Source: an uncultured Paenibacillaceae bacterium (lineage in GTDB: Bacteria > Bacillota > Bacilli > Paenibacillales > K13). Taken from it: a DNA stretch of 64,000 nucleotides. How positions within the stretch are numbered: position 1 is the first letter of the stretch; every line of letters starts with the position of its first letter. Both the position numbers and the translations under genes were made by a program. Location: positions 152,186 to 216,185 of the forward strand of contig CAJXLT010000006.1 of assembly GCA_913056365.1 (NCBI GenBank), given 5' to 3'. This document shows positions 1 through 64,000 of the stretch, piece after piece. The notes below the pieces were generated by a model that was not told the origin of the DNA, searched no databases, and saw only the letters and a list, made by a program, of their open reading frames with translations.

Positions 1-495
1 ATTAAGAAGGTCTCTATTCCTAAGTACTTGTTTCCTATGGCTCGGGTTTTGTCTGCACTCATAAATTTAGGGTTCGCTTGCCTAGCATTGCTTATCGTTA
101 TGATTATAATCGGAGTTCCATTCAGAGCTACTTTATTCATAGTGCCAGTTCCAATCGTTTATCTAGTTCTGTTTACAACAGGCATATCGTTAGCACTAGC
201 TGCGCTTACTGTGTTCTTCCGTGATATCAATCATTTGTATAGCGTCCTTGTCATGTTATGGATGTATATGACTCCATTATTTTATCCCGTATCGATTATA
301 CCAGATGGTTTCTCTTGGATATACAAATTGAATCCTATGTATTACTATATTGAATATTTTCGGAGCCTTGTACTTGAAGGAGTGATTCCGGGAGTGACAC
401 ACAATGTTATTTGTCTATTATCGGGTGTCCTTTCACTTCTAGTAGGTATGCTCATCTTCAGACGCTTACAAGATCGTTTTATTCTCCACATGTGA
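1..495 (+). CDS. ABC-2 type exporter permease (TagG-like), C-terminal part; 5' end is outside the window
   Basis: Frame 1 is open from base 1 (IKKVSIPKYLFP precedes the first Met). The sequence is a multi-pass hydrophobic protein. A cognate ABC ATPase gene follows directly. Confidence 0.8.
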   Translation: MKKVSIPKYLFPMARVLSALINLGFACLALLIVMIIIGVPFRATLFIVPVPIVYLVLFTTGISLALAALTVFFRDINHLYSVLVMLWMYMTPLFYPVSIIPDGFSWIYKLNPMYYYIEYFRSLVLEGVIPGVTHNVICLLSGVLSLLVGMLIFRRLQDRFILHM

Positions 496-520
496 GACAG
501 GTAGTATTGGAGGAATGACA

Positions 521-1261
521 ATGACCGATAGGATAGTGGAAATCGATGATGTATCTATGTTGTTCAACCTTAGTCGTGAAAAGGTGGACAACCTTAAAGA
601 ATATGTCATACGGATAATGAATGGGAAACACACCACCGAGCAGTTCTGGGCTCTGCGTCATGTATCCTTGCAGATTCATAAAGGAGAATCGTTGGGGCTT
701 GTCGGATTAAATGGCAGCGGGAAGAGTACACTTCTTAAAATGATAGCGGGTGTGCTGAAGCCAACCAAAGGTCGTATTGAGGTACGAGGAAGTGTTGCTC
801 CACTGATCGAACTTGGGGCAGGATTTGACTTGGAGTTGACCGCCAGAGAAAATGTATTTTTAAATGGGGCTATATTAGGGTACAGTAGGACGGAAATGAG
901 AGAAAGCTTTGACGAGATTATCGCTTTCTCTGAGCTATATGATTTTGTTGATGTACCAGTTAAAAACTTTTCATCCGGCATGGTCGCAAGGCTTGGATTT
1001 TCGATCGCAACGATCAGCCGTCCTGATATATTGATCGCGGATGAAATTCTCGGTGTAGGTGATATGCGGTTTCAGAAAAAATGCGAGTCAAGAATAAAAG
1101 AAATCGTAGATGCAGGTGCCACGGTCATACTGGTCTCCCACTCTATTGACTCGATAAAGAAACTTTGTTCCACCGCCGCATGGCTGCATAAGGGCGAGAT
1201 GATGCAACATGGACGAGCAGATACTGTGTGCCAAGCATATGTGCAGCGCATGGGATCTTAG
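521..1261 (+). CDS. ABC transporter ATP-binding protein (TagH-like glycopolymer export ATPase)
   Basis: Walker A is GLNGSGKST, the ABC signature is FSSGMVARLGFS, and Walker B is ILIADEILGVGD. GGAGG at 509-513 lies 7 nt before the ATG at 521; the ORF-track ATG at 515 is too close to the SD. Confidence 0.9.
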   Translation: MTDRIVEIDDVSMLFNLSREKVDNLKEYVIRIMNGKHTTEQFWALRHVSLQIHKGESLGLVGLNGSGKSTLLKMIAGVLKPTKGRIEVRGSVAPLIELGAGFDLELTARENVFLNGAILGYSRTEMRESFDEIIAFSELYDFVDVPVKNFSSGMVARLGFSIATISRPDILIADEILGVGDMRFQKKCESRIKEIVDAGATVILVSHSIDSIKKLCSTAAWLHKGEMMQHGRADTVCQAYVQRMGS

Positions 1262-1290
1262 ATGTAATCGACTTAGTTGGAGGGGACCAG

Positions 1291-2328
1291 ATGCTACGGG
1301 AAGAGCAAGTATCCAGAGAAGTTGACTATATCATGCAATCAGACAAAATCAAGGTGGTCTCTGTTGGTACAACTGCCAGATTGTTAGCTGACTTTCTAGT
1401 TCTGCCAAGAAGGGAATACATGCAGTTTGCTTGCATTAATTTCCTCGTTTCTAATCAAGTTGACGCGGCATATTGTCTGGATCAAGCTGATGGTATAGCA
1501 GACTATATTCTAGTGGATGTGGAAGCCAAGCAAGATGTTAAGCTTATGGATATAGCTGTGAAACATGTTAGCAAGTCAACGTTAGTTTCCTTCAAACCGA
1601 ATGATGCAAGTGTGGAAGCTGCCGACCTGCTTATTAGACAGCACTTTCATGAAGATTTGACAGGCAGAAGGATACTCATTTTAGGCGCAGGAAATATATC
1701 TTCTAAGTTAGCATTGCGATTTTGTGAACGTAACGCTCATGTGGAGTTGCATGCACGAAACTATTCGAAGGTAAAGATGATTACCGACGGCTTGAATGCC
1801 ATCCTACCCAAGTATTCGGGTCACCGTATTGAACCTATAGAGCGTGTAGGAAGAGAGCGTGGATATTACGATGGCATCGTGTCTTTCATCGCAGCCGATC
1901 AAATTGCGGATAAGCAAATTGCTGAGATGCTTCACGCTGGAGGAATCGCAGTTGACGGAGGGATTAACAATTTCACGCCGGAATTCATAGAAGAATGCCA
2001 GTCGCAGGGGATTACTTGCAATAGACTTGATGTGCGGTTGGGATTCATCTACTCCTTACTGTCGCTAGGTCATGATGTTCATAACTTTTATACGAATGTA
2101 AGAGGAGAACGTTATGTCGATCATAACCGGCTCATTGCAGGAGGAATTATCGGTCGTCGAGGTGATGTTATTGTGGATCGCATGGTTCACCCCAGTCAGA
2201 TTATCGGCATTGCGAATGGTGTGGGAGGCGTGTTGAGCCCATGCGAGTATACCAACGAGGAGCATGGCATGTTAGATGAATTAGAAGAGAAATTATTCGG
2301 TGAGCAGAAGCACATTCACTATAAGTGA
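1291..2328 (+). CDS. NAD(P)-binding Rossmann-fold protein of unknown function
   Basis: Contains the dinucleotide-binding motif ILILGAGNISSKLA. GGAGGGG at 1279-1285 precedes the ATG at 1291, so the ORF-track start at 1228 (overlapping the upstream gene) is unlikely. Confidence 0.7.
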   Translation: MLREEQVSREVDYIMQSDKIKVVSVGTTARLLADFLVLPRREYMQFACINFLVSNQVDAAYCLDQADGIADYILVDVEAKQDVKLMDIAVKHVSKSTLVSFKPNDASVEAADLLIRQHFHEDLTGRRILILGAGNISSKLALRFCERNAHVELHARNYSKVKMITDGLNAILPKYSGHRIEPIERVGRERGYYDGIVSFIAADQIADKQIAEMLHAGGIAVDGGINNFTPEFIEECQSQGITCNRLDVRLGFIYSLLSLGHDVHNFYTNVRGERYVDHNRLIAGGIIGRRGDVIVDRMVHPSQIIGIANGVGGVLSPCEYTNEEHGMLDELEEKLFGEQKHIHYK

Positions 2329-2378
2329 AGTTTTAGAGTTGGTCCTTAATATTGACAGCATAAGTGCGGGAGGCGTAT

Positions 2379-3161
2379 ATGATGGTTAACTTGTCAAACC
2401 AGGAAAAAGAGGAAATCGTGAAAAGGCTAGTAGTAGAACCGATTCCTCTGTATAACGAGAAGTTTCCCATGATCTTTTTTTGGAGTCCGAAAGGTGGTTG
2501 TACATCACTTATTAAGTGGTTCTATTACCAAATCGGATTATTAGAAGAGGCAATGGACTACAACTCTTGGATACACTACTATAGAATGGAAGTGCACCAG
2601 AATCAGGAGAACTACGTGGCTGAATTAACAAGTCAACTTATTCATAACAGGAAGGCAACATATAAATTAGTTCGAGAGCCTTTCAAGAGGGCTGTTAGTT
2701 CCTTCCTTGCGACTGTAGCCAATGTAGCCATTATGAATCAAATTGCTCCCAATCACGATCAAGGTTTGTCATTTAGACAATTCTTATATCTGATTAAGGA
2801 TATTGGCGTTAACCGGGATAATATCAATCTACACCTTGCTCAGCAATATACAGATGGAGAAGAGTATGTCATCCAACATTATATAAAATTAGAGAGATTT
2901 GAAACGGAGATCAAGAAACTTGAAAGGCAATATCAATTATTAGAATCACCAGTATCCAGTATTATAAAATCCCCCCATCATATGTCGGATCGAATGGTTG
3001 AGAGGGGTTCTTATGTAGACACAAAAATAACTTTACAATCATTCGAATCACTACCTACTTTTGAAAGTTTTTATGATAGGGAAACGGTTGATTTAGTTAT
3101 AAAGTTGTTCGATACAGATTTCCAAAAATTTGGATACGATATGAATTTCATCAATGTCTAA
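2379..3161 (+). CDS. sulfotransferase-family protein (Sulfotransfer_2-like)
   Basis: WSPKGGCTSL matches the PKxGxT(S) PAPS 5'-phosphosulfate-binding loop near the N-terminus. GGGAGG at 2368-2373 precedes ATG 2379/2382. Confidence 0.6.
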   Translation: MMVNLSNQEKEEIVKRLVVEPIPLYNEKFPMIFFWSPKGGCTSLIKWFYYQIGLLEEAMDYNSWIHYYRMEVHQNQENYVAELTSQLIHNRKATYKLVREPFKRAVSSFLATVANVAIMNQIAPNHDQGLSFRQFLYLIKDIGVNRDNINLHLAQQYTDGEEYVIQHYIKLERFETEIKKLERQYQLLESPVSSIIKSPHHMSDRMVERGSYVDTKITLQSFESLPTFESFYDRETVDLVIKLFDTDFQKFGYDMNFINV

Positions 3162-3238
3162 GGACCTGCTTTTACAGGTTCGTTTCAATGATGACAGCTT
3201 TCCGCAACATAATGGAAGCGGATACAACCCATTGAATA

Positions 3239-3247
3239 TGGTATAAT
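3239..3247 (+). promoter_or_regulatory. extended -10 promoter element TGGTATAAT
   Basis: Exact TGnTATAAT. It overlaps the ORF-track ATG (3246) of the kinase gene, which argues for a downstream start codon. Confidence 0.5.
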
Positions 3248-3293
3248 GGTTCGACATATGACATTCTGTCTGTCTACTCAGAGGGTGGGTTCA

Positions 3294-5258
3294 TTGAAAC
3301 GGACAAAAATTATTTTCATCGTGGGATTTCTTGTTACGATGAGCGCGCTTATTTTGTACTATGTTCATGCTTTGGAGACAACGCCATCGATTCATAACGG
3401 AGCAATCGACCTGTCGAATACGGAATTTAGCGAGGATGGTGTGATTGCGCTTGACGGGGAGTGGGAATTTTATTGGAATCAATTCCTGAGTCCGAGTGAC
3501 TTGGACGGTGAGCAGTATGCGTTCCAATACATGAATGTGCCAGGCAACTGGCTGCGTGACGAAGCAGGCAATACGTATGCGCCGAAGGGGTATGCCACTT
3601 ATCGCGTTACGATCAGCCATATTCCAGATGCGACATACTTTGGGTTGAAGAAGGCGAATATTCGAAACGCGAGCAACATCTATGTGAACGGCAACTTGGT
3701 GCTGGAAGACGGCCAAATCGCGAAGCATCTTGAAGAAAGTGTAGCAGGTAATCATTCCAAAGTTGTGTATTTCGAACTAGAGGAATCGACAGCGGAGATC
3801 ATCGTTCAAGCCTCTAACCATGCGTATATCGTCGGTGGTATTGCGAAGTCGATCACTTTCGGAACACAAGAAGCGCTAACACAGCAGCACTATCTGAAGG
3901 TGTTGTTCGAATTTGCTATGATTCTCGTTGTTGTGGTGATCGGACTGTTCTACTTGTTCATCTATTTCGCCAATAGCAATTATCGCAAGCGAGAGCCAGT
4001 TACGCTCCCGCTTGCGCTGAGCTGTCTATTCTTCGGTGTGATGAATAGTATTTATAGTGAACGGATTATTGCGATTATCCTCCCTGATCTAACCTTAAAC
4101 TCGACATTTCGCTTCGGGCATTTCATGAGTGCGCTTTCTATCATCTTGGTGTGGATTGTAGTGAATAAGGTGAATCGCGTTTTTTTGCCGTATGTATTGC
4201 GAAATATATTGATTGGCTTTTACGGGATTTTTATCGTATGTGTGCTGACATTTCCGCTAGAAATCTATTTGAATATGCTAACCTTTTATATGAGCGCAAC
4301 CGTAGTCTTGTTCCTTGCAGTATGGATCCGAATTGCGGTGCTGTTCATCAAGGCGCATCCTCATGCAAGCAATGTGGAGCATAGCACGCTGGTCGTTACT
4401 ATATTTAGTGTGTTTCTCTTTTGGTTGGATATGATTATGTACAGTTTAGGTGCGAAGACAGATATGCTCATCTCGTTTCTTACGATTTCCGTTTATAGCA
4501 TTGCGTTTGCGATTTTACTTATTGTGCGATATACGAATTCTTATAAGAACAATGAGAAGCTCACGATTCAATTAATTGAAACATTCTCAACGTTAGATCA
4601 GACAACGAGAGAAGCGCAACGCAATGAGTTAGCCTTCTTACAGGCACAGATTAAACCCCACTTCTTATTCAATGCATTGAGCAGTATTATTAGTCTATGT
4701 TATACGAATGGCGAGAGGGCAGGGAAGCTGCTCACAGATTTGTCTGGTTATTTGAAGCGCTCCTTTCAGATCGACATGAATACCGATTTTGTTACGATTG
4801 AGAATGAACTCAGATTGATTCAAGCCTTTGTCGATATTGAGAAAGCAAGATTCGGAGATCGTATTCATGTGAGCTACGATATCGATGACGATGTGTTGCC
4901 ATTGAGAATCATCCCCCTCGTCATTGAGCCGCTTGTGGAGAATGCGATTAGACATGGGGTACTGACTAAGAAAAGTGGCGGTGAAGTTAAGCTCACCATA
5001 AAGAAGCAGGATCAAAGTATATTTATTTGTGTGGAGGATAACGGAAATGGTGTGGAGGCCGGACTGCTTCGTTCGATCTTAAACCAAGAAGGGGAGAAGA
5101 TTCAAGCGAAGGGAAATGGCGTCAGCTTATCGAATATCCATGCAAGATTGCAAAATTATTATGATGTGGAGCTGCAGTTTGATACCAGTCAACAGGGTAC
5201 GAAAGTGTATGTTAAGGTACCAACGAATCATGACCAGGAGGAAGACACCGATGATTAA
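3294..5258 (+). CDS. sensor histidine kinase: 7TMR-DISM extracellular domain, 7 TM segments, LytS/YehU-type His_kinase and HATPase
   Basis: The N-terminal periplasmic domain carries DGEWEFYWNQFL and is followed by about 7 hydrophobic helices. The H-box is QIKPHFLFNALSSI and the ATPase N-box is EPLVENAIRHG. The proposed TTG start at 3294 sits 8 nt after GAGGGTGGG; an alternative ATG is at 3258. Confidence 0.85.
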   Translation: MKRTKIIFIVGFLVTMSALILYYVHALETTPSIHNGAIDLSNTEFSEDGVIALDGEWEFYWNQFLSPSDLDGEQYAFQYMNVPGNWLRDEAGNTYAPKGYATYRVTISHIPDATYFGLKKANIRNASNIYVNGNLVLEDGQIAKHLEESVAGNHSKVVYFELEESTAEIIVQASNHAYIVGGIAKSITFGTQEALTQQHYLKVLFEFAMILVVVVIGLFYLFIYFANSNYRKREPVTLPLALSCLFFGVMNSIYSERIIAIILPDLTLNSTFRFGHFMSALSIILVWIVVNKVNRVFLPYVLRNILIGFYGIFIVCVLTFPLEIYLNMLTFYMSATVVLFLAVWIRIAVLFIKAHPHASNVEHSTLVVTIFSVFLFWLDMIMYSLGAKTDMLISFLTISVYSIAFAILLIVRYTNSYKNNEKLTIQLIETFSTLDQTTREAQRNELAFLQAQIKPHFLFNALSSIISLCYTNGERAGKLLTDLSGYLKRSFQIDMNTDFVTIENELRLIQAFVDIEKARFGDRIHVSYDIDDDVLPLRIIPLVIEPLVENAIRHGVLTKKSGGEVKLTIKKQDQSIFICVEDNGNGVEAGLLRSILNQEGEKIQAKGNGVSLSNIHARLQNYYDVELQFDTSQQGTKVYVKVPTNHDQEEDTDD

Positions 5259-6234
5259 GGCCGTGCTGGTCGATGACGAGATACTCGTATTGAATCTATT
5301 GAAGAGGATCATAACTGAAATTAAGGATATACAAATTATAGGCGCCTATACAGACCCAGAGCAAGCTTTACTAGAAATCCCTACCCTAGCACCGGATGTA
5401 GTGTTCTTGGATGTGGATATGCCGGCATTGAACGGGATTGAACTAGGTACCAAATTAATAGAGTCAGATACTACAGGGGATATGTCAATTGTCTTTGTGA
5501 CGGCGTATGAGCAGTACGCCATTCATGCATTTAAGCTGAATGCGGTTCATTACATATTGAAGCCGGCCGATCCCGATTCTGTCATAGAAGTTGTGAATAG
5601 GCTGAATCAGAAGCGAGAGCAAGTGCCAGCGAAGGTAAGCGAGAGCGGGAAGATTAACTGCTTCGGCCCTATGCATATGCGCGTGAATGGGCACAAGATA
5701 GACTTCTTAACGGCGAAGGTTGAGGAATTATTAGCATTATTGATCATGCATAGAGACAAAGGGATTAGCAAGTGGCGTATTATTGACGTGCTATGGGAAG
5801 AAGCTTCTATAGAGAAATCACAACAAAATCTGTACACGATGATGTTCAGGTTGAAAAAAACGTTGCGACATGCAGGCATTCTGGTCGATGTGAAGAGTAA
5901 GAATGGTATATATCGAATCGTTCTTGATGATGTGCACTGTGATTTAGTAGAGTTCGACAACTTTGTGGAGAAGAAGCCGCAGGTTCAAGATCATAATTTA
6001 GCCGAATTCGAGAGAGTAATAGCGCTCTATCAAGGGGAGCTGTTCGAAGGGAAGGATTACGTATGGTGTATAAACGAGCGAGAGCGGTATTTCCAACAGT
6101 TCGCAACAATTGTAAACCGTGTTATCCATTATTACAGAGACAATAAATGCTTCGAACAGGCAGATACATTGTTGCATGCCGTTAGACAATACGTAAGTGA
6201 GGAAGAGTATGGGCAGCTCAGATATATAGGTTGA
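5251..6234 (+). CDS. response regulator: receiver domain fused to a SARP-type winged helix and a BTAD domain
   Basis: The N-terminus MIKAVLVDDE, then DVVFLDVDMP and ILKP, are receiver motifs. WRIIDVLWEE...LYTMMFRLKKTL is an OmpR/SARP-type wHTH, and ALYQGELFEG is BTAD-like. The ATG overlaps the kinase stop (ATGATTAA at 5251-5258). Confidence 0.85.
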   Translation: MIKAVLVDDEILVLNLLKRIITEIKDIQIIGAYTDPEQALLEIPTLAPDVVFLDVDMPALNGIELGTKLIESDTTGDMSIVFVTAYEQYAIHAFKLNAVHYILKPADPDSVIEVVNRLNQKREQVPAKVSESGKINCFGPMHMRVNGHKIDFLTAKVEELLALLIMHRDKGISKWRIIDVLWEEASIEKSQQNLYTMMFRLKKTLRHAGILVDVKSKNGIYRIVLDDVHCDLVEFDNFVEKKPQVQDHNLAEFERVIALYQGELFEGKDYVWCINERERYFQQFATIVNRVIHYYRDNKCFEQADTLLHAVRQYVSEEEYGQLRYIG

Positions 6235-6247
6235 ACATGTGATAAAG

Positions 6248-6286
6248 CAAGCTTCTTGCATTTCATAATGCAGAGCTTGTTTTTTG
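6248..6286 (+). terminator. rho-independent terminator after the response regulator gene
   Basis: Imperfect hairpin CAAGCTTCTTGCA...TGCAGAGCTTG followed by TTTTTT. Confidence 0.6.
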
Positions 6287-6296
6287 TTGTGAGGAT

Positions 6297-6337
6297 ATTT
6301 TCGAAGTAAGAAAAATGTAAGGAGGCTTTGATAGACT
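6297..6337 (+). promoter_or_regulatory. direct-repeat activator site GTAAG-N6-GTAAGG with a -10-like TAGACT (copy 1 of 3)
   Basis: GTAAGAAAAATGTAAGG lies at 6306-6322, and TAGACT follows exactly 9 nt later. The same module occurs at 11149 and 14841. Confidence 0.55.
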
Positions 6338-6370
6338 TTGAGAATACATCATAGAGAAGGAGAATAATAG

Positions 6371-9300
6371 ATGAAAAAATGGATGGTTATGATGCTGACA
6401 GTGTTTCTCGTATTGACCTATATGCCGCTAGCGCAAGCTGGGGTTGCGTGTGAAACAGGCATCCCGGATGGTGATTTTTGTTATATAGTAAATGATGATA
6501 ATTTAACAGTGACGATTACAGGCTATACAGGCACTGGAGGAGTGTTGGAAATTCCGGGTACTATTGACGGTAACACCGTGACAGTGATTGGGTATTCAGC
6601 CTTTATGTCAAATCAACTAACGAGTGTGACAATCCCAGACAGTGTGCAAACAATCGGAGTAAACGCATTCGCAAACAATCAACTGACAAGTGTAACTCTT
6701 CCGGATGGCGTGACGGAGTTGGGGAGTTTTGCCTTGGCTACGAATCAGTTGACGAGTGTGACGTTCCCGGACAGTGTGACCTCAATCGGAGCTCGCGCTT
6801 TATATCAAAATCCACTCAAGACTGTGGTGATCGATGGAAATGATGAGCAAGGTACCACCATAGGGGATTATGCCATTGGAAGTTTCTCCTTAACGAGTGT
6901 GACGCTCGGAGAAGGTGTGGTCTCCATAGGAACTCAGGCTTTCTATCCGCATCAGCTTACAAGTGTGACGATTCCAGGAAGCGTTAAATCGATAGGGGAA
7001 GGTGCTTTTACAGGGAATCCCGGCGGGGACTCACTCACAAGTGTAACGCTGGGGGAAGGGATCGAAACCATAGGGGATTCGGCCTTTATATTTAATCAGT
7101 TGGCAAGTGTGACGATTCCGGCTAGTGTGACTTCGATAGAAAGCTCGGCTTTTTTAGGGAATCGGATAACAAGCATGACCATTCCCGCCAGCGTCCAAAC
7201 CATAGGTGATCAAGCTTTTTCCAGTAACAAAATGGAACACATTCTGTTTGAAGGTTCTCCAATACTGGGCACTTCAGTTTTCGCACAAACCTGGGGACTC
7301 TATCCAGAATTTGTAGGCTGGTACACCGATCCGGAATTCGCTTCAACATGGGATGGAACAGCTGTGCCAACGGGTAAGGAGGCCTTTGCCCAGAGAAATC
7401 CCGATTCCCCGACAGAGGTGACAGCCGCTGCTGGAGATGGACAAGCGACCGTTTCCTTTACAGCGCCTTCCCATACTGGCAAAAACGCGGTAACAGCGTA
7501 TACTGTCAACGTATATGTGGATGGAGTTGAACAGCAACAAACGACAGGCGTTGCATCACCGATTACGATAACAGGTTTGATGAACGGTACCGCCTATACG
7601 TTTGCAGTCATCGCAACGAATGCGACTGGCGATAGTGTGGAATCCGATGCGACGGATGCGGTGACGCCACTGGCGATATTTGAAACGACGGAAAATGAGG
7701 ATGGGACTTTAACCATCACCAAATACAATGGAACGGAAACCGAGCTCGAAATTCCGGATATGATCGACGGTAAAACCGTGACTGCGATTGGGTTTTCAGC
7801 CTTTTCTTCAAAACAACTGACGAGCGTGACCATCCCGGAGAGCGTCGTAACCATCGGAAGTAGCGCTTTCTCTTTCAATCAATTGACGAGCGTAACATTT
7901 GAAGATGGCGTCGAAACCATAGGGCCGCATGCCTTTTCCCAAAATAGCTTGATAAGCGTGACCATTCCTGAAAGCGTGACCTCGGTAGGCACAGGTGCTT
8001 TTGCGGGTAATATGTCGCTTGAGAGTGTGAACATCTATGGCAATGATGATGATGAGCTGGGCACCAGCATAGGGACCAATGCTTTTGGAAATACCTCCTT
8101 AACGAGTGTGACGCTCGGTGAAGGTGTGACCTCTATCGGGGATGTTGCTTTCCAATACAATCAGCTCACAAGTTTGACCATTCCGGGAACGGTCACCTCC
8201 ATCGGAAGTAACGCCTTTAAAGAGAACTCGCTCAAGAGTTTGACAATCAAGGAGGGGGTAGAAAATATAGGCTCTTCGGCCTTTTCTTCCAATCAACTAA
8301 CTAGCGTGACGATTCCTAATAGTGTGAAGAGTGTGGGGGTATCTGCCTTTTCGAACAATCGATTGGAACGTATCACCTTTGAAGGGACGCCGACGTTGGC
8401 TGTGAATGCCTTTTTACATTATTATACCGGCTTTGAAGGCTGGTATACAGATGCTAGCGTAACGGAAGAATGGACTGATCAATTGTCCCTGCCCGTGAGT
8501 GGCGAATTATATGCAAGGACAACATGGCCGGCTTCGCCATCAAATGCAAGTGCGGAAGCCGGTGATGCCCAAGTGATTGTATCCTTCACCGCACCAACGT
8601 ATTCAGGTGAATCGGAGATCACAGGGTATACCGTGAAGGTGTATGTGGATGGAGTTGAACAATCCGGACTGAAAACAACAGGTGATCAGTCTCCGATTAC
8701 TGTAACGGGTTTAACGAACGGCACAGCCTATACTTTTAAGGTCATCGCATCGAATGCTGCAGGTGATAGTTTAGAATCCGCTGCATCGAATGCTGTAACA
8801 CCGGTCGAAGAATATAATGTGACGTATGATGGGAATGGCAATCACACAGGAAGTGTGCCCACGGATTCCAACTCGTACGAGCAAGGGTCTGAGGTTACTG
8901 TGCTGGACAATGCCGGAAATTTAGAAAAAACAGGTCAATCGTTTGCTGGCTGGAATACAGCATCAGACGGTAGTGGTACACTTTATGAAGCGGGAGATAC
9001 ATTCAACATCGGAAACGTGGGTGTTACGTTATATGCGGTTTGGAAGTCATCCCATGCCGAATTGAACGGCCTGAGCATCAGTGATGGCACATTAACACCT
9101 GGGTTCTCTTCCCAGAAAACAAGCTATACCGTCGACGTGGCCTATGAAGTAAGCAGTGTTACCGTCACAGCAGCCGTGTATGACAGCCATTCCACCTTAA
9201 AGGTGAATGGAACGAGTGTGACAAGCGGCAGTGCTTCATCGGCGTTGAGCCTGGACGAAGGAAATAATACGATTACAGTAGAAGTGACCGCTCAGAATGG

Positions 9301-11047
9301 AACGGCCAAAGAATATACGATTGTTGTTAATCGAGCAGCAGCGCCATCGACCAACTCCGATCTAAACGCCCTGAGCATCAGTGAAGGAACGTTAACGCCT
9401 AGCTTCTCACCCGGGACAACAAGCTATACTGTAGACGTGGTCTATGATGTAAGCAGTGTGACCGTCACAGCAGCCGTGTATGACAGCAGCGCAGCGCTGC
9501 GAGTGAATGGATCAAGCGTCACAAGCGGCAGTGCCTCATCGGCTCTGGCCTTGGTTGAAGGAGAGAATACCATTACGGTAGTAGTGACCGCTGAGGATGG
9601 AACGACTCGAAATTATACCATCGTGGTGAATCGAGCAGCAGATGATCGTGATGATAGACACTCTGGGAATGGAAACACTGGAAATAATCAAACGACAACA
9701 GAAGAAATCACAGTTGAAGTGGAAAGTGGAAATGATGGAACAACGGTTTCAACAACAACCATTAAGAGAACGAAAGATAATGAAGGACGAATCAAGGACG
9801 AAGTCGTCTTATCGGAAAATAGTGCGAAAGAAACGATTCAAAAGCTTAGGGCACAAGAGGATGACACAGCGAGCATCGTGATTCCGGATACCAAGGATGA
9901 AGTAAGCGAGGTTCATGTAATCATCCCGAAAACAGCCTTAAATAAACTGAAAGAAGGAAACATAAATCTAGAAATAAAAACAGCCAATGCAAAGCTTGCG
10001 ATTCCAGCTAGCACACTTACTCAGTTTGATGAAGACATCTATTTTAGAGTTGTACCTATTAAGGATCAAACAGAAAAAGAGCAGGTTGAAGAACGTGTTA
10101 AGCTAGAAAAAATGATTCAAGAAGTGGCAGCGAATAAGGAGATTCAAATTCTCGGCAGACCTGCCGTGATAGAAACGAATATGCAAAACCAAATCGTATT
10201 AGTGACCATGCCATTGCAAAGTGAAGATTTATCATTGCATGAACAAGAAAGACAGAAGGTGTTTAATAATTTGGCAGTTTTTGTTGAACATAGCGATGGA
10301 ACGAAAGAGCTGGTTAGCAGTGAGGTCACAGCCAATGCTGACGGGACGTGGGATATTGCATTTGAAATCGATAAATTCAGTACCTTTTCGATGGTCCATT
10401 TGGAAGGTGCTGAACAATATTTCGCACAGTCCGAAGAGCCAATGATGCATCAAGCTTATATTGCAGGCTATGCAGACGGCACCTTCAGGCCGGATCAGCA
10501 CGTAACACGTGCAGAAATGGCATCGCTTCTGGCACGAAACCTGACGACGAAGGCAAGTGAACATACCGAGTTTACAGATTTGGTCGATACACACTGGGCG
10601 TATGACAGCATTCAACAGGTCGTGGCAGCTGGCTTGATGAAGGGCTATCCAGGTGAAGTGTTCAAGCCGGATGCCATCATGACAAGAGCGGAAATGGCTG
10701 CAATTGTTCTCCAATGGAACGATCTGCAAGCGTCCAATGAATCCCAGGTGTTCATGGATACAGAGAATCATTGGGCGGCAGGCATCATTGCAGCCGTGTC
10801 CCACGATAACGTGATGAATGGCTATCCAGATGGATCATTTAAACCGGATCAAACCTTGAGTCGAGCAGAAGCTGTTACCGTCATCAACAGTCTATTGGAG
10901 AGAGGTCCGCTACACGGCGTTGAGAAGAACATCTGGCCAGATGTTCCCACAACGCATTGGGCTTATCCGGCGATCCAGGAAGCATCGATGAGTCATAGCT
11001 TTGAAATCGCAGAGGGCGTAGAATCCTTTGTGGAAGAAGTAGAATAA
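6371..11047 (+). CDS. giant S-layer-homology surface protein (BspA-type LRR x2, FN3 x2, Listeria-Bacteroides repeat, 2 cadherin-like domains, 3 SLH)
   Basis: A signal peptide is present (MKKWMVMMLTVFLVLTYMPLAQA). LTSVTIPxSVxSIGxxAF leucine-rich repeats occur in two blocks, each followed by an FN3-like PSxVTA..TGYTV..DG domain. YNVTYDGNGN...GWNT...LYAVW is a Flg_new-type repeat. The C-terminus has three SLH motifs (TRAEMA/TRAEMAA/SRAEAV contexts). Confidence 0.9.
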   Translation: MKKWMVMMLTVFLVLTYMPLAQAGVACETGIPDGDFCYIVNDDNLTVTITGYTGTGGVLEIPGTIDGNTVTVIGYSAFMSNQLTSVTIPDSVQTIGVNAFANNQLTSVTLPDGVTELGSFALATNQLTSVTFPDSVTSIGARALYQNPLKTVVIDGNDEQGTTIGDYAIGSFSLTSVTLGEGVVSIGTQAFYPHQLTSVTIPGSVKSIGEGAFTGNPGGDSLTSVTLGEGIETIGDSAFIFNQLASVTIPASVTSIESSAFLGNRITSMTIPASVQTIGDQAFSSNKMEHILFEGSPILGTSVFAQTWGLYPEFVGWYTDPEFASTWDGTAVPTGKEAFAQRNPDSPTEVTAAAGDGQATVSFTAPSHTGKNAVTAYTVNVYVDGVEQQQTTGVASPITITGLMNGTAYTFAVIATNATGDSVESDATDAVTPLAIFETTENEDGTLTITKYNGTETELEIPDMIDGKTVTAIGFSAFSSKQLTSVTIPESVVTIGSSAFSFNQLTSVTFEDGVETIGPHAFSQNSLISVTIPESVTSVGTGAFAGNMSLESVNIYGNDDDELGTSIGTNAFGNTSLTSVTLGEGVTSIGDVAFQYNQLTSLTIPGTVTSIGSNAFKENSLKSLTIKEGVENIGSSAFSSNQLTSVTIPNSVKSVGVSAFSNNRLERITFEGTPTLAVNAFLHYYTGFEGWYTDASVTEEWTDQLSLPVSGELYARTTWPASPSNASAEAGDAQVIVSFTAPTYSGESEITGYTVKVYVDGVEQSGLKTTGDQSPITVTGLTNGTAYTFKVIASNAAGDSLESAASNAVTPVEEYNVTYDGNGNHTGSVPTDSNSYEQGSEVTVLDNAGNLEKTGQSFAGWNTASDGSGTLYEAGDTFNIGNVGVTLYAVWKSSHAELNGLSISDGTLTPGFSSQKTSYTVDVAYEVSSVTVTAAVYDSHSTLKVNGTSVTSGSASSALSLDEGNNTITVEVTAQNGTAKEYTIVVNRAAAPSTNSDLNALSISEGTLTPSFSPGTTSYTVDVVYDVSSVTVTAAVYDSSAALRVNGSSVTSGSASSALALVEGENTITVVVTAEDGTTRNYTIVVNRAADDRDDRHSGNGNTGNNQTTTEEITVEVESGNDGTTVSTTTIKRTKDNEGRIKDEVVLSENSAKETIQKLRAQEDDTASIVIPDTKDEVSEVHVIIPKTALNKLKEGNINLEIKTANAKLAIPASTLTQFDEDIYFRVVPIKDQTEKEQVEERVKLEKMIQEVAANKEIQILGRPAVIETNMQNQIVLVTMPLQSEDLSLHEQERQKVFNNLAVFVEHSDGTKELVSSEVTANADGTWDIAFEIDKFSTFSMVHLEGAEQYFAQSEEPMMHQAYIAGYADGTFRPDQHVTRAEMASLLARNLTTKASEHTEFTDLVDTHWAYDSIQQVVAAGLMKGYPGEVFKPDAIMTRAEMAAIVLQWNDLQASNESQVFMDTENHWAAGIIAAVSHDNVMNGYPDGSFKPDQTLSRAEAVTVINSLLERGPLHGVEKNIWPDVPTTHWAYPAIQEASMSHSFEIAEGVESFVEEVE
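9058..9640 (+). repeat. in-frame tandem duplication, 2 x 300 bp (cadherin-like beta-sandwich domains)
   Basis: CTGAGCATCAGTGA occurs at 9071 and 9371, and TCGAGCAGCA at 9331 and 9631. The offset is exactly 300 nt, and nucleotide identity is high across the unit. Confidence 0.85.
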
Positions 11048-11107
11048 TAATTGAAACTCTTATGAATCCTGATTTTTTTGGAGTTTCAAATTGTAGTCCA
11101 TTGAATA

Positions 11108-11149
11108 AGCGGGTATTACACATGAATGGTGTGGGGTACCCGCTTTTTG
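11108..11149 (+). terminator. rho-independent terminator
   Basis: AGCGGGTA (11108-11115) pairs with TACCCGCT (11137-11144) and is followed by TTTTT. Confidence 0.75.
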
Positions 11150-11190
11150 TCGAACGATGTAAGAAAAATGTAAGGACGGTCTGATACCAT
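11149..11190 (+). promoter_or_regulatory. direct-repeat activator site GTCGAACGAT-GTAAG-N6-GTAAGG with a -10-like TACCAT (copy 2 of 3)
   Basis: GTAAGAAAAATGTAAGG lies at 11159-11175 and TACCAT at 11185-11190, a 9-nt gap identical to copies 1 and 3. Confidence 0.55.
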
Positions 11191-11255
11191 TGAATGAAGT
11201 GTGAACGATGACTAGAAAAAATCTTGTATAATCAAGCAGCAAAGGAGATCCAAAC

Positions 11256-14200
11256 ATGAAACCAACAAGAAGAACAAGAGAGATGATCGTGGCCGTCATA
11301 GTAACAGTTGCTATGGTAATGGGGCTTATTCCCCAGGTGGCAAATCCTCTGTTGGCGGCAGGTCCACCTGTCGCATCCGTAACCATAGACGGTGTTACGA
11401 CGGAACACAGCTCGTTTATAAATGGTGATACTGGTGCATGGGACCAGACACGTAGAGCTAGTAATATAGGGAAACCTATTACTGTAAAGTTACTCCATGA
11501 CGTTACAGTGGATGAAGAGTTGAGGGTTGTATCAGGCAGTGAGATTACCATTGATCTAAATGGTTTCGCCATCGATCGCGGTTTAAATTATCCCGTTGCG
11601 GGCGGGCGCGTTATATATATGGAAAGTAGTAGTCATCTTACGATTACGGATAGCAGCAGTACAGACATTGCAGATCAGGGTAAAATTACCGGTGGGTATA
11701 GTACTGGTGGAGGAGCGGGGATATTCATGAATGGTAGTGACGCTGAACATCCATCTACTCTCACTATAACCGGCGGGAATATCACCAACAATGTCGCCAC
11801 AAGTAGTACGCAGTTAGCTGATGGAGGAGCCATCTACGTCAATCAAAATGCCAACTTGATTATGACAGGTGGCAGTATTACCGACAATGTAAGCAACGGT
11901 AACGGCGGCGGTGTATATCTCGCTGGTACATTTACCATGAGTGGCGGCAGCATTACAGACAACAAGGCTAATGTGGGGAAAGATATCATTTGGCATGGGG
12001 GCGGTGGTGTATACGTAGCGTTGAACGCATCGTTTACAGTCAGTGGTGCTGTGAACATAACAGATAATCACAACGACGTTGACAATAAGGACGATAATGT
12101 CAAGTTGTTTAATGAATCAACACATATAGATGTTACGGGCTCTTTGGCTGATGCAAGTATTGGCGTACACATAGGCAGAAATACAGCGGGTGATGGCGTG
12201 TTCACCACAGATTATGATGCTCACAACAACGGCGTGGATCCTACGACCATCTTCACCGCTGACCACGTAGACAGATATGTACAATGGACTTCCGATAAGC
12301 ATGAAGCTGAGTTGGTAGTGGATCCTAGACCCACTCTTACTTACGATGCAAATGGCGGAACAGGAACGGTTGCAACCCAAAAAGCAGAGGTCGGCACGCC
12401 AATCATCATCTCCGCCAATGGATTCACTAAAGCTGGACACATCTTTCTAGGTTGGACAGATCATCCTATGAATCCGGATCCGAATATAACCTTGAAATAC
12501 GCAGTGGGGAAATCATTACTCCTCGAGGCAGAAGAAAGGTTTACCCTTTATGCAAAGTGGAAGAAGCTTAATCATGACGAATATGCCGTTACCTATCATG
12601 CGAATGGCGGTACAGGCGATGTTGCAAGTCAAATTACCAAAGTAGGGACAGATACAACCGTCTCTGCCAATGGATTTACGAATGGCGGTAAAGTCTTCAC
12701 CGGCTGGAACACGGCTGCGGACGGAACGGGTACGGCCTATGAAGCGAGTGGGATGGTGCCTTCTCAAAGCGAGGGTACGGTAGTAAACCTCTATGCACAG
12801 TGGAGTGATCGTCCAAGTGCGACCTACACCGTAACCTACGATGCGAACGGCGGCACAGGTACGGTTGCAAGCCAAACGACGAATGTAGAGACAGCAACGA
12901 CTGTTTCCGCCAACGGATTTACCAGAGCTGGCTACACCTTTACCGGCTGGAACACAGCTGCGGACGGAACGGGTACGGCCTATGCAGCTGGCGCAACCGT
13001 GCCGTCCCAATTAGAAGGAACAACGGTCACCCTTTACGCACAATGGGAACAGTCGACAGCAAGCACGCATGCTATTACAGGGACGGTAACCGAGGCCACT
13101 TATGGCCCGGCAGCTGGTGCAAGCGTGAAGCTGATGAAGGGGAAACTGCAAATCGGAACGCAGGGTGTGACCACAGGTCCAGGTGGCGAATTCACGATTG
13201 AAGATGTACCGAACGGCATTTATAATCTTGTGATTGCACATACAGACGGTACAACCGTGACGGTGAAGGTAGAAATAGTAGGTCATGATTATACGTTCGA
13301 AGAGGCCATTTCCCTTCCGCCTGGCAAGACGAGCAGCCTCGTTGAGGTAAAAGCAGGAACACCCGATATTGTTGTCGGCAATCTTGACAGCCAGTTTGAT
13401 GCTGCTGACAAAGACTTTGCACTGATTCCTAACCATGCAGTAGAAATCAAGCTTATTGCAGAGAAGAAGGATACAGACCAAGTAGCAACAGATGCAACGA
13501 AAATTACCGCTGTTGCAAGTCAGCAAACAATAGGAGTGTATCTCGATTTATCGGTGACAAAAATCAAGACCGTAACGGGTGCGACTTATAGCGAAGAGAC
13601 CATGCGCACACTGCCAGATATCGTTGAAATCATTGTTCCACTTCCATCGGAGCTTACAGGCAAGGATGGATTGACGGTGTACCGTGTGCATAATGGCACT
13701 GCTGCTGCATTGCCGAATGGTTCTGCAAATGCAGTAGATGGTGAATATTATGAAGTTGTGGGAGATGACATCATGATTCACACCAAGAGGTTCTCTACCT
13801 ATGCCATTGGCTATAACACGCCAACACCACCAACAACGCCAGGTAGTGGAAGTTCACGTGGCGGCGCAGGGCAGCCAACGATTCCGACCATCACTGTAGA
13901 GCCGCTGGAGGATGGAGACATAATCGTCAGCAAGGATGCGAAGAAAGCGGATATGGTTCCCAAGGATGGCTATGTCATTGCAGATGTCATCGTAGATGGT
14001 AAGAGCATAGGGGCAACGGATACGTATACCTTTACAGACAACCATGACCACAATATCAGCGCCGTTTTTGTCAAGGCCATGGCGTTACCTTATTACGATC
14101 AAGATGGCGAGAACATATACATTGGATTCTCTGCCATTCATACAAATCTCTACAAATACATCGCACCTGACGGTGTTATCGTAGAGTTTGAGGAGAATCC

Positions 14201-14753
14201 CAAGCACTTTACAGACAATACGATCGCATGGGCCAAGCCAAGCATCGACTTTGTGACAGAACGTGAAATATTCGCAGGAACCGCACAACATACCTTTAGT
14301 CCGAATGAAGCGATGACAAGGGCTATGTTTGTAGCCGTCATCGGCAGACTGTATGAACGTTCTTATGGACATGTTGCAGGAACAAGTGCATTCTTGGATG
14401 TTGATGAGGAGAGTTACTATGCCAAGTATGTAGCATGGGCACATGAAACGGGCATCATCAAGGGCGTCGGTGAGAATAAATTTGCTCCAGAAGAGAAGGT
14501 GACGCGTGAGCAAATGGCGGTGATCCTGCGAAATTTCGCCACCTTCTTAGAGAAGGGCAATGTGGAAGGTGAAACCCTTGCCTATTCGGATAGCGCAAGC
14601 ATCTCAACGTGGGCGGTCGACGGTGCTGCATATACGCAGGAGACAAATGTGATAACAGGCAGAGATGGCAACACCTTTGCTCCTCAAGAACAGGCAACAA
14701 GAGCCGAAGTGGCAGCTGTTATGGAGAGGTTTATTAACACAATAGTGAAGTAG
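11256..14753 (+). CDS. SLH surface protein (beta-helix-like Gly-rich repeats, 3 Listeria-Bacteroides repeats, CarboxypepD_reg-like domain, 3 SLH)
   Basis: A signal/anchor sequence is present. GGAIYV/GGGVYL/GGGGVYVA repeats are typical of right-handed beta-helix adhesins. Three YDANGGTG...GWNTAADGTGTAY...LYAQW repeats follow, and the C-terminus has three SLH motifs. Confidence 0.9.
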   Translation: MKPTRRTREMIVAVIVTVAMVMGLIPQVANPLLAAGPPVASVTIDGVTTEHSSFINGDTGAWDQTRRASNIGKPITVKLLHDVTVDEELRVVSGSEITIDLNGFAIDRGLNYPVAGGRVIYMESSSHLTITDSSSTDIADQGKITGGYSTGGGAGIFMNGSDAEHPSTLTITGGNITNNVATSSTQLADGGAIYVNQNANLIMTGGSITDNVSNGNGGGVYLAGTFTMSGGSITDNKANVGKDIIWHGGGGVYVALNASFTVSGAVNITDNHNDVDNKDDNVKLFNESTHIDVTGSLADASIGVHIGRNTAGDGVFTTDYDAHNNGVDPTTIFTADHVDRYVQWTSDKHEAELVVDPRPTLTYDANGGTGTVATQKAEVGTPIIISANGFTKAGHIFLGWTDHPMNPDPNITLKYAVGKSLLLEAEERFTLYAKWKKLNHDEYAVTYHANGGTGDVASQITKVGTDTTVSANGFTNGGKVFTGWNTAADGTGTAYEASGMVPSQSEGTVVNLYAQWSDRPSATYTVTYDANGGTGTVASQTTNVETATTVSANGFTRAGYTFTGWNTAADGTGTAYAAGATVPSQLEGTTVTLYAQWEQSTASTHAITGTVTEATYGPAAGASVKLMKGKLQIGTQGVTTGPGGEFTIEDVPNGIYNLVIAHTDGTTVTVKVEIVGHDYTFEEAISLPPGKTSSLVEVKAGTPDIVVGNLDSQFDAADKDFALIPNHAVEIKLIAEKKDTDQVATDATKITAVASQQTIGVYLDLSVTKIKTVTGATYSEETMRTLPDIVEIIVPLPSELTGKDGLTVYRVHNGTAAALPNGSANAVDGEYYEVVGDDIMIHTKRFSTYAIGYNTPTPPTTPGSGSSRGGAGQPTIPTITVEPLEDGDIIVSKDAKKADMVPKDGYVIADVIVDGKSIGATDTYTFTDNHDHNISAVFVKAMALPYYDQDGENIYIGFSAIHTNLYKYIAPDGVIVEFEENPKHFTDNTIAWAKPSIDFVTEREIFAGTAQHTFSPNEAMTRAMFVAVIGRLYERSYGHVAGTSAFLDVDEESYYAKYVAWAHETGIIKGVGENKFAPEEKVTREQMAVILRNFATFLEKGNVEGETLAYSDSASISTWAVDGAAYTQETNVITGRDGNTFAPQEQATRAEVAAVMERFINTIVK
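12333..13046 (+). repeat. three tandem Listeria-Bacteroides (Flg_new) repeats of ~75 aa each
   Basis: Units lie at about 12333-12560, 12582-12803 and 12825-13046. The last two share long identical nucleotide runs (GGCTGGAACAC.GCTGCGGACGGAACGGGTACGGCCTATG). Confidence 0.8.
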
Positions 14754-14796
14754 GCACAAAATAGGCACAAGAACACGGCAATGAAGATCAATTTCA

Positions 14797-14840
14797 TAAG
14801 CGAGTCGTACACATGTATTTGTATAGGACTCGCTTATTTT
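14797..14840 (+). terminator. rho-independent terminator
   Basis: TAAGCGAGTC (14797-14806) pairs with GACTCGCTTA (14827-14836) and is followed by TTTT. Confidence 0.75.
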
Positions 14841-14882
14841 GTCGAACGATGTAAGAAACATGTAAGGGCCGTATAGTACTAT
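14841..14882 (+). promoter_or_regulatory. direct-repeat activator site GTCGAACGAT-GTAAG-N6-GTAAGG with a -10-like TACTAT (copy 3 of 3)
   Basis: GTAAGAAACATGTAAGG lies at 14851-14867 and TACTAT at 14877-14882, again with a 9-nt gap. Confidence 0.55.
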
Positions 14883-14916
14883 CACACAAAAAAGTACAAG
14901 AAATGAGGCTTTTTAA

Positions 14917-17900
14917 ATGAAGAAACGAAAATCATGTTTTGGAATGATAATGACGTTCATTATGATGTTGTCTATATTTCCAATAGTCCCGATGACGGCA
15001 CACGCCGCTGATGGGTGTGATGCAAGTGCGCGCGCAGAATTTGGCGGCCTTGATAATAAAAACCTATTCTTGGGCGGCAAATATATCGAGCTCGGGATTA
15101 GCCAATGGGGGGATTTTGGTACAGAAGGTATTATGCATTATCCCGTGCCAGGGGATAGGCCAGCTAACTTTCACGGAACGGATCAAAGACAAAATATCGC
15201 AATGAGTGCTGATCATGACGGTTTCTGTCAAGGAGTAGACCTTCCTGTAGACTACTTTCTACCGGGTAGCCCTGAGGAACGATTTGCGGTTGGTTATACG
15301 TCTCACCCGGATGACACAAGGGGAGGTATCTCACAATCCAATAGTGCATTGATGGATGGGGAGTCCAACGGAATGGGCACAATTAAGTCCAAGCTAATGC
15401 CCACTACAGTCACCAACACTTCGGATTTGGACAACGGTATACTAAGCGCGACAATCGTGTCGTATTGGCGAAATGGAAGTCTCAGCCCTAAAATGGAAGT
15501 TACACAAGTCATTTCATTCCATGAAGATGACAAATTTTTTCGGAATGAGGTTACCCTTAAGAACATAACGGATGAAGGTGACTATCCCCAATCCTGGACA
15601 GGGGCAAGGTATACGCGCTCGCTTGACCCTGACAATACAGTAGACCAAAATGATGGTAGATTTTATGAAACAAGAAATGTGGTTACCCATACTGTGGCCG
15701 AGGACGGCATGGCAGTGGTCAAAGCAGAATCACATCTAGATGATGATAAGTTATACCAAGCATTCAACTCGAGGATGCCGATTTTCTACTACTCTAGCGA
15801 CCCTATGGCGAGGGGCTCCGTCTTTGGTAGAGGTGTTGTCGAACCTTATACGGATCAAGTCTATAATAGGCCACGGCCGAAAGGCGACGCCTGGGTGAAC
15901 GATGTATCAATCGGAATGACTTGGGATGCGGGACCTCTGGAACCCGGTGAGACGAGCGATGTCTTCACCTACTATACGAGCTTGGATGAGCGAGTTTTCG
16001 AGGAAGTCATGGCGGATATTAAGTTGGATGAATCACGAAGCCTCCCCCTTATAGAGGCGGAGACAAACGACGGTACGGTGCCCGGCAATCAAAAGGTGGT
16101 TGTCTCGGGGGCAACACTTGTGGAGCCCTTGGACATGGATCATATTCGAGTGAACAACCTTCCCGCGGGATTAGGGTTTGAGACCACCCGCCTCAGTGAT
16201 ACAGAACTGGATATTCAATTGACGGGCAAGGCCATGCAACATAGCTCGGAATTTTCAGTGGATCATTTGTCAATAACGATCGGTAAGGAGAATGTAATGG
16301 GCAGTTCTTCGGACTTGACTACGAAGAGCTTCTCTATTATGTTCCGCGATCCTCCTGAGCTCAGTGTGTACCCTGGCGTTATCAACGCTAGATTTTATAA
16401 TAGTTTAGGTTACGCCTTTCCTCAAAGTGAAAACATTGAATTGTCGATCCAGGACGGAAAGTTTGCTGAGGATATTCAAGCTGCAGATATACAAGTGAAT
16501 CATCTTCCAGCAGGATTGCAACATGCAATGAGAGTAGAAAGACTTTCAGACAAGAAGCTAAAGATCACATTTGATAATGGATTTACTTCGGTAGCGGAGG
16601 ATGTAAACAATGTATCCATTACCGTCGCCGCAGACAAGCTCATTGGAAGCCCGGATGAACTGACTTCCAACACCTTCAAGATGAATTTTGAGGAGAAGGA
16701 ACCTTTTCTAACGGTTGCAACGCCGCTGCTTTATGAGTCGAAGGCAAATGATGGCTCCATCGATGATAAGCTGGTTTTGGAATTCCTGAACGGCACCTTG
16801 CCAGAATCGGTGACGGAGTCTGTATACGCGGAGGCGGTGAATTGGCCTTCAGGGCTGTACATTGGTGAGGTTACACGGGACAATGACACACAGCTTACCT
16901 TGTCGATTGCAGGACAAGCGGATAACCACAGTGTGACGGATAGTGTCTACGATGCGCAAGTGAACATGATGAATATGATGTCCAATACCTTCTCGATCAT
17001 ATTCCGTTCACCACCGCCGTACATTACGGCATCTCCAGACATCATTGGTTACGCAGAGGATGGTACCGGTATAGATGTCTTGACGGTTGCCTTGAACAAC
17101 GGAATCTTTGCTCAGGATATGAGTAGTGGTGTTACGCTCAATAACTTGCCAGAGGGACTCAGCTTTGCAGTGGATCGGATCAGTGATACGGAATTAGAGA
17201 TTCATTTTACAGGAGGCAATATCCAGAAGAATACAGCCACTCCATTCGCTTCCGTGACGGTTGAGGCTGCCAAAGTGATCGGCGCTGAAGCCCCGCTTAC
17301 TTCTAATTTTGTTGAATTACAGGTACCACAGGATGATGCGCAAGCGAATCTGGATGCTGTCGATCTGACATGGGATACCATCAGAGAGGAGAATATTCTG
17401 CAATCTTCTGTGACGACAGATGTGGATCTGTTAACCGAGGGCAAGTACGGAAGTACCATCACATGGACGTCTTCCGATGAATCGGTGATCGCGCTGGATG
17501 GCCAGGTGACGAGGCCGGGAACGGATGAAAGCGATCAGGCAGTGAAGTTGATTGCAGAGATCACTTACGGCACGGTATCACTAACGAAGCCATTTGATCT
17601 AATCGTGAAGAAGCTAGAAGAGAGCTTACCCGCACAGCCTCTAACTTTCGATAATGTGACGAATGGTGCGGTTACGAAAACCTATGGTGACTCGAGGTTT
17701 ACTTTCACCGCAACTAGCACTAAAGCTGACGGCGGACCCATTTCTTATAGCAGCAGTGATGAGAAGGTAGCCACTGTGGATGCAGCAACAGGTAAGGTTG
17801 CCATGCACAAGGCGGGTGAGGCTACGATTACCGCTACAGCGGCAAAAGTACCAGGACTGTATGGGAAATCTACAGCTACGTATGTATTAACCGTTAATCC

Positions 17901-20900
17901 CAAAGCGTTAACTTGGAATCCTGACGGTATAGTAAAGGACAAGCTATATGATGGCACAGCAGCGGCTGTACTGGAACAAGCACCGACTCTGTCAGGCGTT
18001 GTGAATGGCGACGCGGTGACCGTTACAGCGGGAAATGTACAGTTCGCCGATGTAACTGCAGGAACAGGTAAAACTATCATTGCGGATGGCTGGGGGATGG
18101 AAGGTGCAGACGCCAACAATTATACTGTACCAACAGTTCAGCCAACTTTTCAAAGTGCCGATATTACGAAGCTGCAGCTCACAGCCACAGCAACGGCAAC
18201 TGACAGAGCTTATGATGGGACTACGGCAGTTGAAGTTACGCTTACACCAACGAATACAGTTGGATTGGATCAAGTTTCTCTAACGGCAACAGGTACGATG
18301 GCCGATGCCAATGCAGGGACGAATAAGCCTGTGACGATCTCCGACATTCAGTTAAGTGGCAGTGATGCAACCAACTATATGGCGCCTGCTAACCTGAATA
18401 CAACGGTCAATATAACAAAAGCGAGCACAGGATTGGCAGCAACTTCACCTATTTTGATTTATATTCATAGCTCGGATACGGATGATAATACCTTGGAATT
18501 ATCAACAACGCTGAACCCAACAGGTGCGGCTGATCCGGGTGCGATAACCTATACGCTTGATACATTAACGAATTCGGATAGCGTACTAGCTGGAAGCCCT
18601 GTGTTGAATGGCACTACGCTAACCTACACAGGGAATGGGCAGCTAACAGGTACAGCGACACAACATATTAGAATAGCAAGCGATAACTATGCAGATATCA
18701 TCGCTACCATCATCTTCGAAGCTACCGACAAGACAGAAGCAACGGTTACCGTGACCCCGCCGGCCAATATTACGTATGGACAGCGTTTAGGTGATCCAAT
18801 CGCAGGCGTTTCGGAAAGCGTAACAGACGAAGACTATACGTTGAGCTATTCCGGAACACTCACATCGGGGACGCCTTACGGTCCAAGTGAGACGAAACCT
18901 ACCAATGCGGGCAGCTATACCGTGATGGCAACGTTGAATAGTGCTGTTTACTATGGCAGTGACTCGGCGAGCTTCACGATTGCGAAGGCAATGCCTACAG
19001 GCGAACCGGCGTATACCGAAATTAGTGAAGCTGGAGAAACGCTTGCTATCACTAATTTAACAGGTGAATTTACAAATCCGCATAATAGCGATGCTGTGGA
19101 AGGTCACTTAACTTGGGACGACGGAGACAGCGCAACAGTTACACAAGGGACATCGTATGATTGGACATTCACGCCGAATGCTACGAATAATTATTATGTA
19201 GTGACAGGGTCGATCATACCGTGGCCGGCACCTCCCGGCGGCGATATTGCAGGAACGTTAGACATTACAGGAACACCTAGTTACGGGTATGTACTAACGG
19301 GCAATGTCAACCTAACCGGCGATCCATGGGGGAACTTGACCTATACGTGGAAACGTGGAACGACGGTATTGCAGACGAGTACGAAGACAGGAGATACAGA
19401 CACCTATACGATTCAGGCAGGGGATATAGGGAGCACCATTACCCTTGAAGTGACATCCGATTACTATGCGGGTACGCTGACTGCAAGTACAGACGTAGTT
19501 ACTCGACGCACTGTTCAGGAGCCTTCTCCGCCGATCGTGGAGAGCGCAACGAAATTCTCCATTACATTACGGGCAGCCGGCGGATATGAGTATACGATAG
19601 ACAACGGCAACACCTGGCAGGACAGTCCAGTATTCACGGGACTTACGCCAAGCACGACGTATACATTCCAGCAGCGAATCAAGGCAACACCGACCAGCTT
19701 TGCTTCAGACATGAGCGGTACTGCGGAAGGAACGACCTTGGATAAGGAGCAGCTCCAGCAACCTGACAATCTGCGTTGGGACACAACTGGAACGGAAGTG
19801 CTTGCCAAGTGGGATGACGTACCGAACCACTCTGGTTACATTGTGCAGCTATATAAGGACGGGGTTCCAGTGGGCGACCCGATCGATATCAACCAGACTT
19901 CCTATGACTTCTCAGCAGCTATAGCGGCTGGCGGGGACGGGATCTATACGTTCACCGTGCTAGCTAAGGGCGACAACGTCAGCTATATCGATAGTCGGAA
20001 GTCGAGGGTTACTACAGCTTATGTGGCGAAGGAAACCCGCAACGTTACCGGCAAAGTTGAAGATGAACATCATAATCCGGTGCATGATGCAGAAGTGAGA
20101 GTGATGCAGGGGAATACGCAAATCGGCATCACGGTCATGACAGCACTGGACGGAACGTTTACCATAACGGGTATTCCTGCAGGCTCCTATAACCTTGTGA
20201 TCACGAAGGGTGATCAGCGGGTCACACGCTACTTCACGGTTGGAGATACGGATTATATTTTCCAAGAAGTTATCACTCTGCCAAGCGGTAAGAAGAACTC
20301 CGTGCTTCAAGTAGCACAGGATACACCGGATGTTGTCGTTGATAAATTAGACGATATGTTCAACCAGCCAGAGATTTATACGCCGGAGGATGATGCAACA
20401 GTTGCAGGCGGAGGTAAGGTTGAAATCAAGCTCTCCGTGGAGAAGAACGACAATGCTGCACATGTAACGGAAATGTCGAACGCGGCAAGCTCCGGCGGTT
20501 ATACGATGGGGACAGCACTGGACTTGAATGTTACGAAGACAGCGACGGACAATGTGGGAGCTGTAACGGCATTCACACCGATATCGGATACGCAGGTGCT
20601 GCTGACTATTGTCATACCGATTCCTGAACATGAGCAGGGCAAGTCAGCCTATCGATTAATTCGTGCTCATGATTACGAAGACGGCAACGGTGTTGTAACG
20701 GAATATATCAGCCCAACAGCTAATGCCAATGGTGAGAGAATAGAAGTCAACGCAGATAAGACCATCATCACGGCCTACGTTCGCTACTTCTCTACGTATG
20801 CGATTGCGTATCCAGATGGCTCGCAATCGGGTGGCGGCTCCGGCAGCAGCTCGAGTGATCAAATTGGTGGCAGGACCACGAACACCATCGTCATCGTAGA

Positions 20901-22092
20901 CGGGAAGAATCACTTTATCGGCAGAGAAGAAGTGGAAGGTTCGACAACAAAGTCAACCCCAGACCAAGAGAAGCTTGCAGCTGAGATTGCACAGGCAGCA
21001 GATAGCGTAGTCGTTCCGATATCTGAGAATGAAGAGGTCAGCACGCATTTGGTTGTGAGCCATGTTGAAGCCATGAAGGCCAAGGGAATGACCCTAACGG
21101 TGCAAACGGGAAACATTGCATACAACATCGATACAACTGCAATCAACATAGACGAAATCAGGACAATATTAGGCAAAGATGCGGATACGCGTGCAATGCC
21201 GTTTGTCATTACGATTGCAGATGCAGGCGATCAAGTGACCGTTCCTGACACAGCAGAGGAACATGTGATTATAGAACCGATCAGCTTTACAATAAGTGCA
21301 CAATATGACGGCAAGACTGTTGATGTTAAGAGATTTCGTTCTTACGTGAATCGTACGATTGAGATTACCCAAGAACAGGCAGATCGCATTACAACAGCGG
21401 TAGTCATAGAACCGAATGGTACATTAAGACACGTACCGACCGAAGTATATACACAAGATGGCAAGCATTATGCCAAAATCAACAGCCTTACCAATTCCTT
21501 ATACACGCTCATTTATAATGAGCAGCAGTTTGATGATGTCATCGGAACATGGTATCAAGAACAGGCGGACGAAATGACGAGTCGCAAAATTGTATTCGGC
21601 GTATCGGATGGGGTATTCGACGGCGATAGGAACATTACGAGGGCCGAATTTGCTGCGATGATCGTTCGTGCATTAGGATTACCTGCTCATGGTCAAGCTG
21701 CATTCAGCGATGTTCCGGCAGAAGCGTGGTATAGCGGCGCTGTTGCAACGGCTGCGGAGTATGGTATCGTAGTCGGGGTCGGACATAACAAGTTCGCTCC
21801 ACATACGAACATATCCAGACAAGAGGCAATGGCTGTACTTTACAATGCTGCTAAGTTAACACCGTACGTAGATCAAGGAATAGACAACGCATTGATTCGT
21901 ACATTCAGGGACTATGGTACACAGTCAGATTGGGCAAGTGCAGCTGTTGATTACAACCTGTCTAACAACTTTATCGTAGGTTATGATGAAGCGATAAGAC
22001 CCCAAGAGTACATCACGCGCAGCGAAGCAGCATCCGTCATCCTTAGACTATTGCAGAAGGCTCAGCTTGTAGATGTAAGAAGTCACCCGTAA
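14917..22092 (+). CDS. giant SLH surface protein (2391 aa; tandem ~105-aa modules, Big_2-like and YDG/MBG repeats, FN3-like, CarboxypepD_reg-like, 3 SLH)
   Basis: A signal peptide ends in TAHA. Four NxLPxGL...RLSDTEL...T modules are present. ISYSSSDEKVATVDAATGKV is Big_2-like, and DKLYDGTAAA / DRAYDGTTAV are YDG repeats. The C-terminus has three SLH motifs. Confidence 0.9.
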   Translation: MKKRKSCFGMIMTFIMMLSIFPIVPMTAHAADGCDASARAEFGGLDNKNLFLGGKYIELGISQWGDFGTEGIMHYPVPGDRPANFHGTDQRQNIAMSADHDGFCQGVDLPVDYFLPGSPEERFAVGYTSHPDDTRGGISQSNSALMDGESNGMGTIKSKLMPTTVTNTSDLDNGILSATIVSYWRNGSLSPKMEVTQVISFHEDDKFFRNEVTLKNITDEGDYPQSWTGARYTRSLDPDNTVDQNDGRFYETRNVVTHTVAEDGMAVVKAESHLDDDKLYQAFNSRMPIFYYSSDPMARGSVFGRGVVEPYTDQVYNRPRPKGDAWVNDVSIGMTWDAGPLEPGETSDVFTYYTSLDERVFEEVMADIKLDESRSLPLIEAETNDGTVPGNQKVVVSGATLVEPLDMDHIRVNNLPAGLGFETTRLSDTELDIQLTGKAMQHSSEFSVDHLSITIGKENVMGSSSDLTTKSFSIMFRDPPELSVYPGVINARFYNSLGYAFPQSENIELSIQDGKFAEDIQAADIQVNHLPAGLQHAMRVERLSDKKLKITFDNGFTSVAEDVNNVSITVAADKLIGSPDELTSNTFKMNFEEKEPFLTVATPLLYESKANDGSIDDKLVLEFLNGTLPESVTESVYAEAVNWPSGLYIGEVTRDNDTQLTLSIAGQADNHSVTDSVYDAQVNMMNMMSNTFSIIFRSPPPYITASPDIIGYAEDGTGIDVLTVALNNGIFAQDMSSGVTLNNLPEGLSFAVDRISDTELEIHFTGGNIQKNTATPFASVTVEAAKVIGAEAPLTSNFVELQVPQDDAQANLDAVDLTWDTIREENILQSSVTTDVDLLTEGKYGSTITWTSSDESVIALDGQVTRPGTDESDQAVKLIAEITYGTVSLTKPFDLIVKKLEESLPAQPLTFDNVTNGAVTKTYGDSRFTFTATSTKADGGPISYSSSDEKVATVDAATGKVAMHKAGEATITATAAKVPGLYGKSTATYVLTVNPKALTWNPDGIVKDKLYDGTAAAVLEQAPTLSGVVNGDAVTVTAGNVQFADVTAGTGKTIIADGWGMEGADANNYTVPTVQPTFQSADITKLQLTATATATDRAYDGTTAVEVTLTPTNTVGLDQVSLTATGTMADANAGTNKPVTISDIQLSGSDATNYMAPANLNTTVNITKASTGLAATSPILIYIHSSDTDDNTLELSTTLNPTGAADPGAITYTLDTLTNSDSVLAGSPVLNGTTLTYTGNGQLTGTATQHIRIASDNYADIIATIIFEATDKTEATVTVTPPANITYGQRLGDPIAGVSESVTDEDYTLSYSGTLTSGTPYGPSETKPTNAGSYTVMATLNSAVYYGSDSASFTIAKAMPTGEPAYTEISEAGETLAITNLTGEFTNPHNSDAVEGHLTWDDGDSATVTQGTSYDWTFTPNATNNYYVVTGSIIPWPAPPGGDIAGTLDITGTPSYGYVLTGNVNLTGDPWGNLTYTWKRGTTVLQTSTKTGDTDTYTIQAGDIGSTITLEVTSDYYAGTLTASTDVVTRRTVQEPSPPIVESATKFSITLRAAGGYEYTIDNGNTWQDSPVFTGLTPSTTYTFQQRIKATPTSFASDMSGTAEGTTLDKEQLQQPDNLRWDTTGTEVLAKWDDVPNHSGYIVQLYKDGVPVGDPIDINQTSYDFSAAIAAGGDGIYTFTVLAKGDNVSYIDSRKSRVTTAYVAKETRNVTGKVEDEHHNPVHDAEVRVMQGNTQIGITVMTALDGTFTITGIPAGSYNLVITKGDQRVTRYFTVGDTDYIFQEVITLPSGKKNSVLQVAQDTPDVVVDKLDDMFNQPEIYTPEDDATVAGGGKVEIKLSVEKNDNAAHVTEMSNAASSGGYTMGTALDLNVTKTATDNVGAVTAFTPISDTQVLLTIVIPIPEHEQGKSAYRLIRAHDYEDGNGVVTEYISPTANANGERIEVNADKTIITAYVRYFSTYAIAYPDGSQSGGGSGSSSSDQIGGRTTNTIVIVDGKNHFIGREEVEGSTTKSTPDQEKLAAEIAQAADSVVVPISENEEVSTHLVVSHVEAMKAKGMTLTVQTGNIAYNIDTTAINIDEIRTILGKDADTRAMPFVITIADAGDQVTVPDTAEEHVIIEPISFTISAQYDGKTVDVKRFRSYVNRTIEITQEQADRITTAVVIEPNGTLRHVPTEVYTQDGKHYAKINSLTNSLYTLIYNEQQFDDVIGTWYQEQADEMTSRKIVFGVSDGVFDGDRNITRAEFAAMIVRALGLPAHGQAAFSDVPAEAWYSGAVATAAEYGIVVGVGHNKFAPHTNISRQEAMAVLYNAAKLTPYVDQGIDNALIRTFRDYGTQSDWASAAVDYNLSNNFIVGYDEAIRPQEYITRSEAASVILRLLQKAQLVDVRSHP
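16040..17330 (+). repeat. four diverged tandem ~105-aa modules inside the 2391-aa protein (approximate bounds)
   Basis: A recurring pattern is seen: NNLPAGLGFETTRLSDTELDIQLTG, VNHLPAGLQHAMRVERLSDKKLKITF, WPSGLYIGEVTRDNDTQLTLSIAG, LNNLPEGLSFAVDRISDTELEIHFTG. Each module ends in a SNTF/SNF..F motif. Confidence 0.55.
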
Positions 22093-22122
22093 GATATAGG
22101 AAGAACCGTATTCATGAATAAT

Positions 22123-22160
22123 CGAGAATTCTTGTTGTGTACAAGGATTCTCGTTTTTTT
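22123..22160 (+). terminator. rho-independent terminator
   Basis: CGAGAATTCTTG pairs with CAAGGATTCTCG (one G-U pair) and is followed by TTTTTTT. Confidence 0.7.
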
Positions 22161-22245
22161 CGTTCCTGTACGCCTGTGAAGAACAACCAAAATGAGTTAC
22201 AATAACAAAGACGTATGAAAATAGAGAACCCCGAATATACAAGGA

Positions 22246-22560
22246 GTGGTCGAACTGAGAAAACATAAGCCCATGTCATTCGATGATTTGCTGAAGGATC
22301 TGCAAGGCCAACGAGAGATGCAGGAGGATCCGGACAACGTCAAGCTGGAGGATCTGTTCCATCCTGATTTCATGAAGAAGTACACGAATTTTGACAGCTT
22401 CGGTGCATTCTTAGAACAAGGCAACTTCCAGGTGGAAACCCATGAGGATATCGCCAAGATTCCTGACGAACTATTCGATCGCCATATTTCAAGAGAGACC
22501 AAGTTCGAGGATTGGGCATCCATGCTGGAAACTGCTGATCAAGCATATAAGTCGCAATAG
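22246..22560 (+). CDS. small acidic hypothetical protein
   Basis: This is a 104-codon ORF between two terminators. AAGGAG lies at 22241-22246, and the true start is uncertain (in-frame CTG 22255 or ATG 22273). Confidence 0.5.
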   Translation: MVELRKHKPMSFDDLLKDLQGQREMQEDPDNVKLEDLFHPDFMKKYTNFDSFGAFLEQGNFQVETHEDIAKIPDELFDRHISRETKFEDWASMLETADQAYKSQ

Positions 22561-22596
22561 ACAGCTATAGGAAAGAACGGCAAGAGTCGATGAATG

Positions 22597-22617
22597 TCAG
22601 GTACTTCACCTGATTTT
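22597..22617 (+). terminator. short rho-independent terminator
   Basis: TCAGGT-ACTTC-ACCTGA followed by TTTT. Confidence 0.5.
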
Positions 22618-22843
22618 CGATCGGCTCTTCTTTTTTTGATGAATAGTCATGGTGTACCAAAAGAGGAATAGTTCAAGTTGCTTATGCTTAGGTATTTAGT
22701 CTTATTTTATGCTTCATTCCTTATACTTTACCTAGTTTTTACTCGGGCATGATAGTTTTAGTCTGATTACATTCATAATAGCGAGCGCTAGGCAAGGTGT
22801 CAGAGCTTGCGGCTCTATTGACTGAAATAAAGGAGATGAACGA

Positions 22844-25800
22844 ATGTTACATAAGCGATGGACGAAGCCGCTAGTGATGGTTGTGATTATGAGTATGATG
22901 CTATCCTTCGTGCCTCTTCAAGTGCAGCAAGTACAAGGGGAGGAAGGGTTGAACGAAGCAGTAACGGTTCAATCGGCTGTCTATGAGGATGACGAGTTAT
23001 TCGATATGCCAGGACTGACAGGGATGATGAGCGAGCCGAATGTCTTGTTCGCACCGTATGCGCATGGCGTTGTGCTCTCGTGGGCTTATCCGCAATGGTC
23101 AGATTATTCTTGGACGCTTCTTCGTGATGATGCGCAAGTTAGTACGGGGTGGGCTGCTGGTCCTTCTTATTATGATAATGACGTAGAACCTGATACGGCG
23201 TATACGTACACCTTGATCTTGACGAATGCGGTTACGGATGAGCAGGTAACGGTGGAGCGTGAGGTGCAGACACTAGCTGCCGGCGAGGGGATTCGTACAG
23301 AGATGGTTAGTCTGGACCACACCGGATCAGCTGTCGACAAGGTGAGCTCCGAACCAAGCTTGTCTGCAGATGGACAAGTGATTGCATTCACTTCTGAGGT
23401 TGAGACTATGGTCGAGGACGATACGAATGTTCGGGCAGATGTGTTCGTGCGAGAATCGGATACAGGTGTAATCGAACGAATTAGTGTAGCGTCAGACGGG
23501 ACAGAAGCTGACTATGGCGGTGGACAGCCGAGCATTAGCGGCGATGGGAACCGCGTTGCCTTCGTCTCTAGCTCTACGAATTTGCATGCGTATCCGTCGA
23601 GCTTTGCGAACCAGATCTACATTCGACATCGAGACATCGGTCATACGGAGATCGTCACTGTTGGTGTCGATGATAGTCTAGGTGATTATGCAAGCAACAA
23701 GCCTGCGATGAGCGCAGATGGTCGTTATGTTGTCTATCAATCGCAAGCGACTAATCTGATTGCAGAGGACAGCGGTCCTGCTTCGCGGATGAATATATTC
23801 CTCTATGATCGAGTAGAGCAGACGACGGAATGGGTAAGCCGCGCATTCGCCGGCGGTGCGCCGGACGGCAACAGTGAGAATCCGGCTATTAGCGATGACG
23901 GCCGCTATGTCGTGTTCGAATCGATGGCACGGAATTTGGTAGATGGCGGTTCTAGTGATGATAAGCATATTTTCGTATGGGAACGGGAGGCAGGTGAGAT
24001 TCAGCAGGTAAGCAAGCTGCCAGACGGCAGGGAGCTGTCTGTGTCATTGGGGGATGCGAATAACAGCAAGCCCGATATGAGCGGGGACGGGAAGACTGTC
24101 GTCTTCTATACTGAGCATGAAACCTACCTAGGTACTACCGGACCGAGCTTGCAGTTATGGGATCGGGATACCGGTGAGCTACAGACGGTGAATTACCGTT
24201 CGAATCTGACGAGTGAAGCTATTCTTCCGAGTGCTGGAATTGCTGCGAAGATTAGCGCAGATGGAAGCAGGGTCTTGTTCGCTTCAGAAGATCCGTACAT
24301 GACGCCGCCGACGAATGAATCGAACGGGCTGCAGCTGTACTTGCGGGAGATGGAGAGCGGCAAGGTGTGGCACGTCAGCGCATCATCAGACGGCGTACCG
24401 CAGGAAGGAAGCATTATATATGGAAGTCCGCTGAGCAATTGGGCGATCAATCAGGACGGCACGCATGTCGTGTTTCAGTCGAATGCGAACAATCTGACGG
24501 ACGATCGGGATTCTGGCAATATCCAGAATGTGTTCCTTACCGTATTGGAGCAAGCAGCATCCCCGCCTTCCTGGCCGGCAGGAGCACAGCTTGAGATTGC
24601 GGATAGCGGTCAGACCTTCGTTGAATTAAGCTGGGGAGCAGCACAAGGCGATGTAGACCGGTATTGGATTTATCAGGACGGTCTCGTTATTGATGAGTCG
24701 GCTTCAACGTCCTATCGGGTTACGGGTCTGGAGCCGGGTCGCGCGTATGCATTTGCCGTTGCAGCCGAAGGCGGTGGCGAGCTTACATCGACGCTGGAGG
24801 TGCAGGCGCAGACAGATGATGCGGTAGTCGGGGACGCAGGCTTGACGGTCAATGTGGAAGAAGGAGGCTTGGCCCATCTGACATGGGATCAAGCGGCGGA
24901 CGTAGAAGGCTATGTTGGCTATCGCATAGAGCGCCGTGTGTCAGGCGCAGAGGACTGGGAGGAACGCGGTGATCCGGTGGAGCTGGATGTAACGGAAGTG
25001 ACCGATCAGGAGCTGCTTGGAGACACAGCTTACGAGTATCGGATTATGCTCATACCGGATGACGGTCCCTTACAGCAGCATACCCGTATAGTGGAAGTGC
25101 ATACGCCTGCGCTGTATGCGGATGAGTTCTTCTGGTCACTTGCTGAGGAGCCATTCCGGGGCTATGCGGCACAAGGCAGCAGCTTGACCTTCATCGTCAC
25201 AGGTGAGCCGCAGCGCAGTGCAACTGTAGTCGTAACCTATAATTCCTCGTTCGATGATGATGGGGTATTAGTCGAGCAGTTGCAAGAGCGTGAGGTTGAG
25301 GTGGAGCTTGCTGAGGATGAGAGCGGCATCTATCGCGGTGAATGGGACATACCTGCGGGCGCCGTGCAGTTGCACGCTCTGCATGCAAGTATAACGGATG
25401 GGGAGCATGTTGCCGAGCTGCCGGAACAGGAGATAGCGGTTAGCGTGTTAGGCGATCTGGAAGTGTCTTTGTCCGCGGCAGACGGCGTTGCATTCACGGA
25501 CATACCGGATGATGCGCGGATGCGCTTGTGGAGCGAGCAGGTGCAGAGCGGTTCCATTGTTGAGGTGGATGAAGAGGGGACGTATGCGTTCTCGAACTTG
25601 CTGCCTGCTGACGATTACCTGCTGCGGCTGGATCGCAGATCAGGCGGTATGCCGTTGGATGAACTGGATAGCCTCGTCGTACGCAGCGGCTTGCTCAATC
25701 CGCATGAAGGAGAGCTGGAGCTGGAATATAAGGGAGCTCCCTCTATTCAACTCGAAGTAAGAGCGGGCAGCGAGCTTGGTGAGCGGTTGGGCGATGTTGC

Positions 25801-28800
25801 GGTGTCTGTGACAGATGCAGATACGGGACGGTTGCTCGGGCGTGTCGTTACCGATGCGAATGAGACAGTCGAAGTGTTCCGGACATGGGATTCATCCTCT
25901 CATGCACAGGCGCAGCGGCTTCAGCTTCGGTTGGCCCCAACCTCGACGCTTGGGCATCAGTACGCAGCTATCGAACAGATCGTCGAGATCCAACCGGGTG
26001 AACAACTCGTATCTCTCGTGCTGCATGATACAGCGCCGGCTGTATTGCAAGGGCGTGTGTTAGATGCAAGCGGTGAGCCTATTGCCAGACAGGAGGTTGT
26101 CGCAACTGGCATCGGCTATACTTCGACAGCGGTAACGGATGAAGATGGCTACTATACGCTATCCGTCTATGCCGGAGAAGTGGAAGTGTCGGCTGTGAGG
26201 CGAGCCAATGCGATACAGCGGGATCGAAGCGAAGTAAGGGAGTTGGACGTACAAGCAGGAGAGAGCTATACGGGCATTGATCTAACTTTGTCCGCTACTT
26301 ATCGCTATTCGTTCGCGATCGGCTCCATTCGTTATGAACGCGCGGACGGAACGGAGCAGGTCTATATGAATCTTGGTCGAAGTGAAGCGGCGAATTTGCA
26401 ATTCACGATCGAGAGCGATGGGATGTTTCCGATGAGGGCCTCACGCGAAGGTGTCTACCCGTTGGAGCGTCACTTGACGCTCGAGCAATATACAAGCGGT
26501 ATGACAGCTACGGCTTGCATTGACGGACGATCCATGGGCTTCCCTCCGACTTGCCAAGAGATTGAAGTAGATGGAAGTGAATCACAGGTTTATGTCGATT
26601 TTGTAGTCGAGCTTCCGGCGGATGCAGGTGTGCTGCTTGCCAATCCGTTGTGGCCTAACGGTCAAGAAGCGTACGGTGAATTTCAGTTGTTCGATTATAA
26701 TGAACAGCTGCGAGCTAGAGCTTATAGCGATACGAACGGACTGTACATGGATGTGCCGGAAGCGGGAGAATATTGGCTGCGATCACAAAGCAGTTATGCC
26801 GCAGATGGACAGTTAGCGAATAGGAAACCGCACTATATTAATGAGCATATATTCGTAGGTGCTGGAGAAATTGTGGATCTCGGTAATCTGGATTACAAAG
26901 CGGGAGGTAGGTTCGGCTTTCAATCGGGCAATAGCTTGACTGCAGAGTCGTCCGAGCTGCTGCCGGGCACATCGGGTCGCTTCCGCTTGGATTATGCCAA
27001 CCAAGGAGAAGGGGCAGTCGACAATACCGAGGTGGAAGTTCACTTGCCCGAAGGCATGTCGCTCGTTGCGGGATCGGTGTTACTCAATCAGGAAGCGGTT
27101 GCGGTCCACTCTACGGGTAGCTCGTTCACGATCGCGCTCGGCAATGTAGAGGCAGATGAAGCAGGTGTCGTTCATTTCCAATTGGAAGCGGCAGAAGATG
27201 CTGCGAGCGGTATAGCTCCTGTTCCAGCAGTCATTCGCTATGAAGAGGACGGAGCAAGCTTAGAAGAATGGATGGGCAGCTTGGATGTGCATATCGGTAC
27301 AGTATCGATCATTGTACCGCGCACGGTACATGAGCCGACGCTGACTGTTCAAGGGCAAGCGCCTGCTGACAGCCGGGTACGTGTCATGATCGATGGCATC
27401 GCCGCAGGCGAAGCGCAGGCAGCTCCGAATGGCTATTGGAAGGCAACTGTGGAGCTGAGTGAGCAGGAGGAACCATACTGGTTCTTGGTTGAAGCTGAAG
27501 CGACGCATGATGGCGAGCGTTGGGAGGCTACACCGACCGAGGTGCTGTATGAACCATCCATGCCGCGCTTGCTGCAAGTCGATATGCGGCAACGTGCGGA
27601 GCCGGAAGATATTCAATTTAGGGATATACCACAAGAGCTCATTCCAGCTTCGACGGATTGGTCGTCCTTCCGAACAGAAGGAGGAGTAGCTCGATTCGCA
27701 CGTACGATGCTTGCCGGTCTGCCATTCGAGTTCCGCTTGCACTTCAATGAACCGACCGAAGTGACCAATGTGACCGTTCATGTTGAAGGACCGGCAGGCG
27801 GAACCGCACAGGCCTACTACGATGAGGAAGAGCAGATTTGGCGAGCGCTGATGCCGACGGAACGGAATGCATCATGGGTGGCAGGCAAGATATGGGTCGA
27901 CTTCGATCATCAGTATAAGACACCGTCTTCCCTGACTCGCACGATGGTTAGCGGCGATGAAGCGCGTGCGTTGATTGACGAGATGCCGGACTGGGACGAC
28001 CCTCGCTGGATGAGGCTTGCTCCTAGTGATGGTTCTACAGAAGCAACGGAAGAAGAACAGCTCGAACAAGAGGATACAACCGCTGAAGATTCGGACGATG
28101 GAGAAGGAGCGCTGCATGTAGCTATGGAGGATTACTACCGTGCAGATGGCGATATATCCGGGAGAGTTGAAGTCAGTGTGCAGACTGTAGAGTCCTGGGT
28201 TGAACCAGAACAGACAGCATACAGGCTGCTTGGCAACGTGGTGAGCGGCTCAGGTGATGTGTCCGCGATCGGACCGATTCCGGAAGTCGACAATGCTCCA
28301 CCATGGAATCGACTAGAGGTCAGAATTACGCGTCCGGCAGAAGATGAGATCGGGGTTATTATGCGAGGCGAGGTAGATCCGTCGTACTTCATCGATCATA
28401 ATGAAACAGCGCCGGAGTGGCACGATGAACCGGAGCTCATTCTGAGCGGAACGGATGCTTCCAGTGTGACGCTGCAATGGTCTCCTGCTCAAGATGATGT
28501 TTGGGTAGAGTCTTATGAAATCCAACACATGACAGCTGGTGGCGATATGGCCGCACTTACCGTACCAGCAGATGAGCAGGCAGCGACGATCGGCGGATTG
28601 ACAGAAGGGCAGACCTATACCTTCCAGGTGATAGCCGTCGATCCCGGAGACATGCGGACTCCGGGGCCTGAGATTACAGTAACCGTCGGTGATCAGAGCG
28701 AGGTTACGACTACGGCGGAACAGGAACAGTTCGCGAAGCGTTCTGCGAAGCTTGCTGAACCGAAGTGGAAGCATGAAGTACGCATCGCTGCTGAGGAAGG

Positions 28801-31234
28801 CAAGCGAGTGAAGCTTGGCATCAAGACGATGGAGAAGGGCATAGGTGTACTCGATCTATGGAACCTCGCCAAGGGCGGCGTTGATTTCGACAACGACATG
28901 CAGAAGCTAACGGACTTGTTGGACAATGTAGAGGCGTGCGCAGGCAGCGTCCCGCCGGATATGCAGCAAGCCGTCGATGAGGCGACATTGGCACAGGTTG
29001 CCAAGGCAGCGGTGTCCAGCGGATTCTACGTAGGCGGAGCGTTGGCAGGCTCTACGGGCGTCGGACTAGTCGGTACCGCTGCGCTTACAGCGATTGGTCT
29101 TGCCAGTGATTTCGCCATGGATTACGCAGTGAATCAGAAGATGGAGGAAGCGGAGAAGGCAGCGTCGGATGCTATGGAGGAATCAGAGGATTGTGAGAAG
29201 CCCGATGAACCTGACGATCCCGACAAGCCAGAGGAACCGGATAATCCCGATCAACCGCATGATCCAGACATGCCAAAGGGATCGCCCGTAGCTGATCCGT
29301 CCTGGAAGATTGATCCAAGCGGCTATGTATATGAAGTGAGCGAGGACAATCGGATTGAAGGAGTGACCGCCACATTGCTGTTTAGTGATGTGGACAGTGT
29401 AGAAGAACCGGCTGATTCGACGTTCGAAGTGTGGGATGGCGAATGGTGGGGCGAAGAGAACCCGTTACTCTCTAATAGCGCCGGCTGGTATGGCTGGGAC
29501 GTGCCGCGTGGCTGGTGGCGCGTGATCTATGAGAAGGAAGGCTACGAGACGACTTACAGTCAGGATACGTACGGACCGATCGAAGTGCCTCCGCCGCACT
29601 TTGAAGTGAATGTACCGATGAAGTCCTATGAACCGCCACAGATAGAGCAGGTCGATGCGGCGCTTGACGGTGAAGCGGTAGAAGTGCAGTTCAACCGCCA
29701 CATCCGCATGGACAGCATCGGCGAGCATACGGCACAGCTATGGACAACAGGAGAAGAGCCGGAGCGAGTAGAAGGAGAATGGGTAGCTATTGACGCAGTA
29801 ACGAACCCTCACAATGACGCAGTGGAGGAGCAGGTAGCGCAGACTATTCAATTCGTCCCTGCTGAATCGCTCGTCATGGGAGACGAATATCGCTTGTTCA
29901 TCAGCGAGCTCGTTCAATCATATGCTGAAGTATCGCTAGTAGAGGAATATGATGCGCTCATTGTTGTGGAAGTGAAGCCAGAGGAATCGCCTGATCCAGA
30001 TGAAGGCGTTCCGAACGAAGGCGATCCGGGTGAAGAGCCGGGAGAAGGTGACCCGGGAGAAGGTGATCCGAACGAAGACGATCCGGGAGATGGTGATCCA
30101 GGGGACAGTGACCCGGGAGATAGTAATCCAGGCAGTGGCGGATCGGGGCCGATCTACCCGAATCCTGTCAATCCTAAGCCTTCTGCAGACGAACAGTCGG
30201 ATACAGAGCAGGTAGTAACCACGGAAGACGGCATCGTTAATCTGGACGATGGGCGGATTACGATCCATCTGCCAGATTGGTCCGACCAGCTCGATGTAAC
30301 GGCTATGAAGTGGCAAGTAGAACAAGTCGATCAACCTCAATCACTTCTGTCCGATGCGTTCACGCCGTTGAACTACAATATGAAGCTTCAACTGTGGGGA
30401 CAGCGGGATGAAGATGCCGAGTGGCAGCCGATCGACGTAATGCCGTCATCGGTAGTTATGGAGATTGATCTGTCTGCGTATGAGATTGAAGTGGCAAGTG
30501 CGGATAAGTCCAGCTTGTATCTATATGATGCTAGAAGCCGTTCCTGGCAGCACATGATGGGACGCTATGATGAAGAAAGCGGTACCCTTACCGTCATACT
30601 GGATCGAATAGGGACGTTCAGCTTGCTGGAAGCAGATGTATCCTTCGCCGATATTGACGGGCACTGGGCACAAGGGCCGATAGAACGGTTAGCTGGCTAT
30701 GGGATGATATCAGGCCGCAGCGACACGGCATTCGACCCGAACACCCCGATTAATCGGGCGGAATTCACAGCGCTTCTCGTCCGTATGCTCGATCTGAATA
30801 CAGATGGCGCGAATAGGAGCCAGTTCGACGATGTTGGCACGGAGCACTGGTTTGCCGAAGAAGTAGCGGCAGCGGTCAACAACGAGGTAATATTCGGCGT
30901 CACAGAGCATACATTCGAGCCGTTCCGTGCGATAACCCGTCAGGAAATGGCTACGATGATCGTGCGAACCTTGAATCAGCTTGGCATGAACACGCAATTA
31001 GAAGAAAGCGAAGGAACAGAAGCGATTGAGCGATTCTCAGATTACGATCAGCTTGCGGCTTGGGCCAAGGCAGACATGAGCTGGCTAGTGAATCAAGGAT
31101 TGGTCACAGGAAGAAGCGAGACGGCAATAGCACCGCGCGCGTCCTTGACCCGTGCAGAGGCAGCGATCATGCTGACGGGATTGCTTGACACCTGGTTGGA
31201 GCATCATATGAACGAGTCTGACCTTGGTCGGTAA
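22844..31234 (+). CDS. giant SLH surface protein (2796 aa; PD40/TolB-like beta-propeller repeats, FN3, CarboxypepD_reg-like domains, acidic Pro-rich linkers, 3 SLH)
   Basis: A signal peptide is present. Repeated S(A/G)DG..V(A/V)F.S.A.NL motifs are PD40-like (SADGQVIAFTS, SGDGNRVAFVSSSTNL, SADGRYVVYQSQATNL, SDDGRYVVFESMARNL). FN3-like SYRVTGLEPGRAYAF and TIGGLTEGQTYTFQV are present, and the C-terminus has three SLH motifs. Confidence 0.9.
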   Translation: MLHKRWTKPLVMVVIMSMMLSFVPLQVQQVQGEEGLNEAVTVQSAVYEDDELFDMPGLTGMMSEPNVLFAPYAHGVVLSWAYPQWSDYSWTLLRDDAQVSTGWAAGPSYYDNDVEPDTAYTYTLILTNAVTDEQVTVEREVQTLAAGEGIRTEMVSLDHTGSAVDKVSSEPSLSADGQVIAFTSEVETMVEDDTNVRADVFVRESDTGVIERISVASDGTEADYGGGQPSISGDGNRVAFVSSSTNLHAYPSSFANQIYIRHRDIGHTEIVTVGVDDSLGDYASNKPAMSADGRYVVYQSQATNLIAEDSGPASRMNIFLYDRVEQTTEWVSRAFAGGAPDGNSENPAISDDGRYVVFESMARNLVDGGSSDDKHIFVWEREAGEIQQVSKLPDGRELSVSLGDANNSKPDMSGDGKTVVFYTEHETYLGTTGPSLQLWDRDTGELQTVNYRSNLTSEAILPSAGIAAKISADGSRVLFASEDPYMTPPTNESNGLQLYLREMESGKVWHVSASSDGVPQEGSIIYGSPLSNWAINQDGTHVVFQSNANNLTDDRDSGNIQNVFLTVLEQAASPPSWPAGAQLEIADSGQTFVELSWGAAQGDVDRYWIYQDGLVIDESASTSYRVTGLEPGRAYAFAVAAEGGGELTSTLEVQAQTDDAVVGDAGLTVNVEEGGLAHLTWDQAADVEGYVGYRIERRVSGAEDWEERGDPVELDVTEVTDQELLGDTAYEYRIMLIPDDGPLQQHTRIVEVHTPALYADEFFWSLAEEPFRGYAAQGSSLTFIVTGEPQRSATVVVTYNSSFDDDGVLVEQLQEREVEVELAEDESGIYRGEWDIPAGAVQLHALHASITDGEHVAELPEQEIAVSVLGDLEVSLSAADGVAFTDIPDDARMRLWSEQVQSGSIVEVDEEGTYAFSNLLPADDYLLRLDRRSGGMPLDELDSLVVRSGLLNPHEGELELEYKGAPSIQLEVRAGSELGERLGDVAVSVTDADTGRLLGRVVTDANETVEVFRTWDSSSHAQAQRLQLRLAPTSTLGHQYAAIEQIVEIQPGEQLVSLVLHDTAPAVLQGRVLDASGEPIARQEVVATGIGYTSTAVTDEDGYYTLSVYAGEVEVSAVRRANAIQRDRSEVRELDVQAGESYTGIDLTLSATYRYSFAIGSIRYERADGTEQVYMNLGRSEAANLQFTIESDGMFPMRASREGVYPLERHLTLEQYTSGMTATACIDGRSMGFPPTCQEIEVDGSESQVYVDFVVELPADAGVLLANPLWPNGQEAYGEFQLFDYNEQLRARAYSDTNGLYMDVPEAGEYWLRSQSSYAADGQLANRKPHYINEHIFVGAGEIVDLGNLDYKAGGRFGFQSGNSLTAESSELLPGTSGRFRLDYANQGEGAVDNTEVEVHLPEGMSLVAGSVLLNQEAVAVHSTGSSFTIALGNVEADEAGVVHFQLEAAEDAASGIAPVPAVIRYEEDGASLEEWMGSLDVHIGTVSIIVPRTVHEPTLTVQGQAPADSRVRVMIDGIAAGEAQAAPNGYWKATVELSEQEEPYWFLVEAEATHDGERWEATPTEVLYEPSMPRLLQVDMRQRAEPEDIQFRDIPQELIPASTDWSSFRTEGGVARFARTMLAGLPFEFRLHFNEPTEVTNVTVHVEGPAGGTAQAYYDEEEQIWRALMPTERNASWVAGKIWVDFDHQYKTPSSLTRTMVSGDEARALIDEMPDWDDPRWMRLAPSDGSTEATEEEQLEQEDTTAEDSDDGEGALHVAMEDYYRADGDISGRVEVSVQTVESWVEPEQTAYRLLGNVVSGSGDVSAIGPIPEVDNAPPWNRLEVRITRPAEDEIGVIMRGEVDPSYFIDHNETAPEWHDEPELILSGTDASSVTLQWSPAQDDVWVESYEIQHMTAGGDMAALTVPADEQAATIGGLTEGQTYTFQVIAVDPGDMRTPGPEITVTVGDQSEVTTTAEQEQFAKRSAKLAEPKWKHEVRIAAEEGKRVKLGIKTMEKGIGVLDLWNLAKGGVDFDNDMQKLTDLLDNVEACAGSVPPDMQQAVDEATLAQVAKAAVSSGFYVGGALAGSTGVGLVGTAALTAIGLASDFAMDYAVNQKMEEAEKAASDAMEESEDCEKPDEPDDPDKPEEPDNPDQPHDPDMPKGSPVADPSWKIDPSGYVYEVSEDNRIEGVTATLLFSDVDSVEEPADSTFEVWDGEWWGEENPLLSNSAGWYGWDVPRGWWRVIYEKEGYETTYSQDTYGPIEVPPPHFEVNVPMKSYEPPQIEQVDAALDGEAVEVQFNRHIRMDSIGEHTAQLWTTGEEPERVEGEWVAIDAVTNPHNDAVEEQVAQTIQFVPAESLVMGDEYRLFISELVQSYAEVSLVEEYDALIVVEVKPEESPDPDEGVPNEGDPGEEPGEGDPGEGDPNEDDPGDGDPGDSDPGDSNPGSGGSGPIYPNPVNPKPSADEQSDTEQVVTTEDGIVNLDDGRITIHLPDWSDQLDVTAMKWQVEQVDQPQSLLSDAFTPLNYNMKLQLWGQRDEDAEWQPIDVMPSSVVMEIDLSAYEIEVASADKSSLYLYDARSRSWQHMMGRYDEESGTLTVILDRIGTFSLLEADVSFADIDGHWAQGPIERLAGYGMISGRSDTAFDPNTPINRAEFTALLVRMLDLNTDGANRSQFDDVGTEHWFAEEVAAAVNNEVIFGVTEHTFEPFRAITRQEMATMIVRTLNQLGMNTQLEESEGTEAIERFSDYDQLAAWAKADMSWLVNQGLVTGRSETAIAPRASLTRAEAAIMLTGLLDTWLEHHMNESDLGR
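29978..30150 (+). repeat. low-complexity acidic Gly-Asp-Pro tandem repeat (coding)
   Basis: GGTGA(C/T)CCGGGAGA units are reiterated, encoding EGDPGEEPGEGDPGEGDPNEDDPGDGDPGDSDPGDSNPG. Confidence 0.8.
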
Positions 31235-31391
31235 TCGAACATAGAGTAAATAATGACAGACATGTGGAAGCAGTTTTTCTGAGGGGGGAATCATACCTTG
31301 GAGAAGCTGCTTCTTCGCTTAGCGGTGAGCTCGTTATTGGAGGAGGTGACTGCTCTGGTTGTGGCTATGGGTCACTCAGCTTATGGCTGTA

Positions 31392-31400
31392 TGGTATAAT
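31392..31400 (+). promoter_or_regulatory. extended -10 promoter element TGGTATAAT
   Basis: Exact TGnTATAAT located 41 nt upstream of the ATG at 31441. Confidence 0.5.
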
Positions 31401-31440
31401 AACCGTTAATGGAAATAGGAAACACTGGGGGGCACTATAC

Positions 31441-32190
31441 ATGATCTACATCGAACATACACCTAATTATGCCGGAGTAGCTATATGTGGAGATTACATG
31501 GACTTGGACCATCTCTATAAGTCCTTGCATGAGGTGGTGGGGGATGAGGATGAATTCATCGATTTGAGCTCAGCTAGGCTAAGAGTTCTCGGTGTATGCT
31601 ATGATCTGCGTCATGCGCTTATGGGTGATCGGGAAATCAAGTTTGTCGATAACGGCATGGATCGAGAGAAGATGAAGGGGCTATCCGTGATGACCCCGGA
31701 GAAGAATGTCTATTATAAGGTAAATGTTCTATGGCCGGAGATCTTGTTCGTCACGATGGTCTTGAATCAATTCGCGCGCAGATATGCATATAAGAAGACA
31801 AAAAAGAACTTTGACGCCTTCACGAGTAAAGAGATCATATGGGACGATTCATTGGCGTGCGTGCGAATATTTCAATCCACCATCGCTTCATGCTTGAAAG
31901 CCATCGTTACGCCAGCCTCGTATAATCGCATCATGACAATAATGAAGAATGACTATACATCGTTCACGAGCTACACGTGGCAATATCTTGATGTCTTAAA
32001 TTGCAAGTTTATTGCAATGAATACAGAGAAGCGAGTGAAACAACTATCCGTCATGGTTAAGCGAATGACCGAATACGGCGATGAATACAAACGGATCAAA
32101 CGTCAAGTACATGCTGCTGCGAAGGAATTTGGCACACATGTGGATCATATTCAAGCACCTGTCGAGTATCCAGAGACGATTGATTGGTAG
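31441..32190 (+). CDS. hypothetical protein (249 aa)
   Basis: The ATG at 31441 follows a G-rich SD (GGGGGG) and lies downstream of the TGGTATAAT box. The ORF-track extension to 31264 lies upstream of that promoter. I recognised no motif. Confidence 0.6.
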   Translation: MIYIEHTPNYAGVAICGDYMDLDHLYKSLHEVVGDEDEFIDLSSARLRVLGVCYDLRHALMGDREIKFVDNGMDREKMKGLSVMTPEKNVYYKVNVLWPEILFVTMVLNQFARRYAYKKTKKNFDAFTSKEIIWDDSLACVRIFQSTIASCLKAIVTPASYNRIMTIMKNDYTSFTSYTWQYLDVLNCKFIAMNTEKRVKQLSVMVKRMTEYGDEYKRIKRQVHAAAKEFGTHVDHIQAPVEYPETIDW

Positions 32191-32254
32191 ACCTAGTGCG
32201 ATGCGGTGATCGCTATGGCTACCCAAATATGTTCTAACAAGACGGTCCATTTTG

Positions 32255-32431
32255 TCATTTCTTGCGGAACAGCCATTCGACGCCAACTAAAAACAATACA
32301 AATAAGACAAACATCGATATCGATTGTGAATACGTGATTTCCTTATTGATCGTTGGTGCGATCAGGGCTACTAGACCGACAATGACGATGCCGATGACCG
32401 ATAGTCTCCAACCAGATACATATTTTTTCAT
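32255..32431 (-). CDS. small two-TM membrane protein (58 aa), below the ORF-track size cut-off
   Basis: Hand translation of the minus strand gives MKKYVSGWRLSVIGIVIVGLVALIAPTINKEITYSQSISMFVLFVLFLVGVEWLFRKK. GGAGG (complement of 32437-32441) lies 5 nt before the ATG. Confidence 0.5.
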   Translation of the reverse strand: MKKYVSGWRLSVIGIVIVGLVALIAPTINKEITYSQSISMFVLFVLFLVGVEWLFRKK

Positions 32432-32675
32432 CATAACCTCCTGCAGTCACGGTTGCGTAGATGCTATTATCTATCAGCATTATAACATGTGTGTTCCTGT
32501 TACTACTGACCTGCTTGAAATCTGCTGCTTAGCACATGTTGCAATGGACACAAGTATGCAACAGTATCCGGGGCGGAGAAAAGTAGCGGTGGGGAGCGGA
32601 AAGAAAAGCGCTGGTGAGCGGGAATGTGTAGCGGGGGGAGTGGAAAGAATGACTGGAGGATTAGCTAGTTGAAAC

Positions 32676-32870
32676 TGTGACGGTCACTCGTGTCCATTAG
32701 AGCGAAAAAACACGAATTTTTGATTTTTAACGGTCGCCGATGACTGCTAGCGGCTAAAAACCGTCGTTTTGACCAGTCCATTCAGCGCTTACAGTCATCC
32801 GTGACCGTTACGTTGGCAAACACGCCTCATATGCCTTGTAACAGTCACCGATGACCGTTGAAATTACTTC
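32676..32870. repeat. cluster of four ~19-nt imperfect palindromic motifs (AACGGTCryCGrTGACTGy) in both orientations
   Basis: The four copies are GACGGTCACTCGTGTCC (32680), AACGGTCGCCGATGACTGC (32729), ACAGTCATCCGTGACCGTT (32791) and ACAGTCACCGATGACCGTT (32841). No ORF explains the region. Confidence 0.6.
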
Positions 32871-32910
32871 CAATCGTCTCAGTCGGCAGCAGCGTTGTCA
32901 TGAAGTGATT

Positions 32911-33822
32911 TCAAGTATAATTGTCCATCATTTGGCGCAGATAATTTCGAAATTCCTCCACATAGCATGCAGGCTCTACAAGCGTTAAATTCGTGCCGAA
33001 GCTAGCAATGAATTGAAATCCTGCCCTGTCACGAGGGACATGCATCGTTGCTAGTAGTAAGTCCGAGCTGTAGTTCTCCATGCTTGTTCGACCGTATCGC
33101 TCAATGAATTGATCCTTGATACTGGGCGCAATCAATGCCTTCACCTCGACAAGTTGCGGTTGACCACTTGGTTGGCGTTCTTGTTCGAAGCGATATTCCC
33201 GAGGGGTGAACGTTCGTTCATCCATCGCAAGATGATCGATCCGGGACAGCTTGAACGTTCTGAACTGCATACGATGCAAGCAGAATCCTACTACATACCA
33301 GCTCGATTCATTGAAGTGAAGCTGATAAGGCTCGACGACTCGATTCGTCACAGTCCCATTCTTGTCAATATAATCGAAGGTCAAGAGCTTCTTCTTCGCT
33401 ATCGATTGTTGGCAAGTTCGCAGCGTTGGAACAATCTCGGATCGACCTTCCCAATTATAGAATGACCAGTGAATCGAATGTTGTAGAGGCAATGGGGTAA
33501 CCATCGCTTCTATTTTTTTGACCGTCTGTTCTATGTCGGGACTGTCCAGGATGGCGCCCAATCCACCGAGCGCGGTTAGTATATTCTCTAAATCAGAGGT
33601 GCTTAACAGACGTTTGTCCACCTTGTATTCCTCCATAATCCCGTAGCCGCCATTCACCCCATGAATCGCATAGATCGGAATGTTGGATAAGCTCAGTGTC
33701 TCCATATCGCGTAGGATCGTTCTTTTGGATACTTGGAATAATTGCGCGAACTCCGTTGTCGCCACGATGTCCTTCTTCAGCAAGATCATAATGATCGAAA
33801 TCAATCTCTCAACTTTGTCCAT
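32911..33822 (-). CDS. YafY-family transcriptional regulator (HTH plus WYL domain)
   Basis: The N-terminal DeoR/HTH_11-like segment is ATTEFAQLFQVSKRTILRDMETL. The central and C-terminal regions are WYL-like (LLTFDYIDKNGTVTNRVVEPYQLHFNESSWYVVGFC). Confidence 0.85.
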   Translation of the reverse strand: MDKVERLISIIMILLKKDIVATTEFAQLFQVSKRTILRDMETLSLSNIPIYAIHGVNGGYGIMEEYKVDKRLLSTSDLENILTALGGLGAILDSPDIEQTVKKIEAMVTPLPLQHSIHWSFYNWEGRSEIVPTLRTCQQSIAKKKLLTFDYIDKNGTVTNRVVEPYQLHFNESSWYVVGFCLHRMQFRTFKLSRIDHLAMDERTFTPREYRFEQERQPSGQPQLVEVKALIAPSIKDQFIERYGRTSMENYSSDLLLATMHVPRDRAGFQFIASFGTNLTLVEPACYVEEFRNYLRQMMDNYT

Positions 33823-33863
33823 CGGTCACCCTCGTTTGTTTTCTTTCATTATATCTCAGAATA

Positions 33864-33881
33864 GTGACACTATGCTGTCAC
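33864..33881. promoter_or_regulatory. inverted repeat GTGACA-N6-TGTCAC in the divergent promoter region (candidate YafY operator)
   Basis: A perfect 6-bp dyad sits between the divergently transcribed regulator (33822) and the PhnB-like gene (33928). Confidence 0.4.
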
Positions 33882-33927
33882 CATTCATTCCGTATACTAC
33901 ATGTATCTGAAGAAGGAGGAATGGTAT

Positions 33928-34392
33928 ATGTCAGCGATAGCGTATTTGAACTTTGATGGGAATGCAGAACAAGCGATTGCATTTTATACGGAGGCTCTGC
34001 AGGCGACTGAAGTGAAGAAAGTGAAATTCAAGGATTTCCCGCAGGATCCCAACTATCCGTTGCCAGATAATGAGCTGCAGATGATCATGGAGGCTTCCAT
34101 AGAATTCGCAGGCGGGAGATTCATGATGTCGGATATCTTGCCTTCGATGAAGCGGGTAACCGGTGAGTGGGTGCAAGGAAATCATGTATGGATTAGTCTG
34201 GTCATGGAGGATGCACAACAGCTAGAGAAGTACTTTACCTGCTTGTCTGCCGGCGGCACCGTGATTATGCCGTTATCCGCTACTCCTTGGTCTTCGTGCT
34301 TCGGCATAGTGGTGGATCAGTTCGGGGTCACTTGGAAATGTAATCGCGACGCAGATAAGTTTCTGGATGAGGTAATAGCTAGCAAGAAGTAA
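33928..34392 (+). CDS. VOC/glyoxalase-superfamily protein, PhnB-like
   Basis: AYLNFDGNAEQAIAFY...ASIEFAGGRFMMSD...GVTWKC is the typical PhnB/3-demethylubiquinone-MT-like pattern. GAAGGAGGA lies upstream of the ATG at 33928. Confidence 0.7.
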   Translation: MSAIAYLNFDGNAEQAIAFYTEALQATEVKKVKFKDFPQDPNYPLPDNELQMIMEASIEFAGGRFMMSDILPSMKRVTGEWVQGNHVWISLVMEDAQQLEKYFTCLSAGGTVIMPLSATPWSSCFGIVVDQFGVTWKCNRDADKFLDEVIASKK

Positions 34393-34580
34393 TGGATGGA
34401 GAAAATGGGCCCAGGGAGCTATGTGCTCCGTGGGCTCTATGGCATGATCATAGGCGATTGCTAGACGGTGTCCATCTCAGCGATACGTAATTTTCCCCAC
34501 CGTATGATGTGGTAGACTTATATCATAATGCGTACTTGAGAATTCTAATCTAATATTTACAGAAACGGAATGAGTAGACG

Positions 34581-34892
34581 ATGCAGACAATAACCAAGTC
34601 CGATGTGGTTGATGCGATCCAGAACTTCATAGCGCAAGACGTCTATATCCACAGTGAAGCGACATCCTTCGTATTCGTCCGTAATGCTCGGATTCATCTC
34701 ACAGAGTGTGTGATTGCGGGAGAGGGACCGTATCGGGTTGGCATGCGATTCGATGGGCACGGCTGGCTTCGGATGGAAGGGCTCACCCATTATGAAGTCG
34801 ATCCCAATGGAAGGCTGCTGCTAGCAGGTTATGACGATCAGGGCCGGATGCATGTAGCCTTGGAGCTAGGAAAGGAGCCATTCCCAGAATGA
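34581..34892 (+). CDS. yojF: YojF-family protein (DUF1806)
   Basis: This ~100-aa protein sits immediately upstream of an LmbE-type deacetylase and overlaps it by ATGA, the same arrangement as yojF-yojG(bshB2) in Bacillus subtilis. Confidence 0.6.
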   Translation: MQTITKSDVVDAIQNFIAQDVYIHSEATSFVFVRNARIHLTECVIAGEGPYRVGMRFDGHGWLRMEGLTHYEVDPNGRLLLAGYDDQGRMHVALELGKEPFPE

Positions 34893-35593
34893 AACGCAAA
34901 CTATTAGCCGTATTCGCACATCCAGACGACGAGTCATTCATTTGTGGAGGAACCTTGGCGAAGTATGCGAGAGCGGGAGTCGAGATTACTCTGGTAAGTG
35001 CGACTAGGGGCGAGATGGGACGTCGAATGGGAAACCCGCCTTATGTGAACAGAGAGACCATGCCGGCCGTTCGGGAGAAGGAACTGCGGCAAGCATGTGT
35101 TGCATTGGGCATTCATCGTCTGATCTTCCTCGATATTCGCGACAAGACGGTTGAATTCATAGATCAGGAAAGTTTAACCGAACGAATTGCAGCTCTGATC
35201 CAGGAAGTGGATCCCGATGTGGTGCTCACCTTCCACGAGAAGCTGGGCGGGCATCCCGATCACTGTGCGATCGGACAAGCTGCGACGGCGGCGTTCCACC
35301 GGATGAGCCATCGAGGCTCCTTGTACTTCATCACCTTCGGAGATGCCATGGAACAGCCCGAGCAGTTTGGCTATACGAAGAATAACGTGGTCAAGATCGA
35401 TGTCCGCCATCAGCTGGAGGCCAAGCTGGCTGCCTTCCGCGCGCATCGCTGCCAGACGGAGATCGACGCATGGGTATGGAAGCCGGATCCTCAAGCGCTG
35501 GCGAAGTTCGGGCGGTATGAGTATTTCTTGGTTGGAGCTTCTGCAGCGCCGCGGCTTGAGCAAGATGATTTGTTTCAAAGTGCTGGTGAATGA
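34889..35593 (+). CDS. bshB2: bacillithiol biosynthesis deacetylase BshB2 (PIG-L/LmbE family)
   Basis: AVFAHPDDESF is the PIG-L zinc-binding motif, and HPDH is also present. Synteny with yojF supports the call. Confidence 0.7.
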   Translation: MKRKLLAVFAHPDDESFICGGTLAKYARAGVEITLVSATRGEMGRRMGNPPYVNRETMPAVREKELRQACVALGIHRLIFLDIRDKTVEFIDQESLTERIAALIQEVDPDVVLTFHEKLGGHPDHCAIGQAATAAFHRMSHRGSLYFITFGDAMEQPEQFGYTKNNVVKIDVRHQLEAKLAAFRAHRCQTEIDAWVWKPDPQALAKFGRYEYFLVGASAAPRLEQDDLFQSAGE

Positions 35594-35614
35594 TGATTGT
35601 ACCTTACACCCTAC

Positions 35615-35656
35615 ACAGCCCCTTGCTGATGGAAAGAAGCAGTAAGGGGCTGTTTG
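35615..35656 (+). terminator. rho-independent terminator after bshB2
   Basis: ACAGCCCCTT (35615-35624) pairs with AAGGGGCTGT (44-53 of the 356xx line) and is followed by a short T run. Confidence 0.6.
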
Positions 35657-35734
35657 CCGATGAAGTCAGCAACCAATTCGGGTATATGATCAATTTTATT
35701 TAATATTATGAATTGTAAACGCATTCATTGTACG

Positions 35735-35743
35735 TGGTATAAT
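35735..35743 (+). promoter_or_regulatory. extended -10 promoter element TGGTATAAT
   Basis: Exact TGnTATAAT located 41 nt upstream of the GTG at 35784. Confidence 0.5.
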
Positions 35744-35783
35744 AGGAATAAATGATGGAAGGGAGAAGTTCCCGATCTTTACC

Positions 35784-36866
35784 GTGCTCATTGTAGATGA
35801 CGAACCGCTTGTCTTGGAAGGCTTCCGTTTCATGGTCGATTGGGAGAGTTACGGCTTCAGGATCTGCGGTGAAGCATTCGACGGGAAGGAGGCGCTTGAG
35901 CAAATCCAACAGTTGAACCCCGATCTCGTCGTGACGGACATCAGCATGCCGGTCATGGATGGACTGCAGTTAATTGAGCACTGCACGAAGGTGCTTCATG
36001 CGCCGTGCCGTTTCGTCATTTTGAGCGGACACGACGAATTCTCAGATGTTCATACGGCGCTGACATATGGCGTGATGGATTACTGGCTGAAGCCGATCGA
36101 TGTGATGGAGATTCATGCCGCGCTCGAGAAATTTCGCAGCGAGTGGTCGCGTTCGGACGGAGAGGCTGCCGCGGATACGCTGGTCATAACTTCGCCGCTG
36201 GAAGCGGCTTGGACGGTTCCTATCGCCGAAGACTCGCTCATAGAAGCGGAGGATCGACTGTTAGTAGCGATCCAATCGGGTGATACGGCGTCGATCGAAG
36301 AGGCGTCTGAGCGGCTGTGCCGCCAGCTAGCGCTTTCGTTCGACGGTGATGAAGAGACCGGCAAGGTCTATTTGTCGAACGTGCTGCTTGAAGTGACGTG
36401 GAAAGCGCTCGAGGAAGAGGGGCTTGACTCCGGAACGATGGTCGATCACGATCTCTCGCCCCCGATCTTACCTAGTAGGACAGACAGCTGGCACGGTGTG
36501 CTTACGGCTTTCGCTTGCAAGGCATCGGAGCGGCTGGCGCCCAAGCGTTCCGAGACCGGCCCGGCATGGGAGGTGGCCCGGATTATCCGGGAACGTTACA
36601 GCGAGCCGCTTCAGCTGAAGACGATCGCGAGAAATCTTCATTTTCAGCCTGCCTATCTGGGCCAGTTGTTCAAGAAACAGATGGGCCTGAATTTCATTGA
36701 CTATGTGCATCGTACGCGGGTCGAGGCAGCCCGCAAGCTTCTTCGGCGAACGAATTTGAATATTGCGGATGTAGCCCGCAGGGTTGGTTACGAGAATCCC
36801 GAGCAATTCGCTGCGAAATTCAAACAATGGATGGGTATGACCCCATCCCAATACAAGAGCGGATAG
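35784..36866 (+). CDS. AraC-family response regulator (YesN-like), copy 1
   Basis: The receiver motifs are LIVDDEP, VVTDISMP and YWLKP. The C-terminus is an AraC HTH (IADVARRVGYENPEQFAAKFKQWMGMTPSQY). The GTG start is the only in-frame start after the upstream stop. Confidence 0.85.
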   Translation: MLIVDDEPLVLEGFRFMVDWESYGFRICGEAFDGKEALEQIQQLNPDLVVTDISMPVMDGLQLIEHCTKVLHAPCRFVILSGHDEFSDVHTALTYGVMDYWLKPIDVMEIHAALEKFRSEWSRSDGEAAADTLVITSPLEAAWTVPIAEDSLIEAEDRLLVAIQSGDTASIEEASERLCRQLALSFDGDEETGKVYLSNVLLEVTWKALEEEGLDSGTMVDHDLSPPILPSRTDSWHGVLTAFACKASERLAPKRSETGPAWEVARIIRERYSEPLQLKTIARNLHFQPAYLGQLFKKQMGLNFIDYVHRTRVEAARKLLRRTNLNIADVARRVGYENPEQFAAKFKQWMGMTPSQYKSG

Positions 36867-36877
36867 GAGGCATCCGT

Positions 36878-38683
36878 ATGCGTCAATCAAGTGGCTGGCT
36901 CGGCTTCGTCAACAACATTCCGCTCAGATGGAAGTTTAATCTGATCTACCTGCTATGCGTTCTCGTTCCGATCTTAACGATCAATGTCCTCTTCTTCTGG
37001 CAGGTGTCGGAGTATATTCAATCCCGCGAGCTGAACAATCTTCAAATCGCGATGGAGCGGTTAAACAAGAAGGCGATGGATATGATCGAAGGCGGAGTAA
37101 CGCTTAGCCATTCCGTCGCAACAGACCGTACCTTACATGAGCTGCTGGACAAGGAATATGCCGACAGTGTTGATTTCTATAATAGCTTAAATGGCGTGCT
37201 AGCCGGCAAGATGCGGCCGTTCATGTCAGCCTACACGTACGTTGAGAATATTTCGGTGTTTACGGAAAATCCGACAATCATAAGCGGGGGCAATTATTTC
37301 ATATTGAATGAGCGGGCGAAGCACAGCCCTTGGTACGAGGCGGCCTCCAATTCGTCATCGGCTGTTCAGGTTCTCATGTACGAAAGTGTTGACCCGATGA
37401 ACGCTCAAAGCAGCAAGGTCTACTTCAGCATCGTGCGCAAATTGAACGATTACCCGATGTACGGACACTACGCCAAGTATTTACGCATTGATCTTAAGGT
37501 GAGCAGCTTCGAAGAGATTCTGGAGGAGGAGAAGCCGTATTTGGCGATCAGCATGCTGGATCCGGTAGGCAGGGTGTTGCTGCCTACATCCCGGTATTCG
37601 CTGCCAATGGATGTGCCGGACAGCGGAGAAACAGACGGGCTGAGCTTCCAAATTCCGATGGGAAACCTGTCTTATATTCAAGATTGGAAGCTTGTCGGGC
37701 TAGCCGAAGCGGATCGCTTCCAGTCGGCTGTTCAGAGCTCGCAGCGCTTCATCTGGATGCTGGCAGCGGTCAGCACGCTGCTGCCCACTGCACTTATTTT
37801 CGTCATGCTGCGCTCTTATAATTATCGGATTCGCCTTCTGTCCCGCCATATGGAGAAAGCGAAGAATGAGAAGTTCGATTTGATCATGCTGCGGGAAGGC
37901 AAGGACGAGATTGGCGGGCTAATCCGCAGCTACAACCGGATGACGACTCAGATTGAGTCGCTCATTAACGATGTCTACAAGCTGGAGATTCAGCAGAAGG
38001 ACATGGAGCTGGAGCGGATTCGCGCCGAGATGAAGCTGCTGCAAAGCCAGGTTAACCCGCATTTTCTGTTCAATACGTTAAACGCCATGCTCGTCGTCAG
38101 CGCGAAGAACGGTTATACGGAAGTGACCGATATTATCCGCAGTTTGTCCCAGCTGCTTCGTCGGATGCTTAGTTGGTCGGATGCAGCCGTCCCTCTGCAG
38201 GATGAGCTTCATTTTACGGAAATGTATTTGAAAATCGAGAAGTTCCGGTTCGCGGACCGGTTCGCTTATCACTTTCATATAGAGGAAGACGCTTCCCATT
38301 GCTTGGTTCCGAAAATGTGCATCCAACCGCTTGTCGAGAACGCGTGCAAGCACGGGCTGCAGGCTATCAATGGACAGCGCGTTATCCGGATTGAAGCCTG
38401 GCGAACGGATACGTATTTACATGTACAGGTTGAAGACAACGGGAAAGGCATGGATGAGCAGCGGGTGAACGAAATCCGAAGGCTAATGAATGAAAGCCTC
38501 AATACAGACGAGAACGTGGGCATGCGCAATGTCTATAAGAGGCTTCGGCTCCTTTATGGGGAACGTGTTCACTTCTACATCGACAGCCGTCCGAACGAAG
38601 GCACACGTATTGGGTATCGAATTCCTGCGTTATTCGGGGATGAAGGAGGGACACAGCATGTATTCGGTGCTGCTGGTAGATGA
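36878..38683 (+). CDS. sensor histidine kinase, YesM-like (2 TM, HAMP, His_kinase, HATPase)
   Basis: AGGAGG precedes the ATG at 36878. There are two hydrophobic segments, the H-box is QVNPHFLFNTLNAM, and the N-box is QPLVENACKHG. Confidence 0.9.
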   Translation: MRQSSGWLGFVNNIPLRWKFNLIYLLCVLVPILTINVLFFWQVSEYIQSRELNNLQIAMERLNKKAMDMIEGGVTLSHSVATDRTLHELLDKEYADSVDFYNSLNGVLAGKMRPFMSAYTYVENISVFTENPTIISGGNYFILNERAKHSPWYEAASNSSSAVQVLMYESVDPMNAQSSKVYFSIVRKLNDYPMYGHYAKYLRIDLKVSSFEEILEEEKPYLAISMLDPVGRVLLPTSRYSLPMDVPDSGETDGLSFQIPMGNLSYIQDWKLVGLAEADRFQSAVQSSQRFIWMLAAVSTLLPTALIFVMLRSYNYRIRLLSRHMEKAKNEKFDLIMLREGKDEIGGLIRSYNRMTTQIESLINDVYKLEIQQKDMELERIRAEMKLLQSQVNPHFLFNTLNAMLVVSAKNGYTEVTDIIRSLSQLLRRMLSWSDAAVPLQDELHFTEMYLKIEKFRFADRFAYHFHIEEDASHCLVPKMCIQPLVENACKHGLQAINGQRVIRIEAWRTDTYLHVQVEDNGKGMDEQRVNEIRRLMNESLNTDENVGMRNVYKRLRLLYGERVHFYIDSRPNEGTRIGYRIPALFGDEGGTQHVFGAAGR

Positions 38684-39767
38684 TGAACCGCATGCGATTG
38701 AAGGGCTTCGCATGTTCGTGGATTGGGAACAGCATGGCTTCCGCGTCTGCGGAGCGTGCGAGAACGGTGTCGAGGCGCTGGCGGCAGTGAGCAAGTCTAT
38801 GCCGGATGTGATCGTGACGGATATCCGGATGCCCGATATGGATGGCTTGGAGTTGATCAGGCAATTGCACGAAGAGCGGGGAAGTGGAGGTACGGCCGAA
38901 ATCATCGTACTTAGCGCCTATAGCGAGTTTGCGTATGCTAAGCGCGCCTTGCAGCTCGGCGTCCATCACTACTTGCTGAAGCCGGCGATCGAAGAAGAGG
39001 CGGCAGAGGTGCTGACGCAGATCCGTATGCGGCTGGATAGCCGCCGCGCGGTCCGGAGGAATGAGCAAGACGACAGTGATGAGGCGGCTCTGTCGCTGCT
39101 AGCGGTCCAACTTCTGAAGGATGTTGTAGAAGCGATCGAAGATGCCGATCGGGAACGGGCGGTTGATGGGATCGATCGTATGTTCCGAGAAGGGGAAGGA
39201 CATTCGCTAGAGTGGGCTGGACTGTTCGTGGGCGCATTGGGCGTCCAATGCAGCAAGCTGATTCGCGAATCGGGCGGTGATCCTGCTTATTCGCTGCGTC
39301 CCCGTTCAGAGCCGGATGAATTCGAGTCCGGTGCCAGTCCGGCATCTGTGCGGGCGCTCGTTCTCTCCATTGTGGAGCAGACGATTGACGTCGTGCAATC
39401 CATTCGGGAAAGCAAGTTCAGCGGTACGATGCTCGAGATTGACCGGTACGTCCGCGACAATTATCGCTGTCCGCTCACAATCCGTGATATCGCGGCACGC
39501 TTTTATTTGAACCCCGTCTATCTGGGGAAGGCCTATCAAGACAAATTCGGCTGCGGCATACTTGATCGGATGCACGATCTGAGAATCGCAGAGGCGTGCG
39601 AGAAGCTTCACAGCCGAGACGAGCCGACTAGCATTATCGCAGAGCAGGTCGGGTATGCGCATTACCGTCATTTTCTGCAGCATTTCGAACGGCGGACGGG
39701 CAAGAAACCGACACAATACCGAGCAACCAAAACCGATTTTTCAGGGGGGTCCTCCTTTAATCTGTGA
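38658..39767 (+). CDS. AraC-family response regulator (YesN-like), copy 2
   Basis: GAAGGAGGG precedes the ATG at 38658. The receiver motifs are MYSVLLVDDEPH, VIVTDIRMPDMDG and YLLKP. The C-terminal AraC HTH is IIAEQVGYAHYRHFLQHFERRTGKKPTQY. The gene overlaps the kinase end by 26 nt. Confidence 0.9.
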   Translation: MYSVLLVDDEPHAIEGLRMFVDWEQHGFRVCGACENGVEALAAVSKSMPDVIVTDIRMPDMDGLELIRQLHEERGSGGTAEIIVLSAYSEFAYAKRALQLGVHHYLLKPAIEEEAAEVLTQIRMRLDSRRAVRRNEQDDSDEAALSLLAVQLLKDVVEAIEDADRERAVDGIDRMFREGEGHSLEWAGLFVGALGVQCSKLIRESGGDPAYSLRPRSEPDEFESGASPASVRALVLSIVEQTIDVVQSIRESKFSGTMLEIDRYVRDNYRCPLTIRDIAARFYLNPVYLGKAYQDKFGCGILDRMHDLRIAEACEKLHSRDEPTSIIAEQVGYAHYRHFLQHFERRTGKKPTQYRATKTDFSGGSSFNL

Positions 39768-39857
39768 ATTGTCGCTGCATTTAAGAAAGCGCTATCATGG
39801 AATCAACAAGATGAAAGCGCGCTCATCTTGAGTCACAAGCGTTAAGGAGGATTATAA

Positions 39858-41534
39858 ATGGGGGTTCGTATCAGGAAAGCGGTCTTAGTGCCGCTAATGT
39901 TGATTCTGGCACTTAGTCTTGTAGTATCGGCTTGCTCCGAGAATGGCAACAATAGCGGCAATGCCAGCAGCTCATCGAATGAAGACAAGGTGGAGCAGTT
40001 CACCATTACCTTGTTCACGGAATCTACGGGACCGATCCCGACGGAAGACAATAGAGTCTACAAGGAAATTGAAGAGAAGCTCGGCGTCACGCTGAAGGAA
40101 GAATATCTGGTCGGCGACCTCGAGCAGAAGCTCGGCGTTATGATCGCGGGCGGCGACTACCCGGATTTGATTACGGCGGATACGAAGCTGACGGCGGCAG
40201 GCGCTGTGATTCCGCTGGAGGATCTGATCGAGGAGCACGCCCCTAACTTGAAGAAGCACTATGGGAAAGTCTGGAACCAACTGAAGGATTCAGCTGACGG
40301 ACACATCTACTGGCTGCCTAATTATGGGGTGTATCAAGGCGAATTCAAGCCAACGGATTACCAAGGTCCGGCATTCTATATCCAGAAGGCGGTTCTCAAA
40401 GAATACGGCTATCCGGAAATCAAAACCCTGGATGATTACTTCAAGCTGATTGAAGATTATGCAGCCAAATACCCTGAGATTGACGGCCAACCGACGATCG
40501 GTTTCTCATCGCTCGCTTTCGATTGGCGCGACTGGGGTCTGCGCAACGCGCCGCAGCATCTAGCCGGTCACCCGAACGACGGCGGCGTCCTCGTCGACCC
40601 GGACACGAACGTCGCGACATTATACTCCGCTACAGATGTTGCAAAGCCTTACTATAATAAACTGAATGATGTGAATGCCAAAGGCTTGATGGACAAAGAA
40701 GCATTCGCGCAGAACTATGATCAGTATCTGGCGAAGTTATCCAGCGGCCGCGTGCTCGGCATGTTCGACCAACGCTGGAACTTCGTGCAAGCTCGTGATT
40801 CACTCATTACGCAAGGCAAATCTGAACGTACGTACGTCGGTTTCCCTCTTGTATATGAAGAGGGCATACAAGATTACTACTTGGATCGGCCTGTCATCAA
40901 CTTGGGCAACGGCGTAGGGATTACGGTCGACGCCGAGGATCCGGTGAGAATCATCAAGTTCCTAGACACGCTGATGTCAGAAGAGTGGCAGAAGCGATTC
41001 GCTTGGGGTGTTGAAGGCGAGGACTATCTTGTCGGCGACGACGGCCTGTACTATCGCACGCCAGAGATGCGCAAGCAACAGGACGATGTCACTTGGAAGC
41101 AAGCGAACAAAGCGGAAGCCCTCTATGGTCAGCTTCCTAAACTGGAAGGCAACTATCCAGATGGCAACGCCGACAGTGCAGGCAACCAGCCTGAAGAATT
41201 CTTCGCCAACTTGAAGGATATTGACAAAGAGGTGATGAACGCTTACGGCCACAAAACATGGACCGACTTCTTCTCGTCACCGCCGGACAACCGCGTTTCG
41301 TACCCGGCTTGGAATATTGACCTTATCGAAGGTTCCGAGGCGAAAGTCGCTAACCAGAAGATGAAGGATCTAGACTTCAAATATTTGCCAAGGGCGATCC
41401 TCAGTGAGCCGGGCGAATTCGATACAGTCTGGTCTGAATATGTAGAGGAAATGGGCAAAGTCAATACGGAAGCTTATCTGGATCGACTTAATGAACAGCT
41501 GAAGTGGCGCGTAGACAGTTGGAGCAGTAATTAA
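39858..41534 (+). CDS. extracellular solute-binding lipoprotein of a carbohydrate ABC importer (LplA-like)
   Basis: The signal peptide has the lipobox LVVSAC. The 558-aa size and the position upstream of two BPD-type permeases support the call. AAGGAGG precedes the ATG. Confidence 0.85.
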   Translation: MGVRIRKAVLVPLMLILALSLVVSACSENGNNSGNASSSSNEDKVEQFTITLFTESTGPIPTEDNRVYKEIEEKLGVTLKEEYLVGDLEQKLGVMIAGGDYPDLITADTKLTAAGAVIPLEDLIEEHAPNLKKHYGKVWNQLKDSADGHIYWLPNYGVYQGEFKPTDYQGPAFYIQKAVLKEYGYPEIKTLDDYFKLIEDYAAKYPEIDGQPTIGFSSLAFDWRDWGLRNAPQHLAGHPNDGGVLVDPDTNVATLYSATDVAKPYYNKLNDVNAKGLMDKEAFAQNYDQYLAKLSSGRVLGMFDQRWNFVQARDSLITQGKSERTYVGFPLVYEEGIQDYYLDRPVINLGNGVGITVDAEDPVRIIKFLDTLMSEEWQKRFAWGVEGEDYLVGDDGLYYRTPEMRKQQDDVTWKQANKAEALYGQLPKLEGNYPDGNADSAGNQPEEFFANLKDIDKEVMNAYGHKTWTDFFSSPPDNRVSYPAWNIDLIEGSEAKVANQKMKDLDFKYLPRAILSEPGEFDTVWSEYVEEMGKVNTEAYLDRLNEQLKWRVDSWSSN

Positions 41535-41604
41535 GAAGAATGGGAGCGGGAGGTTGGAGCTTAAGCTTCAACATTCCGCTCGTTAGAGACAGGAGGAGAA
41601 ACCG

Positions 41605-42573
41605 ATGCCGCAGCAAACGGTCCATAAGGTTGAAGTCAACCCCCAGTCCGTACGGCGGACGAATACGTACTGGAGCCGCATGATCCGCCAGCGGCAGCTT
41701 ATTCTGATGTCACTCCCGATGGTACTTTACGTTTTTCTGTTTGCCTACGTGCCCATCTGGGGTTGGATGATGGCCTTTCAGCAATTCAAACCTGGCTTCT
41801 CCATCTTCGAACAGACTTGGGTCGGGTTCGATCAGTTCAGCTTTTTGTTCACGGATGACAGCTTCATCCGGGTTATTCGCAATACGATTGCCATGAGCGT
41901 GATCTCGCTCGTCCTTGGCTTCGTCACGGCAGTTGGCTTGGCGCTGCTACTGAACGAAATCAAACAAACTGGCATTAAGCGGTTCATCCAGACGATCTCC
42001 TACCTTCCGCACTTTCTATCCTGGGTCATCGTGACCGGTCTTGTATCCATGGCATTGTCCACCGACGGTGGCATCATCAACGACGTGCTCATGAAGCTTC
42101 ATATTATTAATGAACCGATCTTATGGTTAGGCGAAGGCAAGTACTTCTGGGGAATCGTAGGACTCTCCAACGTCTGGAAAGAAGTAGGTTGGAACACCAT
42201 TATTTATTTGGCTGCCATAACCTCCATCGATCCGTCTCAGTATGAAGCGGCGGAGGTGGACGGCGCGGGTCGCTTCCGCAAGATATGGAATGTGACGCTG
42301 CCTGGCATTCGTCCCGTTATCGTCATCCTGCTGATCATGAACGTGGGCTGGATTTTGAACGGCGGCGGCTTTGAAATTCAATATTTCCTGGGCAACGGAC
42401 AAGTGCTTGATTGGTCGGAGACGATCGATATTTTCGTTCTGAAGTACGGTCTTAAGATCGGGAATTATTCGCTCGGCGTCGCGGCCGGCATCTTCAAAAC
42501 CCTCGTCAGCATTGTATTGCTCTATTGTGCGAATATCATCGCCAAGCGTCTCGGCGAAGAGCGAATTATATAA
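41605..42573 (+). CDS. carbohydrate ABC transporter permease (LplB-like)
   Basis: Six hydrophobic segments are present, with an EAA-loop-like YEAAEVDGAGRFRKIWNVTLPGIRP. Confidence 0.85.
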   Translation: MPQQTVHKVEVNPQSVRRTNTYWSRMIRQRQLILMSLPMVLYVFLFAYVPIWGWMMAFQQFKPGFSIFEQTWVGFDQFSFLFTDDSFIRVIRNTIAMSVISLVLGFVTAVGLALLLNEIKQTGIKRFIQTISYLPHFLSWVIVTGLVSMALSTDGGIINDVLMKLHIINEPILWLGEGKYFWGIVGLSNVWKEVGWNTIIYLAAITSIDPSQYEAAEVDGAGRFRKIWNVTLPGIRPVIVILLIMNVGWILNGGGFEIQYFLGNGQVLDWSETIDIFVLKYGLKIGNYSLGVAAGIFKTLVSIVLLYCANIIAKRLGEERII

Positions 42574-42584
42574 GGAGGCTCCCT

Positions 42585-43505
42585 ATGCAAACCGTTAGAA
42601 AAAAATTCAAAGCGGAGCCGTTTCTGTTCCATACGTTCAACTATTTGATCATGCTGTTACTCGTAGTCGTCACGTTGTACCCGTTTCTTAATACGCTGGC
42701 GATTTCATTCAACGCGGGTGTCGATACGACACGCGGCGGCATCTACATTTGGCCGCGGGAATGGACGTTGAAGAACTACGAGGCGGTCTTCCTGACCGGG
42801 AATGTGATCGATGCGTTCTGGGTGTCTGTAGCCAGAACCGTAATCGGCACGGTGGCCAGCGTCTTCCTGACGGCCATGTTGGCATATACAATCAGCCGTA
42901 AGGAGTTCATGTTCCGCAAACCGGTTACACTGCTTTTCGTGCTCACCATGTACTTCAGTGCAGGTCTTATCCCTTCCTTTTTTTTGATTAAGGATCTGAA
43001 TCTGCTCAATAACTTTCTTGTTTATATTCTTTTCCCTGGAGCTACGGCAGGTCTGGTTAGCGCGTTCAACATGCTCGTCGTCCGAACCTATATGCACACG
43101 CTGCCGGAAAGCTTAGTCGAATCAGCCAAGATGGATGGCGCCGGCGACTTCAAGGTGTTCATTAGCATTATTCTGCCTCTCTGCACGCCCGTGCTGGCGA
43201 CGATATCGTTATTCACGGCCGTCTTTCAATGGAATCAGTGGTTTGACACGTTTATCTTTGCTTCGTCGAAGCAGGAGCTTAGCACGCTCCAATACGAGCT
43301 CATCAGGCTGTTGTCTTCGTCGGTTAATTTCAACAGCAATCCGAACGTATCTTCTACGGCTGCCAAGGATCTCGCAACGTTGGTTACGCCGCTGTCGATC
43401 CGAGCCGCCATCACGATCGTGGCTTCCATACCCATATTGGTTGTGTACCCGCTCCTGCAGCGGCATTTCGTCTCCGGGTTGAAGCTAGGGGGCGTGAAAG
43501 AGTAG
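42585..43505 (+). CDS. carbohydrate ABC transporter permease (LplC-like)
   Basis: AAGGAGG precedes the ATG at 42585. The EAA-loop-like sequence is VESAKMDGAGDFKVFISIILPLCTP. Confidence 0.85.
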   Translation: MQTVRKKFKAEPFLFHTFNYLIMLLLVVVTLYPFLNTLAISFNAGVDTTRGGIYIWPREWTLKNYEAVFLTGNVIDAFWVSVARTVIGTVASVFLTAMLAYTISRKEFMFRKPVTLLFVLTMYFSAGLIPSFFLIKDLNLLNNFLVYILFPGATAGLVSAFNMLVVRTYMHTLPESLVESAKMDGAGDFKVFISIILPLCTPVLATISLFTAVFQWNQWFDTFIFASSKQELSTLQYELIRLLSSSVNFNSNPNVSSTAAKDLATLVTPLSIRAAITIVASIPILVVYPLLQRHFVSGLKLGGVKE

Positions 43506-43566
43506 GGAGAAGAGACCGATTAGAATTTGTAACCACGAATCGAAAAGTTTATAATAAGAAGAACAA

Positions 43567-43622
43567 AAGCACTGTATGTATGAAAGATGGTTGATCCCAT
43601 TTTCAATACATGGTGCTTTTTT
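43567..43622 (+). terminator. rho-independent terminator after the ABC operon
   Basis: A long imperfect hairpin AAAGCACTGTATGTAT...ATACATGGTGCTTT is followed by TTTTTT. Confidence 0.65.
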
Positions 43623-43675
43623 CGATTTATACATAAATAGTCAGGAGACTGGCTAATCGGAAGGAACATGCGGAT

Positions 43676-44239
43676 ATGTTAAGCGCATTAGCCATATTTG
43701 TGGTGCAGTTGTTATACGTGCCGGTCGTCATGATGAGGACCATACTTGCTGTCAAAGGGATGAAAACGTACTCTGCAGCGGTGGGGATACTAGAAGGTTT
43801 TAGTTACGTATTTGCCTTAGGTTTAGTGTTTAGCGACCTTACGAATTATTTGAACATGATCGCCTTCGGTTTTGGATTCGGCATTGGCGTGTATCTTGGC
43901 GGTTTGTTAGAAGAACGGCTTGCCATCGGCTATGTCACCATCGAAGCGAATATTCCACATAAAAATACAGAACTGATCTATAAACTTCGAGAAGCCGGGT
44001 TTAGTGTTTCTGTGAGCGAAGTCGAAGGTATGAATACACCACGTTTCCGGTTGGACTGCACAGCACGAAGAGATCGGGAGAAAGAATTTTACAAACTGAT
44101 TTCTCATTATGAAGCACAGGCGTTCGTGGCTTCCTATGAACCGAGAAATTTCAAAGGCGGCTATATTACGAAGGCCATGAAGAAGAGAAGCGAGATATTC
44201 TTCAAGAAGAAAAAACAGGAAGAAAAGGTTGAGAAGTAA
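43676..44239 (+). CDS. UPF0316 family membrane protein (YebE-like, DUF2179)
   Basis: Three N-terminal TM segments are followed by a C-terminal DUF2179-like region ([31 protein letters not shown]...[13 protein letters not shown]). From memory this closely resembles B. subtilis YebE. Confidence 0.75.
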
Positions 44240-44310
44240 ATGTTAAAATTGGCTAAGCTCAGTGTTTCTATATCGCGTAGGAAATGAATGATTAGGATCG
44301 GTTGACGTTA

Positions 44311-44319
44311 TGGTATAAT
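44311..44319 (+). promoter_or_regulatory. extended -10 promoter element TGGTATAAT
   Basis: Exact TGnTATAAT located 39 nt upstream of the ATG at 44358. Confidence 0.45.
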
Positions 44320-44357
44320 GTTAATGAAGCAGTGATCCTAAAGGGCGGTGATGAAGG

Positions 44358-44615
44358 ATGAGTGTCAATCGTGAAGAAATAAAGCGGTTGATCGACCTAA
44401 TACCGGATCAAGATGCCACAGAGGTTCTTGATTTCATTGAATATTTGAATATGAAGCGGGAACGTGAGTCTGCTCAGCAATTGGATGTAAAGATTCTCGC
44501 CCAAGATGAGAGTTTAATTGAACAAGTTAATCAAAGCCAAGTGGATCGACAGACTGGATGTATTTATGGAAAAGAAGCAGGCCTTGATTATCTTCGAACT
44601 ATACTTGGAGCGTAA
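44358..44615 (+). CDS. small hypothetical protein (85 aa), antitoxin-like N-terminus
   Basis: The ORF has an upstream promoter-like box. IKRLIDLIPDQDATEVLDFIEYLNMKRE resembles DUF2281-type small proteins. No partner gene is intact. Confidence 0.45.
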   Translation: MSVNREEIKRLIDLIPDQDATEVLDFIEYLNMKRERESAQQLDVKILAQDESLIEQVNQSQVDRQTGCIYGKEAGLDYLRTILGA

Positions 44616-44707
44616 CGTGTCCGCTTACTTTGACTATGTAGAGCGTCTTGCTAGTTTACTATAATTGAAATCGATGTGTTCTTATGATCTTGATCAATGA
44701 TTCTAAT

Positions 44708-45577
44708 CTAAATGGACGATTCCAATCTCTTGGCGGTTGAGGCGATATGATCGTACGCTCTTTTCAATTCTTCAATAGCTTGCGAGTTGCTGGAGATTTG
44801 TGCAGTAGCTTCTTCAATTTGCTTCATCATGGAAGATACGGCATCTGCTATTTCTGTTAATTGACCCTCGATTTGATCTGCGGACTGCTTGCTCGAACCA
44901 GCCATTTTCCTAACTTCATTAGCTACTACTTCGAACCCGCGACCATGTTCGCCTGCTCGCGCCGCTTCAATTGCAGCATTCAGACCTAGAAGGTGGGATT
45001 GATCAGCAATTTCTTTGACAGTCGTAGTAACGAATTGGATATTTTGCACTTGACCTTGGACTGCTGCAGAATTCAGATTCAGGTTCTTCATATGGCTTAC
45101 AATCAGCTTCGAGGCTGCTAATACCTCGTCTGTGTTGGCAGTCATTTCCTCAACCATTGCCATTAGCTCTTCAGTACTTTGTTGAAGAACGAATTCGCGA
45201 CTCGTGATATCCGTTGCTACCTTGATGACTGCTTCCACACTGCCTTCACTATAGACAGGCATATAAGTTGCTTCTAATGTTAACTTCCTTCCGTCCTTTG
45301 TAACCCTTGTGATTTTGTCTTGAAACGACCTACCTTGACGCAAATCATTCCATAAATCAGCATAGGCTTGACTAGAAGCAAATTCAGGCAAACAAAATTG
45401 TTGATGATGAACGCCTACTAGTTCATCTACCTTGTATCCCATTGCAGAGGCGAACAGTGAATTGGCCCAAATAACCTGTCCTTGCGTGTTAAACATGATC
45501 ATAGCTAAATGGTTTTGAATCGATTCTAGAGCGCTTAGTTGTTGTGATGGAGAAGCAGTGCTTTGCATGATACTCAC
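44708..45577 (-). CDS. soluble methyl-accepting chemotaxis protein with an N-terminal PAS domain
   Basis: The PAS-like N-terminus contains MIMFNTQGQVIWANSLFASAMGYK. The highly conserved MCP signalling hairpin LLGLNAAIEAARAGEHGRGFEVVANEVRKMA is present, and there is no TM segment. Confidence 0.85.
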   Translation of the reverse strand: MSIMQSTASPSQQLSALESIQNHLAMIMFNTQGQVIWANSLFASAMGYKVDELVGVHHQQFCLPEFASSQAYADLWNDLRQGRSFQDKITRVTKDGRKLTLEATYMPVYSEGSVEAVIKVATDITSREFVLQQSTEELMAMVEEMTANTDEVLAASKLIVSHMKNLNLNSAAVQGQVQNIQFVTTTVKEIADQSHLLGLNAAIEAARAGEHGRGFEVVANEVRKMAGSSKQSADQIEGQLTEIADAVSSMMKQIEEATAQISSNSQAIEELKRAYDHIASTAKRLESSI

Positions 45578-45712
45578 CTTCCGAAGATGCTAGTAATTAA
45601 TTATAGGTTATTTCATTATATCATTTTGGCAGAACAGAGATGTAAGGATATTGTAAAATTTTCGAAATTTTATACGGGGAGACAGAGAGAGATCTACCGA
45701 AGGCGGTCCAAC

Positions 45713-45826
45713 CTAAACGGTGGGTTTTCGCTTGTTAAGAACTTTTTTTTTTAACATCTTGCCGATGCTCTCCACAAGTTTGATCAATGAAGATATCAGT
45801 TTCAGAACAGCTTGAAACGTATCCAA
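45713..45826 (-). CDS. candidate 37-aa amphipathic cationic peptide (below the ORF-track cut-off)
   Basis: Hand translation gives MDTFQAVLKLISSLIKLVESIGKMLKKKVLNKRKPTV from a TTG start, 7 nt after AAGGAGGTGG (complement of 45831-45840). Confidence 0.3.
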   Translation of the reverse strand: MDTFQAVLKLISSLIKLVESIGKMLKKKVLNKRKPTV

Positions 45827-46301
45827 GAGACCACCTCCTTCATAACGGATGTATACTATACCACGGTGAAACCACCGAACGAACGTCTACGCTGATTACA
45901 CCACGAAATGCTAAATTTGTAGTCTGAGTTTGCATTTGGAGGGTGGGGGGCGATCGGTGTTCTCAGTATGTCGTATGGGGAATTGTACAAGTATTAAGTA
46001 GAAAAGCTAAAATGTTTGTCGAATTAAGGAAATGGTTTTAGTATAATAGAAATAAGTATTTTGGATTAAGACTTATTGTCTAGACCAAGGTAGAGAATAC
46101 GGCAATTGTTAGTAGCAAGCAATGGACTTGTGGTACAGGATGGAACGACATCTCGTCTATTATCTTGCCTTGGAAATCCCCAACCTGTAAGAATGAAAGC
46201 ATGTTATCACTACATATAACTTCCCTCTATGGGATGCATGAAGGATGTTCAAGTCCACTAAGCGATCTGTGTAGAATCATTACAGGGAAATGGAGGAGCT
46301 T

Positions 46302-48683
46302 ATGGGAAAAGGAAATCTATCTGAAGAAGATATCAAAGCTAGGTACATTACCCCCGCAATCACTGACGCTGGCTGGGACATTAAGAAACAAGTTAGACTG
46401 GAGTACGCCATTACAGATGGTAGAATCATACTTCGCGGAAATGTAACTGTTAGGGGAAAGAAGAAAAGGGCGGACTATGTTCTTTTTTACAAGAGCAATT
46501 TACCATTAGCCATCGTGGAAGCCAAGGACAATAACCATTCTGTAGGAGCAGGACTGCAACAAGCTATTGGCTATGCCAATGATCTGGATGTGGATTATGT
46601 GTATGCTTCTAATGGTGATGGGTTTGTAGAACAGAACTTAGTTACCGGCGAGGTAAGGGAACTGAAGCTTGAGGAGTTTCCATCACCGGAAGAACTGTAT
46701 CACCGATATTTAATCGATAAGAATATCAATACGGCTGAAGAGAAAGTAATGCTTGAGCCTTATTACTACGTACCAGATTATAAGACACCTCGCTATTTCC
46801 AGCGGGTAGCCATTAATAGAACGGTGAATGCGGTAGCAAAGGGAAGGGATCGTGTTCTACTGGTAAGTGCTACAGGAACCGGCAAAACGTTCATGACGTT
46901 CCAGATTATCTACAGGCTATGGAAGTCCGGCTTGAAGAAAAGAATTCTATTCTTGGCTGACCGGAATGTACTGGTAGACCAGACGATTTCCGGAGATTTC
47001 AAACCTTTTGGCGGCAAGATGACGAAGGTACAGAATAGAAATCTGGATAGCTCCTATGAAATCTATCTGGCTCTGTACCAGCAACTTGCTGGTGATGATG
47101 GAGAAGAAGCTTTCCGACAATTCCAACCGAACTTTTTTGATCTCATTGTCATTGACGAGTGTCATAGAGGAAGTGCCAAAGAAGAATCTGCATGGCGAAA
47201 GATTCTTGACTATTTCTCATCAGCAACTCACATTGGATGTACAGCCACCCCAGTTGAGACCAAAGAGGCATCCAGCTTCACTTATTTTGGTGAGCCTATA
47301 TATGAATATTCTTTGAAACAGGGGATTGATGACGGCTTCTTAGCACCTTATAAAGTCATAAGAATTGGCTTAGATAGAGACCTTGAAGGATACCGACCGG
47401 AAGCCGGTAAGGTGGATAAACACGGCTACGAAATTGAAGATCGAGAATACAATGTGAGAGATTATGATAAAACTTTGGTGATTGATGAGCGAACCAGAGT
47501 CGTAGCATCCAAGATCACAGAGTTTCTAAAGAAGACAGATCGATACAGTAAGACCATTGTATTCTGTGTGGATATAGAACACGCGGAGCGCATGCGACAG
47601 GCACTTATTAATGGAAATAAAGATTTGTATACAGAAAATAATCGATACATCATGCGAATCACCGGTGACAACGATGAAGGAAAAGCTCAACTGGAAAACT
47701 TCATTGATGAAGAAAGTCCTTATCCGGTGATTGCTGTAACTAGTAAGCTCATGACTACCGGTGTGGATGCGAAGATGTGCAAGTTAATTGTGCTGGATAA
47801 TCATTTCGGTGACAACGGTATGACAGAGTTCAAACAGATTATCGGTCGAGGTACACGATTACTTGAAGAATACGGCAAGACTTATTTCACCATCATGGAT
47901 TTTCGTAATGCCAGTAGACTCTTTGCTGACCCTGCCTTCGATGGCAGACCGGAAGTGGTTATTGATCTGGATGGGAATGATCCGGTGGATGAGCCTGAAG
48001 CAGATACAGAAGACAATGAAGGCTATGATCAAAGTGATAGTAATGGTAGTACGAATGAATCCAAAGGTGATTACAACTCAGGAGGAACGGGTGACTTTGA
48101 CGGTGACGGCGATGATAAGCCTCGCAAATATTATGTAGGGGATATTACCGTCAGAGTTCTTTCAGAGAGAGTCCAATATGTCGATAAGGATGGTAAGCTT
48201 ATCACGGAAAGTCTGATTGATTTCACCAAGAAAAACATCCTGCAGCAATATGCCAGGCTGGATGAGTTCTTGAGAACATGGACAGAAGCGGAGAAGAAGC
48301 AAGCCATCATTGATGAATTACAAGACAGCGGTGTACTGCTAGATGCGGTCAGAGATGAACTGGGCAAGACAGACCTGGATGATTTCGATCTCATCTGTCA
48401 CTTGGCATACGATAAAGCACCGTTGACAAAAAAAGAGCGTGCAGAGAATGTGAAGAAGCGTCACTATCTGCACAAGTATTCCGATATGGCCCAGCAGGTT
48501 ATTGAAGCATTGCTGGATAAGTATGCGAATGATGGCATTAGAGAAATTGAGGATACAAAGGTGCTTCAGCTCAAAGAGTTCGCGAGAATTGGGAGTCCAA
48601 TGAAAATAGTCAAAGCCTTCGGTGGAAAGGAAGACTATCTGAAGGCTGTACAGGAACTAGAGAATGAGATTTATTACGCTTAG
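46302..48683 (+). CDS. hsdR: type I restriction endonuclease subunit R
   Basis: The N-terminal PD-(D/E)xK motif is RADYVLFY...VEAKD. Helicase motif I is SATGTGKTF, motif II is VIDECHRG, and motif VI is IIGRGTRL. GGAGGAG precedes the ATG at 46302. Confidence 0.9.
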   Translation: MGKGNLSEEDIKARYITPAITDAGWDIKKQVRLEYAITDGRIILRGNVTVRGKKKRADYVLFYKSNLPLAIVEAKDNNHSVGAGLQQAIGYANDLDVDYVYASNGDGFVEQNLVTGEVRELKLEEFPSPEELYHRYLIDKNINTAEEKVMLEPYYYVPDYKTPRYFQRVAINRTVNAVAKGRDRVLLVSATGTGKTFMTFQIIYRLWKSGLKKRILFLADRNVLVDQTISGDFKPFGGKMTKVQNRNLDSSYEIYLALYQQLAGDDGEEAFRQFQPNFFDLIVIDECHRGSAKEESAWRKILDYFSSATHIGCTATPVETKEASSFTYFGEPIYEYSLKQGIDDGFLAPYKVIRIGLDRDLEGYRPEAGKVDKHGYEIEDREYNVRDYDKTLVIDERTRVVASKITEFLKKTDRYSKTIVFCVDIEHAERMRQALINGNKDLYTENNRYIMRITGDNDEGKAQLENFIDEESPYPVIAVTSKLMTTGVDAKMCKLIVLDNHFGDNGMTEFKQIIGRGTRLLEEYGKTYFTIMDFRNASRLFADPAFDGRPEVVIDLDGNDPVDEPEADTEDNEGYDQSDSNGSTNESKGDYNSGGTGDFDGDGDDKPRKYYVGDITVRVLSERVQYVDKDGKLITESLIDFTKKNILQQYARLDEFLRTWTEAEKKQAIIDELQDSGVLLDAVRDELGKTDLDDFDLICHLAYDKAPLTKKERAENVKKRHYLHKYSDMAQQVIEALLDKYANDGIREIEDTKVLQLKEFARIGSPMKIVKAFGGKEDYLKAVQELENEIYYA

Positions 48684-48719
48684 GACAAAAAACAATAGCA
48701 GACAAGGCAGGTATAGGTT

Positions 48720-50189
48720 ATGGCGATTAGTAATGTTGTCAAGAGAATTCAAGATGTTATGCGCAACGACTCAGGTGTTAATGGAGACGCCCAGAGAATC
48801 GAGCAAATCGTGTGGATTCTCTTCTTGAAAATATATGATGCGAAGGAAGAAGCCTGGGAGCTGTATGATGACAACTACAAGTCTATCATTCCAGAAGGCT
48901 TAAAGTGGAGAGATTGGGCTATTGATCGCAAAGACGGTGAGGCACTTACAGGAGATGCTTTACTTGATTTTGTTAATAATAAGCTGTTTCCTACCCTTAA
49001 GAATGTAGAAATTGATGAAGAAACACCGATGAGTCAAGTCATCGTGAAGTCTGCATTTGAAGATGTCAATAACTATCAAAAGGATGGGGTACTGCTCCGT
49101 CAAGTCATTAATATCATTGATGAGATCGACTTCACAGAGTATAAAGAGCGCCATGAATTCGGTGCAATCTATGAATCATTCCTTAAGGACTTACAGAGCG
49201 CGGGGAATGCCGGTGAATTCTATACGCCAAGAGCTGTTACAGATTTTATGGTGGAGGTGGTCAAGCCAGTATTAGGAGACAGGATAGGGGACTTTGCCTG
49301 CGGTACAGGGGGCTTCTTGACTTCCGTCTTAAAAGCACTGGATAAACAAGTTGGGAATTCTCTCGAAAACAGAGAAATTTATAACAAGTCGGTGTATGGG
49401 ATTGAGAAGAAATCATTGCCGCATATGCTATCTATCACCAATATGCTGATACATGATATTGATGATCCCAACATTCTTCATGGGAATGCATTAGAGGTAG
49501 ATTATAAAGACCTTCGTAAGATGGAGTCTTTTGACGTGATCTTGATGAATCCCCCGTATGGAGGAAGTGAGAAGGAGAGCGTCAAAGTCAACTTCCCAAC
49601 CGAACTGAGAAGTTCTGAAACAGCTGATTTATTCATGAATGTGATCATGTATCGACTGAAGAAGAACGGGCGAGCAGCGGTAATCCTGCCAGACGGATTC
49701 TTGTTTGGTACGGATAATGCCAAATTGAATATTAAGAAGAAACTCTTCAGTGAGTTTAATCTTCACACTGTGATTAGAATGCCTCACAGTGTCTTTGCAC
49801 CATATACGTCAATTAGAACAAATATCCTGTTCTTTGATAATACAGAACCGACAAGAGAAACATGGTTCTATCGTGTGGATATGCCGGAAGGATATAAGAA
49901 TTTCTCTAAGACTAGACCAATGAAGCTGGAGCACTTTAATGATGCTCTCGCTTGGTGGGAGAATCGAGAAGCAATCGAAGTAGATGGCTTCCCGAAAGCG
50001 AAGAAATATACAATCGATGAGATTGAGGGCAGAAGCTATAACATTGACTTATGCGGCTCCCCTAATGAGGAAGAAGTTATCCTAGAACCACTGGATTTGA
50101 TCCAGAAGTATCAAGAAAAGCGTGCTTCCCTCAATGCTGAGATCGACCATGTTCTCGAACAGATTACTTCTAAGCTCGGAGGTAAGTAA
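48720..50189 (+). CDS. hsdM: type I restriction-modification N6-adenine DNA methyltransferase subunit M
   Basis: The HsdM N-terminal domain contains RNDSGVNGDAQRIEQIVWILFLKIYD. The AdoMet motif is DFACGTGGFL and the catalytic motif is NPPYGG. Confidence 0.9.
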   Translation: MAISNVVKRIQDVMRNDSGVNGDAQRIEQIVWILFLKIYDAKEEAWELYDDNYKSIIPEGLKWRDWAIDRKDGEALTGDALLDFVNNKLFPTLKNVEIDEETPMSQVIVKSAFEDVNNYQKDGVLLRQVINIIDEIDFTEYKERHEFGAIYESFLKDLQSAGNAGEFYTPRAVTDFMVEVVKPVLGDRIGDFACGTGGFLTSVLKALDKQVGNSLENREIYNKSVYGIEKKSLPHMLSITNMLIHDIDDPNILHGNALEVDYKDLRKMESFDVILMNPPYGGSEKESVKVNFPTELRSSETADLFMNVIMYRLKKNGRAAVILPDGFLFGTDNAKLNIKKKLFSEFNLHTVIRMPHSVFAPYTSIRTNILFFDNTEPTRETWFYRVDMPEGYKNFSKTRPMKLEHFNDALAWWENREAIEVDGFPKAKKYTIDEIEGRSYNIDLCGSPNEEEVILEPLDLIQKYQEKRASLNAEIDHVLEQITSKLGGK

Positions 50190-50190
50190 G

Positions 50191-51657
50191 ATGAATGCAC
50201 AGGACTTGAAAAATAGTATTCTTCAACTTGCGATCCAAGGGAAGTTGGTTGAGCAGAGAGTAGAAGAGGGAACCGCAAAAGAACTGTTGGAGCAGATTAA
50301 GGCTGAAAAAGAGCAGTTGATAAAAGAAAAGAAGATTAAGAGGGAAAAATCATTGTCAGAAATAACGGCAGATAAAATACCTTTTGATATTCCTGAGAGT
50401 TGGGCATGGGTCAGATTGGGTGAAATTGGAGAAACTAATATCGGTTTAACATATAAACCATCTGATATATCTAATAATGGTACAATTGTTTTGAGGTCGA
50501 GCAATATATTTAACGGTATATTAGTATATGACGACATCGTCAGAGTAGATATGACTATTCCTGAGAATAAAATGTGTAAATCAGGCGACATTTTAATATG
50601 TGCAAGAAACGGTAGTAAAAGACTGGTTGGAAAGGCTGCAATAATCGACAGAGAAGGCATGAGTTTTGGAGCATTTATGGCAATTTATCGGAGTATTTGT
50701 AATAAGTACGTCTTACGTGTAATTCACTCGACTTACTTTAGAAATGCCCTTTTTCCAGAAACAGGTACCACTACAATTAATCAAATTACACAAGACAGTC
50801 TGAGACAGTTCTTATTACCTCTTCCCCCACTAGAAGAACAAAAGCGTATCGTAGCAAAGATCGAAGAATTACTGCCTTTTGTGGAGAAATACGATAAAGC
50901 CTATTCTGAAGTGGAGGAGCTGAATAAAAAGTTCCCGGAGGATATGCAAAAATCGATTTTGCAATATGCTATCCAAGGTAAGCTGGTTGAGCAGCGAGAA
51001 GAAGAGGGAACTGCGGAAGAACTGTATCAGCAGATTCAAAATGAAAAAGCAAAGTTGATTAAGGAAGGTATGCTTAAGAAGCAAAAACAACTGGCTGAAA
51101 TTACAGAAGATGAGATTCCGTTTGATATTCCTGAAAGTTGGAGGTGGGTGAGATTAGGGAATCTATCTGAAAAGATAGGTTCAGGCAGTACACCTACTGG
51201 AGGGAAATCTGTATATAAAGAAAGCGGAATAAAATTTTTGAGATCACAAAATGTTTATAATGATGGATTAAGGTTGGAGAATGTTGCTTATATATCTGAA
51301 GATCAGAACAGGCCAGGAAGTATCGTCAAAGAAAAAGATATCCTATTAAATATTACAGGGGGATCAATTGGGAGATGTGCTTTGGTTCCAGATGGCTTTG
51401 ATATAGCAAATATAAATCAACATGTTATGATTATCAGGAATATATTACCAGGCAATAGGTTTTTTATGCATTATATTTTAATTTCGCCATATGTTCAGTC
51501 AATGATAATGAGTGTACAAGTAGGAGTATCCAGAGAAGGGTTGAGTGCTGAAAAGTTAAAAAACTTTTTGATACCTCTCCCCCCACTGAAAGAACAAATG
51601 CGTATTGTAGCAAAGATTGAAGAGTTAATGCCATACCATAATAAGCTAGTTGATTAG
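50191..51657 (+). CDS. hsdS: type I restriction-modification specificity subunit S (two TRDs)
   Basis: The ATG lies 1 nt after the hsdM stop, with GGAGG upstream. Two variable regions are separated by duplicated conserved helices (LPPLEEQKRIVAKIEELLP and LPPLKEQMRIVAKIEELMP). Confidence 0.9.
   Translation: MNAQDLKNSILQLAIQGKLVEQRVEEGTAKELLEQIKAEKEQLIKEKKIKREKSLSEITADKIPFDIPESWAWVRLGEIGETNIGLTYKPSDISNNGTIVLRSSNIFNGILVYDDIVRVDMTIPENKMCKSGDILICARNGSKRLVGKAAIIDREGMSFGAFMAIYRSICNKYVLRVIHSTYFRNALFPETGTTTINQITQDSLRQFLLPLPPLEEQKRIVAKIEELLPFVEKYDKAYSEVEELNKKFPEDMQKSILQYAIQGKLVEQREEEGTAEELYQQIQNEKAKLIKEGMLKKQKQLAEITEDEIPFDIPESWRWVRLGNLSEKIGSGSTPTGGKSVYKESGIKFLRSQNVYNDGLRLENVAYISEDQNRPGSIVKEKDILLNITGGSIGRCALVPDGFDIANINQHVMIIRNILPGNRFFMHYILISPYVQSMIMSVQVGVSREGLSAEKLKNFLIPLPPLKEQMRIVAKIEELMPYHNKLVD
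50218..51165 (+). repeat. internal direct repeat of hsdS (50218-50427 and 50956-51165), the conserved coiled-coil spacer regions
   Basis: ILQLAIQGKLVEQRVEEGTAKELLEQI...IPFDIPESWAWVRLG matches ILQYAIQGKLVEQREEEGTAEELYQQI...IPFDIPESWRWVRLG. Confidence 0.8.
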
Positions 51658-51983
51658 GTGATAATAACTACTATTAGCTCGGCTAATTAAGTGACAACTG
51701 TTAGAGGAACATTGAAACTATGGTTTATCTCAAGAATAAAATTGTAGAGCAGCATACTGGCGTACAATTTAAAGGACATAAATTTTGGAGAAGACGCTTT
51801 CGAAAGTGCGTCATCTGCGAAGGATGGCAGGCAAGTTGCTTTTGGATGTCACCTGCGCTCCAGCAGACATCCCCCTGTGTTAGGATGGTTGTCATAGGGT
51901 TCCTTAATAAGTATAGTGGGTTTAGAAACACCAATTGAAAATGGAGGGTGGTCATTCATGGTAGAGGAGTTGAATTTATTTTC

Positions 51984-52343
51984 ATGAAAATTACGCTGGA
52001 AATGAGTAGAGGGGCTTATGAAATAGCCAAGAAAGTGTACTCGGGAAGATTAACAAGAACAGAAGGAAAGATCGAGATTAACAAGGCAACAGGGATGAGT
52101 GAAGGCTCAGCGCAGGCGTTCATTGTCATATTTCTAGCCATGATGAATGGAGTGGTATATAAACGAGCCTTCAATAATGATACAAATCAATTTTTGCTCG
52201 AAAGCATCAGAAGGGACTTTGGGGAAGCGTATTTTCGTAAGGCACTGCAAGCAGTGCAAAAACATATCGACTATTATTCCACACTGGGCAGAGGGAATTT
52301 ATCCGGGTTACAGGATATTGTAAATCGTATGCAGAGAACGTAG
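51984..52343 (+). CDS. hypothetical protein (119 aa) downstream of hsdS
   Basis: The ORF begins MKITLEMSRGAYEIAKKVYSG. Its ATG overlaps the TGA of a 9-codon uORF (51958-51987) that has the good SD GGAGGGTGG. I recognised no motif. Confidence 0.5.
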   Translation: MKITLEMSRGAYEIAKKVYSGRLTRTEGKIEINKATGMSEGSAQAFIVIFLAMMNGVVYKRAFNNDTNQFLLESIRRDFGEAYFRKALQAVQKHIDYYSTLGRGNLSGLQDIVNRMQRT

Positions 52344-52418
52344 AATTTTTGTTAATGCTGTAGGAAGATTGGTCATGGAACTTCGGAACCAATGATTATT
52401 ACTTTCGCACATAAAATG

Positions 52419-52586
52419 TCAATATCGTACTTTCTTTTTTCTCAGCCGACTCTCAAGCCGGCACCTTCCAGCTTCCGCATCTTCATCGATCTGAAACCAT
52501 ACTTCTACATCGAAGTTCAGCAGCGGCACGATTAGATTGCCATATACGGCGTAATCCAGATGCTTCAGCCCTTTAAGTCCGCTCAT
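52419..52586 (-). CDS. candidate 55-aa protein (below the ORF-track cut-off)
   Basis: Hand translation gives MSGLKGLKHLDYAVYGNLIVPLLNFDVEVWFQIDEDAEAGRCRLESRLRKKKVRY. GGAGGTGG lies 4 nt before the ATG. Confidence 0.35.
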   Translation of the reverse strand: MSGLKGLKHLDYAVYGNLIVPLLNFDVEVWFQIDEDAEAGRCRLESRLRKKKVRY

Positions 52587-52991
52587 TGCACCACCTCCAA
52601 CTTATTTCATTTTGCAAGGACCGACCTCAGCGGACGGTTCTTTTTCATTTTTTTGAATTCACATCCTGCAGACCTAAACACTACCGCAAGCCCTTTTGCT
52701 GATGTGTTTCTGATGGCTGGAGTATAAGGAGTAAGATCTCAGACAGTATTTTTGATGCTGGACGCCAAGCTTGCCGACCTATGCTTGGTATGCAAATATT
52801 CTACCATTGCGATAGTGCGCAGGGATGTGGAAATATCGGCACATTGTTGTTCTTATACGTACTATTGCATTGATATTTTACTCATACACTCGTATCAAAA
52901 TCAAGTCGTTTCATATACACTTCAACCAAGGAGTGAATGTCACAATGGCTGAGTTGTTACAGCTTAGAAATCAAAGACAGGGGGAACAGAG

Positions 52992-53279
52992 ATGGAATTT
53001 CCATCGTGGTTTCGGCAAGTGGTACAAGGGAGACTGGAAGAGGTGTCTGCACGGATCGAACACCATCCTGACTTGAATGACGTTCGGGCTGAAGCAGACC
53101 AGGCATTCGAATCGTTGTTCGAAGACAAGGATATTGGGCGTATGCCAGAATTTGCAGCCTGGGAGGACAGGCATTATCTGAAACAAGGACTCGTATATGA
53201 AAAGCTGTACTTGCAGGGAATGAAGGATGGTGTTCAGCTTGCTATGGCATTATTCTGTACTTCTTCGTCTGACGATTGA
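52992..53279 (+). CDS. hypothetical protein, DUF6809-like (mobile-element-associated small helical protein)
   Basis: The pattern ...AEADQAFESLFE...LKQGLVYEKLYLQGMKDGVQLAMALF resembles small proteins found next to XRE regulators in Firmicute prophages and ICEs. This rests on recall only. Confidence 0.45.
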   Translation: MEFPSWFRQVVQGRLEEVSARIEHHPDLNDVRAEADQAFESLFEDKDIGRMPEFAAWEDRHYLKQGLVYEKLYLQGMKDGVQLAMALFCTSSSDD

Positions 53280-53412
53280 CCACAAACAGAAAACGTTGAG
53301 TGCAAGGCTGGTATATAATCTGTGATGGAACAGCTGACACAAACCCCAAATGGATGAACAGAGTACCTCCCTGCTCATCCACTTTCATCATGGGTGTCAT
53401 CTCGTGTATGAA

Positions 53413-53691
53413 TCACTCATTCCGTGACCGCTCATATTCCATTTCCACTAGCTTGAAGAACTCAGAAGATTTGATCTTAAGTCCCCGGCATAGTTCGAAA
53501 ATCTTCGTGACGGACGGTTCGTTCCTGCCGACTTCGATCATGGAGATATAGGAGCGGTCCACGTCGCATTCATACGCCAAATCTTCTTGGTTCATGCCTT
53601 GCTTGATCCGAATCGCTTTCACAGTTTTCCCGATTATCTGTTTCATGATAATGGCTAGTTCGCTCAATGTGGACAGCTCCGTTCGTGGCAT
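53413..53691 (-). CDS. XRE-family helix-turn-helix transcriptional regulator
   Basis: IRIKQGMNQEDLAYECDVDRSYISMIEVGRNEPSVTKIFELCRGL is a classic HTH_3 motif. The true start may be the internal ATG at 53646 (MKQIIGK), because the 53691 ATG lies inside the repeated RNA element and is not conserved in the second copy. Confidence 0.8.
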   Translation of the reverse strand: MPRTELSTLSELAIIMKQIIGKTVKAIRIKQGMNQEDLAYECDVDRSYISMIEVGRNEPSVTKIFELCRGLKIKSSEFFKLVEMEYERSRNE

Positions 53692-53866
53692 GTGTGAAGT
53701 GGTTGTTAGATTATTTCCAAAAACAGAAATGACCGCCTCCAGCCAAGGTCGCGGTCATTTCGATCGTACATGTTGAGTTGGTAAGTGCCGACCGCTCTTA
53801 ATGCGGTAGCCGTACCTAATAGGGAATCTGGTTGCCGCCAGGTTCCTTTATTAGTTTAATCATAAC
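53684..53866 (-). ncRNA. structured ~180-nt element, copy 1 (two hairpins plus an intrinsic terminator; candidate leader or sRNA)
   Basis: By eye this copy is about 85-90 percent identical to 55661-55845. On the minus strand there is a hairpin CUAAUAAAGGAACCUGG-CGGCAA-CCAGAUUCCCUAUUAG, a second hairpin around ACCGC-AUUAAGA-GCGGU, and then GAAAUGACCGC...GCGGUCAUUUC followed by UGUUUUU. Confidence 0.55.
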
Positions 53867-53943
53867 TCCGGGAATTCAGTCGCTCTTTAAGATTGCCGAA
53901 TGCCTTCTATACGATGTCCTAGAGCATATACTGTGAAACTATA

Positions 53944-54606
53944 TCAATCTGGATAATGGTTTGAATAGGCAAGATGAGGACTCGTATGCAATCCAATAAC
54001 CTGAGGATACTCTACACCATCATAAGGAGAAGGAGTCGCATTTCCAATGCAAACATAAATCTGCTCATAGGCGGAGGAAATACGTCCATTCCGAAGTATC
54101 TGACCTTCCCATTTACAGTCCTTCACAACAACATTTCCGTTATTTGTATGATGATTGTTCATATCCAATTCTGCAGAACTGAAAATCATCCGTGCCCGAT
54201 GCTTATCATCGTAATGTGTTGAATAATGTGTGAACCTATCCACTTTTACCAAACAAAGACTTCTCCCATTCGCTGCGAAAACATCTGCCAGATCCTCTTC
54301 TCCTTCACAGTGATCCTCCAAGAATTCTAGCAACTCAGTATGGGTCAATGATTCTTCGAAACTCCATTCAATGACGTGAAAATCTTCAGTATGATTCGGA
54401 TAGTCAAACATAGCAGGCTGCTGACCATTGATCTCCCAAACGTCACCGACCCGTACAAACCGCCCATCGATCGTAAGCTCATCCCTTGTCCAAAAGCGAC
54501 CTGCAGAAGTCCTAGATATTGGCCTTATCCATTCTCCATCCTCATTCATCCCAGCAATACAAAACCCATCCCAACTCTTAGTAACAGCTAAAACAATAAA
54601 TTTCAT
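53944..54606 (-). CDS. hypothetical 220-aa protein (possibly of the dual OB-fold type), last gene of the DUF488 cassette
   Basis: The ATG at 54606 (MKFIVLAVTKSWDGFCIAGMNEDGEWIRPIS) is preceded by GGGAGG. The N-terminal CxAG...W(I/V)RP pattern resembles a family annotated as dual OB domain proteins; this is recall and unverified. Confidence 0.6.
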   Translation of the reverse strand: MKFIVLAVTKSWDGFCIAGMNEDGEWIRPISRTSAGRFWTRDELTIDGRFVRVGDVWEINGQQPAMFDYPNHTEDFHVIEWSFEESLTHTELLEFLEDHCEGEEDLADVFAANGRSLCLVKVDRFTHYSTHYDDKHRARMIFSSAELDMNNHHTNNGNVVVKDCKWEGQILRNGRISSAYEQIYVCIGNATPSPYDGVEYPQVIGLHTSPHLAYSNHYPD

Positions 54607-54630
54607 AATCCTTCGACCTCCCATGTAGTT

Positions 54631-55074
54631 TCACACTAAATGGATCGTCCGGATATCCCCCTGAAATTGCTGCAGATACTCCGCTAACAATCGTCGGTGA
54701 CAATGATGTGGTTTATCTTCGCTGCATAAGAAACACGGCTTGCCATCTCCAAGAATCCGGTCAAGATCCTTTTCCACTTTGCGATTTTGCAGTAAATTCA
54801 GATATTTCTTCTCGTACTCTTCCCACCCAATACGTTTTTTCTTAAAATCATTCAGCATTTGTTCCTCAGGAGCCAGATCAAGGAAATGGCTGTACTTTAC
54901 TCCTACCAGTTGCAGAATGTATTCCAAATCGTCCTTCTTCGCAAAACCAGCCAGCTGCGACGTATTATTCAGCCGCGTATCGATCAGATGCTTCACATTT
55001 TCACGTTGAAGTAAATCAACAAATTTGCGTAGCGGCTTCTTAGCAAATCCGATCGTACACAATTCAACAGTCAT
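54631..55074 (-). CDS. DUF488 family protein (canonical type)
   Basis: LCTIGFAKKPLRKFVDLLQRENVKHLIDTRLNNTS matches the DUF488 N-terminal TiGhs...liDvR pattern. The C-terminus has CFLCSEDKPHHCHRRLLAEYL. Confidence 0.75.
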   Translation of the reverse strand: MTVELCTIGFAKKPLRKFVDLLQRENVKHLIDTRLNNTSQLAGFAKKDDLEYILQLVGVKYSHFLDLAPEEQMLNDFKKKRIGWEEYEKKYLNLLQNRKVEKDLDRILGDGKPCFLCSEDKPHHCHRRLLAEYLQQFQGDIRTIHLV

Positions 55075-55084
55075 GTAGAGCCTC

Positions 55085-55528
55085 CTAAAATAGTTTCACT
55101 TGCTCGATTTCCACCGGATTCAGTTCCGTGGATATAACTCCGTACTGAGCATAAAACTCGCCTACTAGTCTGCGGTGACAATACCGGTGATCTTTGCAGA
55201 AGCAGATCAATACCACGTTCTTGCCGTAGATCAATCGCTTATATACTTCACGTAGGGCTCTTACCCTGGTTTCCCATTCCAGCTCTTTCAAAAACCGGCG
55301 CTCATATAGCGGCCACCACTCTCTATAATCCAGCTTATCCTTCCATTCTTGGAGATAAGTTTGGAATAAGTCGGGTGAAGGAGATAGGTCACGAATAATC
55401 TCAGCATCCTTGATCTCAAACCCGGCCCGAGTAATCAGTAATAGGTCAGCGTCAAAATAAACTTTATGCAATCCGTTCGCATTACAGGTATATAGTTTCC
55501 CTTGGGGATTCAGATACTTCGTATTCAA
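55085..55528 (-). CDS. DUF488 family protein (divergent, YeaO-like N-terminus)
   Basis: The C-terminus has VVLICFCKDHRYCHRRLVGEF, and a DLSPSPDLFQTY segment is present. The TTG start lies 8 nt after AGGTGGTG. Confidence 0.65.
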   Translation of the reverse strand: MNTKYLNPQGKLYTCNANGLHKVYFDADLLLITRAGFEIKDAEIIRDLSPSPDLFQTYLQEWKDKLDYREWWPLYERRFLKELEWETRVRALREVYKRLIYGKNVVLICFCKDHRYCHRRLVGEFYAQYGVISTELNPVEIEQVKLF

Positions 55529-55660
55529 GAACTAAACACCACCTAACCCAGAATGAATCCGGAAATACCGTATAAATTCATTTTACCACATTCGACAAGA
55601 CCTTGAGCAACTACTTCATAACTATCTAAAGGCGCGGGAAATTCTTGCGCTCATACTTGT

Positions 55661-55845
55661 CGTGGCGTTTGTGAAGGGGTTGTTCGATTATTTCCAAAAA
55701 CGGAAATGACCGCCCCCCATCCAAGGTTGCGGTCATCTCGATCGTACTTATTGAGTTGGTAAGTGCCGACCGCTCTTCATGCGGTAGCCGTACCTAATGG
55801 GGAATCTGGTGCCAGCCAAGTTCCTTTATTAGTGTAATCATATCT
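55661..55845 (-). ncRNA. structured ~180-nt element, copy 2
   Basis: This copy has the same architecture as 53684-53866. Differences in stems are compensatory or wobble (CCUGG to CUUGG opposite CCAG; GAAAU to GAGAU opposite AUUUC). Loop sequences differ freely. Confidence 0.55.
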
Positions 55846-56043
55846 CATCCCATATATAATATGCAACGATAAAAAAGGATGCTTTACGTGATGTCTGTTC
55901 CATGAAGATATGATGGACAAGTTGACCCAAATACGAAAAAGGTTTGGGGCGGACCCAATGGAGACTATTCATTGTCCGAAGCGAGAGCTCGACCTGCTAC
56001 TTTTTCTCGCAGAAGACGCACGCACCAGCGAAGGTCGCGTCGA

Positions 56044-56496
56044 TTACTGACGACACATTCGTGCTCGATAAGCCTTCGTTCCGCGGACGGCTGTGATCGG
56101 TCGACAGCATTGTTTCGTCTCGCTGCGCTTTCCTTCCTTAGCCGCGAGCGTCTGCATGTCTGCGGTCAGCTGGCTCAGCAGCTGCAGGACCTGCGCCAGC
56201 TCGGCTTGCCTGCGCTCAACTTGATTCGTTTTTTCCCGCAGAAGCTTAACGATTTCTGACAAGGGCATCTTATTCGCCTGGTCGGCTTGGTTGAGTTTTT
56301 TTATTTCCGAGATTGTGAACCCCGCCGCTTGCAGTAGCTTGAGTCTTCCGATATGCTCCACGGCTTCCTCGGAGTAGACGCGGTAGTTGTTCGGACCGCG
56401 CTGGACATGGCGCGTATCGAGCAGTCCTTCGGACTCGTAGTACCGAAGCGTATGAACAGAGCAACCGGTTAGTTGTGTCAGCTGTTGTATGCGCAT
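56044..56496 (-). CDS. MerR-family transcriptional regulator
   Basis: MRIQQLTQLTGCSVHTLRYYESEGLL is a classic MerR HTH. AAGGAG lies 6 nt before the ATG at 56496, and the ORF-track start at 56514 lacks an SD. Confidence 0.85.
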   Translation of the reverse strand: MRIQQLTQLTGCSVHTLRYYESEGLLDTRHVQRGPNNYRVYSEEAVEHIGRLKLLQAAGFTISEIKKLNQADQANKMPLSEIVKLLREKTNQVERRQAELAQVLQLLSQLTADMQTLAAKEGKRSETKQCCRPITAVRGTKAYRARMCRQ

Positions 56497-56521
56497 GTCG
56501 ATCTCCTTTGTCATCTGAGAC

Positions 56522-56560
56522 TTGACCTTCGAGTATGCTCTATAGTTTATACTATACTCG
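56522..56560 (+). promoter_or_regulatory. MerR-type promoter: TTGACC, 20-nt spacer, TATACT, with the dyad CGAGTAT-N17-ATACTCG
   Basis: The -35 TTGACC lies at 56522-56527 and the -10 TATACT at 56548-56553. The inverted repeat arms lie at 56530-56536 and 56554-56560. An over-long spacer is the hallmark of MerR-activated promoters. Confidence 0.55.
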
Positions 56561-56605
56561 TCAACAAGTACCGCGTAAAGAGCGGAACAGGAGAGGGTAT
56601 GAACG

Positions 56606-57457
56606 ATGCTAACACGTAATCATCAAGTTACGCCGATCGGTGAGCGCACATGGATGATCAGCGAATTCGGCAATTCCACGATGTATGTCCTCGAGGGAGC
56701 AGAACGCGCGCTGCTCATTGATACGGGAACGGGGATCGGCGATTTGCAGGGGGTAGTCCGGCAGATCACACAGCTGCCGCTAACCGTCGTCATAACGCAT
56801 GCGCATGTCGACCATGTGTGCGGTGCAGGGCAATTCGACGAAATTTACATTCATCCGGCTGATATTGCTCAGATGAATGAGCTGACGCTGGAGCATCGGC
56901 GATGGTACGCGCGAAGGGCTGGCACGGCGAATGGCAGCTTGGCGGAGTACTCCGTCGAAGAGGATATTGTCGATTGGGGGAAAACGCCTGCGGTCAACCT
57001 GCTGCATGACGGACAGACGTTCGATCTCGGCAGAAGAATCGTGTCCGTGATGGAGACGCCGGGGCATTCGAGAGGATCGGTCGTTTTCTTTGATCCGAAG
57101 CATCGGAATTTATTTTCGGGGGATGCCTGCAGCAGCCTGGTGTTGCTGGATGCGCCACCCGAATTCGCTATGATCGTCACGCCGTCTATAGAGGTGATGA
57201 GTGTCGCCGCTTGTCTGGGCGGGCTGCTGCGAATCAAGGCGCGAGGGCAAGAGTTCGACCGAAATTTCACGGGACATAGCCGTGGGGGAGAGCCGGCATT
57301 GCCGGAGGTGCTGGATGACTTGATCGGCTGCTGTCGTGCCATACTGGACGGCACAATCGAGGACAAGACGTATCCCGATCCAGTCAGAAGCTCGCATGCA
57401 TGCGCGACATACAGGTCGGTGCGCATCGTGTACAACGAGACGGCGCTGCACGATTGA
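56606..57457 (+). CDS. MBL-fold metallo-hydrolase
   Basis: VVITHAHVDHVCGAG contains the HxHxDH motif, and downstream residues include TPGHSRGS. GGAGAGGG precedes the ATG. Confidence 0.85.
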   Translation: MLTRNHQVTPIGERTWMISEFGNSTMYVLEGAERALLIDTGTGIGDLQGVVRQITQLPLTVVITHAHVDHVCGAGQFDEIYIHPADIAQMNELTLEHRRWYARRAGTANGSLAEYSVEEDIVDWGKTPAVNLLHDGQTFDLGRRIVSVMETPGHSRGSVVFFDPKHRNLFSGDACSSLVLLDAPPEFAMIVTPSIEVMSVAACLGGLLRIKARGQEFDRNFTGHSRGGEPALPEVLDDLIGCCRAILDGTIEDKTYPDPVRSSHACATYRSVRIVYNETALHD

Positions 57458-57561
57458 GCGACACCACGGAAGAGCAGGGTTTTCCAGTATCGATAGAGGA
57501 TAGAGTCGTAGGGGCAATGATAGGGTGTTGCGGGCATAGGTGGTTGCGAGGATACACATGC

Positions 57562-57593
57562 ATGGACTGTCCTAAGAAGACGGTCCATTTTTT
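57562..57593 (+). terminator. rho-independent terminator
   Basis: ATGGACTGTC pairs with GACGGTCCAT (one G-U pair) and is followed by TTTTTT. Confidence 0.75.
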
Positions 57594-57756
57594 GCACTTT
57601 AAGACGTATTTTCCTTATTCAGTTTCAAGCACTTATAATTCCGATACATTCACTTCCAGCAGTAGAATGCTCTACCACAATCACTTTGAAGTAAAATTAT
57701 GGAGGAATACGCCGACATGTGTCGAATGAACTATGTACCATATTTAGGAGGTACAT

Positions 57757-59043
57757 ATGGCACGGAGAAGAAGAAGGACCAAAGACGCATTTGAAATTGA
57801 GAAGGCTGTGTTCTATTTGTCTGTATTTGTAGGATTGATTGTGTACGCACAAACCAAGAGCTTTACGCAGGCGTTAACGATGATATTCATATCGCTGTTG
57901 TTGGTATTTGCTTTTTTTGTATACAGAGCAGTGAGAGCCAGAGAGCGAATCAGTCGATCCAGAATCGAAGAAATTGACGTAATGGATGGGATCAAATTTG
58001 AGAAATACCTAGATGTCTTGTTCTCGAAGCTAGGGTATAAGACATCTGTGACAAAAGCATCGGGGGACTTTGGAGCAGATGTCATTCTGGAGAAGGATGG
58101 CAGGAGGATCGTAGTTCAGGCAAAGCGTTACAGCTCCAATGTAAATCTTAATGCAGTACAGGAGGTTACAGCGGCTAGAAGCCACTATGGTGCACAAGAA
58201 GCATGGGTTGTAACGAATCAGTATTACAAGAGCTCGGCCATTCAATTGGCTCGATCGAACGATGTGAAATTAATTAATCGAGATGATCTTATCGATCTCA
58301 TACTGCAAGTGAATCCAGAAATGCAAGAAGCGCACCATCGAGTTAATTCCGGGCGTGCGTGCAGAAATTGCGGTCAACCAATGAACCTCATTCAAGGGAC
58401 TGAGCGATCATTCTACCGATGCAACGAATTCCCTAAGTGTAGATACATTGAGGATGAGATTGAAGAATCTCAACAGGCAAAAGCGTCTGTAACTAAGAAC
58501 AGGGTAGCATCGGGGGTTATTAGTGATTACCAGAAAAAATACACGTCGCCTATCAAAAAGTCAATTAGACGTCACATGCCGAAAGTTGTGCTCGTTGCTG
58601 GCATATTGCTAATAGCTTTAGTAGCTAGTATCGTAGGTAACTTGAGCAACCAAGTACAACGTAGCAACGGTGAAGCGCAGTCAACTTTACCATCAACTGT
58701 TGGGCAGGGAAGCGATCAGAAGTCGGTCAACGAAATGGAGCTTGTAGTTACGTTATCGTTGAAGAATTATCCCGACAAGAGATTCCTCAATAAAGCGCTG
58801 ATGGAGAAGCTATCAATTGATGAGGGACAAGTTATTGAGATAACGGGGCCTAATGGTGGAAGTATTTCGGTTCCGGTGTTCTCCGAACCTGAAACCAGTA
58901 CGGTGATTGATATCAATAAAGAACATATTCGCTTGCTCTATCAGGATAGGCAAGAGTTAGGCGTGAATGTTCCAGAGGGCTACTCTAATAATACAGCTGT
59001 TGCGAATGCCTCAGTCACACAAAAAGTTACGATTCGTTTCTAA
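57757..59043 (+). CDS. membrane-anchored Mrr-like restriction endonuclease domain protein with a C4 zinc ribbon and an extracytoplasmic C-terminal domain
   Basis: Two N-terminal TM helices are present. The Mrr_cat core is GDFGADVILEKDGRRIVVQAKRY...AWVVTN. The topoisomerase-type zinc ribbon is CRNCGQPM...YRCNEFPKCRY. A third TM (VVLVAGILLIALVASIVGNL) is followed by a ~130-aa C-terminal domain. Confidence 0.75.
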   Translation: MARRRRRTKDAFEIEKAVFYLSVFVGLIVYAQTKSFTQALTMIFISLLLVFAFFVYRAVRARERISRSRIEEIDVMDGIKFEKYLDVLFSKLGYKTSVTKASGDFGADVILEKDGRRIVVQAKRYSSNVNLNAVQEVTAARSHYGAQEAWVVTNQYYKSSAIQLARSNDVKLINRDDLIDLILQVNPEMQEAHHRVNSGRACRNCGQPMNLIQGTERSFYRCNEFPKCRYIEDEIEESQQAKASVTKNRVASGVISDYQKKYTSPIKKSIRRHMPKVVLVAGILLIALVASIVGNLSNQVQRSNGEAQSTLPSTVGQGSDQKSVNEMELVVTLSLKNYPDKRFLNKALMEKLSIDEGQVIEITGPNGGSISVPVFSEPETSTVIDINKEHIRLLYQDRQELGVNVPEGYSNNTAVANASVTQKVTIRF

Positions 59044-59180
59044 TTGAATGGGGATATTTATGAAAAATCAATCAGAAAGTAACATTTGATTAGTAGGTTA
59101 GAATAACGCAGTTTCAACGGGAATAACCAGCTAATAAGTACTACTTTTTATAAAACTATCTTATTAAAGGATGTTATATA

Positions 59181-62100
59181 ATGAGGCATGTTTTTTATGC
59201 ACCCGATGAAATACCATTGCATTATTTTTACTTTGGTTGGAAAAAAGCAAAAAGTTTTGTAAAACAACAAGGATTCTATGATCCTATTGAAATAAAAGAG
59301 TTTGAACTGGAGTTGGAAAAGAATTTAAGGAAAATTCGGAATAGAATAAGTTCTTTATCGTATGAGATGGCGCCACCTATTGCTTACGGATTTCCAAAAG
59401 GGAGAAAAGATGATCAGTTACGGTTAAGGCCAATGTCAAAGGTTTCATTTATTGATCAAGTTGCTTGGGCTACCATTGTTTTAGTTCTAGGTGAGTGGTT
59501 TGACACGATTAACGATGGTGATGAGGAAGTTTGTGACTTAGAGTGGATGGTTAATTGGAGTTGCAATAATCGTTTGCGCAGAAAGTATTACCCAACTGAT
59601 GATGAAAATAACTTTGTATTTCGGAGGTTGATGGTTAATTATACACACAATGAACTTTACGAAAGCTTTCAACGGAGTCTCCGTTTTCAACGGAAGAAGC
59701 AGGAAGATTATTTTGAACAAATTCTTGATAATTCACCATATGCATATTACGGACAAGCGGACATCACAAAATTTTACCCAAGTCTTCGGATGGATATAGT
59801 TCGTGAAGTATTATTTATTCGTCTGAACCAATTATGTAGTCGTGGAATAACAAGTGTCGAGGTGGTGAAAAAATGGGAAGGGGTACTGTTTAGTCTGTGT
59901 AAAATAAAAACCAATAATAGACATTTATCAGAAATTGAGGTAAAAGCCATCGGAACTGAGACTGTTGACCTACTTATTGATTGTTTACCAACAGGGTTAA
60001 TAGCTTCTGGTTTTTTGGCGAATTGTGTTTTAACCCATTATCTTGATATACCAATAAATGAATTCCGAATAAAAAAAACAAGTGAGGGTAAGGTTACCCA
60101 CTTAACCCGCTATACAGACGATATTATGATTATATCTTCCGATGAGGAGACAATTTATGAGGGCATTCACAAAATCAGGGGCTTACTCAATAGTATTGGT
60201 TTAAGAATGTCGGAAGATAAAACTAGGCCTATATTAAAAGAAGATATGATTAAAAGCATCACTAAAGATATTAAATCTTTATCAACAACTCAGGCTAATG
60301 ACGTTATTGAGCATATCCTGCAGGACTCAATTAAATGTCCTCGCGTAGGTAAATTCGATAATTTACCTAGTTCAACTGCACTAATTGATAAGCTATCACA
60401 ATTAGGTGATCAGCATGTTCGGGCTATGAACCAAAGCGAACTGGAGAAGTATTTAACCGAGCTGATGGAGTTAGTTAATACTGAATTTGCTGCAGATGAG
60501 ATACGTGACGATACTAAATCATCCTTTGCATCTTGGAAAATACGGAAAACTGCCAATGATGCCAGATATCGAGATCTTGATACGAAACAAAGCGTTACTG
60601 AGACACTAAAGCGCATGTATATGAAATATCCTTATAAGTTATCTTTAGTGAGTTGTTACATACTTCACCTCATGGAAATCCCATTTGATGAAAAGGTAGA
60701 AGAATTATTTACTGAGATGCTTAAGTCAGCAAAAAAAAATGATCGACAAGACCAACCAGGTTTTTATGGCTCGTATATGCGTACGCATATTATGTTTTGC
60801 ATAGCTGAAAACTGGAAAAATGTTGGCGCAGAGATTCGGTCTAAGTTGGGAGCTATTATTCAAAGAGAAATAATGGGCTGGTATGATCAGGATACCTACT
60901 TAACGTGGCATGAACAGTATGCAATCTATTGGGCTCTTTCAAATATTTCCATAAACACAAGGGGAGTTCCAATGTTAAATGAAAGTCCAATAGAATTAGT
61001 TAATCGAGCCTATAGGTTGTTTAGAATTATGGATCACGATGTCGAATCAGGTAATGATCCTGTTCTTATAGCACTGATGAGTGAGATATGGCGGAATAAT
61101 CGTCCCAAAAATAAAAGAGAACATGCCACAGAGGATGAAAGTCAATGGATTGGTTGGTTGTGGAAGAGAATTACAAGTAATATGAAAGGTTGGGAATGGA
61201 AGAATGAAGGTCATGGAAGGGTCTGGATTGAGATATCGACCGGGAGAGAAAATGTAATAACCACATATGGATTCAGGAGATTAATGGAACTAGCAGAACT
61301 TCATATAGAAACATTTCTTGAGGATAATAGTATTTCTCATAATGAAGAATATTTTGAGATATCTCCTATCTTTAACGGTGTTATAGATATTCTCAATAAA
61401 TCAGTCACAAAGTGGGTTGAACAATCCAATTCAATGTTTAACGCTCGGTTCTTAAGGGCTATAAGAATGGTTTCAAAAAACTATAAAATAAAAAGCTATC
61501 TAATGAATCGTTTAAGAAATCTCAAGGAAATAGACCGCACATTACTGTCCAAAAAAAATATTATTGGTAACGTTCCGAGTTTTACAAGTGATAAAAATAA
61601 AATAATTCCACTACAAGATTGGGTTGAAATTATAAGTATATTACCTCAAAGGTTAGAGGTTGTCGAAATACCCAAGGAATTGTTGCATCTAACGGAAACA
61701 GAAATAACCCTTTTGTTGATTGAGGTTAGTAAAAGGATTATTGCTGAACTGGATAATCGTGCTAGCCGTGACTCGAATGTGGATATATTCAACAGTCGGA
61801 CACTTTGGTCTAAAACAAGTTTAAATCGTATTGGACTAAGTGTTGAAGACTGGAACAAATGGCGCAATGGAGATCTGTCATTTGGGATTGATTTTACGGA
61901 CGATTTTGTTATTTACTCGGATACTTATTTAAGTGCATGGGCTTATACCAATACTTTCTTCTTAGACGAAGAGTTTTTAATCTGTTACTCATTATCGGTA
62001 CTGCTACTATTACTTATTTCGAAAAAACATATATATTCGGGGGCTGCAGGAATAAAAAGATTGAGAGGGTGGACTAAAATATCTGATGTTATCGCTCATT

Positions 62101-62360
62101 CCGAGTTTCCTTCTACTGTTTTGGCAGAGGTGATAGCAGGATCATTAAATTATCAGAGACCATTCTATAATTATTACGCGGAACACGGGGGTATTGAATT
62201 GCCATTACTGCCATTAGAGAAAGAACCAATTATAAATCTAGCGGATTATCTGCAAGTTTTAGAGGATCATTTGAGTAATGTACAAAGCAGAGTTTTGATT
62301 GGTGATACTGGTTTGCGTGAAATGAGATTTATTGATTTGGATAAAATAGTAAGGGGATGA
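59181..62360 (+). CDS. UG/Abi-type (defence-associated) reverse transcriptase with a long helical C-terminal extension
   Basis: RT motifs occur in order: FPKGRKDDQLRLRPMS, FIDQVAWATIV, YGQADITKFYPSL, LPTGLIASGFLANCVL, RYTDDIMIISS (YxDD) and GLRMSEDKT. About 650 aa of non-RT sequence follows. No intron, retron or LTR features were seen. Confidence 0.8.
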   Translation: MRHVFYAPDEIPLHYFYFGWKKAKSFVKQQGFYDPIEIKEFELELEKNLRKIRNRISSLSYEMAPPIAYGFPKGRKDDQLRLRPMSKVSFIDQVAWATIVLVLGEWFDTINDGDEEVCDLEWMVNWSCNNRLRRKYYPTDDENNFVFRRLMVNYTHNELYESFQRSLRFQRKKQEDYFEQILDNSPYAYYGQADITKFYPSLRMDIVREVLFIRLNQLCSRGITSVEVVKKWEGVLFSLCKIKTNNRHLSEIEVKAIGTETVDLLIDCLPTGLIASGFLANCVLTHYLDIPINEFRIKKTSEGKVTHLTRYTDDIMIISSDEETIYEGIHKIRGLLNSIGLRMSEDKTRPILKEDMIKSITKDIKSLSTTQANDVIEHILQDSIKCPRVGKFDNLPSSTALIDKLSQLGDQHVRAMNQSELEKYLTELMELVNTEFAADEIRDDTKSSFASWKIRKTANDARYRDLDTKQSVTETLKRMYMKYPYKLSLVSCYILHLMEIPFDEKVEELFTEMLKSAKKNDRQDQPGFYGSYMRTHIMFCIAENWKNVGAEIRSKLGAIIQREIMGWYDQDTYLTWHEQYAIYWALSNISINTRGVPMLNESPIELVNRAYRLFRIMDHDVESGNDPVLIALMSEIWRNNRPKNKREHATEDESQWIGWLWKRITSNMKGWEWKNEGHGRVWIEISTGRENVITTYGFRRLMELAELHIETFLEDNSISHNEEYFEISPIFNGVIDILNKSVTKWVEQSNSMFNARFLRAIRMVSKNYKIKSYLMNRLRNLKEIDRTLLSKKNIIGNVPSFTSDKNKIIPLQDWVEIISILPQRLEVVEIPKELLHLTETEITLLLIEVSKRIIAELDNRASRDSNVDIFNSRTLWSKTSLNRIGLSVEDWNKWRNGDLSFGIDFTDDFVIYSDTYLSAWAYTNTFFLDEEFLICYSLSVLLLLLISKKHIYSGAAGIKRLRGWTKISDVIAHSEFPSTVLAEVIAGSLNYQRPFYNYYAEHGGIELPLLPLEKEPIINLADYLQVLEDHLSNVQSRVLIGDTGLREMRFIDLDKIVRG

Positions 62361-63262
62361 CGAGTATGGAGGACGAACTACTTGATAATATTGTAATAAC
62401 ATTAGGACAGTCCAATCATGATCAGCATATACTTGACTATTTGGATCAAGCAAATGGTTATAAATATAAAAATCCTAATGATCAGTTGAATTTATTAGAC
62501 TCTATTCTGCAGACATCTCACCAAGATGGAGCTCAATTTGTTATGTTACCAGAGTTTTTTTTGCCACGTAGGTTCTTGTTTAGTTATATAAAAGAAAGGG
62601 CGATTCGATACCGTAGCATTATTATGGGCGGCTTAGAGTATGGTATGGATCCGAGCCCTGCGCCATCCGGCAAATTCCGTTTAAAGAATGAGGCCTTTGT
62701 TGTAATTCCAGATAATCTATACAAAAAAAATCACATGACAAATGGAAGTGCGACTGTAATCACTGTACCTAAATTACATCCAGCACCAGAGGAAGCGAAA
62801 TTGCTATCTAAAAATGGATATGAATTCGTTAATGGCAACCGAATCTATCATTTTTCCAGTAAGAGATTGGGGAACTTTGCAGTCCTTATATGCTTTGATT
62901 TTCTTAATCTTCCAGTTCAAGCAATCCTACAAAGTCAGATTCAGACCCTCTTTGTGTTAACATATAATATGGATGTTACTGGGTTTATATCAATTGCTGA
63001 AACAGTTCAAAGGTTATTGTTATGCAATGTTGCAATATGCAATACCGGATTCTTCGGAGGGTCAGTAGTTTTTGCACCGATTCGGGAACCACGCCAAAAG
63101 CGGCAAGTGTTACAAATTAATGGAAATGAAATTCACGCTGCGGTTTCTGTACACTTACCAATAAAAGAGGTCTGGAAGGTACAAGATTCAGGTGAAGTAA
63201 ATCACGGAGAGAAAAAATTTTTTCAACTACCACCTGATTTCGGTCGTTTAGCTGCAAGATAG
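62357..63262 (+). CDS. carbon-nitrogen hydrolase (nitrilase superfamily) protein
   Basis: E-K-C triad candidates occur in the expected order and context: FVMLPEFF, VPKLHP and AVLICFDF. The ATG overlaps the RT stop (ATGA). Confidence 0.65.
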   Translation: MTSMEDELLDNIVITLGQSNHDQHILDYLDQANGYKYKNPNDQLNLLDSILQTSHQDGAQFVMLPEFFLPRRFLFSYIKERAIRYRSIIMGGLEYGMDPSPAPSGKFRLKNEAFVVIPDNLYKKNHMTNGSATVITVPKLHPAPEEAKLLSKNGYEFVNGNRIYHFSSKRLGNFAVLICFDFLNLPVQAILQSQIQTLFVLTYNMDVTGFISIAETVQRLLLCNVAICNTGFFGGSVVFAPIREPRQKRQVLQINGNEIHAAVSVHLPIKEVWKVQDSGEVNHGEKKFFQLPPDFGRLAAR

Positions 63263-63527
63263 TAATTGAAAGGATACCCTACATGGTATTTGTTGTCAAA
63301 AAAATGTCGTCAGGAAATGTTATAACTCCTCCGTGTGGCTTTTTGTGATTCTCCGTGTGAGTGTCAATAGCAAGAACTATATATTTCAAAAAACGATGAC
63401 TTACTTTTATGCATTTCGAAGTTTGTCTTCGGGTGGGGTTAATATCTCATTACCAAACAAAATGCATGATATTATTTCCATTAATGAGAAATTGGTACAT
63501 AATAGAAATGCGAAAGGAGAGGTGGTA

Positions 63528-63935
63528 ATGATTCAACACTATAAGCCAATAGATCATATTAAAGTTTCAACTGAGATGGTTGAAGATATTGAGAAGGGAA
63601 TAATAAATTATCTGAAAAGCAATTCTTATATTCACCTAAGTGAAAAAGCATCTCAAATTAAAGAATTTAGATTAAAGTATACAAAAGAAAGTTATGGTAC
63701 TGAGATTGAAAGAGTCTCGGTAGCAATTTCTAAATTTATGGCTCATCAAGAAGCACTATTTAATTTAATGACGAAGGGGAAAATCATGCCTGTTAGGATT
63801 TCTAATGCCCCAAGTATACTGTATAGGTACAGCTTCAAAATTTTTTATGAGGAACAGCGAGGATCGATGACAACATCAGGTGATGTAGAGATATCTATTC
63901 CAATATTCATTCACGAAACGGTTGCGTTGGAATAA
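63528..63935 (+). CDS. hypothetical 135-aa protein downstream of the RT-nitrilase pair
   Basis: A strong SD (AAAGGAGAGGTGG) precedes the ATG at 63528. The ORF-track extension to 63333 lacks an SD. I recognised no motif. Confidence 0.5.
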   Translation: MIQHYKPIDHIKVSTEMVEDIEKGIINYLKSNSYIHLSEKASQIKEFRLKYTKESYGTEIERVSVAISKFMAHQEALFNLMTKGKIMPVRISNAPSILYRYSFKIFYEEQRGSMTTSGDVEISIPIFIHETVALE

Positions 63936-64000
63936 ACTATCATTGGGGGAGAAAACAAGACGGTAATGGGGGAAAGCTTGCGTAGATAATTCGTTACCCC

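Follow-up and report, generated by a model that had tools for sequence, protein, structure and literature searches.

A GTAAG-N6-GTAAG box beside a receiver-SARP regulator gene, and its predicted role as operator of three giant surface-protein genes in Bacillota

What controls the expression of three giant surface-protein genes that follow one another in a stretch of Bacillota DNA (64 kb, hereafter the window), and does the two-component system encoded immediately upstream have a part in it? A first-pass annotation of this DNA had remarked on a 17-mer that recurs in front of the three genes and had proposed that a neighbouring regulator of the SARP type switches them on. SARPs are usually treated as actinobacterial regulators of antibiotic synthesis. 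The analysis described here suggests that the 17-mer is probably the operator of the adjacent receiver-SARP regulator and that, together with an extended -10 element, it constitutes three activator-dependent sigma-A promoters that have no -35 (Table 1). Within the 64-kb window the predicted regulon is a compact one, with three promoters.

Table 1. Genes, terminators and predicted promoter elements of the locus (window coordinates; z-scores of the hairpins were computed against shuffles)
Feature	Position	Strand	Evidence or remark
Sensor histidine kinase gene	3246..5258	+	Pfam, hydropathy, Thermincola homologue
Response regulator gene, receiver + SARP effector, 327 aa	5251..6234	+	Pfam, AF2, Foldseek, phmmer
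Intrinsic terminator of kinase-regulator operon	6244..6286	+	Hairpin -19.7 kcal/mol, z -3.2, then UUUUUUG
Box 1, GTAAGAAAAATGTAAGG, two GTAAG repeats 11 bp apart	6306..6322	+	42.9 bits
Predicted -10, TAGACT, TG at -15/-14 (TGATAGACT)	6332..6337	+	9 nt past box 1; N9 conserved across loci
Target gene 1, 1558-aa secreted protein	6371..11047	+	LRR_5 (BspA-type), fn3, Flg_new, Cadherin-like, 3 SLH
Intrinsic terminator of gene 1	11107..11149	+	Hairpin -23.5 kcal/mol, z -3.9, then UUUUUG
Box 2, GTAAGAAAAATGTAAGG at 11159-11175, with 5' GTCGAACGAT	11149..11175	+	38.1 bits
Predicted -10, TACCAT (TGATACCAT)	11185..11190	+	9 nt past box 2
Target gene 2, 1165-aa secreted protein	11256..14753	+	Flg_new, CarboxypepD_reg, 3 SLH
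Intrinsic terminator of gene 2	14796..14841	+	Hairpin -21.3 kcal/mol, z -5.0, then UUAUUUUG
Box 3, GTAAGAAACATGTAAGG at 14851-14867, with 5' GTCGAACGAT	14841..14867	+	26.2 bits
Predicted -10, TACTAT, without TG extension	14877..14882	+	9 nt past box 3
Target gene 3, 2391-aa secreted protein	14917..22092	+	aBig_2, Big_2, YDG, MBG_3, CarboxypepD_reg, SLH
Intrinsic terminator of gene 3, 13-bp stem	22123..22160	+	-20.3 kcal/mol, z -5.6; end of predicted regulon in window

The pattern GTAAGAAA(A/C)ATGTAAGG occurs exactly three times in the 64-kb window, for an expectation of 0.01; in 100 shuffled sequences the matches averaged 0.01 and never reached three. All copies of this 17-mer (GTAAGAAAMATGTAAGG) lie on the + strand, and the window holds no fourth match even when two mismatches are allowed. 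By direct reading, the GTAAG pentamers within each box start 11 nt apart and exactly 9 nt separate every box from its TAnnnT hexamer, while no TTGACA-like hexamer was found 16-18 nt 5' of the three -10 hexamers. Each box begins 10-20 nt past a strong terminator hairpin, and copies 2 and 3 are immediately preceded by GTCGAACGAT (11149-11158 and 14841-14850). The first-pass annotation had described all of this correctly: the starts of the copies (6306, 11159 and 14851), their position right after intrinsic terminators, the hexamers TAGACT, TACCAT and TACTAT, the 11-nt period with its absent -35, and the common upstream sequence of copies 2 and 3. A position weight matrix built solely from foreign sites (12 sites from other genomes) recovers the three boxes with the scores listed in Table 1 and finds no other position above 8 bits in the window; hence the fourth giant gene (22844-31234), for which the annotation had also reported that the motif was lacking, has no box at this threshold. 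Box 3 is the weakest of the sites: its spacer contains a C, the TG extension is missing, and a TATAGT that might compete lies at N4. A third repeat, GTCGAA, 10 nt 5' of the box was considered as well, and is not claimed since it is present at some loci only and at a variable distance; in Sporosarcina PTS2304 a third repeat is clearly present, as GTATG 11 nt upstream.

All three boxes precede giant SLH-anchored genes. Their products, which amount to 5114 aa and so bear out the annotation's estimate of about 5100 aa for three SLH adhesin-like proteins, have hydrophobic N-termini that resemble signal peptides, and SLH repeats are found at the C-termini of genes 1-4 (E 1e-23 to 1e-35). The regulator gene and genes 1-3 are followed by four Rho-independent terminators, each a hairpin and then a U-run (-19.7 to -23.5 kcal/mol). 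Since each giant gene is a unit of its own between terminators, the three would be switched on together. An Rfam search of the whole window returned no RNA families, which indicates that the 5' regions of the giant genes are without a riboswitch (e.g. for c-di-GMP). Gene 2 has a second extended -10, TGTATAAT, at 11225-11232, that is independent of the box; strict dependence of this gene on the regulator may therefore not hold.

The gene immediately upstream of box 1 encodes a protein whose receiver is readily recognized by Pfam (Response_reg, 75 bits), and in which a Trans_reg_C match over residues 153-208 is sub-threshold (24 bits; cut-off 26.2). A set of 25 orthologues all have the receiver residues D8, D9, D54, T84 and K104. 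The nature of the C-terminal 200 aa emerged from an AF2 model of residues 128-327 (pLDDT 93.8), for which the six top Foldseek matches are the SARP domains of AfsR (8k60/8hvr) and EmbR (2ff4/2fez), with TM values of 0.66-0.73 and alignments of 191-204 columns that span both the winged-helix and the BTA domains; the winged helix also aligned to OmpR-family DNA-binding domains. A phmmer search of the PDB likewise placed EmbR first (E 5.8e-7) and AfsR next. When the whole protein was submitted to Foldseek only receivers and OmpR-family regulators were returned, and the SARP match emerged when residues 128-327 were modelled separately; similarly, a full-alignment profile search of the PDB was dominated by receivers, that of the regulator being closest to the LytR/MrkE/AraT type. 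The BTA domain is present but truncated. Pfam does not detect PF03704 (BTAD) in the window regulator even at E<=5, relatives at 35-43% identity do carry PF03704, and the alignment of the regulator covers the initial part of their BTAD, the protein stopping about 50 residues short of them. Of the annotation's description of a receiver-SARP-BTAD protein, the receiver and the SARP effector consequently stand and the full BTAD does not. Sequence and model together support a receiver joined to a predicted SARP-type effector, made up of a winged helix of the OmpR type and a shortened BTA. Among the orthologues, the residues of the predicted recognition helix (K189, Q192, N193, L194, T196, R200 and K202) do not vary, as would fit an invariant box.

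The partner kinase, whose true start is probably the TTG at 3294 and whose stop overlaps the regulator start by 8 nt, comprises His_kinase (PF06580) and HATPase_c. Its hydropathy profile shows a signal-anchor TM, an extracytoplasmic loop of about 180 aa and some seven further TM segments (1+7). The annotation had called it a 7TMR-DISM kinase. This topology agrees with the name, and over residues 16-285 the protein has 31% identity (E 3e-33) with a Thermincola kinase for which a PF07695 match is on record, but the 7TMR-DISM Pfam domain itself (PF07695) has no match in the window kinase at E<=5; the kinase also showed no similarity to one bona fide 7TMR-DISM GGDEF protein. On the basis of its topology and one homologue, the kinase is a candidate 7TMR-DISM protein. 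The envelope or carbohydrate signal that the annotation named as its input is speculative.

The evolutionary conservation of this arrangement was examined in orthologue loci that were found through the regulator protein (41-66% identity) and not through the motif, in Bacillaceae, Paenibacillaceae, Sporosarcina, Thermincola and Tepidanaerobacteraceae. The box and the regulator are co-inherited across many Bacillota genomes. The box lies downstream of the regulator stop codon in 13 of 15 loci, at 64-301 nt past the stop in 12 of those 13 (for instance +301 in L115 and +73 to +220 in L317-L320). With at most one mismatch in the two pentamers, it is found within 300 nt of the stop in 8 of 11 loci, where 0.007 per locus would be expected (binomial P ~6e-16). 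At one locus (L200) the box is 5' of the kinase gene instead, and that of Paenibacillus algicola (L199) has none. The orientation of the box is the same across the loci, the spacing to TAnnnT is N9 (N10 in a few), and a TG one base 5' of the hexamer, i.e., an extended -10, is present at 12 of 17 sites. Most of the genes 3' of the box encode giant secreted proteins whose domains include SLH, LRR_5, aBig_2 or Flg_new; such genes are seen in Paenibacillus, Gorillibacterium, Thermincola and Sporosarcina, and also in several metagenome-assembled genomes. Two species have a VTC/CotH/glycosyltransferase operon behind the box in place of a giant surface protein. The kinase-regulator pairing recurs in nearly every orthologue locus examined, and in Paenibacillus sabuli (L066) a full-length kinase ORF was not found 5' of the regulator. 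Otherwise the neighbouring genes are entirely different from locus to locus. An alignment-based locus search, swamped by generic receivers through the pattern FVTAYEQY, added a single orthologue.

Searches that started from the motif gave a complementary view. The exact 17-mer has 110 occurrences in 185,579 genomes, only seven of which have a TAnnnT at N9, and four of these seven adjoin a regulator orthologue. In three genomes the motif proved not to be frequent, a point on which the first-pass annotation had made its proposal depend: the complete chromosome of Niallia tiangongensis has a single occurrence, and in P. sabuli and Sporosarcina GW1-11 the exact 17-mer adjoins the regulator and occurs nowhere else. 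In a broad scan that included the -10, a SARP-like ORF was present at 11 of 116 loci among the matches listed. Distant full-length BTAD homologues (26-37% identity; L116-L130) are mostly without the GTAAG box, which makes the box specific to the subfamily. The same box does adjoin large non-receiver SARP-like proteins in Chloroflexia metagenome-assembled genomes.

SARPs activate transcription by contacting RNA polymerase through sigma R4, the beta flap and the alpha CTD. In the mechanism that we propose, the membrane kinase, of the LytS/YesM-type His_kinase class with its 1+7 TM sensor module, would phosphorylate Asp54 of the regulator, and a head-to-tail pair of regulator molecules would then occupy the region from about -38 to -17, with one molecule on each of the GTAAG repeats, which are offset by one helical turn. 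The SARP dimer would replace the -35 contact of sigma region 4 and recruit polymerase to the TGnTAnnnT -10 (cf. the AfsR-RNA polymerase structures), so that genes 1-3, as separate terminator-bracketed units, would be turned on in concert. Because the BTA is about 50 residues shorter and it is the BTA that contacts polymerase in AfsR, the AfsR mechanism may not transfer fully. According to the published rule, SARP repeats are spaced by 11 or 22 bp, the 3' repeat lies at a distance of 8 bp from the -10, and the protein overlaps a poor -35 and substitutes for it (PMC10936776). As regards geometry, the predicted site agrees with this rule, of which the annotation had anticipated the 11-bp period and the overlap with the -35: if GTAAG and two further bases are counted as a heptamer, 8 bp separate it from TAnnnT in each of the three window sites and in most foreign ones.

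The regulator could also use the same operator to repress, its binding at -38 to -17 occluding polymerase at extended -10 promoters. The site does overlap the core promoter, extended -10 promoters can do without a -35, and the TG extension is present in 12 of 17 sites; yet the characterised SARPs are all activators and this very geometry is the activating one (PMC10972967; PMC10936776), and most of the -10 hexamers fall short of the optimum (TAGACT, TACCAT, TAGGAT, TAAACT), as is expected of activator-dependent promoters. We infer activation, and consider repression quite unlikely.

It is quite unlikely that the box is bound by a different direct-repeat regulator encoded elsewhere, for example one of the OmpR/PhoP family, and that the two-component neighbour is incidental. 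Boxes of the OmpR/PhoB family follow the same design of direct repeats at 11 bp, an overlapping site in Streptomyces is common to AfsR and PhoP, and, among the matches listed, many GTAAGAAAnnTGTAAG-N10-TAnnnT sites of other phyla are without a SARP-like ORF at a distance of up to 8 kb. However, the box stays 3' of the regulator in those 13 of 15 orthologue loci across orders, amid neighbours that have nothing else in common, and in three genomes the exact 17-mer is confined to the regulator locus.

Some ECF sigma factors recognise GTAAC-like -35 motifs. The GTAAG element might accordingly be the -35-like sequence of an alternative (ECF-type) sigma factor, as the absence of a canonical -35 would allow, but this is very unlikely, for the two pentamers form a direct tandem repeat of 11-bp period, the hexamers have the sigma-A-like form TAnnnT, in many cases with TG, and not the ECF-type CGTC, the pentamers lie about 21 nt and about 10 nt from the hexamer, neither at the 16-18 bp sigma spacing, and the orthologue loci contain no conserved sigma factor gene. 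That the three copies are a non-functional remnant of a locally duplicated terminator-promoter cassette is barely credible: copies 2 and 3 do have 31 nt in common, GTCGAACGAT included, but neither the hairpins beside them nor the 5' UTRs nor the coding regions are related, and the same box and spacing are kept in distant families and classes. Intergenic similarity extends over only 17-18 nt between copy 1 and copy 2 or 3 and over 31 nt between copies 2 and 3, so that the box is a discrete element and not the leftover of a segmental duplication; the three giant proteins are only 21-36% identical, in their common domains, and recent duplication thus offers no explanation for the repeat.

The preferred reading therefore remains that of an operator for the adjacent receiver-SARP regulator, and since the box travels with the regulator gene, an uncharacterised two-component switch for surface proteins is predicted. 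A full-text literature search found no paper on receiver-SARP regulators or on the GTAAG box, and database entries go no further than a name for the architecture (e.g., 'two-component SAPR family response regulator'). There is, in our view, a little less than an even chance that the receiver-SARP regulator, the PF06580 kinase and the GTAAG-N6-GTAAG box form a widespread, unstudied switch dedicated to giant surface proteins in Bacillota. It would be the first case of SARP 'sigma adaptation' outside the Actinomycetota, and under direct phosphorelay; the Chloroflexia box would then make the GTAAG specificity ancient in a non-actinobacterial SARP clade. In Bacillota, a SARP effector coupled to a classical phosphorelay, whose putative operator/promoter architecture is defined and conserved, offers a hypothesis for how the expression of giant adhesin-like proteins associated with the S-layer, which are very costly, is controlled. 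Consisting of a single regulator, a 17-bp box and three promoters, it would also be an experimental system for AfsR 'sigma adaptation' with a Bacillota sigma-A and a shortened BTA, and the box and regulator signature could serve for regulon annotation in many genomes and metagenomes.

Among known systems, one close parallel is with the Streptomyces SARP promoters (AfsR and the afs box, ActII-ORF4, DnrI, RedD). Their effector, like the model of ours, folds into a winged helix of the OmpR type followed by a BTA domain; their sites are direct repeats one helical turn apart that cover a -35 which is poor or missing, 8 bp lying between the 3' heptamer and the -10; and activation would be expected to proceed, by analogy, through a replaced sigma region 4/-35 contact. 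Nonetheless, the host here belongs to the Bacillota and not the Actinomycetota, the regulator is receiver-fused and paired with a histidine kinase whereas theirs are stand-alone or NOD/TPR-fused and under Ser/Thr kinase control, the BTA is about 50 residues shorter, the repeat is GTAAG instead of a TCGAG-type sequence, and the targets are giant cell-surface proteins instead of antibiotic gene clusters. PhoB/OmpR and the Pho box offer a second parallel, in the form of a receiver-controlled winged helix that by analogy would be expected to bind head-to-tail to two repeats of 11-bp period, which stand in for the -35 about 10 bp 5' of the -10. They differ in that the regulator described here has an additional BTA domain and a receiver closest to LytR/MrkE/AraT, and that its kinase is of the PF06580 LytS/YesM-type and not HisKA. 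EmbR of Mycobacterium tuberculosis is the best PDB sequence match of the effector (E 5.8e-7) and resembles it in fold (TM 0.66-0.72), but has a C-terminal FHA, is controlled by the Ser/Thr kinase PknH and lacks a receiver. Finally, LytSR and YesMN share with our system the kinase core (a polytopic membrane sensor followed by PF06580 and HATPase_c), the receiver subtype and the overlap of the kinase and regulator genes; their output domain is LytTR or AraC, whereas here it is SARP.

A pattern scan of the window finds the 17-mer GTAAGAAA(A/C)ATGTAAGG three times, always on the plus strand, against 0.01 matches in shuffled sequence, and no further copy appears when two mismatches are allowed. In each copy the two GTAAG pentamers of this box begin 11 nt apart, the -10-like hexamers TAGACT, TACCAT and TACTAT follow copies 1, 2 and 3 after exactly 9 nt, and no TTGACA-like hexamer stands at -35 before any of the three; the first-pass annotation had described this arrangement, and its every detail can be read in the sequence. 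If the -10 hexamer occupies -12 to -7, the box covers roughly -38 to -17. A hairpin and U-tract lie 10-20 nt upstream of every copy (-19.7, -23.5 and -21.3 kcal/mol for copies 1, 2 and 3; z -3.2 to -5.0 versus shuffles). Directly upstream of copies 2 and 3 is GTCGAACGAT; intergenic identity extends over 31 nt between these two and over 17-18 nt between copy 1 and either of them, the rest being unlike. A scoring matrix built from 12 sites of other genomes gives the window sites 42.9, 38.1 and 26.2 bits, copy 3 being a weaker box than copies 1 and 2, and no other position in 128 kb (both window strands) exceeds 8 bits.

Positions of features in the window and at loci of other genomes
Locus	Position	Strand	Feature
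Window	28-3161		ABC-2 permease and ATPase genes (TagG/TagH-like), 366-aa protein, sulfotransferase
Window	3246-5258	+	Kinase: PF06580 His_kinase core, HATPase_c; stop overlaps regulator start
Window	5251-6234	+	Regulator, 327 aa; Pfam: receiver 75 bits, Trans_reg_C 24 bits (sub-threshold)
Window	6306; 11159; 14851	+	Box copies 1; 2; 3
Window	6371-11047; 11256-14753; 14917-22092		Giant SLH genes 1; 2; 3 (1558; 1165; 2391 aa)
Window	11225-11232		Second sigma-A-like extended -10 (TGTATAAT) between box 2 and gene 2 start codon
Window	22246-22843		104-aa acidic ORF, then terminator-like hairpin, between gene 3 and box-less gene 4
Window	22844-31234		Gene 4, giant, box-less
Window	31264-33822		DUF6904 protein, divergent WYL/HTH (PafC-like) regulator, downstream of gene 4
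L066, Paenibacillus sabuli	7541-7525	-	Box upstream of two-component genes; -10 TATAAT or TACGAT at N9
L200, Paenibacillus sp. PL2-23	7814		Box upstream of two-component genes; -10 TATAAT or TACGAT at N9
L110, Niallia tiangongensis	11049-12990		Box and -10 intact; no ORF >120 aa for ~1.9 kb 3'
L111, Bacillus piscicola	11109-19552		Box GTAAGAAAAATGTAATA-N9-TATACT before operon; no giant SLH protein
L112, Ornithinibacillus californiensis	8178 onward		Box GTAAGAAAAATGTAATA-N9-TATACT before operon; no giant SLH protein
L317, Sporosarcina sp. PTS2304	7939-7981		Three 11-bp-spaced repeats GTATG, GTAAG, GTAAG before TAAATT
L317, Sporosarcina sp. PTS2304	8022-13211		LRR_5 surface-protein gene, apparently split by ISL3 transposase insertion

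The products of genes 1-3 all have signal-peptide-like N-termini and C-terminal SLH repeats, with LRR_5, Cadherin-like, Flg_new, fn3, aBig_2, YDG and MBG adhesin-type repeat domains distributed across them, and are only 21-36% identical within common domains. Since terminators bracket each gene, we propose that the three are independent but co-regulated units; the compact regulon of SLH genes first suggested is seen at the scale of the 64-kb window. The extended -10 before gene 2 is box-independent and could provide regulator-independent basal expression.

The main evidence, which we regard as decisive at the level of comparative sequence, is the co-occurrence of box and regulator. Fifteen orthologue loci were picked by protein similarity only, not by motif: N. 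tiangongensis, B. piscicola, O. californiensis, Sporosarcina PTS2304, Paenibacillus TRM 82003, Paenibacillus PL2-23, P. algicola, Gorillibacterium timonense, Thermincola, a Tepidanaerobacteraceae MAG and several further assemblies. In 13 of the 15, the regulator stop codon is followed on its own strand by a GTAAG-N6-GTAAG box with no more than one mismatch; the distance is 64-301 nt in 12 loci, and the orthologue locus L320 has one box at +220 and a second at -14. TAnnnT follows after 9 nt (10 nt in a few), and 12 of 17 aligned sites have an extended -10, with TG one base before the hexamer. Among the first 11 loci, 8 carry a box within 300 nt of the regulator against 0.007 expected per locus (P ~6e-16). 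The exceptions are PL2-23, where the box is upstream of the kinase gene instead of downstream of the regulator, and the P. algicola locus, which has no box and whose downstream SLH gene is a 59-aa fragment. Across 185,579 genomes the exact 17-mer occurs at 110 sites in 109 DNA stretches, roughly what chance predicts in 596 Gb. Of these sites just 7 have TAnnnT at N9, and 4 of the 7 adjoin a regulator orthologue (two in P. sabuli, one each in N. tiangongensis and Sporosarcina GW1-11). None of these three genomes has the 17-mer away from the regulator locus, so that the refuting outcome named in the first-pass annotation, a motif common throughout the genome, does not arise, for the exact 17-mer at least.

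Elsewhere the box usually precedes one giant secreted protein (~800 to >3200 aa) with SLH, LRR_5, aBig_2, Flg_new or Big domains. The B. piscicola and O. californiensis operon encodes instead a 297-aa unknown protein, a VTC-domain protein, DUF4956, CotH kinase, a 699-aa protein, a HEAT-repeat protein and a family-2 glycosyltransferase, and the N. tiangongensis target gene has possibly decayed. The boxes before two-component genes in P. sabuli and PL2-23 suggest positive autoregulation in some species; unlike these, the window two-component operon has no box copy upstream. A 123-aa ORF is all that lies between the upstream box and the regulator in P. sabuli, where the kinase may have been lost or truncated. 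Among the matches listed, five Chloroflexia MAG loci (L209, L303, L255, L300, L301) carry GTAAGAAAATTGTAAGG-N9-TATGCT or TAAGCT, in L209 and L303 3' of large SARP-like ORFs (1149 and 653 aa) with a winged helix at the start and no receiver; GTAAG specificity may reach a wider non-actinobacterial SARP clade. Also among the matches listed are sites in Desulfuromonadales, Desulfobulbaceae and other MAGs (L223, L236, L241, L248, L256, L260, L263, L269, L270), many of the form GTAAGAAAAATGTAAGA-N9-TATAAT/TACAAT/TACACT/TAAAAT, frequently with AAAAT before, and with no SARP-like ORF in the surrounding 8-kb block; these may be chance matches, part of a distant regulon or sites of another regulator.

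The regulator had been labelled receiver-SARP-BTAD. The receiver and the SARP fold stand; for the BTAD there is no Pfam match even at E<=5. The regulator aligns with the first part of the PF03704 (BTAD) domain of relatives at 35-43% identity (~375 aa) and ends ~50 residues early, and its ~65 close relatives (41-78% identity, ~304-350 aa) are of this short form. A separate model of residues 128-327 (pLDDT 93.8, pTM 0.88) gave six Foldseek matches below E 1e-3, all SARP domains of AfsR (8k60, 8hvr) or EmbR (2ff4, 2fez), with query-normalised TM-scores of 0.66-0.73 over 191-213 columns; phmmer against PDB sequences ranked EmbR first (5.8e-7) and AfsR second. The effector belongs to the SARP type, and its BTA portion appears shortened. 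Orthologues show no variation at receiver residues D8, D9, D54, T84 and K104 or in the predicted recognition helix KSQQNLYTMMFRLKK. The nearest receiver type, MrkE/LytR/AraT, fits the PF06580 kinase alongside.

In the N-terminal half of the kinase a 180-aa loop separates a single TM segment from about seven more. The kinase has no 7TMR-DISM Pfam match, but this layout and the 31% identity of residues 16-285 to a Thermincola kinase with PF07695 on record make the original 7TMR-DISM label plausible rather than established. The first ATG (3246) falls within a perfect extended -10 (TG 3239-3240, TATAAT 3242-3247), and a start at TTG 3294, which has AGAGGGTGG before it, would make the kinase 654 aa long, beginning MKRTKIIF and close in length to its orthologues (646-667 aa); the listed start is probably wrong, and because of these two features the operon seems to own a box-less promoter. 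The genes upstream suggest cell-wall polymer export and modification beside the SLH-protein genes.

SARP targets contain direct repeats with a spacing of 11 or 22 bp, which overlap a poor -35 and whose 3' copy is 8 bp away from the -10 (PMC10936776), and the window boxes follow this spacing exactly if the heptamer is GTAAG plus two bases. Most likely, the kinase would phosphorylate regulator D54, and the regulator would dimerise head-to-tail on the two repeats, stand in for the absent -35 and recruit sigma-A polymerase to the (extended) -10; binding, direction and signal are what we infer here. Repression by the same regulator through the box is unlikely, recognition by another OmpR-type protein very unlikely and an alternative sigma factor promoter highly improbable: the joint inheritance of box and regulator, the arrangement as direct repeats and the resemblance of the -10 elements to those of sigma-A speak against each. 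They also oppose a duplication remnant, whose probability is negligible; with sharing limited to the box, and proteins so dissimilar, the repeat is a discrete element, not what a duplication left behind.

A full-text literature search found no published description of receiver-SARP regulators or of the GTAAG box, and databases only name the architecture. The window system would work like SARP-activated promoters, and its likeness to the PhoB/Pho-box system is at the level of the receiver. It differs from every characterised SARP in that its regulator carries a receiver, has a LytS/YesM-type kinase as its partner and a truncated BTA domain, and resides in a member of the Bacillota; its box is a GTAAG repeat rather than a TCGAG-type one, and its predicted targets are giant surface proteins, not secondary metabolism.

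Follow-up and report, generated by a model that had tools for sequence, protein, structure and literature searches.

A diverged, terminator-bearing intergenic repeat flanks a DUF488/DuOB candidate defence cassette in a Paenibacillaceae bacterium

Introduction

Dispersed intergenic repeats of the bcr1 type, found in the Bacillus group, are about 150–200 nt long, form stable predicted hairpins and vary by presence or absence between close relatives. Integron attC arrays have an adjacent intI gene, conserved R''/R' cores (RYYYAAC / GTTRRRY) and promoterless cassettes consisting of a single ORF. Here we describe an intergenic unit that shares the length, the hairpins and the presence/absence pattern of the bcr1-type repeats, found in a 64,000-nt stretch of DNA from an uncultured Paenibacillaceae bacterium (hereafter referred to as the window). 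A preliminary description of this DNA had drawn attention to two structured direct repeats on either side of a DUF488 gene cassette, and had suggested that they could be a new cis-regulatory leader, an sRNA gene duplicated with the cassette or the recombination scars of a mobile cassette.

Results

Two copies of the repeat, each with a predicted terminator

BLASTN aligned copies B (53684–53868) and A (55661–55846) over 186 nt with 89.2% identity (E = 8e-67), in agreement with the 85–90% that had been estimated by eye for 53684–53866 and 55661–55845. The direct-repeat pair was also picked up by a repeat search of the window, in which both BLASTN and a covariance model (R1) found two full copies of the ~185-base repeat. 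As had been noted, the copies bracket the DUF488 cassette, a portable three-gene candidate defence cassette. Folding of the minus strand recovered, in both copies, the three parts that had been proposed, namely a long hairpin (P1), a hairpin built on ACCGC/GCGGU (P2) and a terminator. The features of the pair are as follows:

55661–55846, minus strand: repeat copy A, comprising the unit core and the 45-nt tail (89% identity to B; R1, 175.7 bits)
53684–53868, minus strand: repeat copy B (89% identity to A; R1, 174.7 bits)
55837–55842, minus strand: -10-like box TATGAT of copy A, read from the sequence
53859–53864, minus strand: -10-like box TATGAT of copy B, kept, and also present at the corresponding site B of the closest relative (L138)
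55794–55832 (A) and 53816–53854 (B), minus strand: P1 hairpin, predicted fold
55759–55793 (A) and 53781–53815 (B), minus strand: P2 hairpin on ACCGC/GCGGU, predicted fold, 12–13 pairs
55696–55739 (A) and 53719–53761 (B), minus strand: intrinsic terminator with an 11-bp stem, predicted fold; the inner part of B appears in the terminator scan

In each copy, the two hairpins are thus followed by an 11-bp intrinsic terminator, which reads GA(A/G)AUGACCGC...GCGGUCAUUUC and then (U/C)GUUUUU; copy A has a 15-nt loop and the tail CGUUUUU. The stem pairs at 100% of its positions in both copies and the U-tract follows it directly, as expected of an intrinsic terminator, and the terminator predicted in the preliminary description holds for both copies. 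The terminator scan has a loop limit of ≤8 nt, which the full A and B stems exceed, and only the inner hairpin of B was listed; on the plus strand, the P1 palindrome of copy B was terminator-like in the scan. The minus-strand folds had z-scores of −4.5 (B) and −2.7 (A), and those of the plus strand (−5.2 and −2.4) were equal or better, so that the strand cannot be told from folding energy alone. The U-tract after the terminator stem occurs on the minus strand only.

The 1:2 / 2:3 / 3:4 complementarity pointed out earlier also exists, since the alternative pairing GCGGUC:GACCGC can form in both copies. When forced, it was less than 1 kcal/mol from the P2 fold in the nascent transcript (before the terminator 3′ arm) and 10–13 kcal/mol worse in the full transcript. 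We note that P1, P2 and the conserved 45-nt tail would be superfluous for a plain terminator, and that TATGAT together with this complementarity fits a dedicated RNA gene or an attenuator better.

Ahead of the TATGAT of copy A, at a spacing of 18 nt and outside the repeat, lies a weak -35 sequence, TTGCAT (55861–55866), which matches the consensus at three of six positions and is not among the promoter-scan listings; copy B has no -35 sequence ahead of its box. From the ATG within TATGAT, a frame of 15 codons stays open in both copies and was considered as a leader peptide. It was rejected: five codons are altered between the copies, none of them synonymously, and the spacing to a ribosome-binding site is unusable.

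Placement of the substitutions between the copies

The differences between A and B fall in 2 of the 72 paired columns and in 13 of the 69 unpaired ones (Fisher p = 0.002; p = 0.019 with P2 left out). Both stem changes, C-G to U-G and A-U to G-U, keep a wobble pair, and do so on the minus strand only. The earlier statement that the substitutions lie in loops or keep pairing is thus for the most part correct; it fails at alignment column 36, where U to C costs the outer P1 helix of copy A an A-U pair at its inner end. No pair is altered on both sides, and hence there is no compensatory double change between A and B. P2 is invariant but for one loop base and makes up a nearly invariant patch of 62 nt; given this patch, gene conversion could contribute to the stem-sparing pattern. 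Overall, A and B are 11% divergent, just as the unstructured S repeats described below are, so that selection is visible only in where the changes are placed. Judged from this placement, an RNA-level role of the unit, as a terminator, an attenuator or an sRNA, is plausible.

The cassette occurs elsewhere without the unit

The bracketed genes correspond to the PADLOC candidate PDC-M45, with the following features:

53918–55644, minus strand: portable cassette with its own promoter (Pfam, PADLOC; identity to L147 and L138)
55580–55590, minus strand: extended -10 promoter of the cassette, TGTGGTAAAAT, conserved in L138 and L147
55085–55528, minus strand: DUF488-N3a gene (Pfam/PADLOC)
54631–55074, minus strand: DUF488 gene (Pfam/PADLOC)
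53944–54624, minus strand: DuOB gene (Pfam/PADLOC)

The cassette DNA is 92.5% identical to L147 (9885–11605) and 94.7% identical to L138 (207–1965). At L147 and L148 it resides in a Tn7-like element, beside TnsD/TniQ, Gabija-like and CBASS-like genes, with its own terminator and without the unit; at L119–L122 it is found in a conjugative-element context, again without the unit and with a DUF488-N3a protein that is 86% identical. Altogether, the unit was not found in 19 other loci that carry the cassette or a DUF488-N3a relative. The cassettes of the window and of L138 have no terminator of their own ahead of unit B, whereas that of L147 has one, and the cassette promoter of the window lies downstream of terminator A. 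The same module therefore exists elsewhere without the repeats and is flanked here by copies in direct orientation, as is the case for att-type repeats. On these sequence comparisons, the unit does not belong to the DUF488/DuOB cassette.

The unit adjoins the XRE gene in this lineage

Copy B lies just upstream of the following gene:

53413–53667, minus strand: XRE/HTH_3 gene, 84 aa, TTG start (domain search; comparison with L125–L138)

The GGAG ribosome-binding site of this gene starts right at the end of copy B, and its start codon is 17 nt away from it. The 13 orthologous loci L125–L137 share a different, mutually conserved upstream/promoter region, and the unit was found upstream of none of them (0 of 13). 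The native XRE upstream region, conserved in L125–L138, is missing in the window. Thus copy B appears to adjoin XRE only because a lineage-specific deletion took out the native promoter, and the unit is, by the same comparisons, not a component of the XRE gene.

The closest relative and the S segment

L138, which comes from sample SRR31893364, has the same order from the cassette to XRE and no hairpin core at its site B, which reads TATGATTAAAC-GAATTAAAC-CGCCACGAC. The 9 nt left there resemble the start of P1 (5/9) and fit a microhomology deletion. The L138 cassette is flanked by two copies of a segment, S, that are 88.7% identical; this divergence is the same as that of the unit copies here and suggests that a longer unit was duplicated once, long ago. 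In the window, S is represented by the following segments:

55643–55660, minus strand: 18-nt S remnant after copy A, CAAGTATGAGCGCAAGAA (window 55670–55642 against L138 2038–2066, 93%)
63921–64000, minus strand: third, partial S copy, ended by the window edge (90% over 81 nt to L138 2130–2209; 86.5% over 52 nt to L138 78–128)

After copy A, the remainder of S, which in L138 runs to about 190 nt, is missing. The third copy abuts the stop codon of a plus-strand ORF (63333–63935), and its presence indicates that the unit recurs at module borders. In L138, the 3′-end remnant of a neighbouring gene (CEVALE*) accompanies the repeat, and the TATGAT box is directed into S and faces a convergent 56-aa ORF with a hydrophobic stretch and a charged tail. 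S itself was rejected both as a structured RNA (fold z = +1.2, no Rfam match) and as a coding sequence, as there are indels between its copies and no open frame.

Searches for homologues

Rfam 15 gave no match at the gathering score for the whole window, and none at E ≤ 10 for 52500–57000. With 211-nt queries, the best matches, RatA, matched by copy B alone at 20.9 bits (E = 1.6; gathering score 49), and AbsR28 (E = 0.51), were far below the threshold. The element thus matches no Rfam riboswitch or sRNA family, in line with the preliminary description. Further homologues, on which the preliminary description had made the RNA reading depend, were found neither among 29 related loci (covariance model R1) nor among plasmids and phages (BLASTN in distant mode); patterns from P1, P2, the terminator, the junction and S gave zero matches or one 18-nt chance match in viral contigs, and a 20-mer from the P2 block gave 0 matches in metagenome contigs. 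The scan of genome contigs used a GC-rich pattern only (CGGCTACCGCN{5,9}GCGGTCGGCA) and returned at least 118 chance matches in high-GC genomes, with no true homologue among the matches listed; the absence of homologues applies to these loci and collections. Exact-protein look-ups of the XRE, DUF488, DUF488-N3a and MerR proteins of the window returned no record. A full-text search of the literature gave no paper on the unit sequence, and searches on PDC-M45, DUF488 + DuOB and DUF488 + phage turned up nothing that bears on the cassette or the unit.

Discussion

We see about an even chance that the unit is a resident intergenic element which was duplicated at the entry of the cassette and now serves mainly as a terminator/insulator between defence modules. 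Copies A and B would then be paralogous copies of part of a resident unit of ~340 nt, made up of the -10-like box, a ~135-nt segment with two hairpins and the terminator, the 45-nt tail and the unstructured S. The unit would bracket the cassette because the portable cassette recombined into or beside a resident copy and thereby duplicated it. Later deletions in this genome would have shortened S at sites A and B alike and joined copy B to the XRE ribosome-binding site, and another would have removed the hairpin core from site B in the nearest relative. As a short non-coding stretch, each copy would serve chiefly to terminate minus-strand transcription where one defence module adjoins the next: terminator A would halt transcripts that enter from the direction of merR, or that start at the weak promoter of the unit, ahead of the cassette promoter, and terminator B, the sole terminator behind the cassette operon, would gate read-through into the promoter-less XRE. 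Among the options offered at the outset, the recombination scars of a mobile cassette come closest to the comparative data. The annotated ORFs of the window include no recombinase gene, and among the loci retrieved there is no relative in which a single unit is uninterrupted. The unit may also have a regulated (attenuator) or trans-acting role.

It is unlikely that the unit is instead a cis-acting attenuator or riboswitch-like leader that controls read-through into the DUF488 operon (A) and XRE (B). P2 would then be an anti-antiterminator, the 3′ arm of which (GCGGUC) alternatively pairs with the 5′ arm of the terminator (GACCGC), and a ligand, a protein or an RNA would decide between the two. 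The near-equal energy of this pairing in the nascent transcripts of both copies (~1 kcal/mol from the P2 fold) and the sparing of the stems by substitutions agree with such a device, as does the XRE gene, which needs read-through because it has no promoter of its own and lies 17 nt behind unit B. That juxtaposition is, however, a lineage-specific deletion, and the unit is missing upstream of every orthologous XRE and every other cassette copy examined; moreover, the conserved promoter of the cassette lies downstream of terminator A, the nearest relative manages without the core, and there is neither an Rfam match nor a compensatory change. The proposal of a new conserved cis-regulatory leader or riboswitch thus finds no support at the 13 XRE orthologues, at L119–L122, at L147/L148 and at site B of L138, where a leader would be expected to persist and from all of which the unit is absent. 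A duplicated, independent sRNA gene of ~135 nt (5′ hairpin, P2, 18-nt single-stranded linker and terminator), trans-acting or antitoxin-like, would match the layout of Gram-positive sRNAs, with TATGAT conserved at A and B of the window and at site B of L138, P1 starting only a few bases from where the transcript is predicted to begin, and a U-tract on the terminator; the box of L138 that faces S and the convergent 56-aa ORF also recalls a type I toxin locus. We nevertheless regard it as improbable: the -35 sequence is weak (3/6) in A and missing in B, the linker differs between the copies at 2 of 19 positions and matched in the whole window only its own complement, with no convincing target, the RatA match is at chance level, and no homologues were found in the collections searched.

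We likewise give a small chance to the unit being primarily a DNA element, either a MITE-like or dispersed intergenic repeat or an att/attC-like recombination site for the exchange of defence modules. The core is present or absent at the same site in close relatives (L138 site B), copies of the unit or of S occur at three module borders, and either strand folds into the hairpins equally well. Against this, inspection of junctions A and B against L138 revealed no target-site duplication and no terminal inverted repeats linking the ends of the unit, which argues against the end of an IS or MITE that had been raised as a possible outcome; the 9 nt remaining in L138 fit a microhomology deletion, no integrase or transposase is among the annotated ORFs of the window, the integron core GTTRRRY occurs in copy B only, and the 64 kb hold just two full copies. 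Less probable still is the idea that the ~340-nt unit forms the junctions in a defence hotspot built like a cassette array, next to the conserved XRE in Paenibacillus. Its copies would bracket a DRT-nitrilase/Mrr block and the DUF488/DuOB cassette, and its hairpins would act either as an attC-like recombination site for the exchange of modules or as an attenuator that responds to infection and is common to unrelated defence modules.

If the resident-element reading is true, the unit would be a lineage-specific terminator/repeat unit rather than a new RNA class, and a record of the splicing of a PDC-M45-like candidate defence cassette into a hotspot, useful for reconstructing how such islands are assembled. 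If many Paenibacillus islands carry it at the borders of their modules, or if it gates the expression of defence genes, this would point to a shared Firmicutes recombination or regulatory junction for defence modules.

Unlike an integron attC array, the locus has no intI among its annotated ORFs, carries the core motif (RYYYAAC / GTTRRRY) in copy B only, and brackets multi-gene modules with promoters; unlike bcr1-type repeats, the unit has no TTTAT-type target duplication or terminal repeats. It shares with Firmicutes terminator/antiterminator attenuators and riboswitch platforms the 1:2 / 2:3 / 3:4 segments and the near-isoenergetic nascent folds, but not a conserved sensor domain, conservation in orthologous leaders or an Rfam match. 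In comparison with Campbell-type/att-site integration, no integrase was seen, and the repeats are ~340 nt long with ragged, deletion-shaped borders and no fixed core; yet, as in such integration, the module lies between diverged direct repeats that do not accompany it elsewhere, more copies lie at neighbouring borders, and the repeat of L138 carries along a 3′-terminal piece of a neighbouring gene (CEVALE*). The 11-bp GC-rich stem with its U-tract, on the coding strand and between transcription units, is that of the intrinsic terminators which insulate intergenic regions; in contrast to these, it has a long loop of 15 nt and forms part of a duplicated package that also includes two more conserved hairpins, a -10-like box and the 45-nt tail.

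Structure and conservation of the repeated unit

The duplicated hairpin-and-terminator unit was recovered by repeat search (families D1/D2), BLASTN (E=8e-67) and alignment as two direct repeats with 89.2% identity over 186 nt, in agreement with the 85–90% estimated by eye in the preliminary description. BLASTN and a covariance model built from both copies (R1) found no further full copy within the 64-kb window. Both copies contain the proposed three-part minus-strand fold (a long hairpin, a hairpin on ACCGC/GCGGU and a terminator), arranged as follows.

Anatomy of the two copies (all minus strand)
Copy B: 53684–53868
Copy A: 55661–55846
TATGAT box: present in each copy
Hairpin P1: A 55832–55794, B 53854–53816
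Hairpin P2, on ACCGC/GCGGU: A 55793–55759, B 53815–53781
Linker, 19 nt: in each copy, between P2 and the terminator
Terminator, 11-bp stem and (U/C)GUUUUU tail: A 55739–55696, B 53761–53719
Conserved tail, ~45 nt, ending in GCCACGA: in each copy, after the terminator

Relative to dinucleotide shuffles, the minus-strand folds had z-scores of -4.5 (copy B) and -2.7 (copy A); the plus strand folded as well or better (-5.2 and -2.4). We assigned the element to the minus strand because of its U-tract, two wobble changes described below and the direction in which the neighbouring genes run. Since the complement of P1 in copy B (53816–53854, plus strand) scans as terminator-like, with at least 12 pairs and a T-rich tail, the unit could halt transcription from both directions. 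A 15-codon ORF was rejected as a leader peptide, as the changes between copies alter five codons, none synonymously.

As had been claimed, the element matches no known RNA family: Rfam 15 gave no match at the gathering score in the whole window and none at E<=10 in the region 52500–57000. When only 211 nt were searched, the best matches were at chance level (RatA, copy B only, 20.9 bits versus a gathering score of 49, E=1.6; AbsR28, E=0.51). No unit homologue was found by BLASTN in plasmids and phages, no genuine match by pattern scans of viral contigs, and no exact match to a 20-mer from P2 in the metagenome collection.

Of the 36 base pairs, 34 are invariant between the copies, two are altered on one side and none on both; two sequences are too few to test for covariation. 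Even so, the differences are not randomly placed: 2 of 72 paired versus 13 of 69 unpaired columns are affected (Fisher p=0.002; p=0.019 without the nearly invariant P2 block). Both stem changes (C-G to U-G and A-U to G-U) keep a wobble pair in the minus-strand RNA, as had been noted, and read as A·C and C·A mismatches on the plus strand; the assertion that substitutions lie in loops or keep pairing is largely right, failing for one further change, by which copy A loses an A-U pair at the inner end of the outer helix of P1. The stem-sparing pattern fits retention of hairpin function. Gene conversion could account for the 62-nt stretch around P2 that is nearly invariant. Overall, the copies diverge by 11%, the same level as the adjacent unstructured repeat, segment S, in the relative L138 (11.3%).

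The cassette and the XRE gene occur without the unit

The unit copies lie in a defence island, whose genes are listed here.

Genes of the island
46290–51657: type I restriction-modification genes hsdR/M/S
53413–53667, minus: XRE gene, TTG start at 53667, 84 aa
53918–55644, minus: DUF488-N3a/DUF488/DuOB cassette, matching PADLOC candidate PDC-M45
In the island: MerR gene and metallo-beta-lactamase-fold gene
In the island: Mrr-type nuclease
59181–62360: DRT-type reverse transcriptase, class-1-like; top PADLOC matches RT_UG6 and Drt1a
62357–63262: separate RT-associated nitrilase gene after the reverse transcriptase (E=2e-49)
Within 59181–63935: unannotated 200-aa ORF after the nitrilase

The ~1 kb downstream of XRE (52343–53413) holds short ORFs only; one of 95 aa (52992–53279, plus strand) has 88% DNA identity in L138. 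Elsewhere in the window, four very long ORFs at 6371–31234 (1165–2796 aa) encode surface proteins that carry SLH domains together with LRR, fn3, cadherin-like and Ig-like repeats, not biosynthetic megasynthases.

The cassette is a portable module of which the unit is no part.

Cassette instances
Window: 53918–55644
L119: 10001–11581
L147: 9885–11605

In the comparison loci L119–122, the cassette (DUF488-N3a protein 86% identical to that of the window) is flanked by Hachiman-like genes on one side and a MobL/T4SS conjugation module on the other; the unit is absent and homology to the window is limited to coding DNA. In L147/148, the cassette DNA is 92.5% identical to window 55644–53918, and its neighbours are TnsD/TniQ, Gabija-like and CBASS-like genes; this cassette shares the window's extended -10 promoter (TGTGGTAAAAT), carries a terminator of its own behind DuOB and likewise lacks the unit. 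Eight more distant metagenomic loci had none either.

Nor is the unit part of the XRE gene, which encodes an 84–85-aa protein conserved at 75–90% amino acid identity across Paenibacillus, Cohnella and relatives. Its neighbours there are variable defence genes (GmrSD, Mrr, DAC/DACNH, AAA_15/DUF3696 and patatin), and, placed near rlmH, it seems to anchor a defence-island hotspot. Thirteen loci with XRE orthologues (L125–L137) share a conserved upstream promoter region, unrelated to the unit. Copy B does lie just upstream of XRE, as described, ending right at its GGAG ribosome-binding site, 17 nt ahead of the start codon. Because this end coincides with the ribosome-binding site and the native promoter region conserved in L125–L137 is missing from the window, the juxtaposition appears to be a lineage-specific deletion.

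The nearest relative and the extent of the unit

L138, a 3.1-kb Logan contig, has the same cassette-to-XRE order, with 94.7% (cassette) and 90% (XRE) identity to the window. Its site B, GGATGAGGTATGATTAAAC-GAATTAAAC-CGCCACGACAAGCATGAGCGCAAGAAG, consists of the 5′ end of the unit, TATGAT box included, 9 nt, and the unit's last 8 nt with the flank found after window copy A, and lacks the ~165-nt core. As the 9 nt match the P1 start at five positions, the arrangement fits loss of the core by microhomology deletion; alternatively, the core may have been inserted in the window's lineage. Past the junction come segment S, then an ORF of 56 aa on the opposite strand, and finally the native promoter of XRE. 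This ORF (2219–2389, minus strand) is missing from the window and has no PADLOC match; its product combines a single hydrophobic helix with a charged tail, and the ORF converges with the box and S, a layout resembling type I toxin-antitoxin loci.

S occurs a second time in L138, on the upstream side of the cassette, and the contig ends within this copy; across 133 nt the two share 88.7% identity. The window retains just 18 nt of S behind copy A (55660–55643) and none behind copy B. A third, partial copy at 64000–63921, in the same orientation, is 90% identical over 81 nt, cut by the window end; it adjoins the stop codon that closes the final ORF following the DRT genes, and a matching 'CEVALE*' remnant is kept in L138 next to its S_B. 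These S copies show that the repeated unit is ~340 nt (box, hairpins, terminator, tail and S), longer than first described, and recurs at no fewer than three module borders, copy pairs bracketing the DRT/Mrr/MBL/MerR block and the DUF488 cassette, respectively. The third copy implies a further unit, whose hairpin part is predicted just beyond base 64000.

Origin and possible function

The proposed attenuator, in which GCGGUC/GACCGC alternative pairing controls read-through, is correct as to that pairing, predicted to be nearly isoenergetic in the nascent transcript. However, no orthologous leader conserves the element, the cassette is served by a promoter of its own downstream of terminator A, and L138 manages without the core. 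A stand-alone sRNA gene would suit the unit's layout and the type I toxin-like ORF that the same box faces in L138, but the -35 is weak or absent, a target search of the window found none and the RatA match is noise. A mobile or recombination element is compatible with the variable presence of the core among relatives and with the unit's position at module borders; yet there are no terminal inverted repeats and no target duplication, the annotated window ORFs include no integrase, and the attC core motif is confined to one of the copies.

Comparative anatomy points to duplication of a resident unit as the most likely history: an intergenic unit would have been duplicated as portable defence modules recombined into the hotspot, and later deletions would have remodelled the copies. 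No recombinase was found among annotated window ORFs. Of the earlier interpretations, recombination scars come nearest to this history, whereas a new cis-regulatory leader lacks conservation in orthologous leaders.

As to function, the safest statement, at the RNA level, is that each copy is predicted to supply an intrinsic terminator between modules. Terminator A precedes the promoter that the cassette itself carries. Terminator B is the sole terminator behind the cassette operon in the window genome and L138, the Tn7-borne cassette having its own, and may now also gate any transcription into XRE. The element is a real, unclassified, lineage-restricted structured repeat that may reasonably be regarded as a candidate small transcript or terminator, and its bracketing of the cassette is better explained by island history than by a dedicated regulatory RNA.

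Follow-up and report, generated by a model that had tools for sequence, protein, structure and literature searches.

A two-gene reverse transcriptase and nitrilase module beside UG6 in an AT-rich island of a Paenibacillaceae genome

The window analysed here, a 64,000-nt stretch of DNA from an uncultured Paenibacillaceae bacterium, carries close to its end a reverse transcriptase (RT) gene followed on the same strand by a nitrilase gene. A preliminary description, made from the sequence alone, had read the pair as an undescribed split DRT1, which raises the question of where this RT belongs among the UG/Abi enzymes and what is new about the arrangement. Here we report that the locus holds an intact two-gene module of class 3, the RT of which falls in a rare, Bacillota-only branch beside UG6 and is not accompanied by a primase. 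The separate nitrilase is a published architecture: UG6 RTs have a nitrilase of cluster 285, and UG5-small RTs one of cluster 249, as a gene of its own (PMC9226505, PMC13436386), so the arrangement itself cannot be called undescribed.

Both open reading frames of the preliminary description, of 1059 and 301 aa, are present on the forward strand at 59181..62360 and 62357..63262. The first (59181..62360, +), a member of a UG6-like clade of class 3 UG/Abi RTs, is preceded by the Shine-Dalgarno sequence AAAGGA (59166..59171, +), 9 nt ahead of the start codon. Its fingers and palm (residues ~1-365; 59181..60275, +) were delimited by Pfam RVT_1, Foldseek RT matches and invariant columns, and contain the catalytic Asp194 (59760-59762, +) and the YTDD catalytic motif (residues 311-314; 60111..60122, +). 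YTDD is invariant in the 20 full-length homologues found, and RVT_1 matches residues 157-353 with 31.2 bits, barely exceeding the gathering cut-off of 29.6 bits; the RT palm that had been described is thereby confirmed. In the AlphaFold2 model (pLDDT 81.4, pTM 0.87) the N-terminal ~500 aa resemble the RT structures G2L4, DRT9, GsI-IIC, UG15 and AbiK by Foldseek. The long helical, non-RT region also stands: AlphaFold2 secondary structure and an hhalign comparison with UG6 define an all-helical C-terminal domain (residues ~470-1059; 60588..62357, +), and these ~590 aa gave no PDB match by structure or by sequence.

The fingers and palm are joined to the helical domain by a linker with the conserved motif LPSSTALIDKLSQLGDQ (residues 395-411; 60363..60413, +), modelled at a pLDDT of about 70. 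In the family alignment Ser406 (60396-60398, +) and Pro396 are invariant, while Ser398 and Thr399 are conserved in at least 90% of sequences. Among 12 aligned sequences compared at the Ser406 column, Ser stands in the RT's own clade, in locus L015, in fused RT-nitrilase relatives and in UG6, whereas DRT1 and UG5 lack it. We infer from this conservation that the region around Ser406 is a candidate protein-priming site. The priming serine of DRT1, S402, aligns instead at Pro387, ~19 residues upstream of Ser406, in a region that is weakly aligned. Two observations speak against the DRT1-like reading proposed below: the S402 column, in that weakly aligned region, has no conserved hydroxyl residue in the RT clade, and a search of the PDB with the RT profile gave no match to the DRT1 chain.

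The second gene was described as overlapping the RT stop codon at ATGA (62357-62360). That sequence is present, but the overlapping start is doubtful, since the Shine-Dalgarno sequence AAGGGG (62351..62356, +) abuts the ATG at 62357 and stands at a spacing of 9 nt from the ATG at 62366, and since P0024, the copy of the protein in the database, has 298 aa, matching the latter start. The nitrilase (C-N hydrolase) gene is therefore probably 62366..63262 (+), encoding 298 aa instead of the 301 aa obtained from 62357, and the two genes are probably separated by 5 nt without overlap. The E-K-C triad reported for the protein was borne out and extended to an E-K-E-C tetrad, invariant in 27 homologous sequences and formed, in the 301-aa numbering, by Glu66 (62552..62554, +), Lys139 (62771..62773, +), the second glutamate Glu146 (62792..62794, +) and Cys179 (62891..62893, +). 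Because YTDD and the tetrad are invariant, with the catalytic residues kept in both proteins, RT and nitrilase are predicted to be catalytically competent.

Of the profile searches that the preliminary description had proposed, RVT_1 and the PADLOC UG models match the RT, whereas Pfam finds nothing in the nitrilase. PADLOC recognises the latter as RTasNitrilase (2e-49) and RT_UG5-nitrilase (1e-38), and its model (pLDDT 84.5) matches the nitrilase fold in Foldseek, with nitrilase-superfamily amidases such as 4izt (E 3e-12), Nit2 and others. By sequence the protein matches nothing in the PDB except the DRT1 nitrilase domain (9YFD; profile E 8e-12), in which C1116 aligns with Cys179; the mutation C1116A abolishes DRT1 defence (PMC13275509). 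The tail motif FFQLPPDFG (residues 288-296; 63218..63244, +), with P292 invariant and P293 conserved in at least 90% of sequences, aligns with the DRT1 lid K1219...A1223 (VKTQPAGF) in an alignment that took in the RT's clade, UG6 nitrilases, DRT1, UG5 and the fused forms. Judged by these sequence comparisons, the protein is a member of the DRT-specific nitrilase clade.

The RT is, as had been claimed, neither a group II intron, a retron nor a CRISPR-associated enzyme, and belongs to the UG/Abi lineage. The group II intron model TIGR04416 gives it 40 bits where 300 are required, and retron_St85 gives 29 bits where 235 are; repeats at the locus are short and of chance-like length, with no msr/msd-like repeats found. 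The best PADLOC models are RT_UG6 (81 bits) and Drt1a (77 bits), both of class 3, and the same holds for all 20 family members. At 1059 aa the protein has the size of class 3 RTs (generally >1000 aa), and the nitrilase gene 5 nt downstream agrees with the nitrilase association of that class. A UG5-small RT was rejected: the protein has 1059 aa against ~630, the RT_UG5_small model (PDLC03781) is only 631 positions long, and this model, which does detect a UG5 RT, is outside the best 25 of 28-32 PADLOC matches. UG5-small (DRT5S) shares with this locus the split of RT and nitrilase and a nitrilase of the same radiation (PMC13436386), whereas UG5-large (DRT11) is a fused protein.

DRT1/UG1, to which the preliminary description had likened the pair, resembles the locus in combining a class 3 RT with a nitrilase, in the order RT, helical domain, nitrilase, and in the nitrilase tetrad and C-terminal lid motif. 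A single polypeptide of the DRT1 type is ruled out by the two reading frames and the stop codon at 62358-62360; DRT1 is one polypeptide of 1229 aa, identity in the RT region is about 18%, and a Drt1b-like membrane partner is missing here. UG6 is nearer. The two RTs differ little in size (~1050-1100 aa), and their homology runs over the full length, helical domain included: hhalign aligns them with a probability of 100% (E 4.6e-59) over 942 columns at 18% identity, reaching the final residues of both profiles. They share the linker Ser column and the motif EI(K/R)xDT(K/R)xSFA, a ~300-aa nitrilase gene lies directly downstream in both (of 80 canonical UG6 loci from metagenomes, at least 63 show it), and the nitrilases have a PP(D/G)(F/Y) tail in common. 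A homologue 56% identical to our RT, BBI33370.1 of Cohnella abietis, had already been listed as "UG6, neighbour nitrilase" in the myRT paper (PMC8934634, Table 3).

That the locus is simply a divergent UG6 system, already catalogued, that lost or never needed the primase is unlikely in our view, though this myRT placement by pplacer, the full-length homology and the identical gene order all argue for it. UG6 usually carries a DnaG-type primase (cluster 192, PADLOC RTasDnaG-like; Mestre et al. 2022, PMC9226505). Searched with a profile built from 53 UG6 loci, 56 of 70 canonical loci contain a DnaG-like primase and the other 14 have none within 5 kb, which again would suit a divergent UG6; the same profile found none in any of the 15 loci related to ours or in the window. 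In a neighbour-joining tree with few outgroups, UG6 is monophyletic at 99% bootstrap and the RT clade (96.5%) lies outside it, joining the fused RT-nitrilase proteins P0065 (1299 aa) and P0067 (1325 aa) at 92%. This sister lineage has the same nitrilase type and linker Ser, and with its RT N-terminus it reaches as many as 405 bits against the clade's profile, but its members are single polypeptides, the middle region of which meets that profile in separate stretches only. The RT_UG6 match of our RT, at 81 bits, spans model positions 66-351 of 925 (about 31%); canonical UG6 RTs reach 540-620 bits and cover almost all of the model. Within the RT region about 23% of residues are identical to UG6, YTDD stands in place of the (F/Y)VDD catalytic motif, and the named hosts of the clade are all Bacillota. 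A remote similarity to kinases, catalytically dead, is among the traits of the UG6 C-terminal domain. The UG6 profile has DRT1 as its best PDB match and reaches the casein kinase CK1 at E ~1e-3, whereas the clade's C-terminal profile reaches no kinase. By tree, model length and primase the RT thus falls outside UG6 and by its separate downstream nitrilase within it, an assignment to be read beside the pplacer placement of its homologue. Weaker still is the case for a pair without a role in defence, a selfish or housekeeping RT beside a metabolic amidase, which we regard as highly improbable. UG6 defence association was rated inconclusive by Mestre et al. (PMC9226505), and several relatives (Cohnella, P. 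luteus) lie amid ordinary genes, outside defence islands; both points also count against the module proposed below. Against a pair without such a role, the nitrilase sits in an RT-associated clade and matched no metabolic nitrilase by sequence, and no endonuclease, maturase or terminal repeats indicative of mobility were found. The pair is also patchily distributed and occurs in AT-rich islands, with R-M, Wadjet, DISARM, toxin-antitoxin and integrase genes as neighbours; the related loci lie near JetC, DrmD, Mrr and toxin-antitoxin genes and integrases.

The pair recurs in other genomes: RT and nitrilase are neighbours in 14 of the 15 related loci, at spacings of -70 to +5 nt in these 14 complete loci, the contig of the fifteenth stopping within the RT. 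This adjacency, together with the fused relatives P0065 and P0067, which have both modules in one protein, supports a functional coupling of RT and nitrilase. Full-length homologues of both stand side by side in other genomes, and the association is therefore not one of chance. The RT clade is rare: a set of 1.84 billion representative proteins yielded about 16 clusters of full-length members. In the window, the reported AT-rich island beside a type I R-M system is evident, with a GC content of 0.371 at 57600-64000 against 0.473 in the rest and the R-M system at 46290-51657; the window's defence genes include this system, PDC-M45 and an Mrr-like gene.

The last of these, and a 135-aa ORF, had been noted as flanking genes. 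Both are present, but they are not conserved partners of the pair. The upstream gene (57757..59043, +) encodes a membrane-anchored Mrr-like (type IV-like) nuclease of 428 aa with Mrr_cat (6.5e-30), a zinc ribbon and hydrophobic segments at ~35-60 and ~272-296; the downstream ORF (63528..63935, +) matched nothing in Pfam or PADLOC. An operon of three or four genes, in which the nuclease would be a second effector or sensor beside RT, nitrilase and the 135-aa protein, seems improbable, even though all genes lie on one strand in one AT-rich block with a terminator-like site ahead of the Mrr gene (57562-57588) and none after it up to 64000. Mrr_cat also occurs near related RTs (L012 at 1.8e-31, L003, a fragment in L005) and near UG6 loci L028 and L042. 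Mrr homologues were nevertheless near only 4 of the 15 related loci; no Mrr gene lies close to the pair in its nearest relatives (Cohnella, P. luteus, L008), and that of L003 lies 3 kb off on the opposite strand. The 200-aa in-frame ORF enclosing the 135-aa gene, used as query, had no homologue in 95 related loci. Since nucleases of the Mrr type often serve as defence genes on their own, their co-occurrence in defence islands is expected; the gene may be co-transcribed with the RT and is probably a separate defence gene. We consider it quite improbable that a non-coding RNA of its own serves the RT as template, as in DRT2, DRT9 or retrons, with the cDNA regulating the nitrilase. The relatives do have long intergenic regions upstream of the RT (300-900 nt), and Cohnella and P. 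luteus are 87% identical across about 75 nt before its start. The window, however, offers only 137 nt there, with no significant fold (z -0.74); a second folding z-score was -0.8, an Rfam search gave no match at the locus, and no intergenic sequence is conserved across the RT clade, only two close pairs sharing short stretches at the RT start. The three class 3 enzymes assayed so far are all template-free (PMC13275509). As far as sequence and folding can tell, there is no conserved or structured RNA at the locus.

We think it reasonably probable that RT and nitrilase together form a class 3 UG/Abi (DRT-type) module of abortive infection, in which a Bacillota-restricted UG6-sister RT is paired with a DRT-specific nitrilase. 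The preliminary description held the DRT1 mechanism to be unresolved; it was published in outline in 2026, with template-free, protein-primed DNA adducts and filaments and the nitrilase as effector, and template-free, protein-primed synthesis was reported for DRT1, DRT5S and DRT5L (PMC13275509). A DRT1-like mechanism is proposed here because, by sequence, the nitrilase matches only the DRT1 domain in the PDB and the lid motif is shared, its steps being drawn by analogy with DRT1 and DRT5 (PMC13275509). The RT would make short template-independent DNA, covalently primed on the RT itself, for which Ser398, Thr399 and Ser406 in the linker are candidate sites. The DNA adduct, together with the helical C-terminal domain, would keep nitrilase oligomers dormant with the lid closed until a phage replication factor frees the nitrilase, and the freed enzyme might then hydrolyse an essential amide- or amine-bearing metabolite, so that the infection is aborted. 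The DnaG-like primase usual in canonical UG6 hints that protein priming may not apply to this branch of class 3 at all.

The locus is a modest variant of a known RT-nitrilase type and no new kind of system. Its remaining novelty is a rare and distinct RT clade beside UG6, one that pairs with its nitrilase without a DnaG-like primase.

The reverse transcriptase (RT) gene was confirmed as an ORF of 1059 aa at 59181..62360 (+), and its palm motif as set out in the preliminary description is real. Twenty full-length homologues, when aligned, all keep the catalytic YTDD (residues 311-314, nt 60111-60122) and Asp194, and residues 157-353 of the window protein match Pfam RVT_1 with 31.2 bits, narrowly over the cut-off of 29.6. 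An AlphaFold2 model of the protein (pLDDT 81.4, pTM 0.87) retrieved nothing but RT folds when searched whole against the Foldseek library (to April 2026), DRT1 (9YFD) not being among them, and its first ~500 residues resemble the RT structures G2L4, DRT9, GsI-IIC, UG15 and AbiK. The last ~590 residues, whose structure the preliminary description had wanted predicted, are helical in the model and have no counterpart in the PDB. A kinase-like C-terminus found no support, the C-terminal profile (A4) matching no kinase in the PDB. The linker behind the RT core bears a motif, LPxSTAxIDKLSQxGDQ, that is strongly conserved; among the 12 sequences listed for the column of Ser406, Ser occurs in the window RT and its full-length relatives (hereafter this clade), in fused RT-nitrilase proteins and in UG6, a class 3 UG/Abi RT group.

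The second ORF (301 aa, 62357..63262, +) was likewise confirmed. Its assignment to the CN-hydrolase fold is borne out, although it has no match in Pfam: PADLOC gives RTasNitrilase at 2e-49 and RT_UG5-nitrilase, through its nitrilase part, at 1e-38, and the structure predicted for the protein (pLDDT 84.5) superposes on amidases of the nitrilase superfamily. The sole PDB sequence match is the nitrilase domain of the fused system DRT1 (9YFD; profile E 8e-12), in which Cys1116, aligned with Cys179 of the window protein, is essential. All 27 homologues compared retain Glu66, Lys139, Glu146 and Cys179, and the tail FFQLPPDFG aligns with FKxxPPG(F/Y) in UG6 and VKTQPAGF in DRT1. The ATGA overlap reported between the two genes is present in the DNA; the genes themselves are probably separated by 5 nt, without overlap, because the Shine-Dalgarno sequence AAGGGG abuts the ATG of the overlap and lies 9 nt ahead of an ATG at 62366, and the database copy of the protein, at 298 aa, is consistent with a start at 62366.

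Relatives of the RT are rare: 20 full-length ones came out of 5.8 billion proteins searched with a word index, and an exhaustive search with the profile through 1.84 billion cluster representatives yielded ~16 full-length clusters above 580 bits, beyond which scores dropped abruptly to 120-165 bits. Named hosts are Bacillota without exception and comprise Paenibacillus luteus, Cohnella abietis, Brevibacillus centrosporus, Bacillus salacetis, Bacillus sp. FJAT-44742, Pelotomaculum and Desulfofundulus, as well as Peptococcaceae and Syntrophomonadaceae MAGs. A search of a phage collection gave no match, and a plasmid collection gave only one, a distant match in a Pseudoalteromonas plasmid record. 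No database record is identical to the window RT or nitrilase, as judged by exact look-up. The proposed co-location of RT and nitrilase in other genomes was found: a nitrilase homologue of ~300 aa directly follows the RT in 14 of the 15 related loci, which is every complete one, the contig of the fifteenth (L014) ending within the RT. The two genes overlap by up to 70 nt or are separated by up to 5 nt. Flanking genes differ between loci (flagellar islands with toxin-antitoxin genes, integrases, JetC, DrmD or plain housekeeping genes), and the conserved unit is therefore the RT and nitrilase genes.

The genes on either side of the pair, which the preliminary description had pointed out, are not conserved as its partners. 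Genes with an Mrr_cat domain occur near 4 of the 15 related loci and near two UG6 loci, in variable position and strand (for example L012 2264-3367, L003 4495-5346 on the minus strand and L005 6760-7026, and L028 and L042), and none of the fetched loci encodes a homologue of the downstream ORF containing the 135-aa gene (corrected coordinates 63528..63935). A gene for a DEDDh 3'-5' exonuclease is found beside RT-nitrilase systems in L012 (10299-10922), L096 (5181-5897) and 17 UG6 loci, e.g. L020, L033 and L042; it adjoins three lineages, namely this clade (Brevibacillus), canonical UG6 and a fused RT-nitrilase on Leptospira plasmids. Such an enzyme could trim a DNA adduct; the gene is absent from the window.

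The setting of the operon is as earlier described. GC content is 0.371 at 57.6-64 kb and 0.473 elsewhere in the window, a membrane-anchored Mrr_cat protein with two hydrophobic segments and a zinc ribbon is encoded upstream of the RT (57757-59043), and 46.3-51.7 kb holds a type I R-M system. Between this R-M system and the Mrr/RT/nitrilase block, a DuOB (dual OB) gene and, after it, two DUF488 genes (53944-55528, minus strand) match the PADLOC candidate system PDC-M45 (A and C components); because of this position, 46-64 kb reads as a single defence island. A terminator-like hairpin at 57562-57588 (+), the only one on the plus strand in 57.4-64 kb, stands just ahead of the AT-rich block. It is the likely left border of this AT-rich island, and a possible Mrr-RT-nitrilase transcript would begin there. 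Elsewhere in the window, four consecutive very large ORFs (1558, 1165, 2391 and 2796 aa) occupy 6371-31234, with GC climbing to 0.53-0.56 at 24-30 kb; three of the four were scanned and carry SLH anchors with LRR_5, Cadherin-like and Flg_new repeats. SLH-anchored surface proteins are also encoded in the Cohnella and P. luteus loci; together with the closest homologues, this suggests a Paenibacillaceae-like host.

With respect to group assignment, the PADLOC model RT_UG6 matches the window RT with 81 bits over ~31% of its length, and automated annotation may miss the locus owing to this weak detection by PADLOC v2.0. Matches of all 20 clade members to RT_UG6 are weak (best E 1.8e-26). The proteins scoring 120-165 bits on the clade profile are canonical UG6 RTs, which reach 540-620 bits on RT_UG6 over nearly the whole model. 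Profile-profile comparison aligned 942 columns of the clade with UG6, through the C-terminal domain (probability 100%, E 4.6e-59, identity 18%), and by this comparison of sequence profiles the clade RT is truly homologous to UG6 over its full length. In a neighbour-joining tree of the RT region (Poisson distances, 462 columns, 200 bootstraps), this clade (plus L015) was recovered with 96.5% bootstrap support, UG6 with 99%, the clade together with the fused RT-nitrilase proteins P0065 and P0067 with 92%, and the clade, fused forms and UG6 together, as against DRT1 and UG5, with 64.5%. The literature agrees with a placement beside UG6: myRT found the Cohnella homologue BBI33370.1 ambiguous by HMM (DGRs/UG6/UG23), assigned it to UG6 by pplacer and recorded its nitrilase neighbour (PMC8934634). 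Searching the literature by the accession numbers of homologues gave no match. UG5-small also consists of an RT and a separate nitrilase (PMC9226505; PMC13436386); it was rejected, its model RT_UG5_small (631 positions) being absent from the 25 best PADLOC matches of the window RT.

In the description of UG6 by Mestre et al., who defined class 3, the RT is accompanied by a separately encoded nitrilase and by a primase of DnaG type (PMC9226505). We fetched 80 canonical UG6 metagenome loci (L016-L095) for comparison. As at the window locus, the nitrilase gene is separate and directly follows the RT, in at least 63 of the 80, most other contigs ending before a downstream gene. Of these loci, 70 had sufficient DNA upstream, and in 56 of them a CHC2/TOPRIM protein of ~345 aa (PADLOC RTasDnaG-like, 7.5e-92) is encoded directly upstream of the RT, whereas a profile of this primase found nothing in the window or the 15 related loci. 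In 14 of these 70 UG6 loci, all of which reach at least 1.1 kb upstream, the fetched flanks also hold no DnaG-like primase, so that the primase is frequent, not universal, in canonical UG6. The preliminary description had the class right and is partly supported; a split into two genes was already known, and the nearest group is UG6, not DRT1. The modest novelty lies in a rare clade next to UG6 that is restricted to Bacillota, lacks the primase, has a fused sister lineage and is poorly captured by current models.

A conserved non-coding RNA at the operon was considered and rejected on several grounds. Rfam gave no match at 44-64 kb (E<=1), folding z-scores around the operon were -0.7 and -0.8, and repeats there are short and chance-like. 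Comparison of the flanks of 8 loci by blastn-short gave two pairwise matches and nothing shared across the clade: a short one at the RT start between Pelotomaculum and Desulfofundulus, and one between Cohnella abietis and P. luteus that runs across the RT start (from ~75 nt upstream) for 99 nt at 87% identity. The latter may reflect a common promoter or 5'UTR, or recent transfer, and has no equivalent in the window.

DRT1 is the nearest characterised system. Its RT makes semirandom DNA without a template, primed on Ser402; the DNA adducts drive the formation of tetramers and filaments with nitrilase at their core, the nitrilase site is closed by a domain-swapped C-terminal lid (K1219, A1223), and phage factors such as T4 Dda trigger abortive infection (PMC13275509). 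DRT5S and DRT5L are also protein-primed (PMC13275509). By analogy, we favour a DRT1-like mechanism in which the effector would act in trans, because the window nitrilase shares the catalytic tetrad and tail motif of DRT1, the linker motif is conserved and no RNA candidate was found. DNA synthesis by the window RT would then be protein-primed, RT and nitrilase would assemble in a DNA-dependent manner, and the trigger would be as in DRT1. The DRT1 priming site is, however, not transferable to the window RT, since Ser402 maps ~19 residues upstream of Ser406, onto a non-conserved position, and priming in this branch may differ from that of DRT1 because canonical UG6 carries a primase. It is conceivable, if on balance somewhat improbable, that this clade and its fused sisters form an unnamed class 3 UG group that has dispensed with the UG6 primase, its RT priming on a linker Ser/Thr conserved across UG6-like RTs (Ser406, Thr399) and its helical C-terminal domain recruiting the nitrilase in trans.

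The locus opens no new defence category. Among DRTs, those of class 3 with RT and nitrilase are understood least, and a compact, primase-less Bacillota version made of two polypeptides could be tested directly in B. subtilis. If such a primase-less group is real, it would provide a naturally separable RT/effector pair from Gram-positive hosts for the search for the nitrilase substrate; RT and nitrilase could be purified separately and recombined, which is harder with the fused DRT1. Set against UG6 systems that carry the primase, this clade would reveal whether protein priming is replaced by the primase there.
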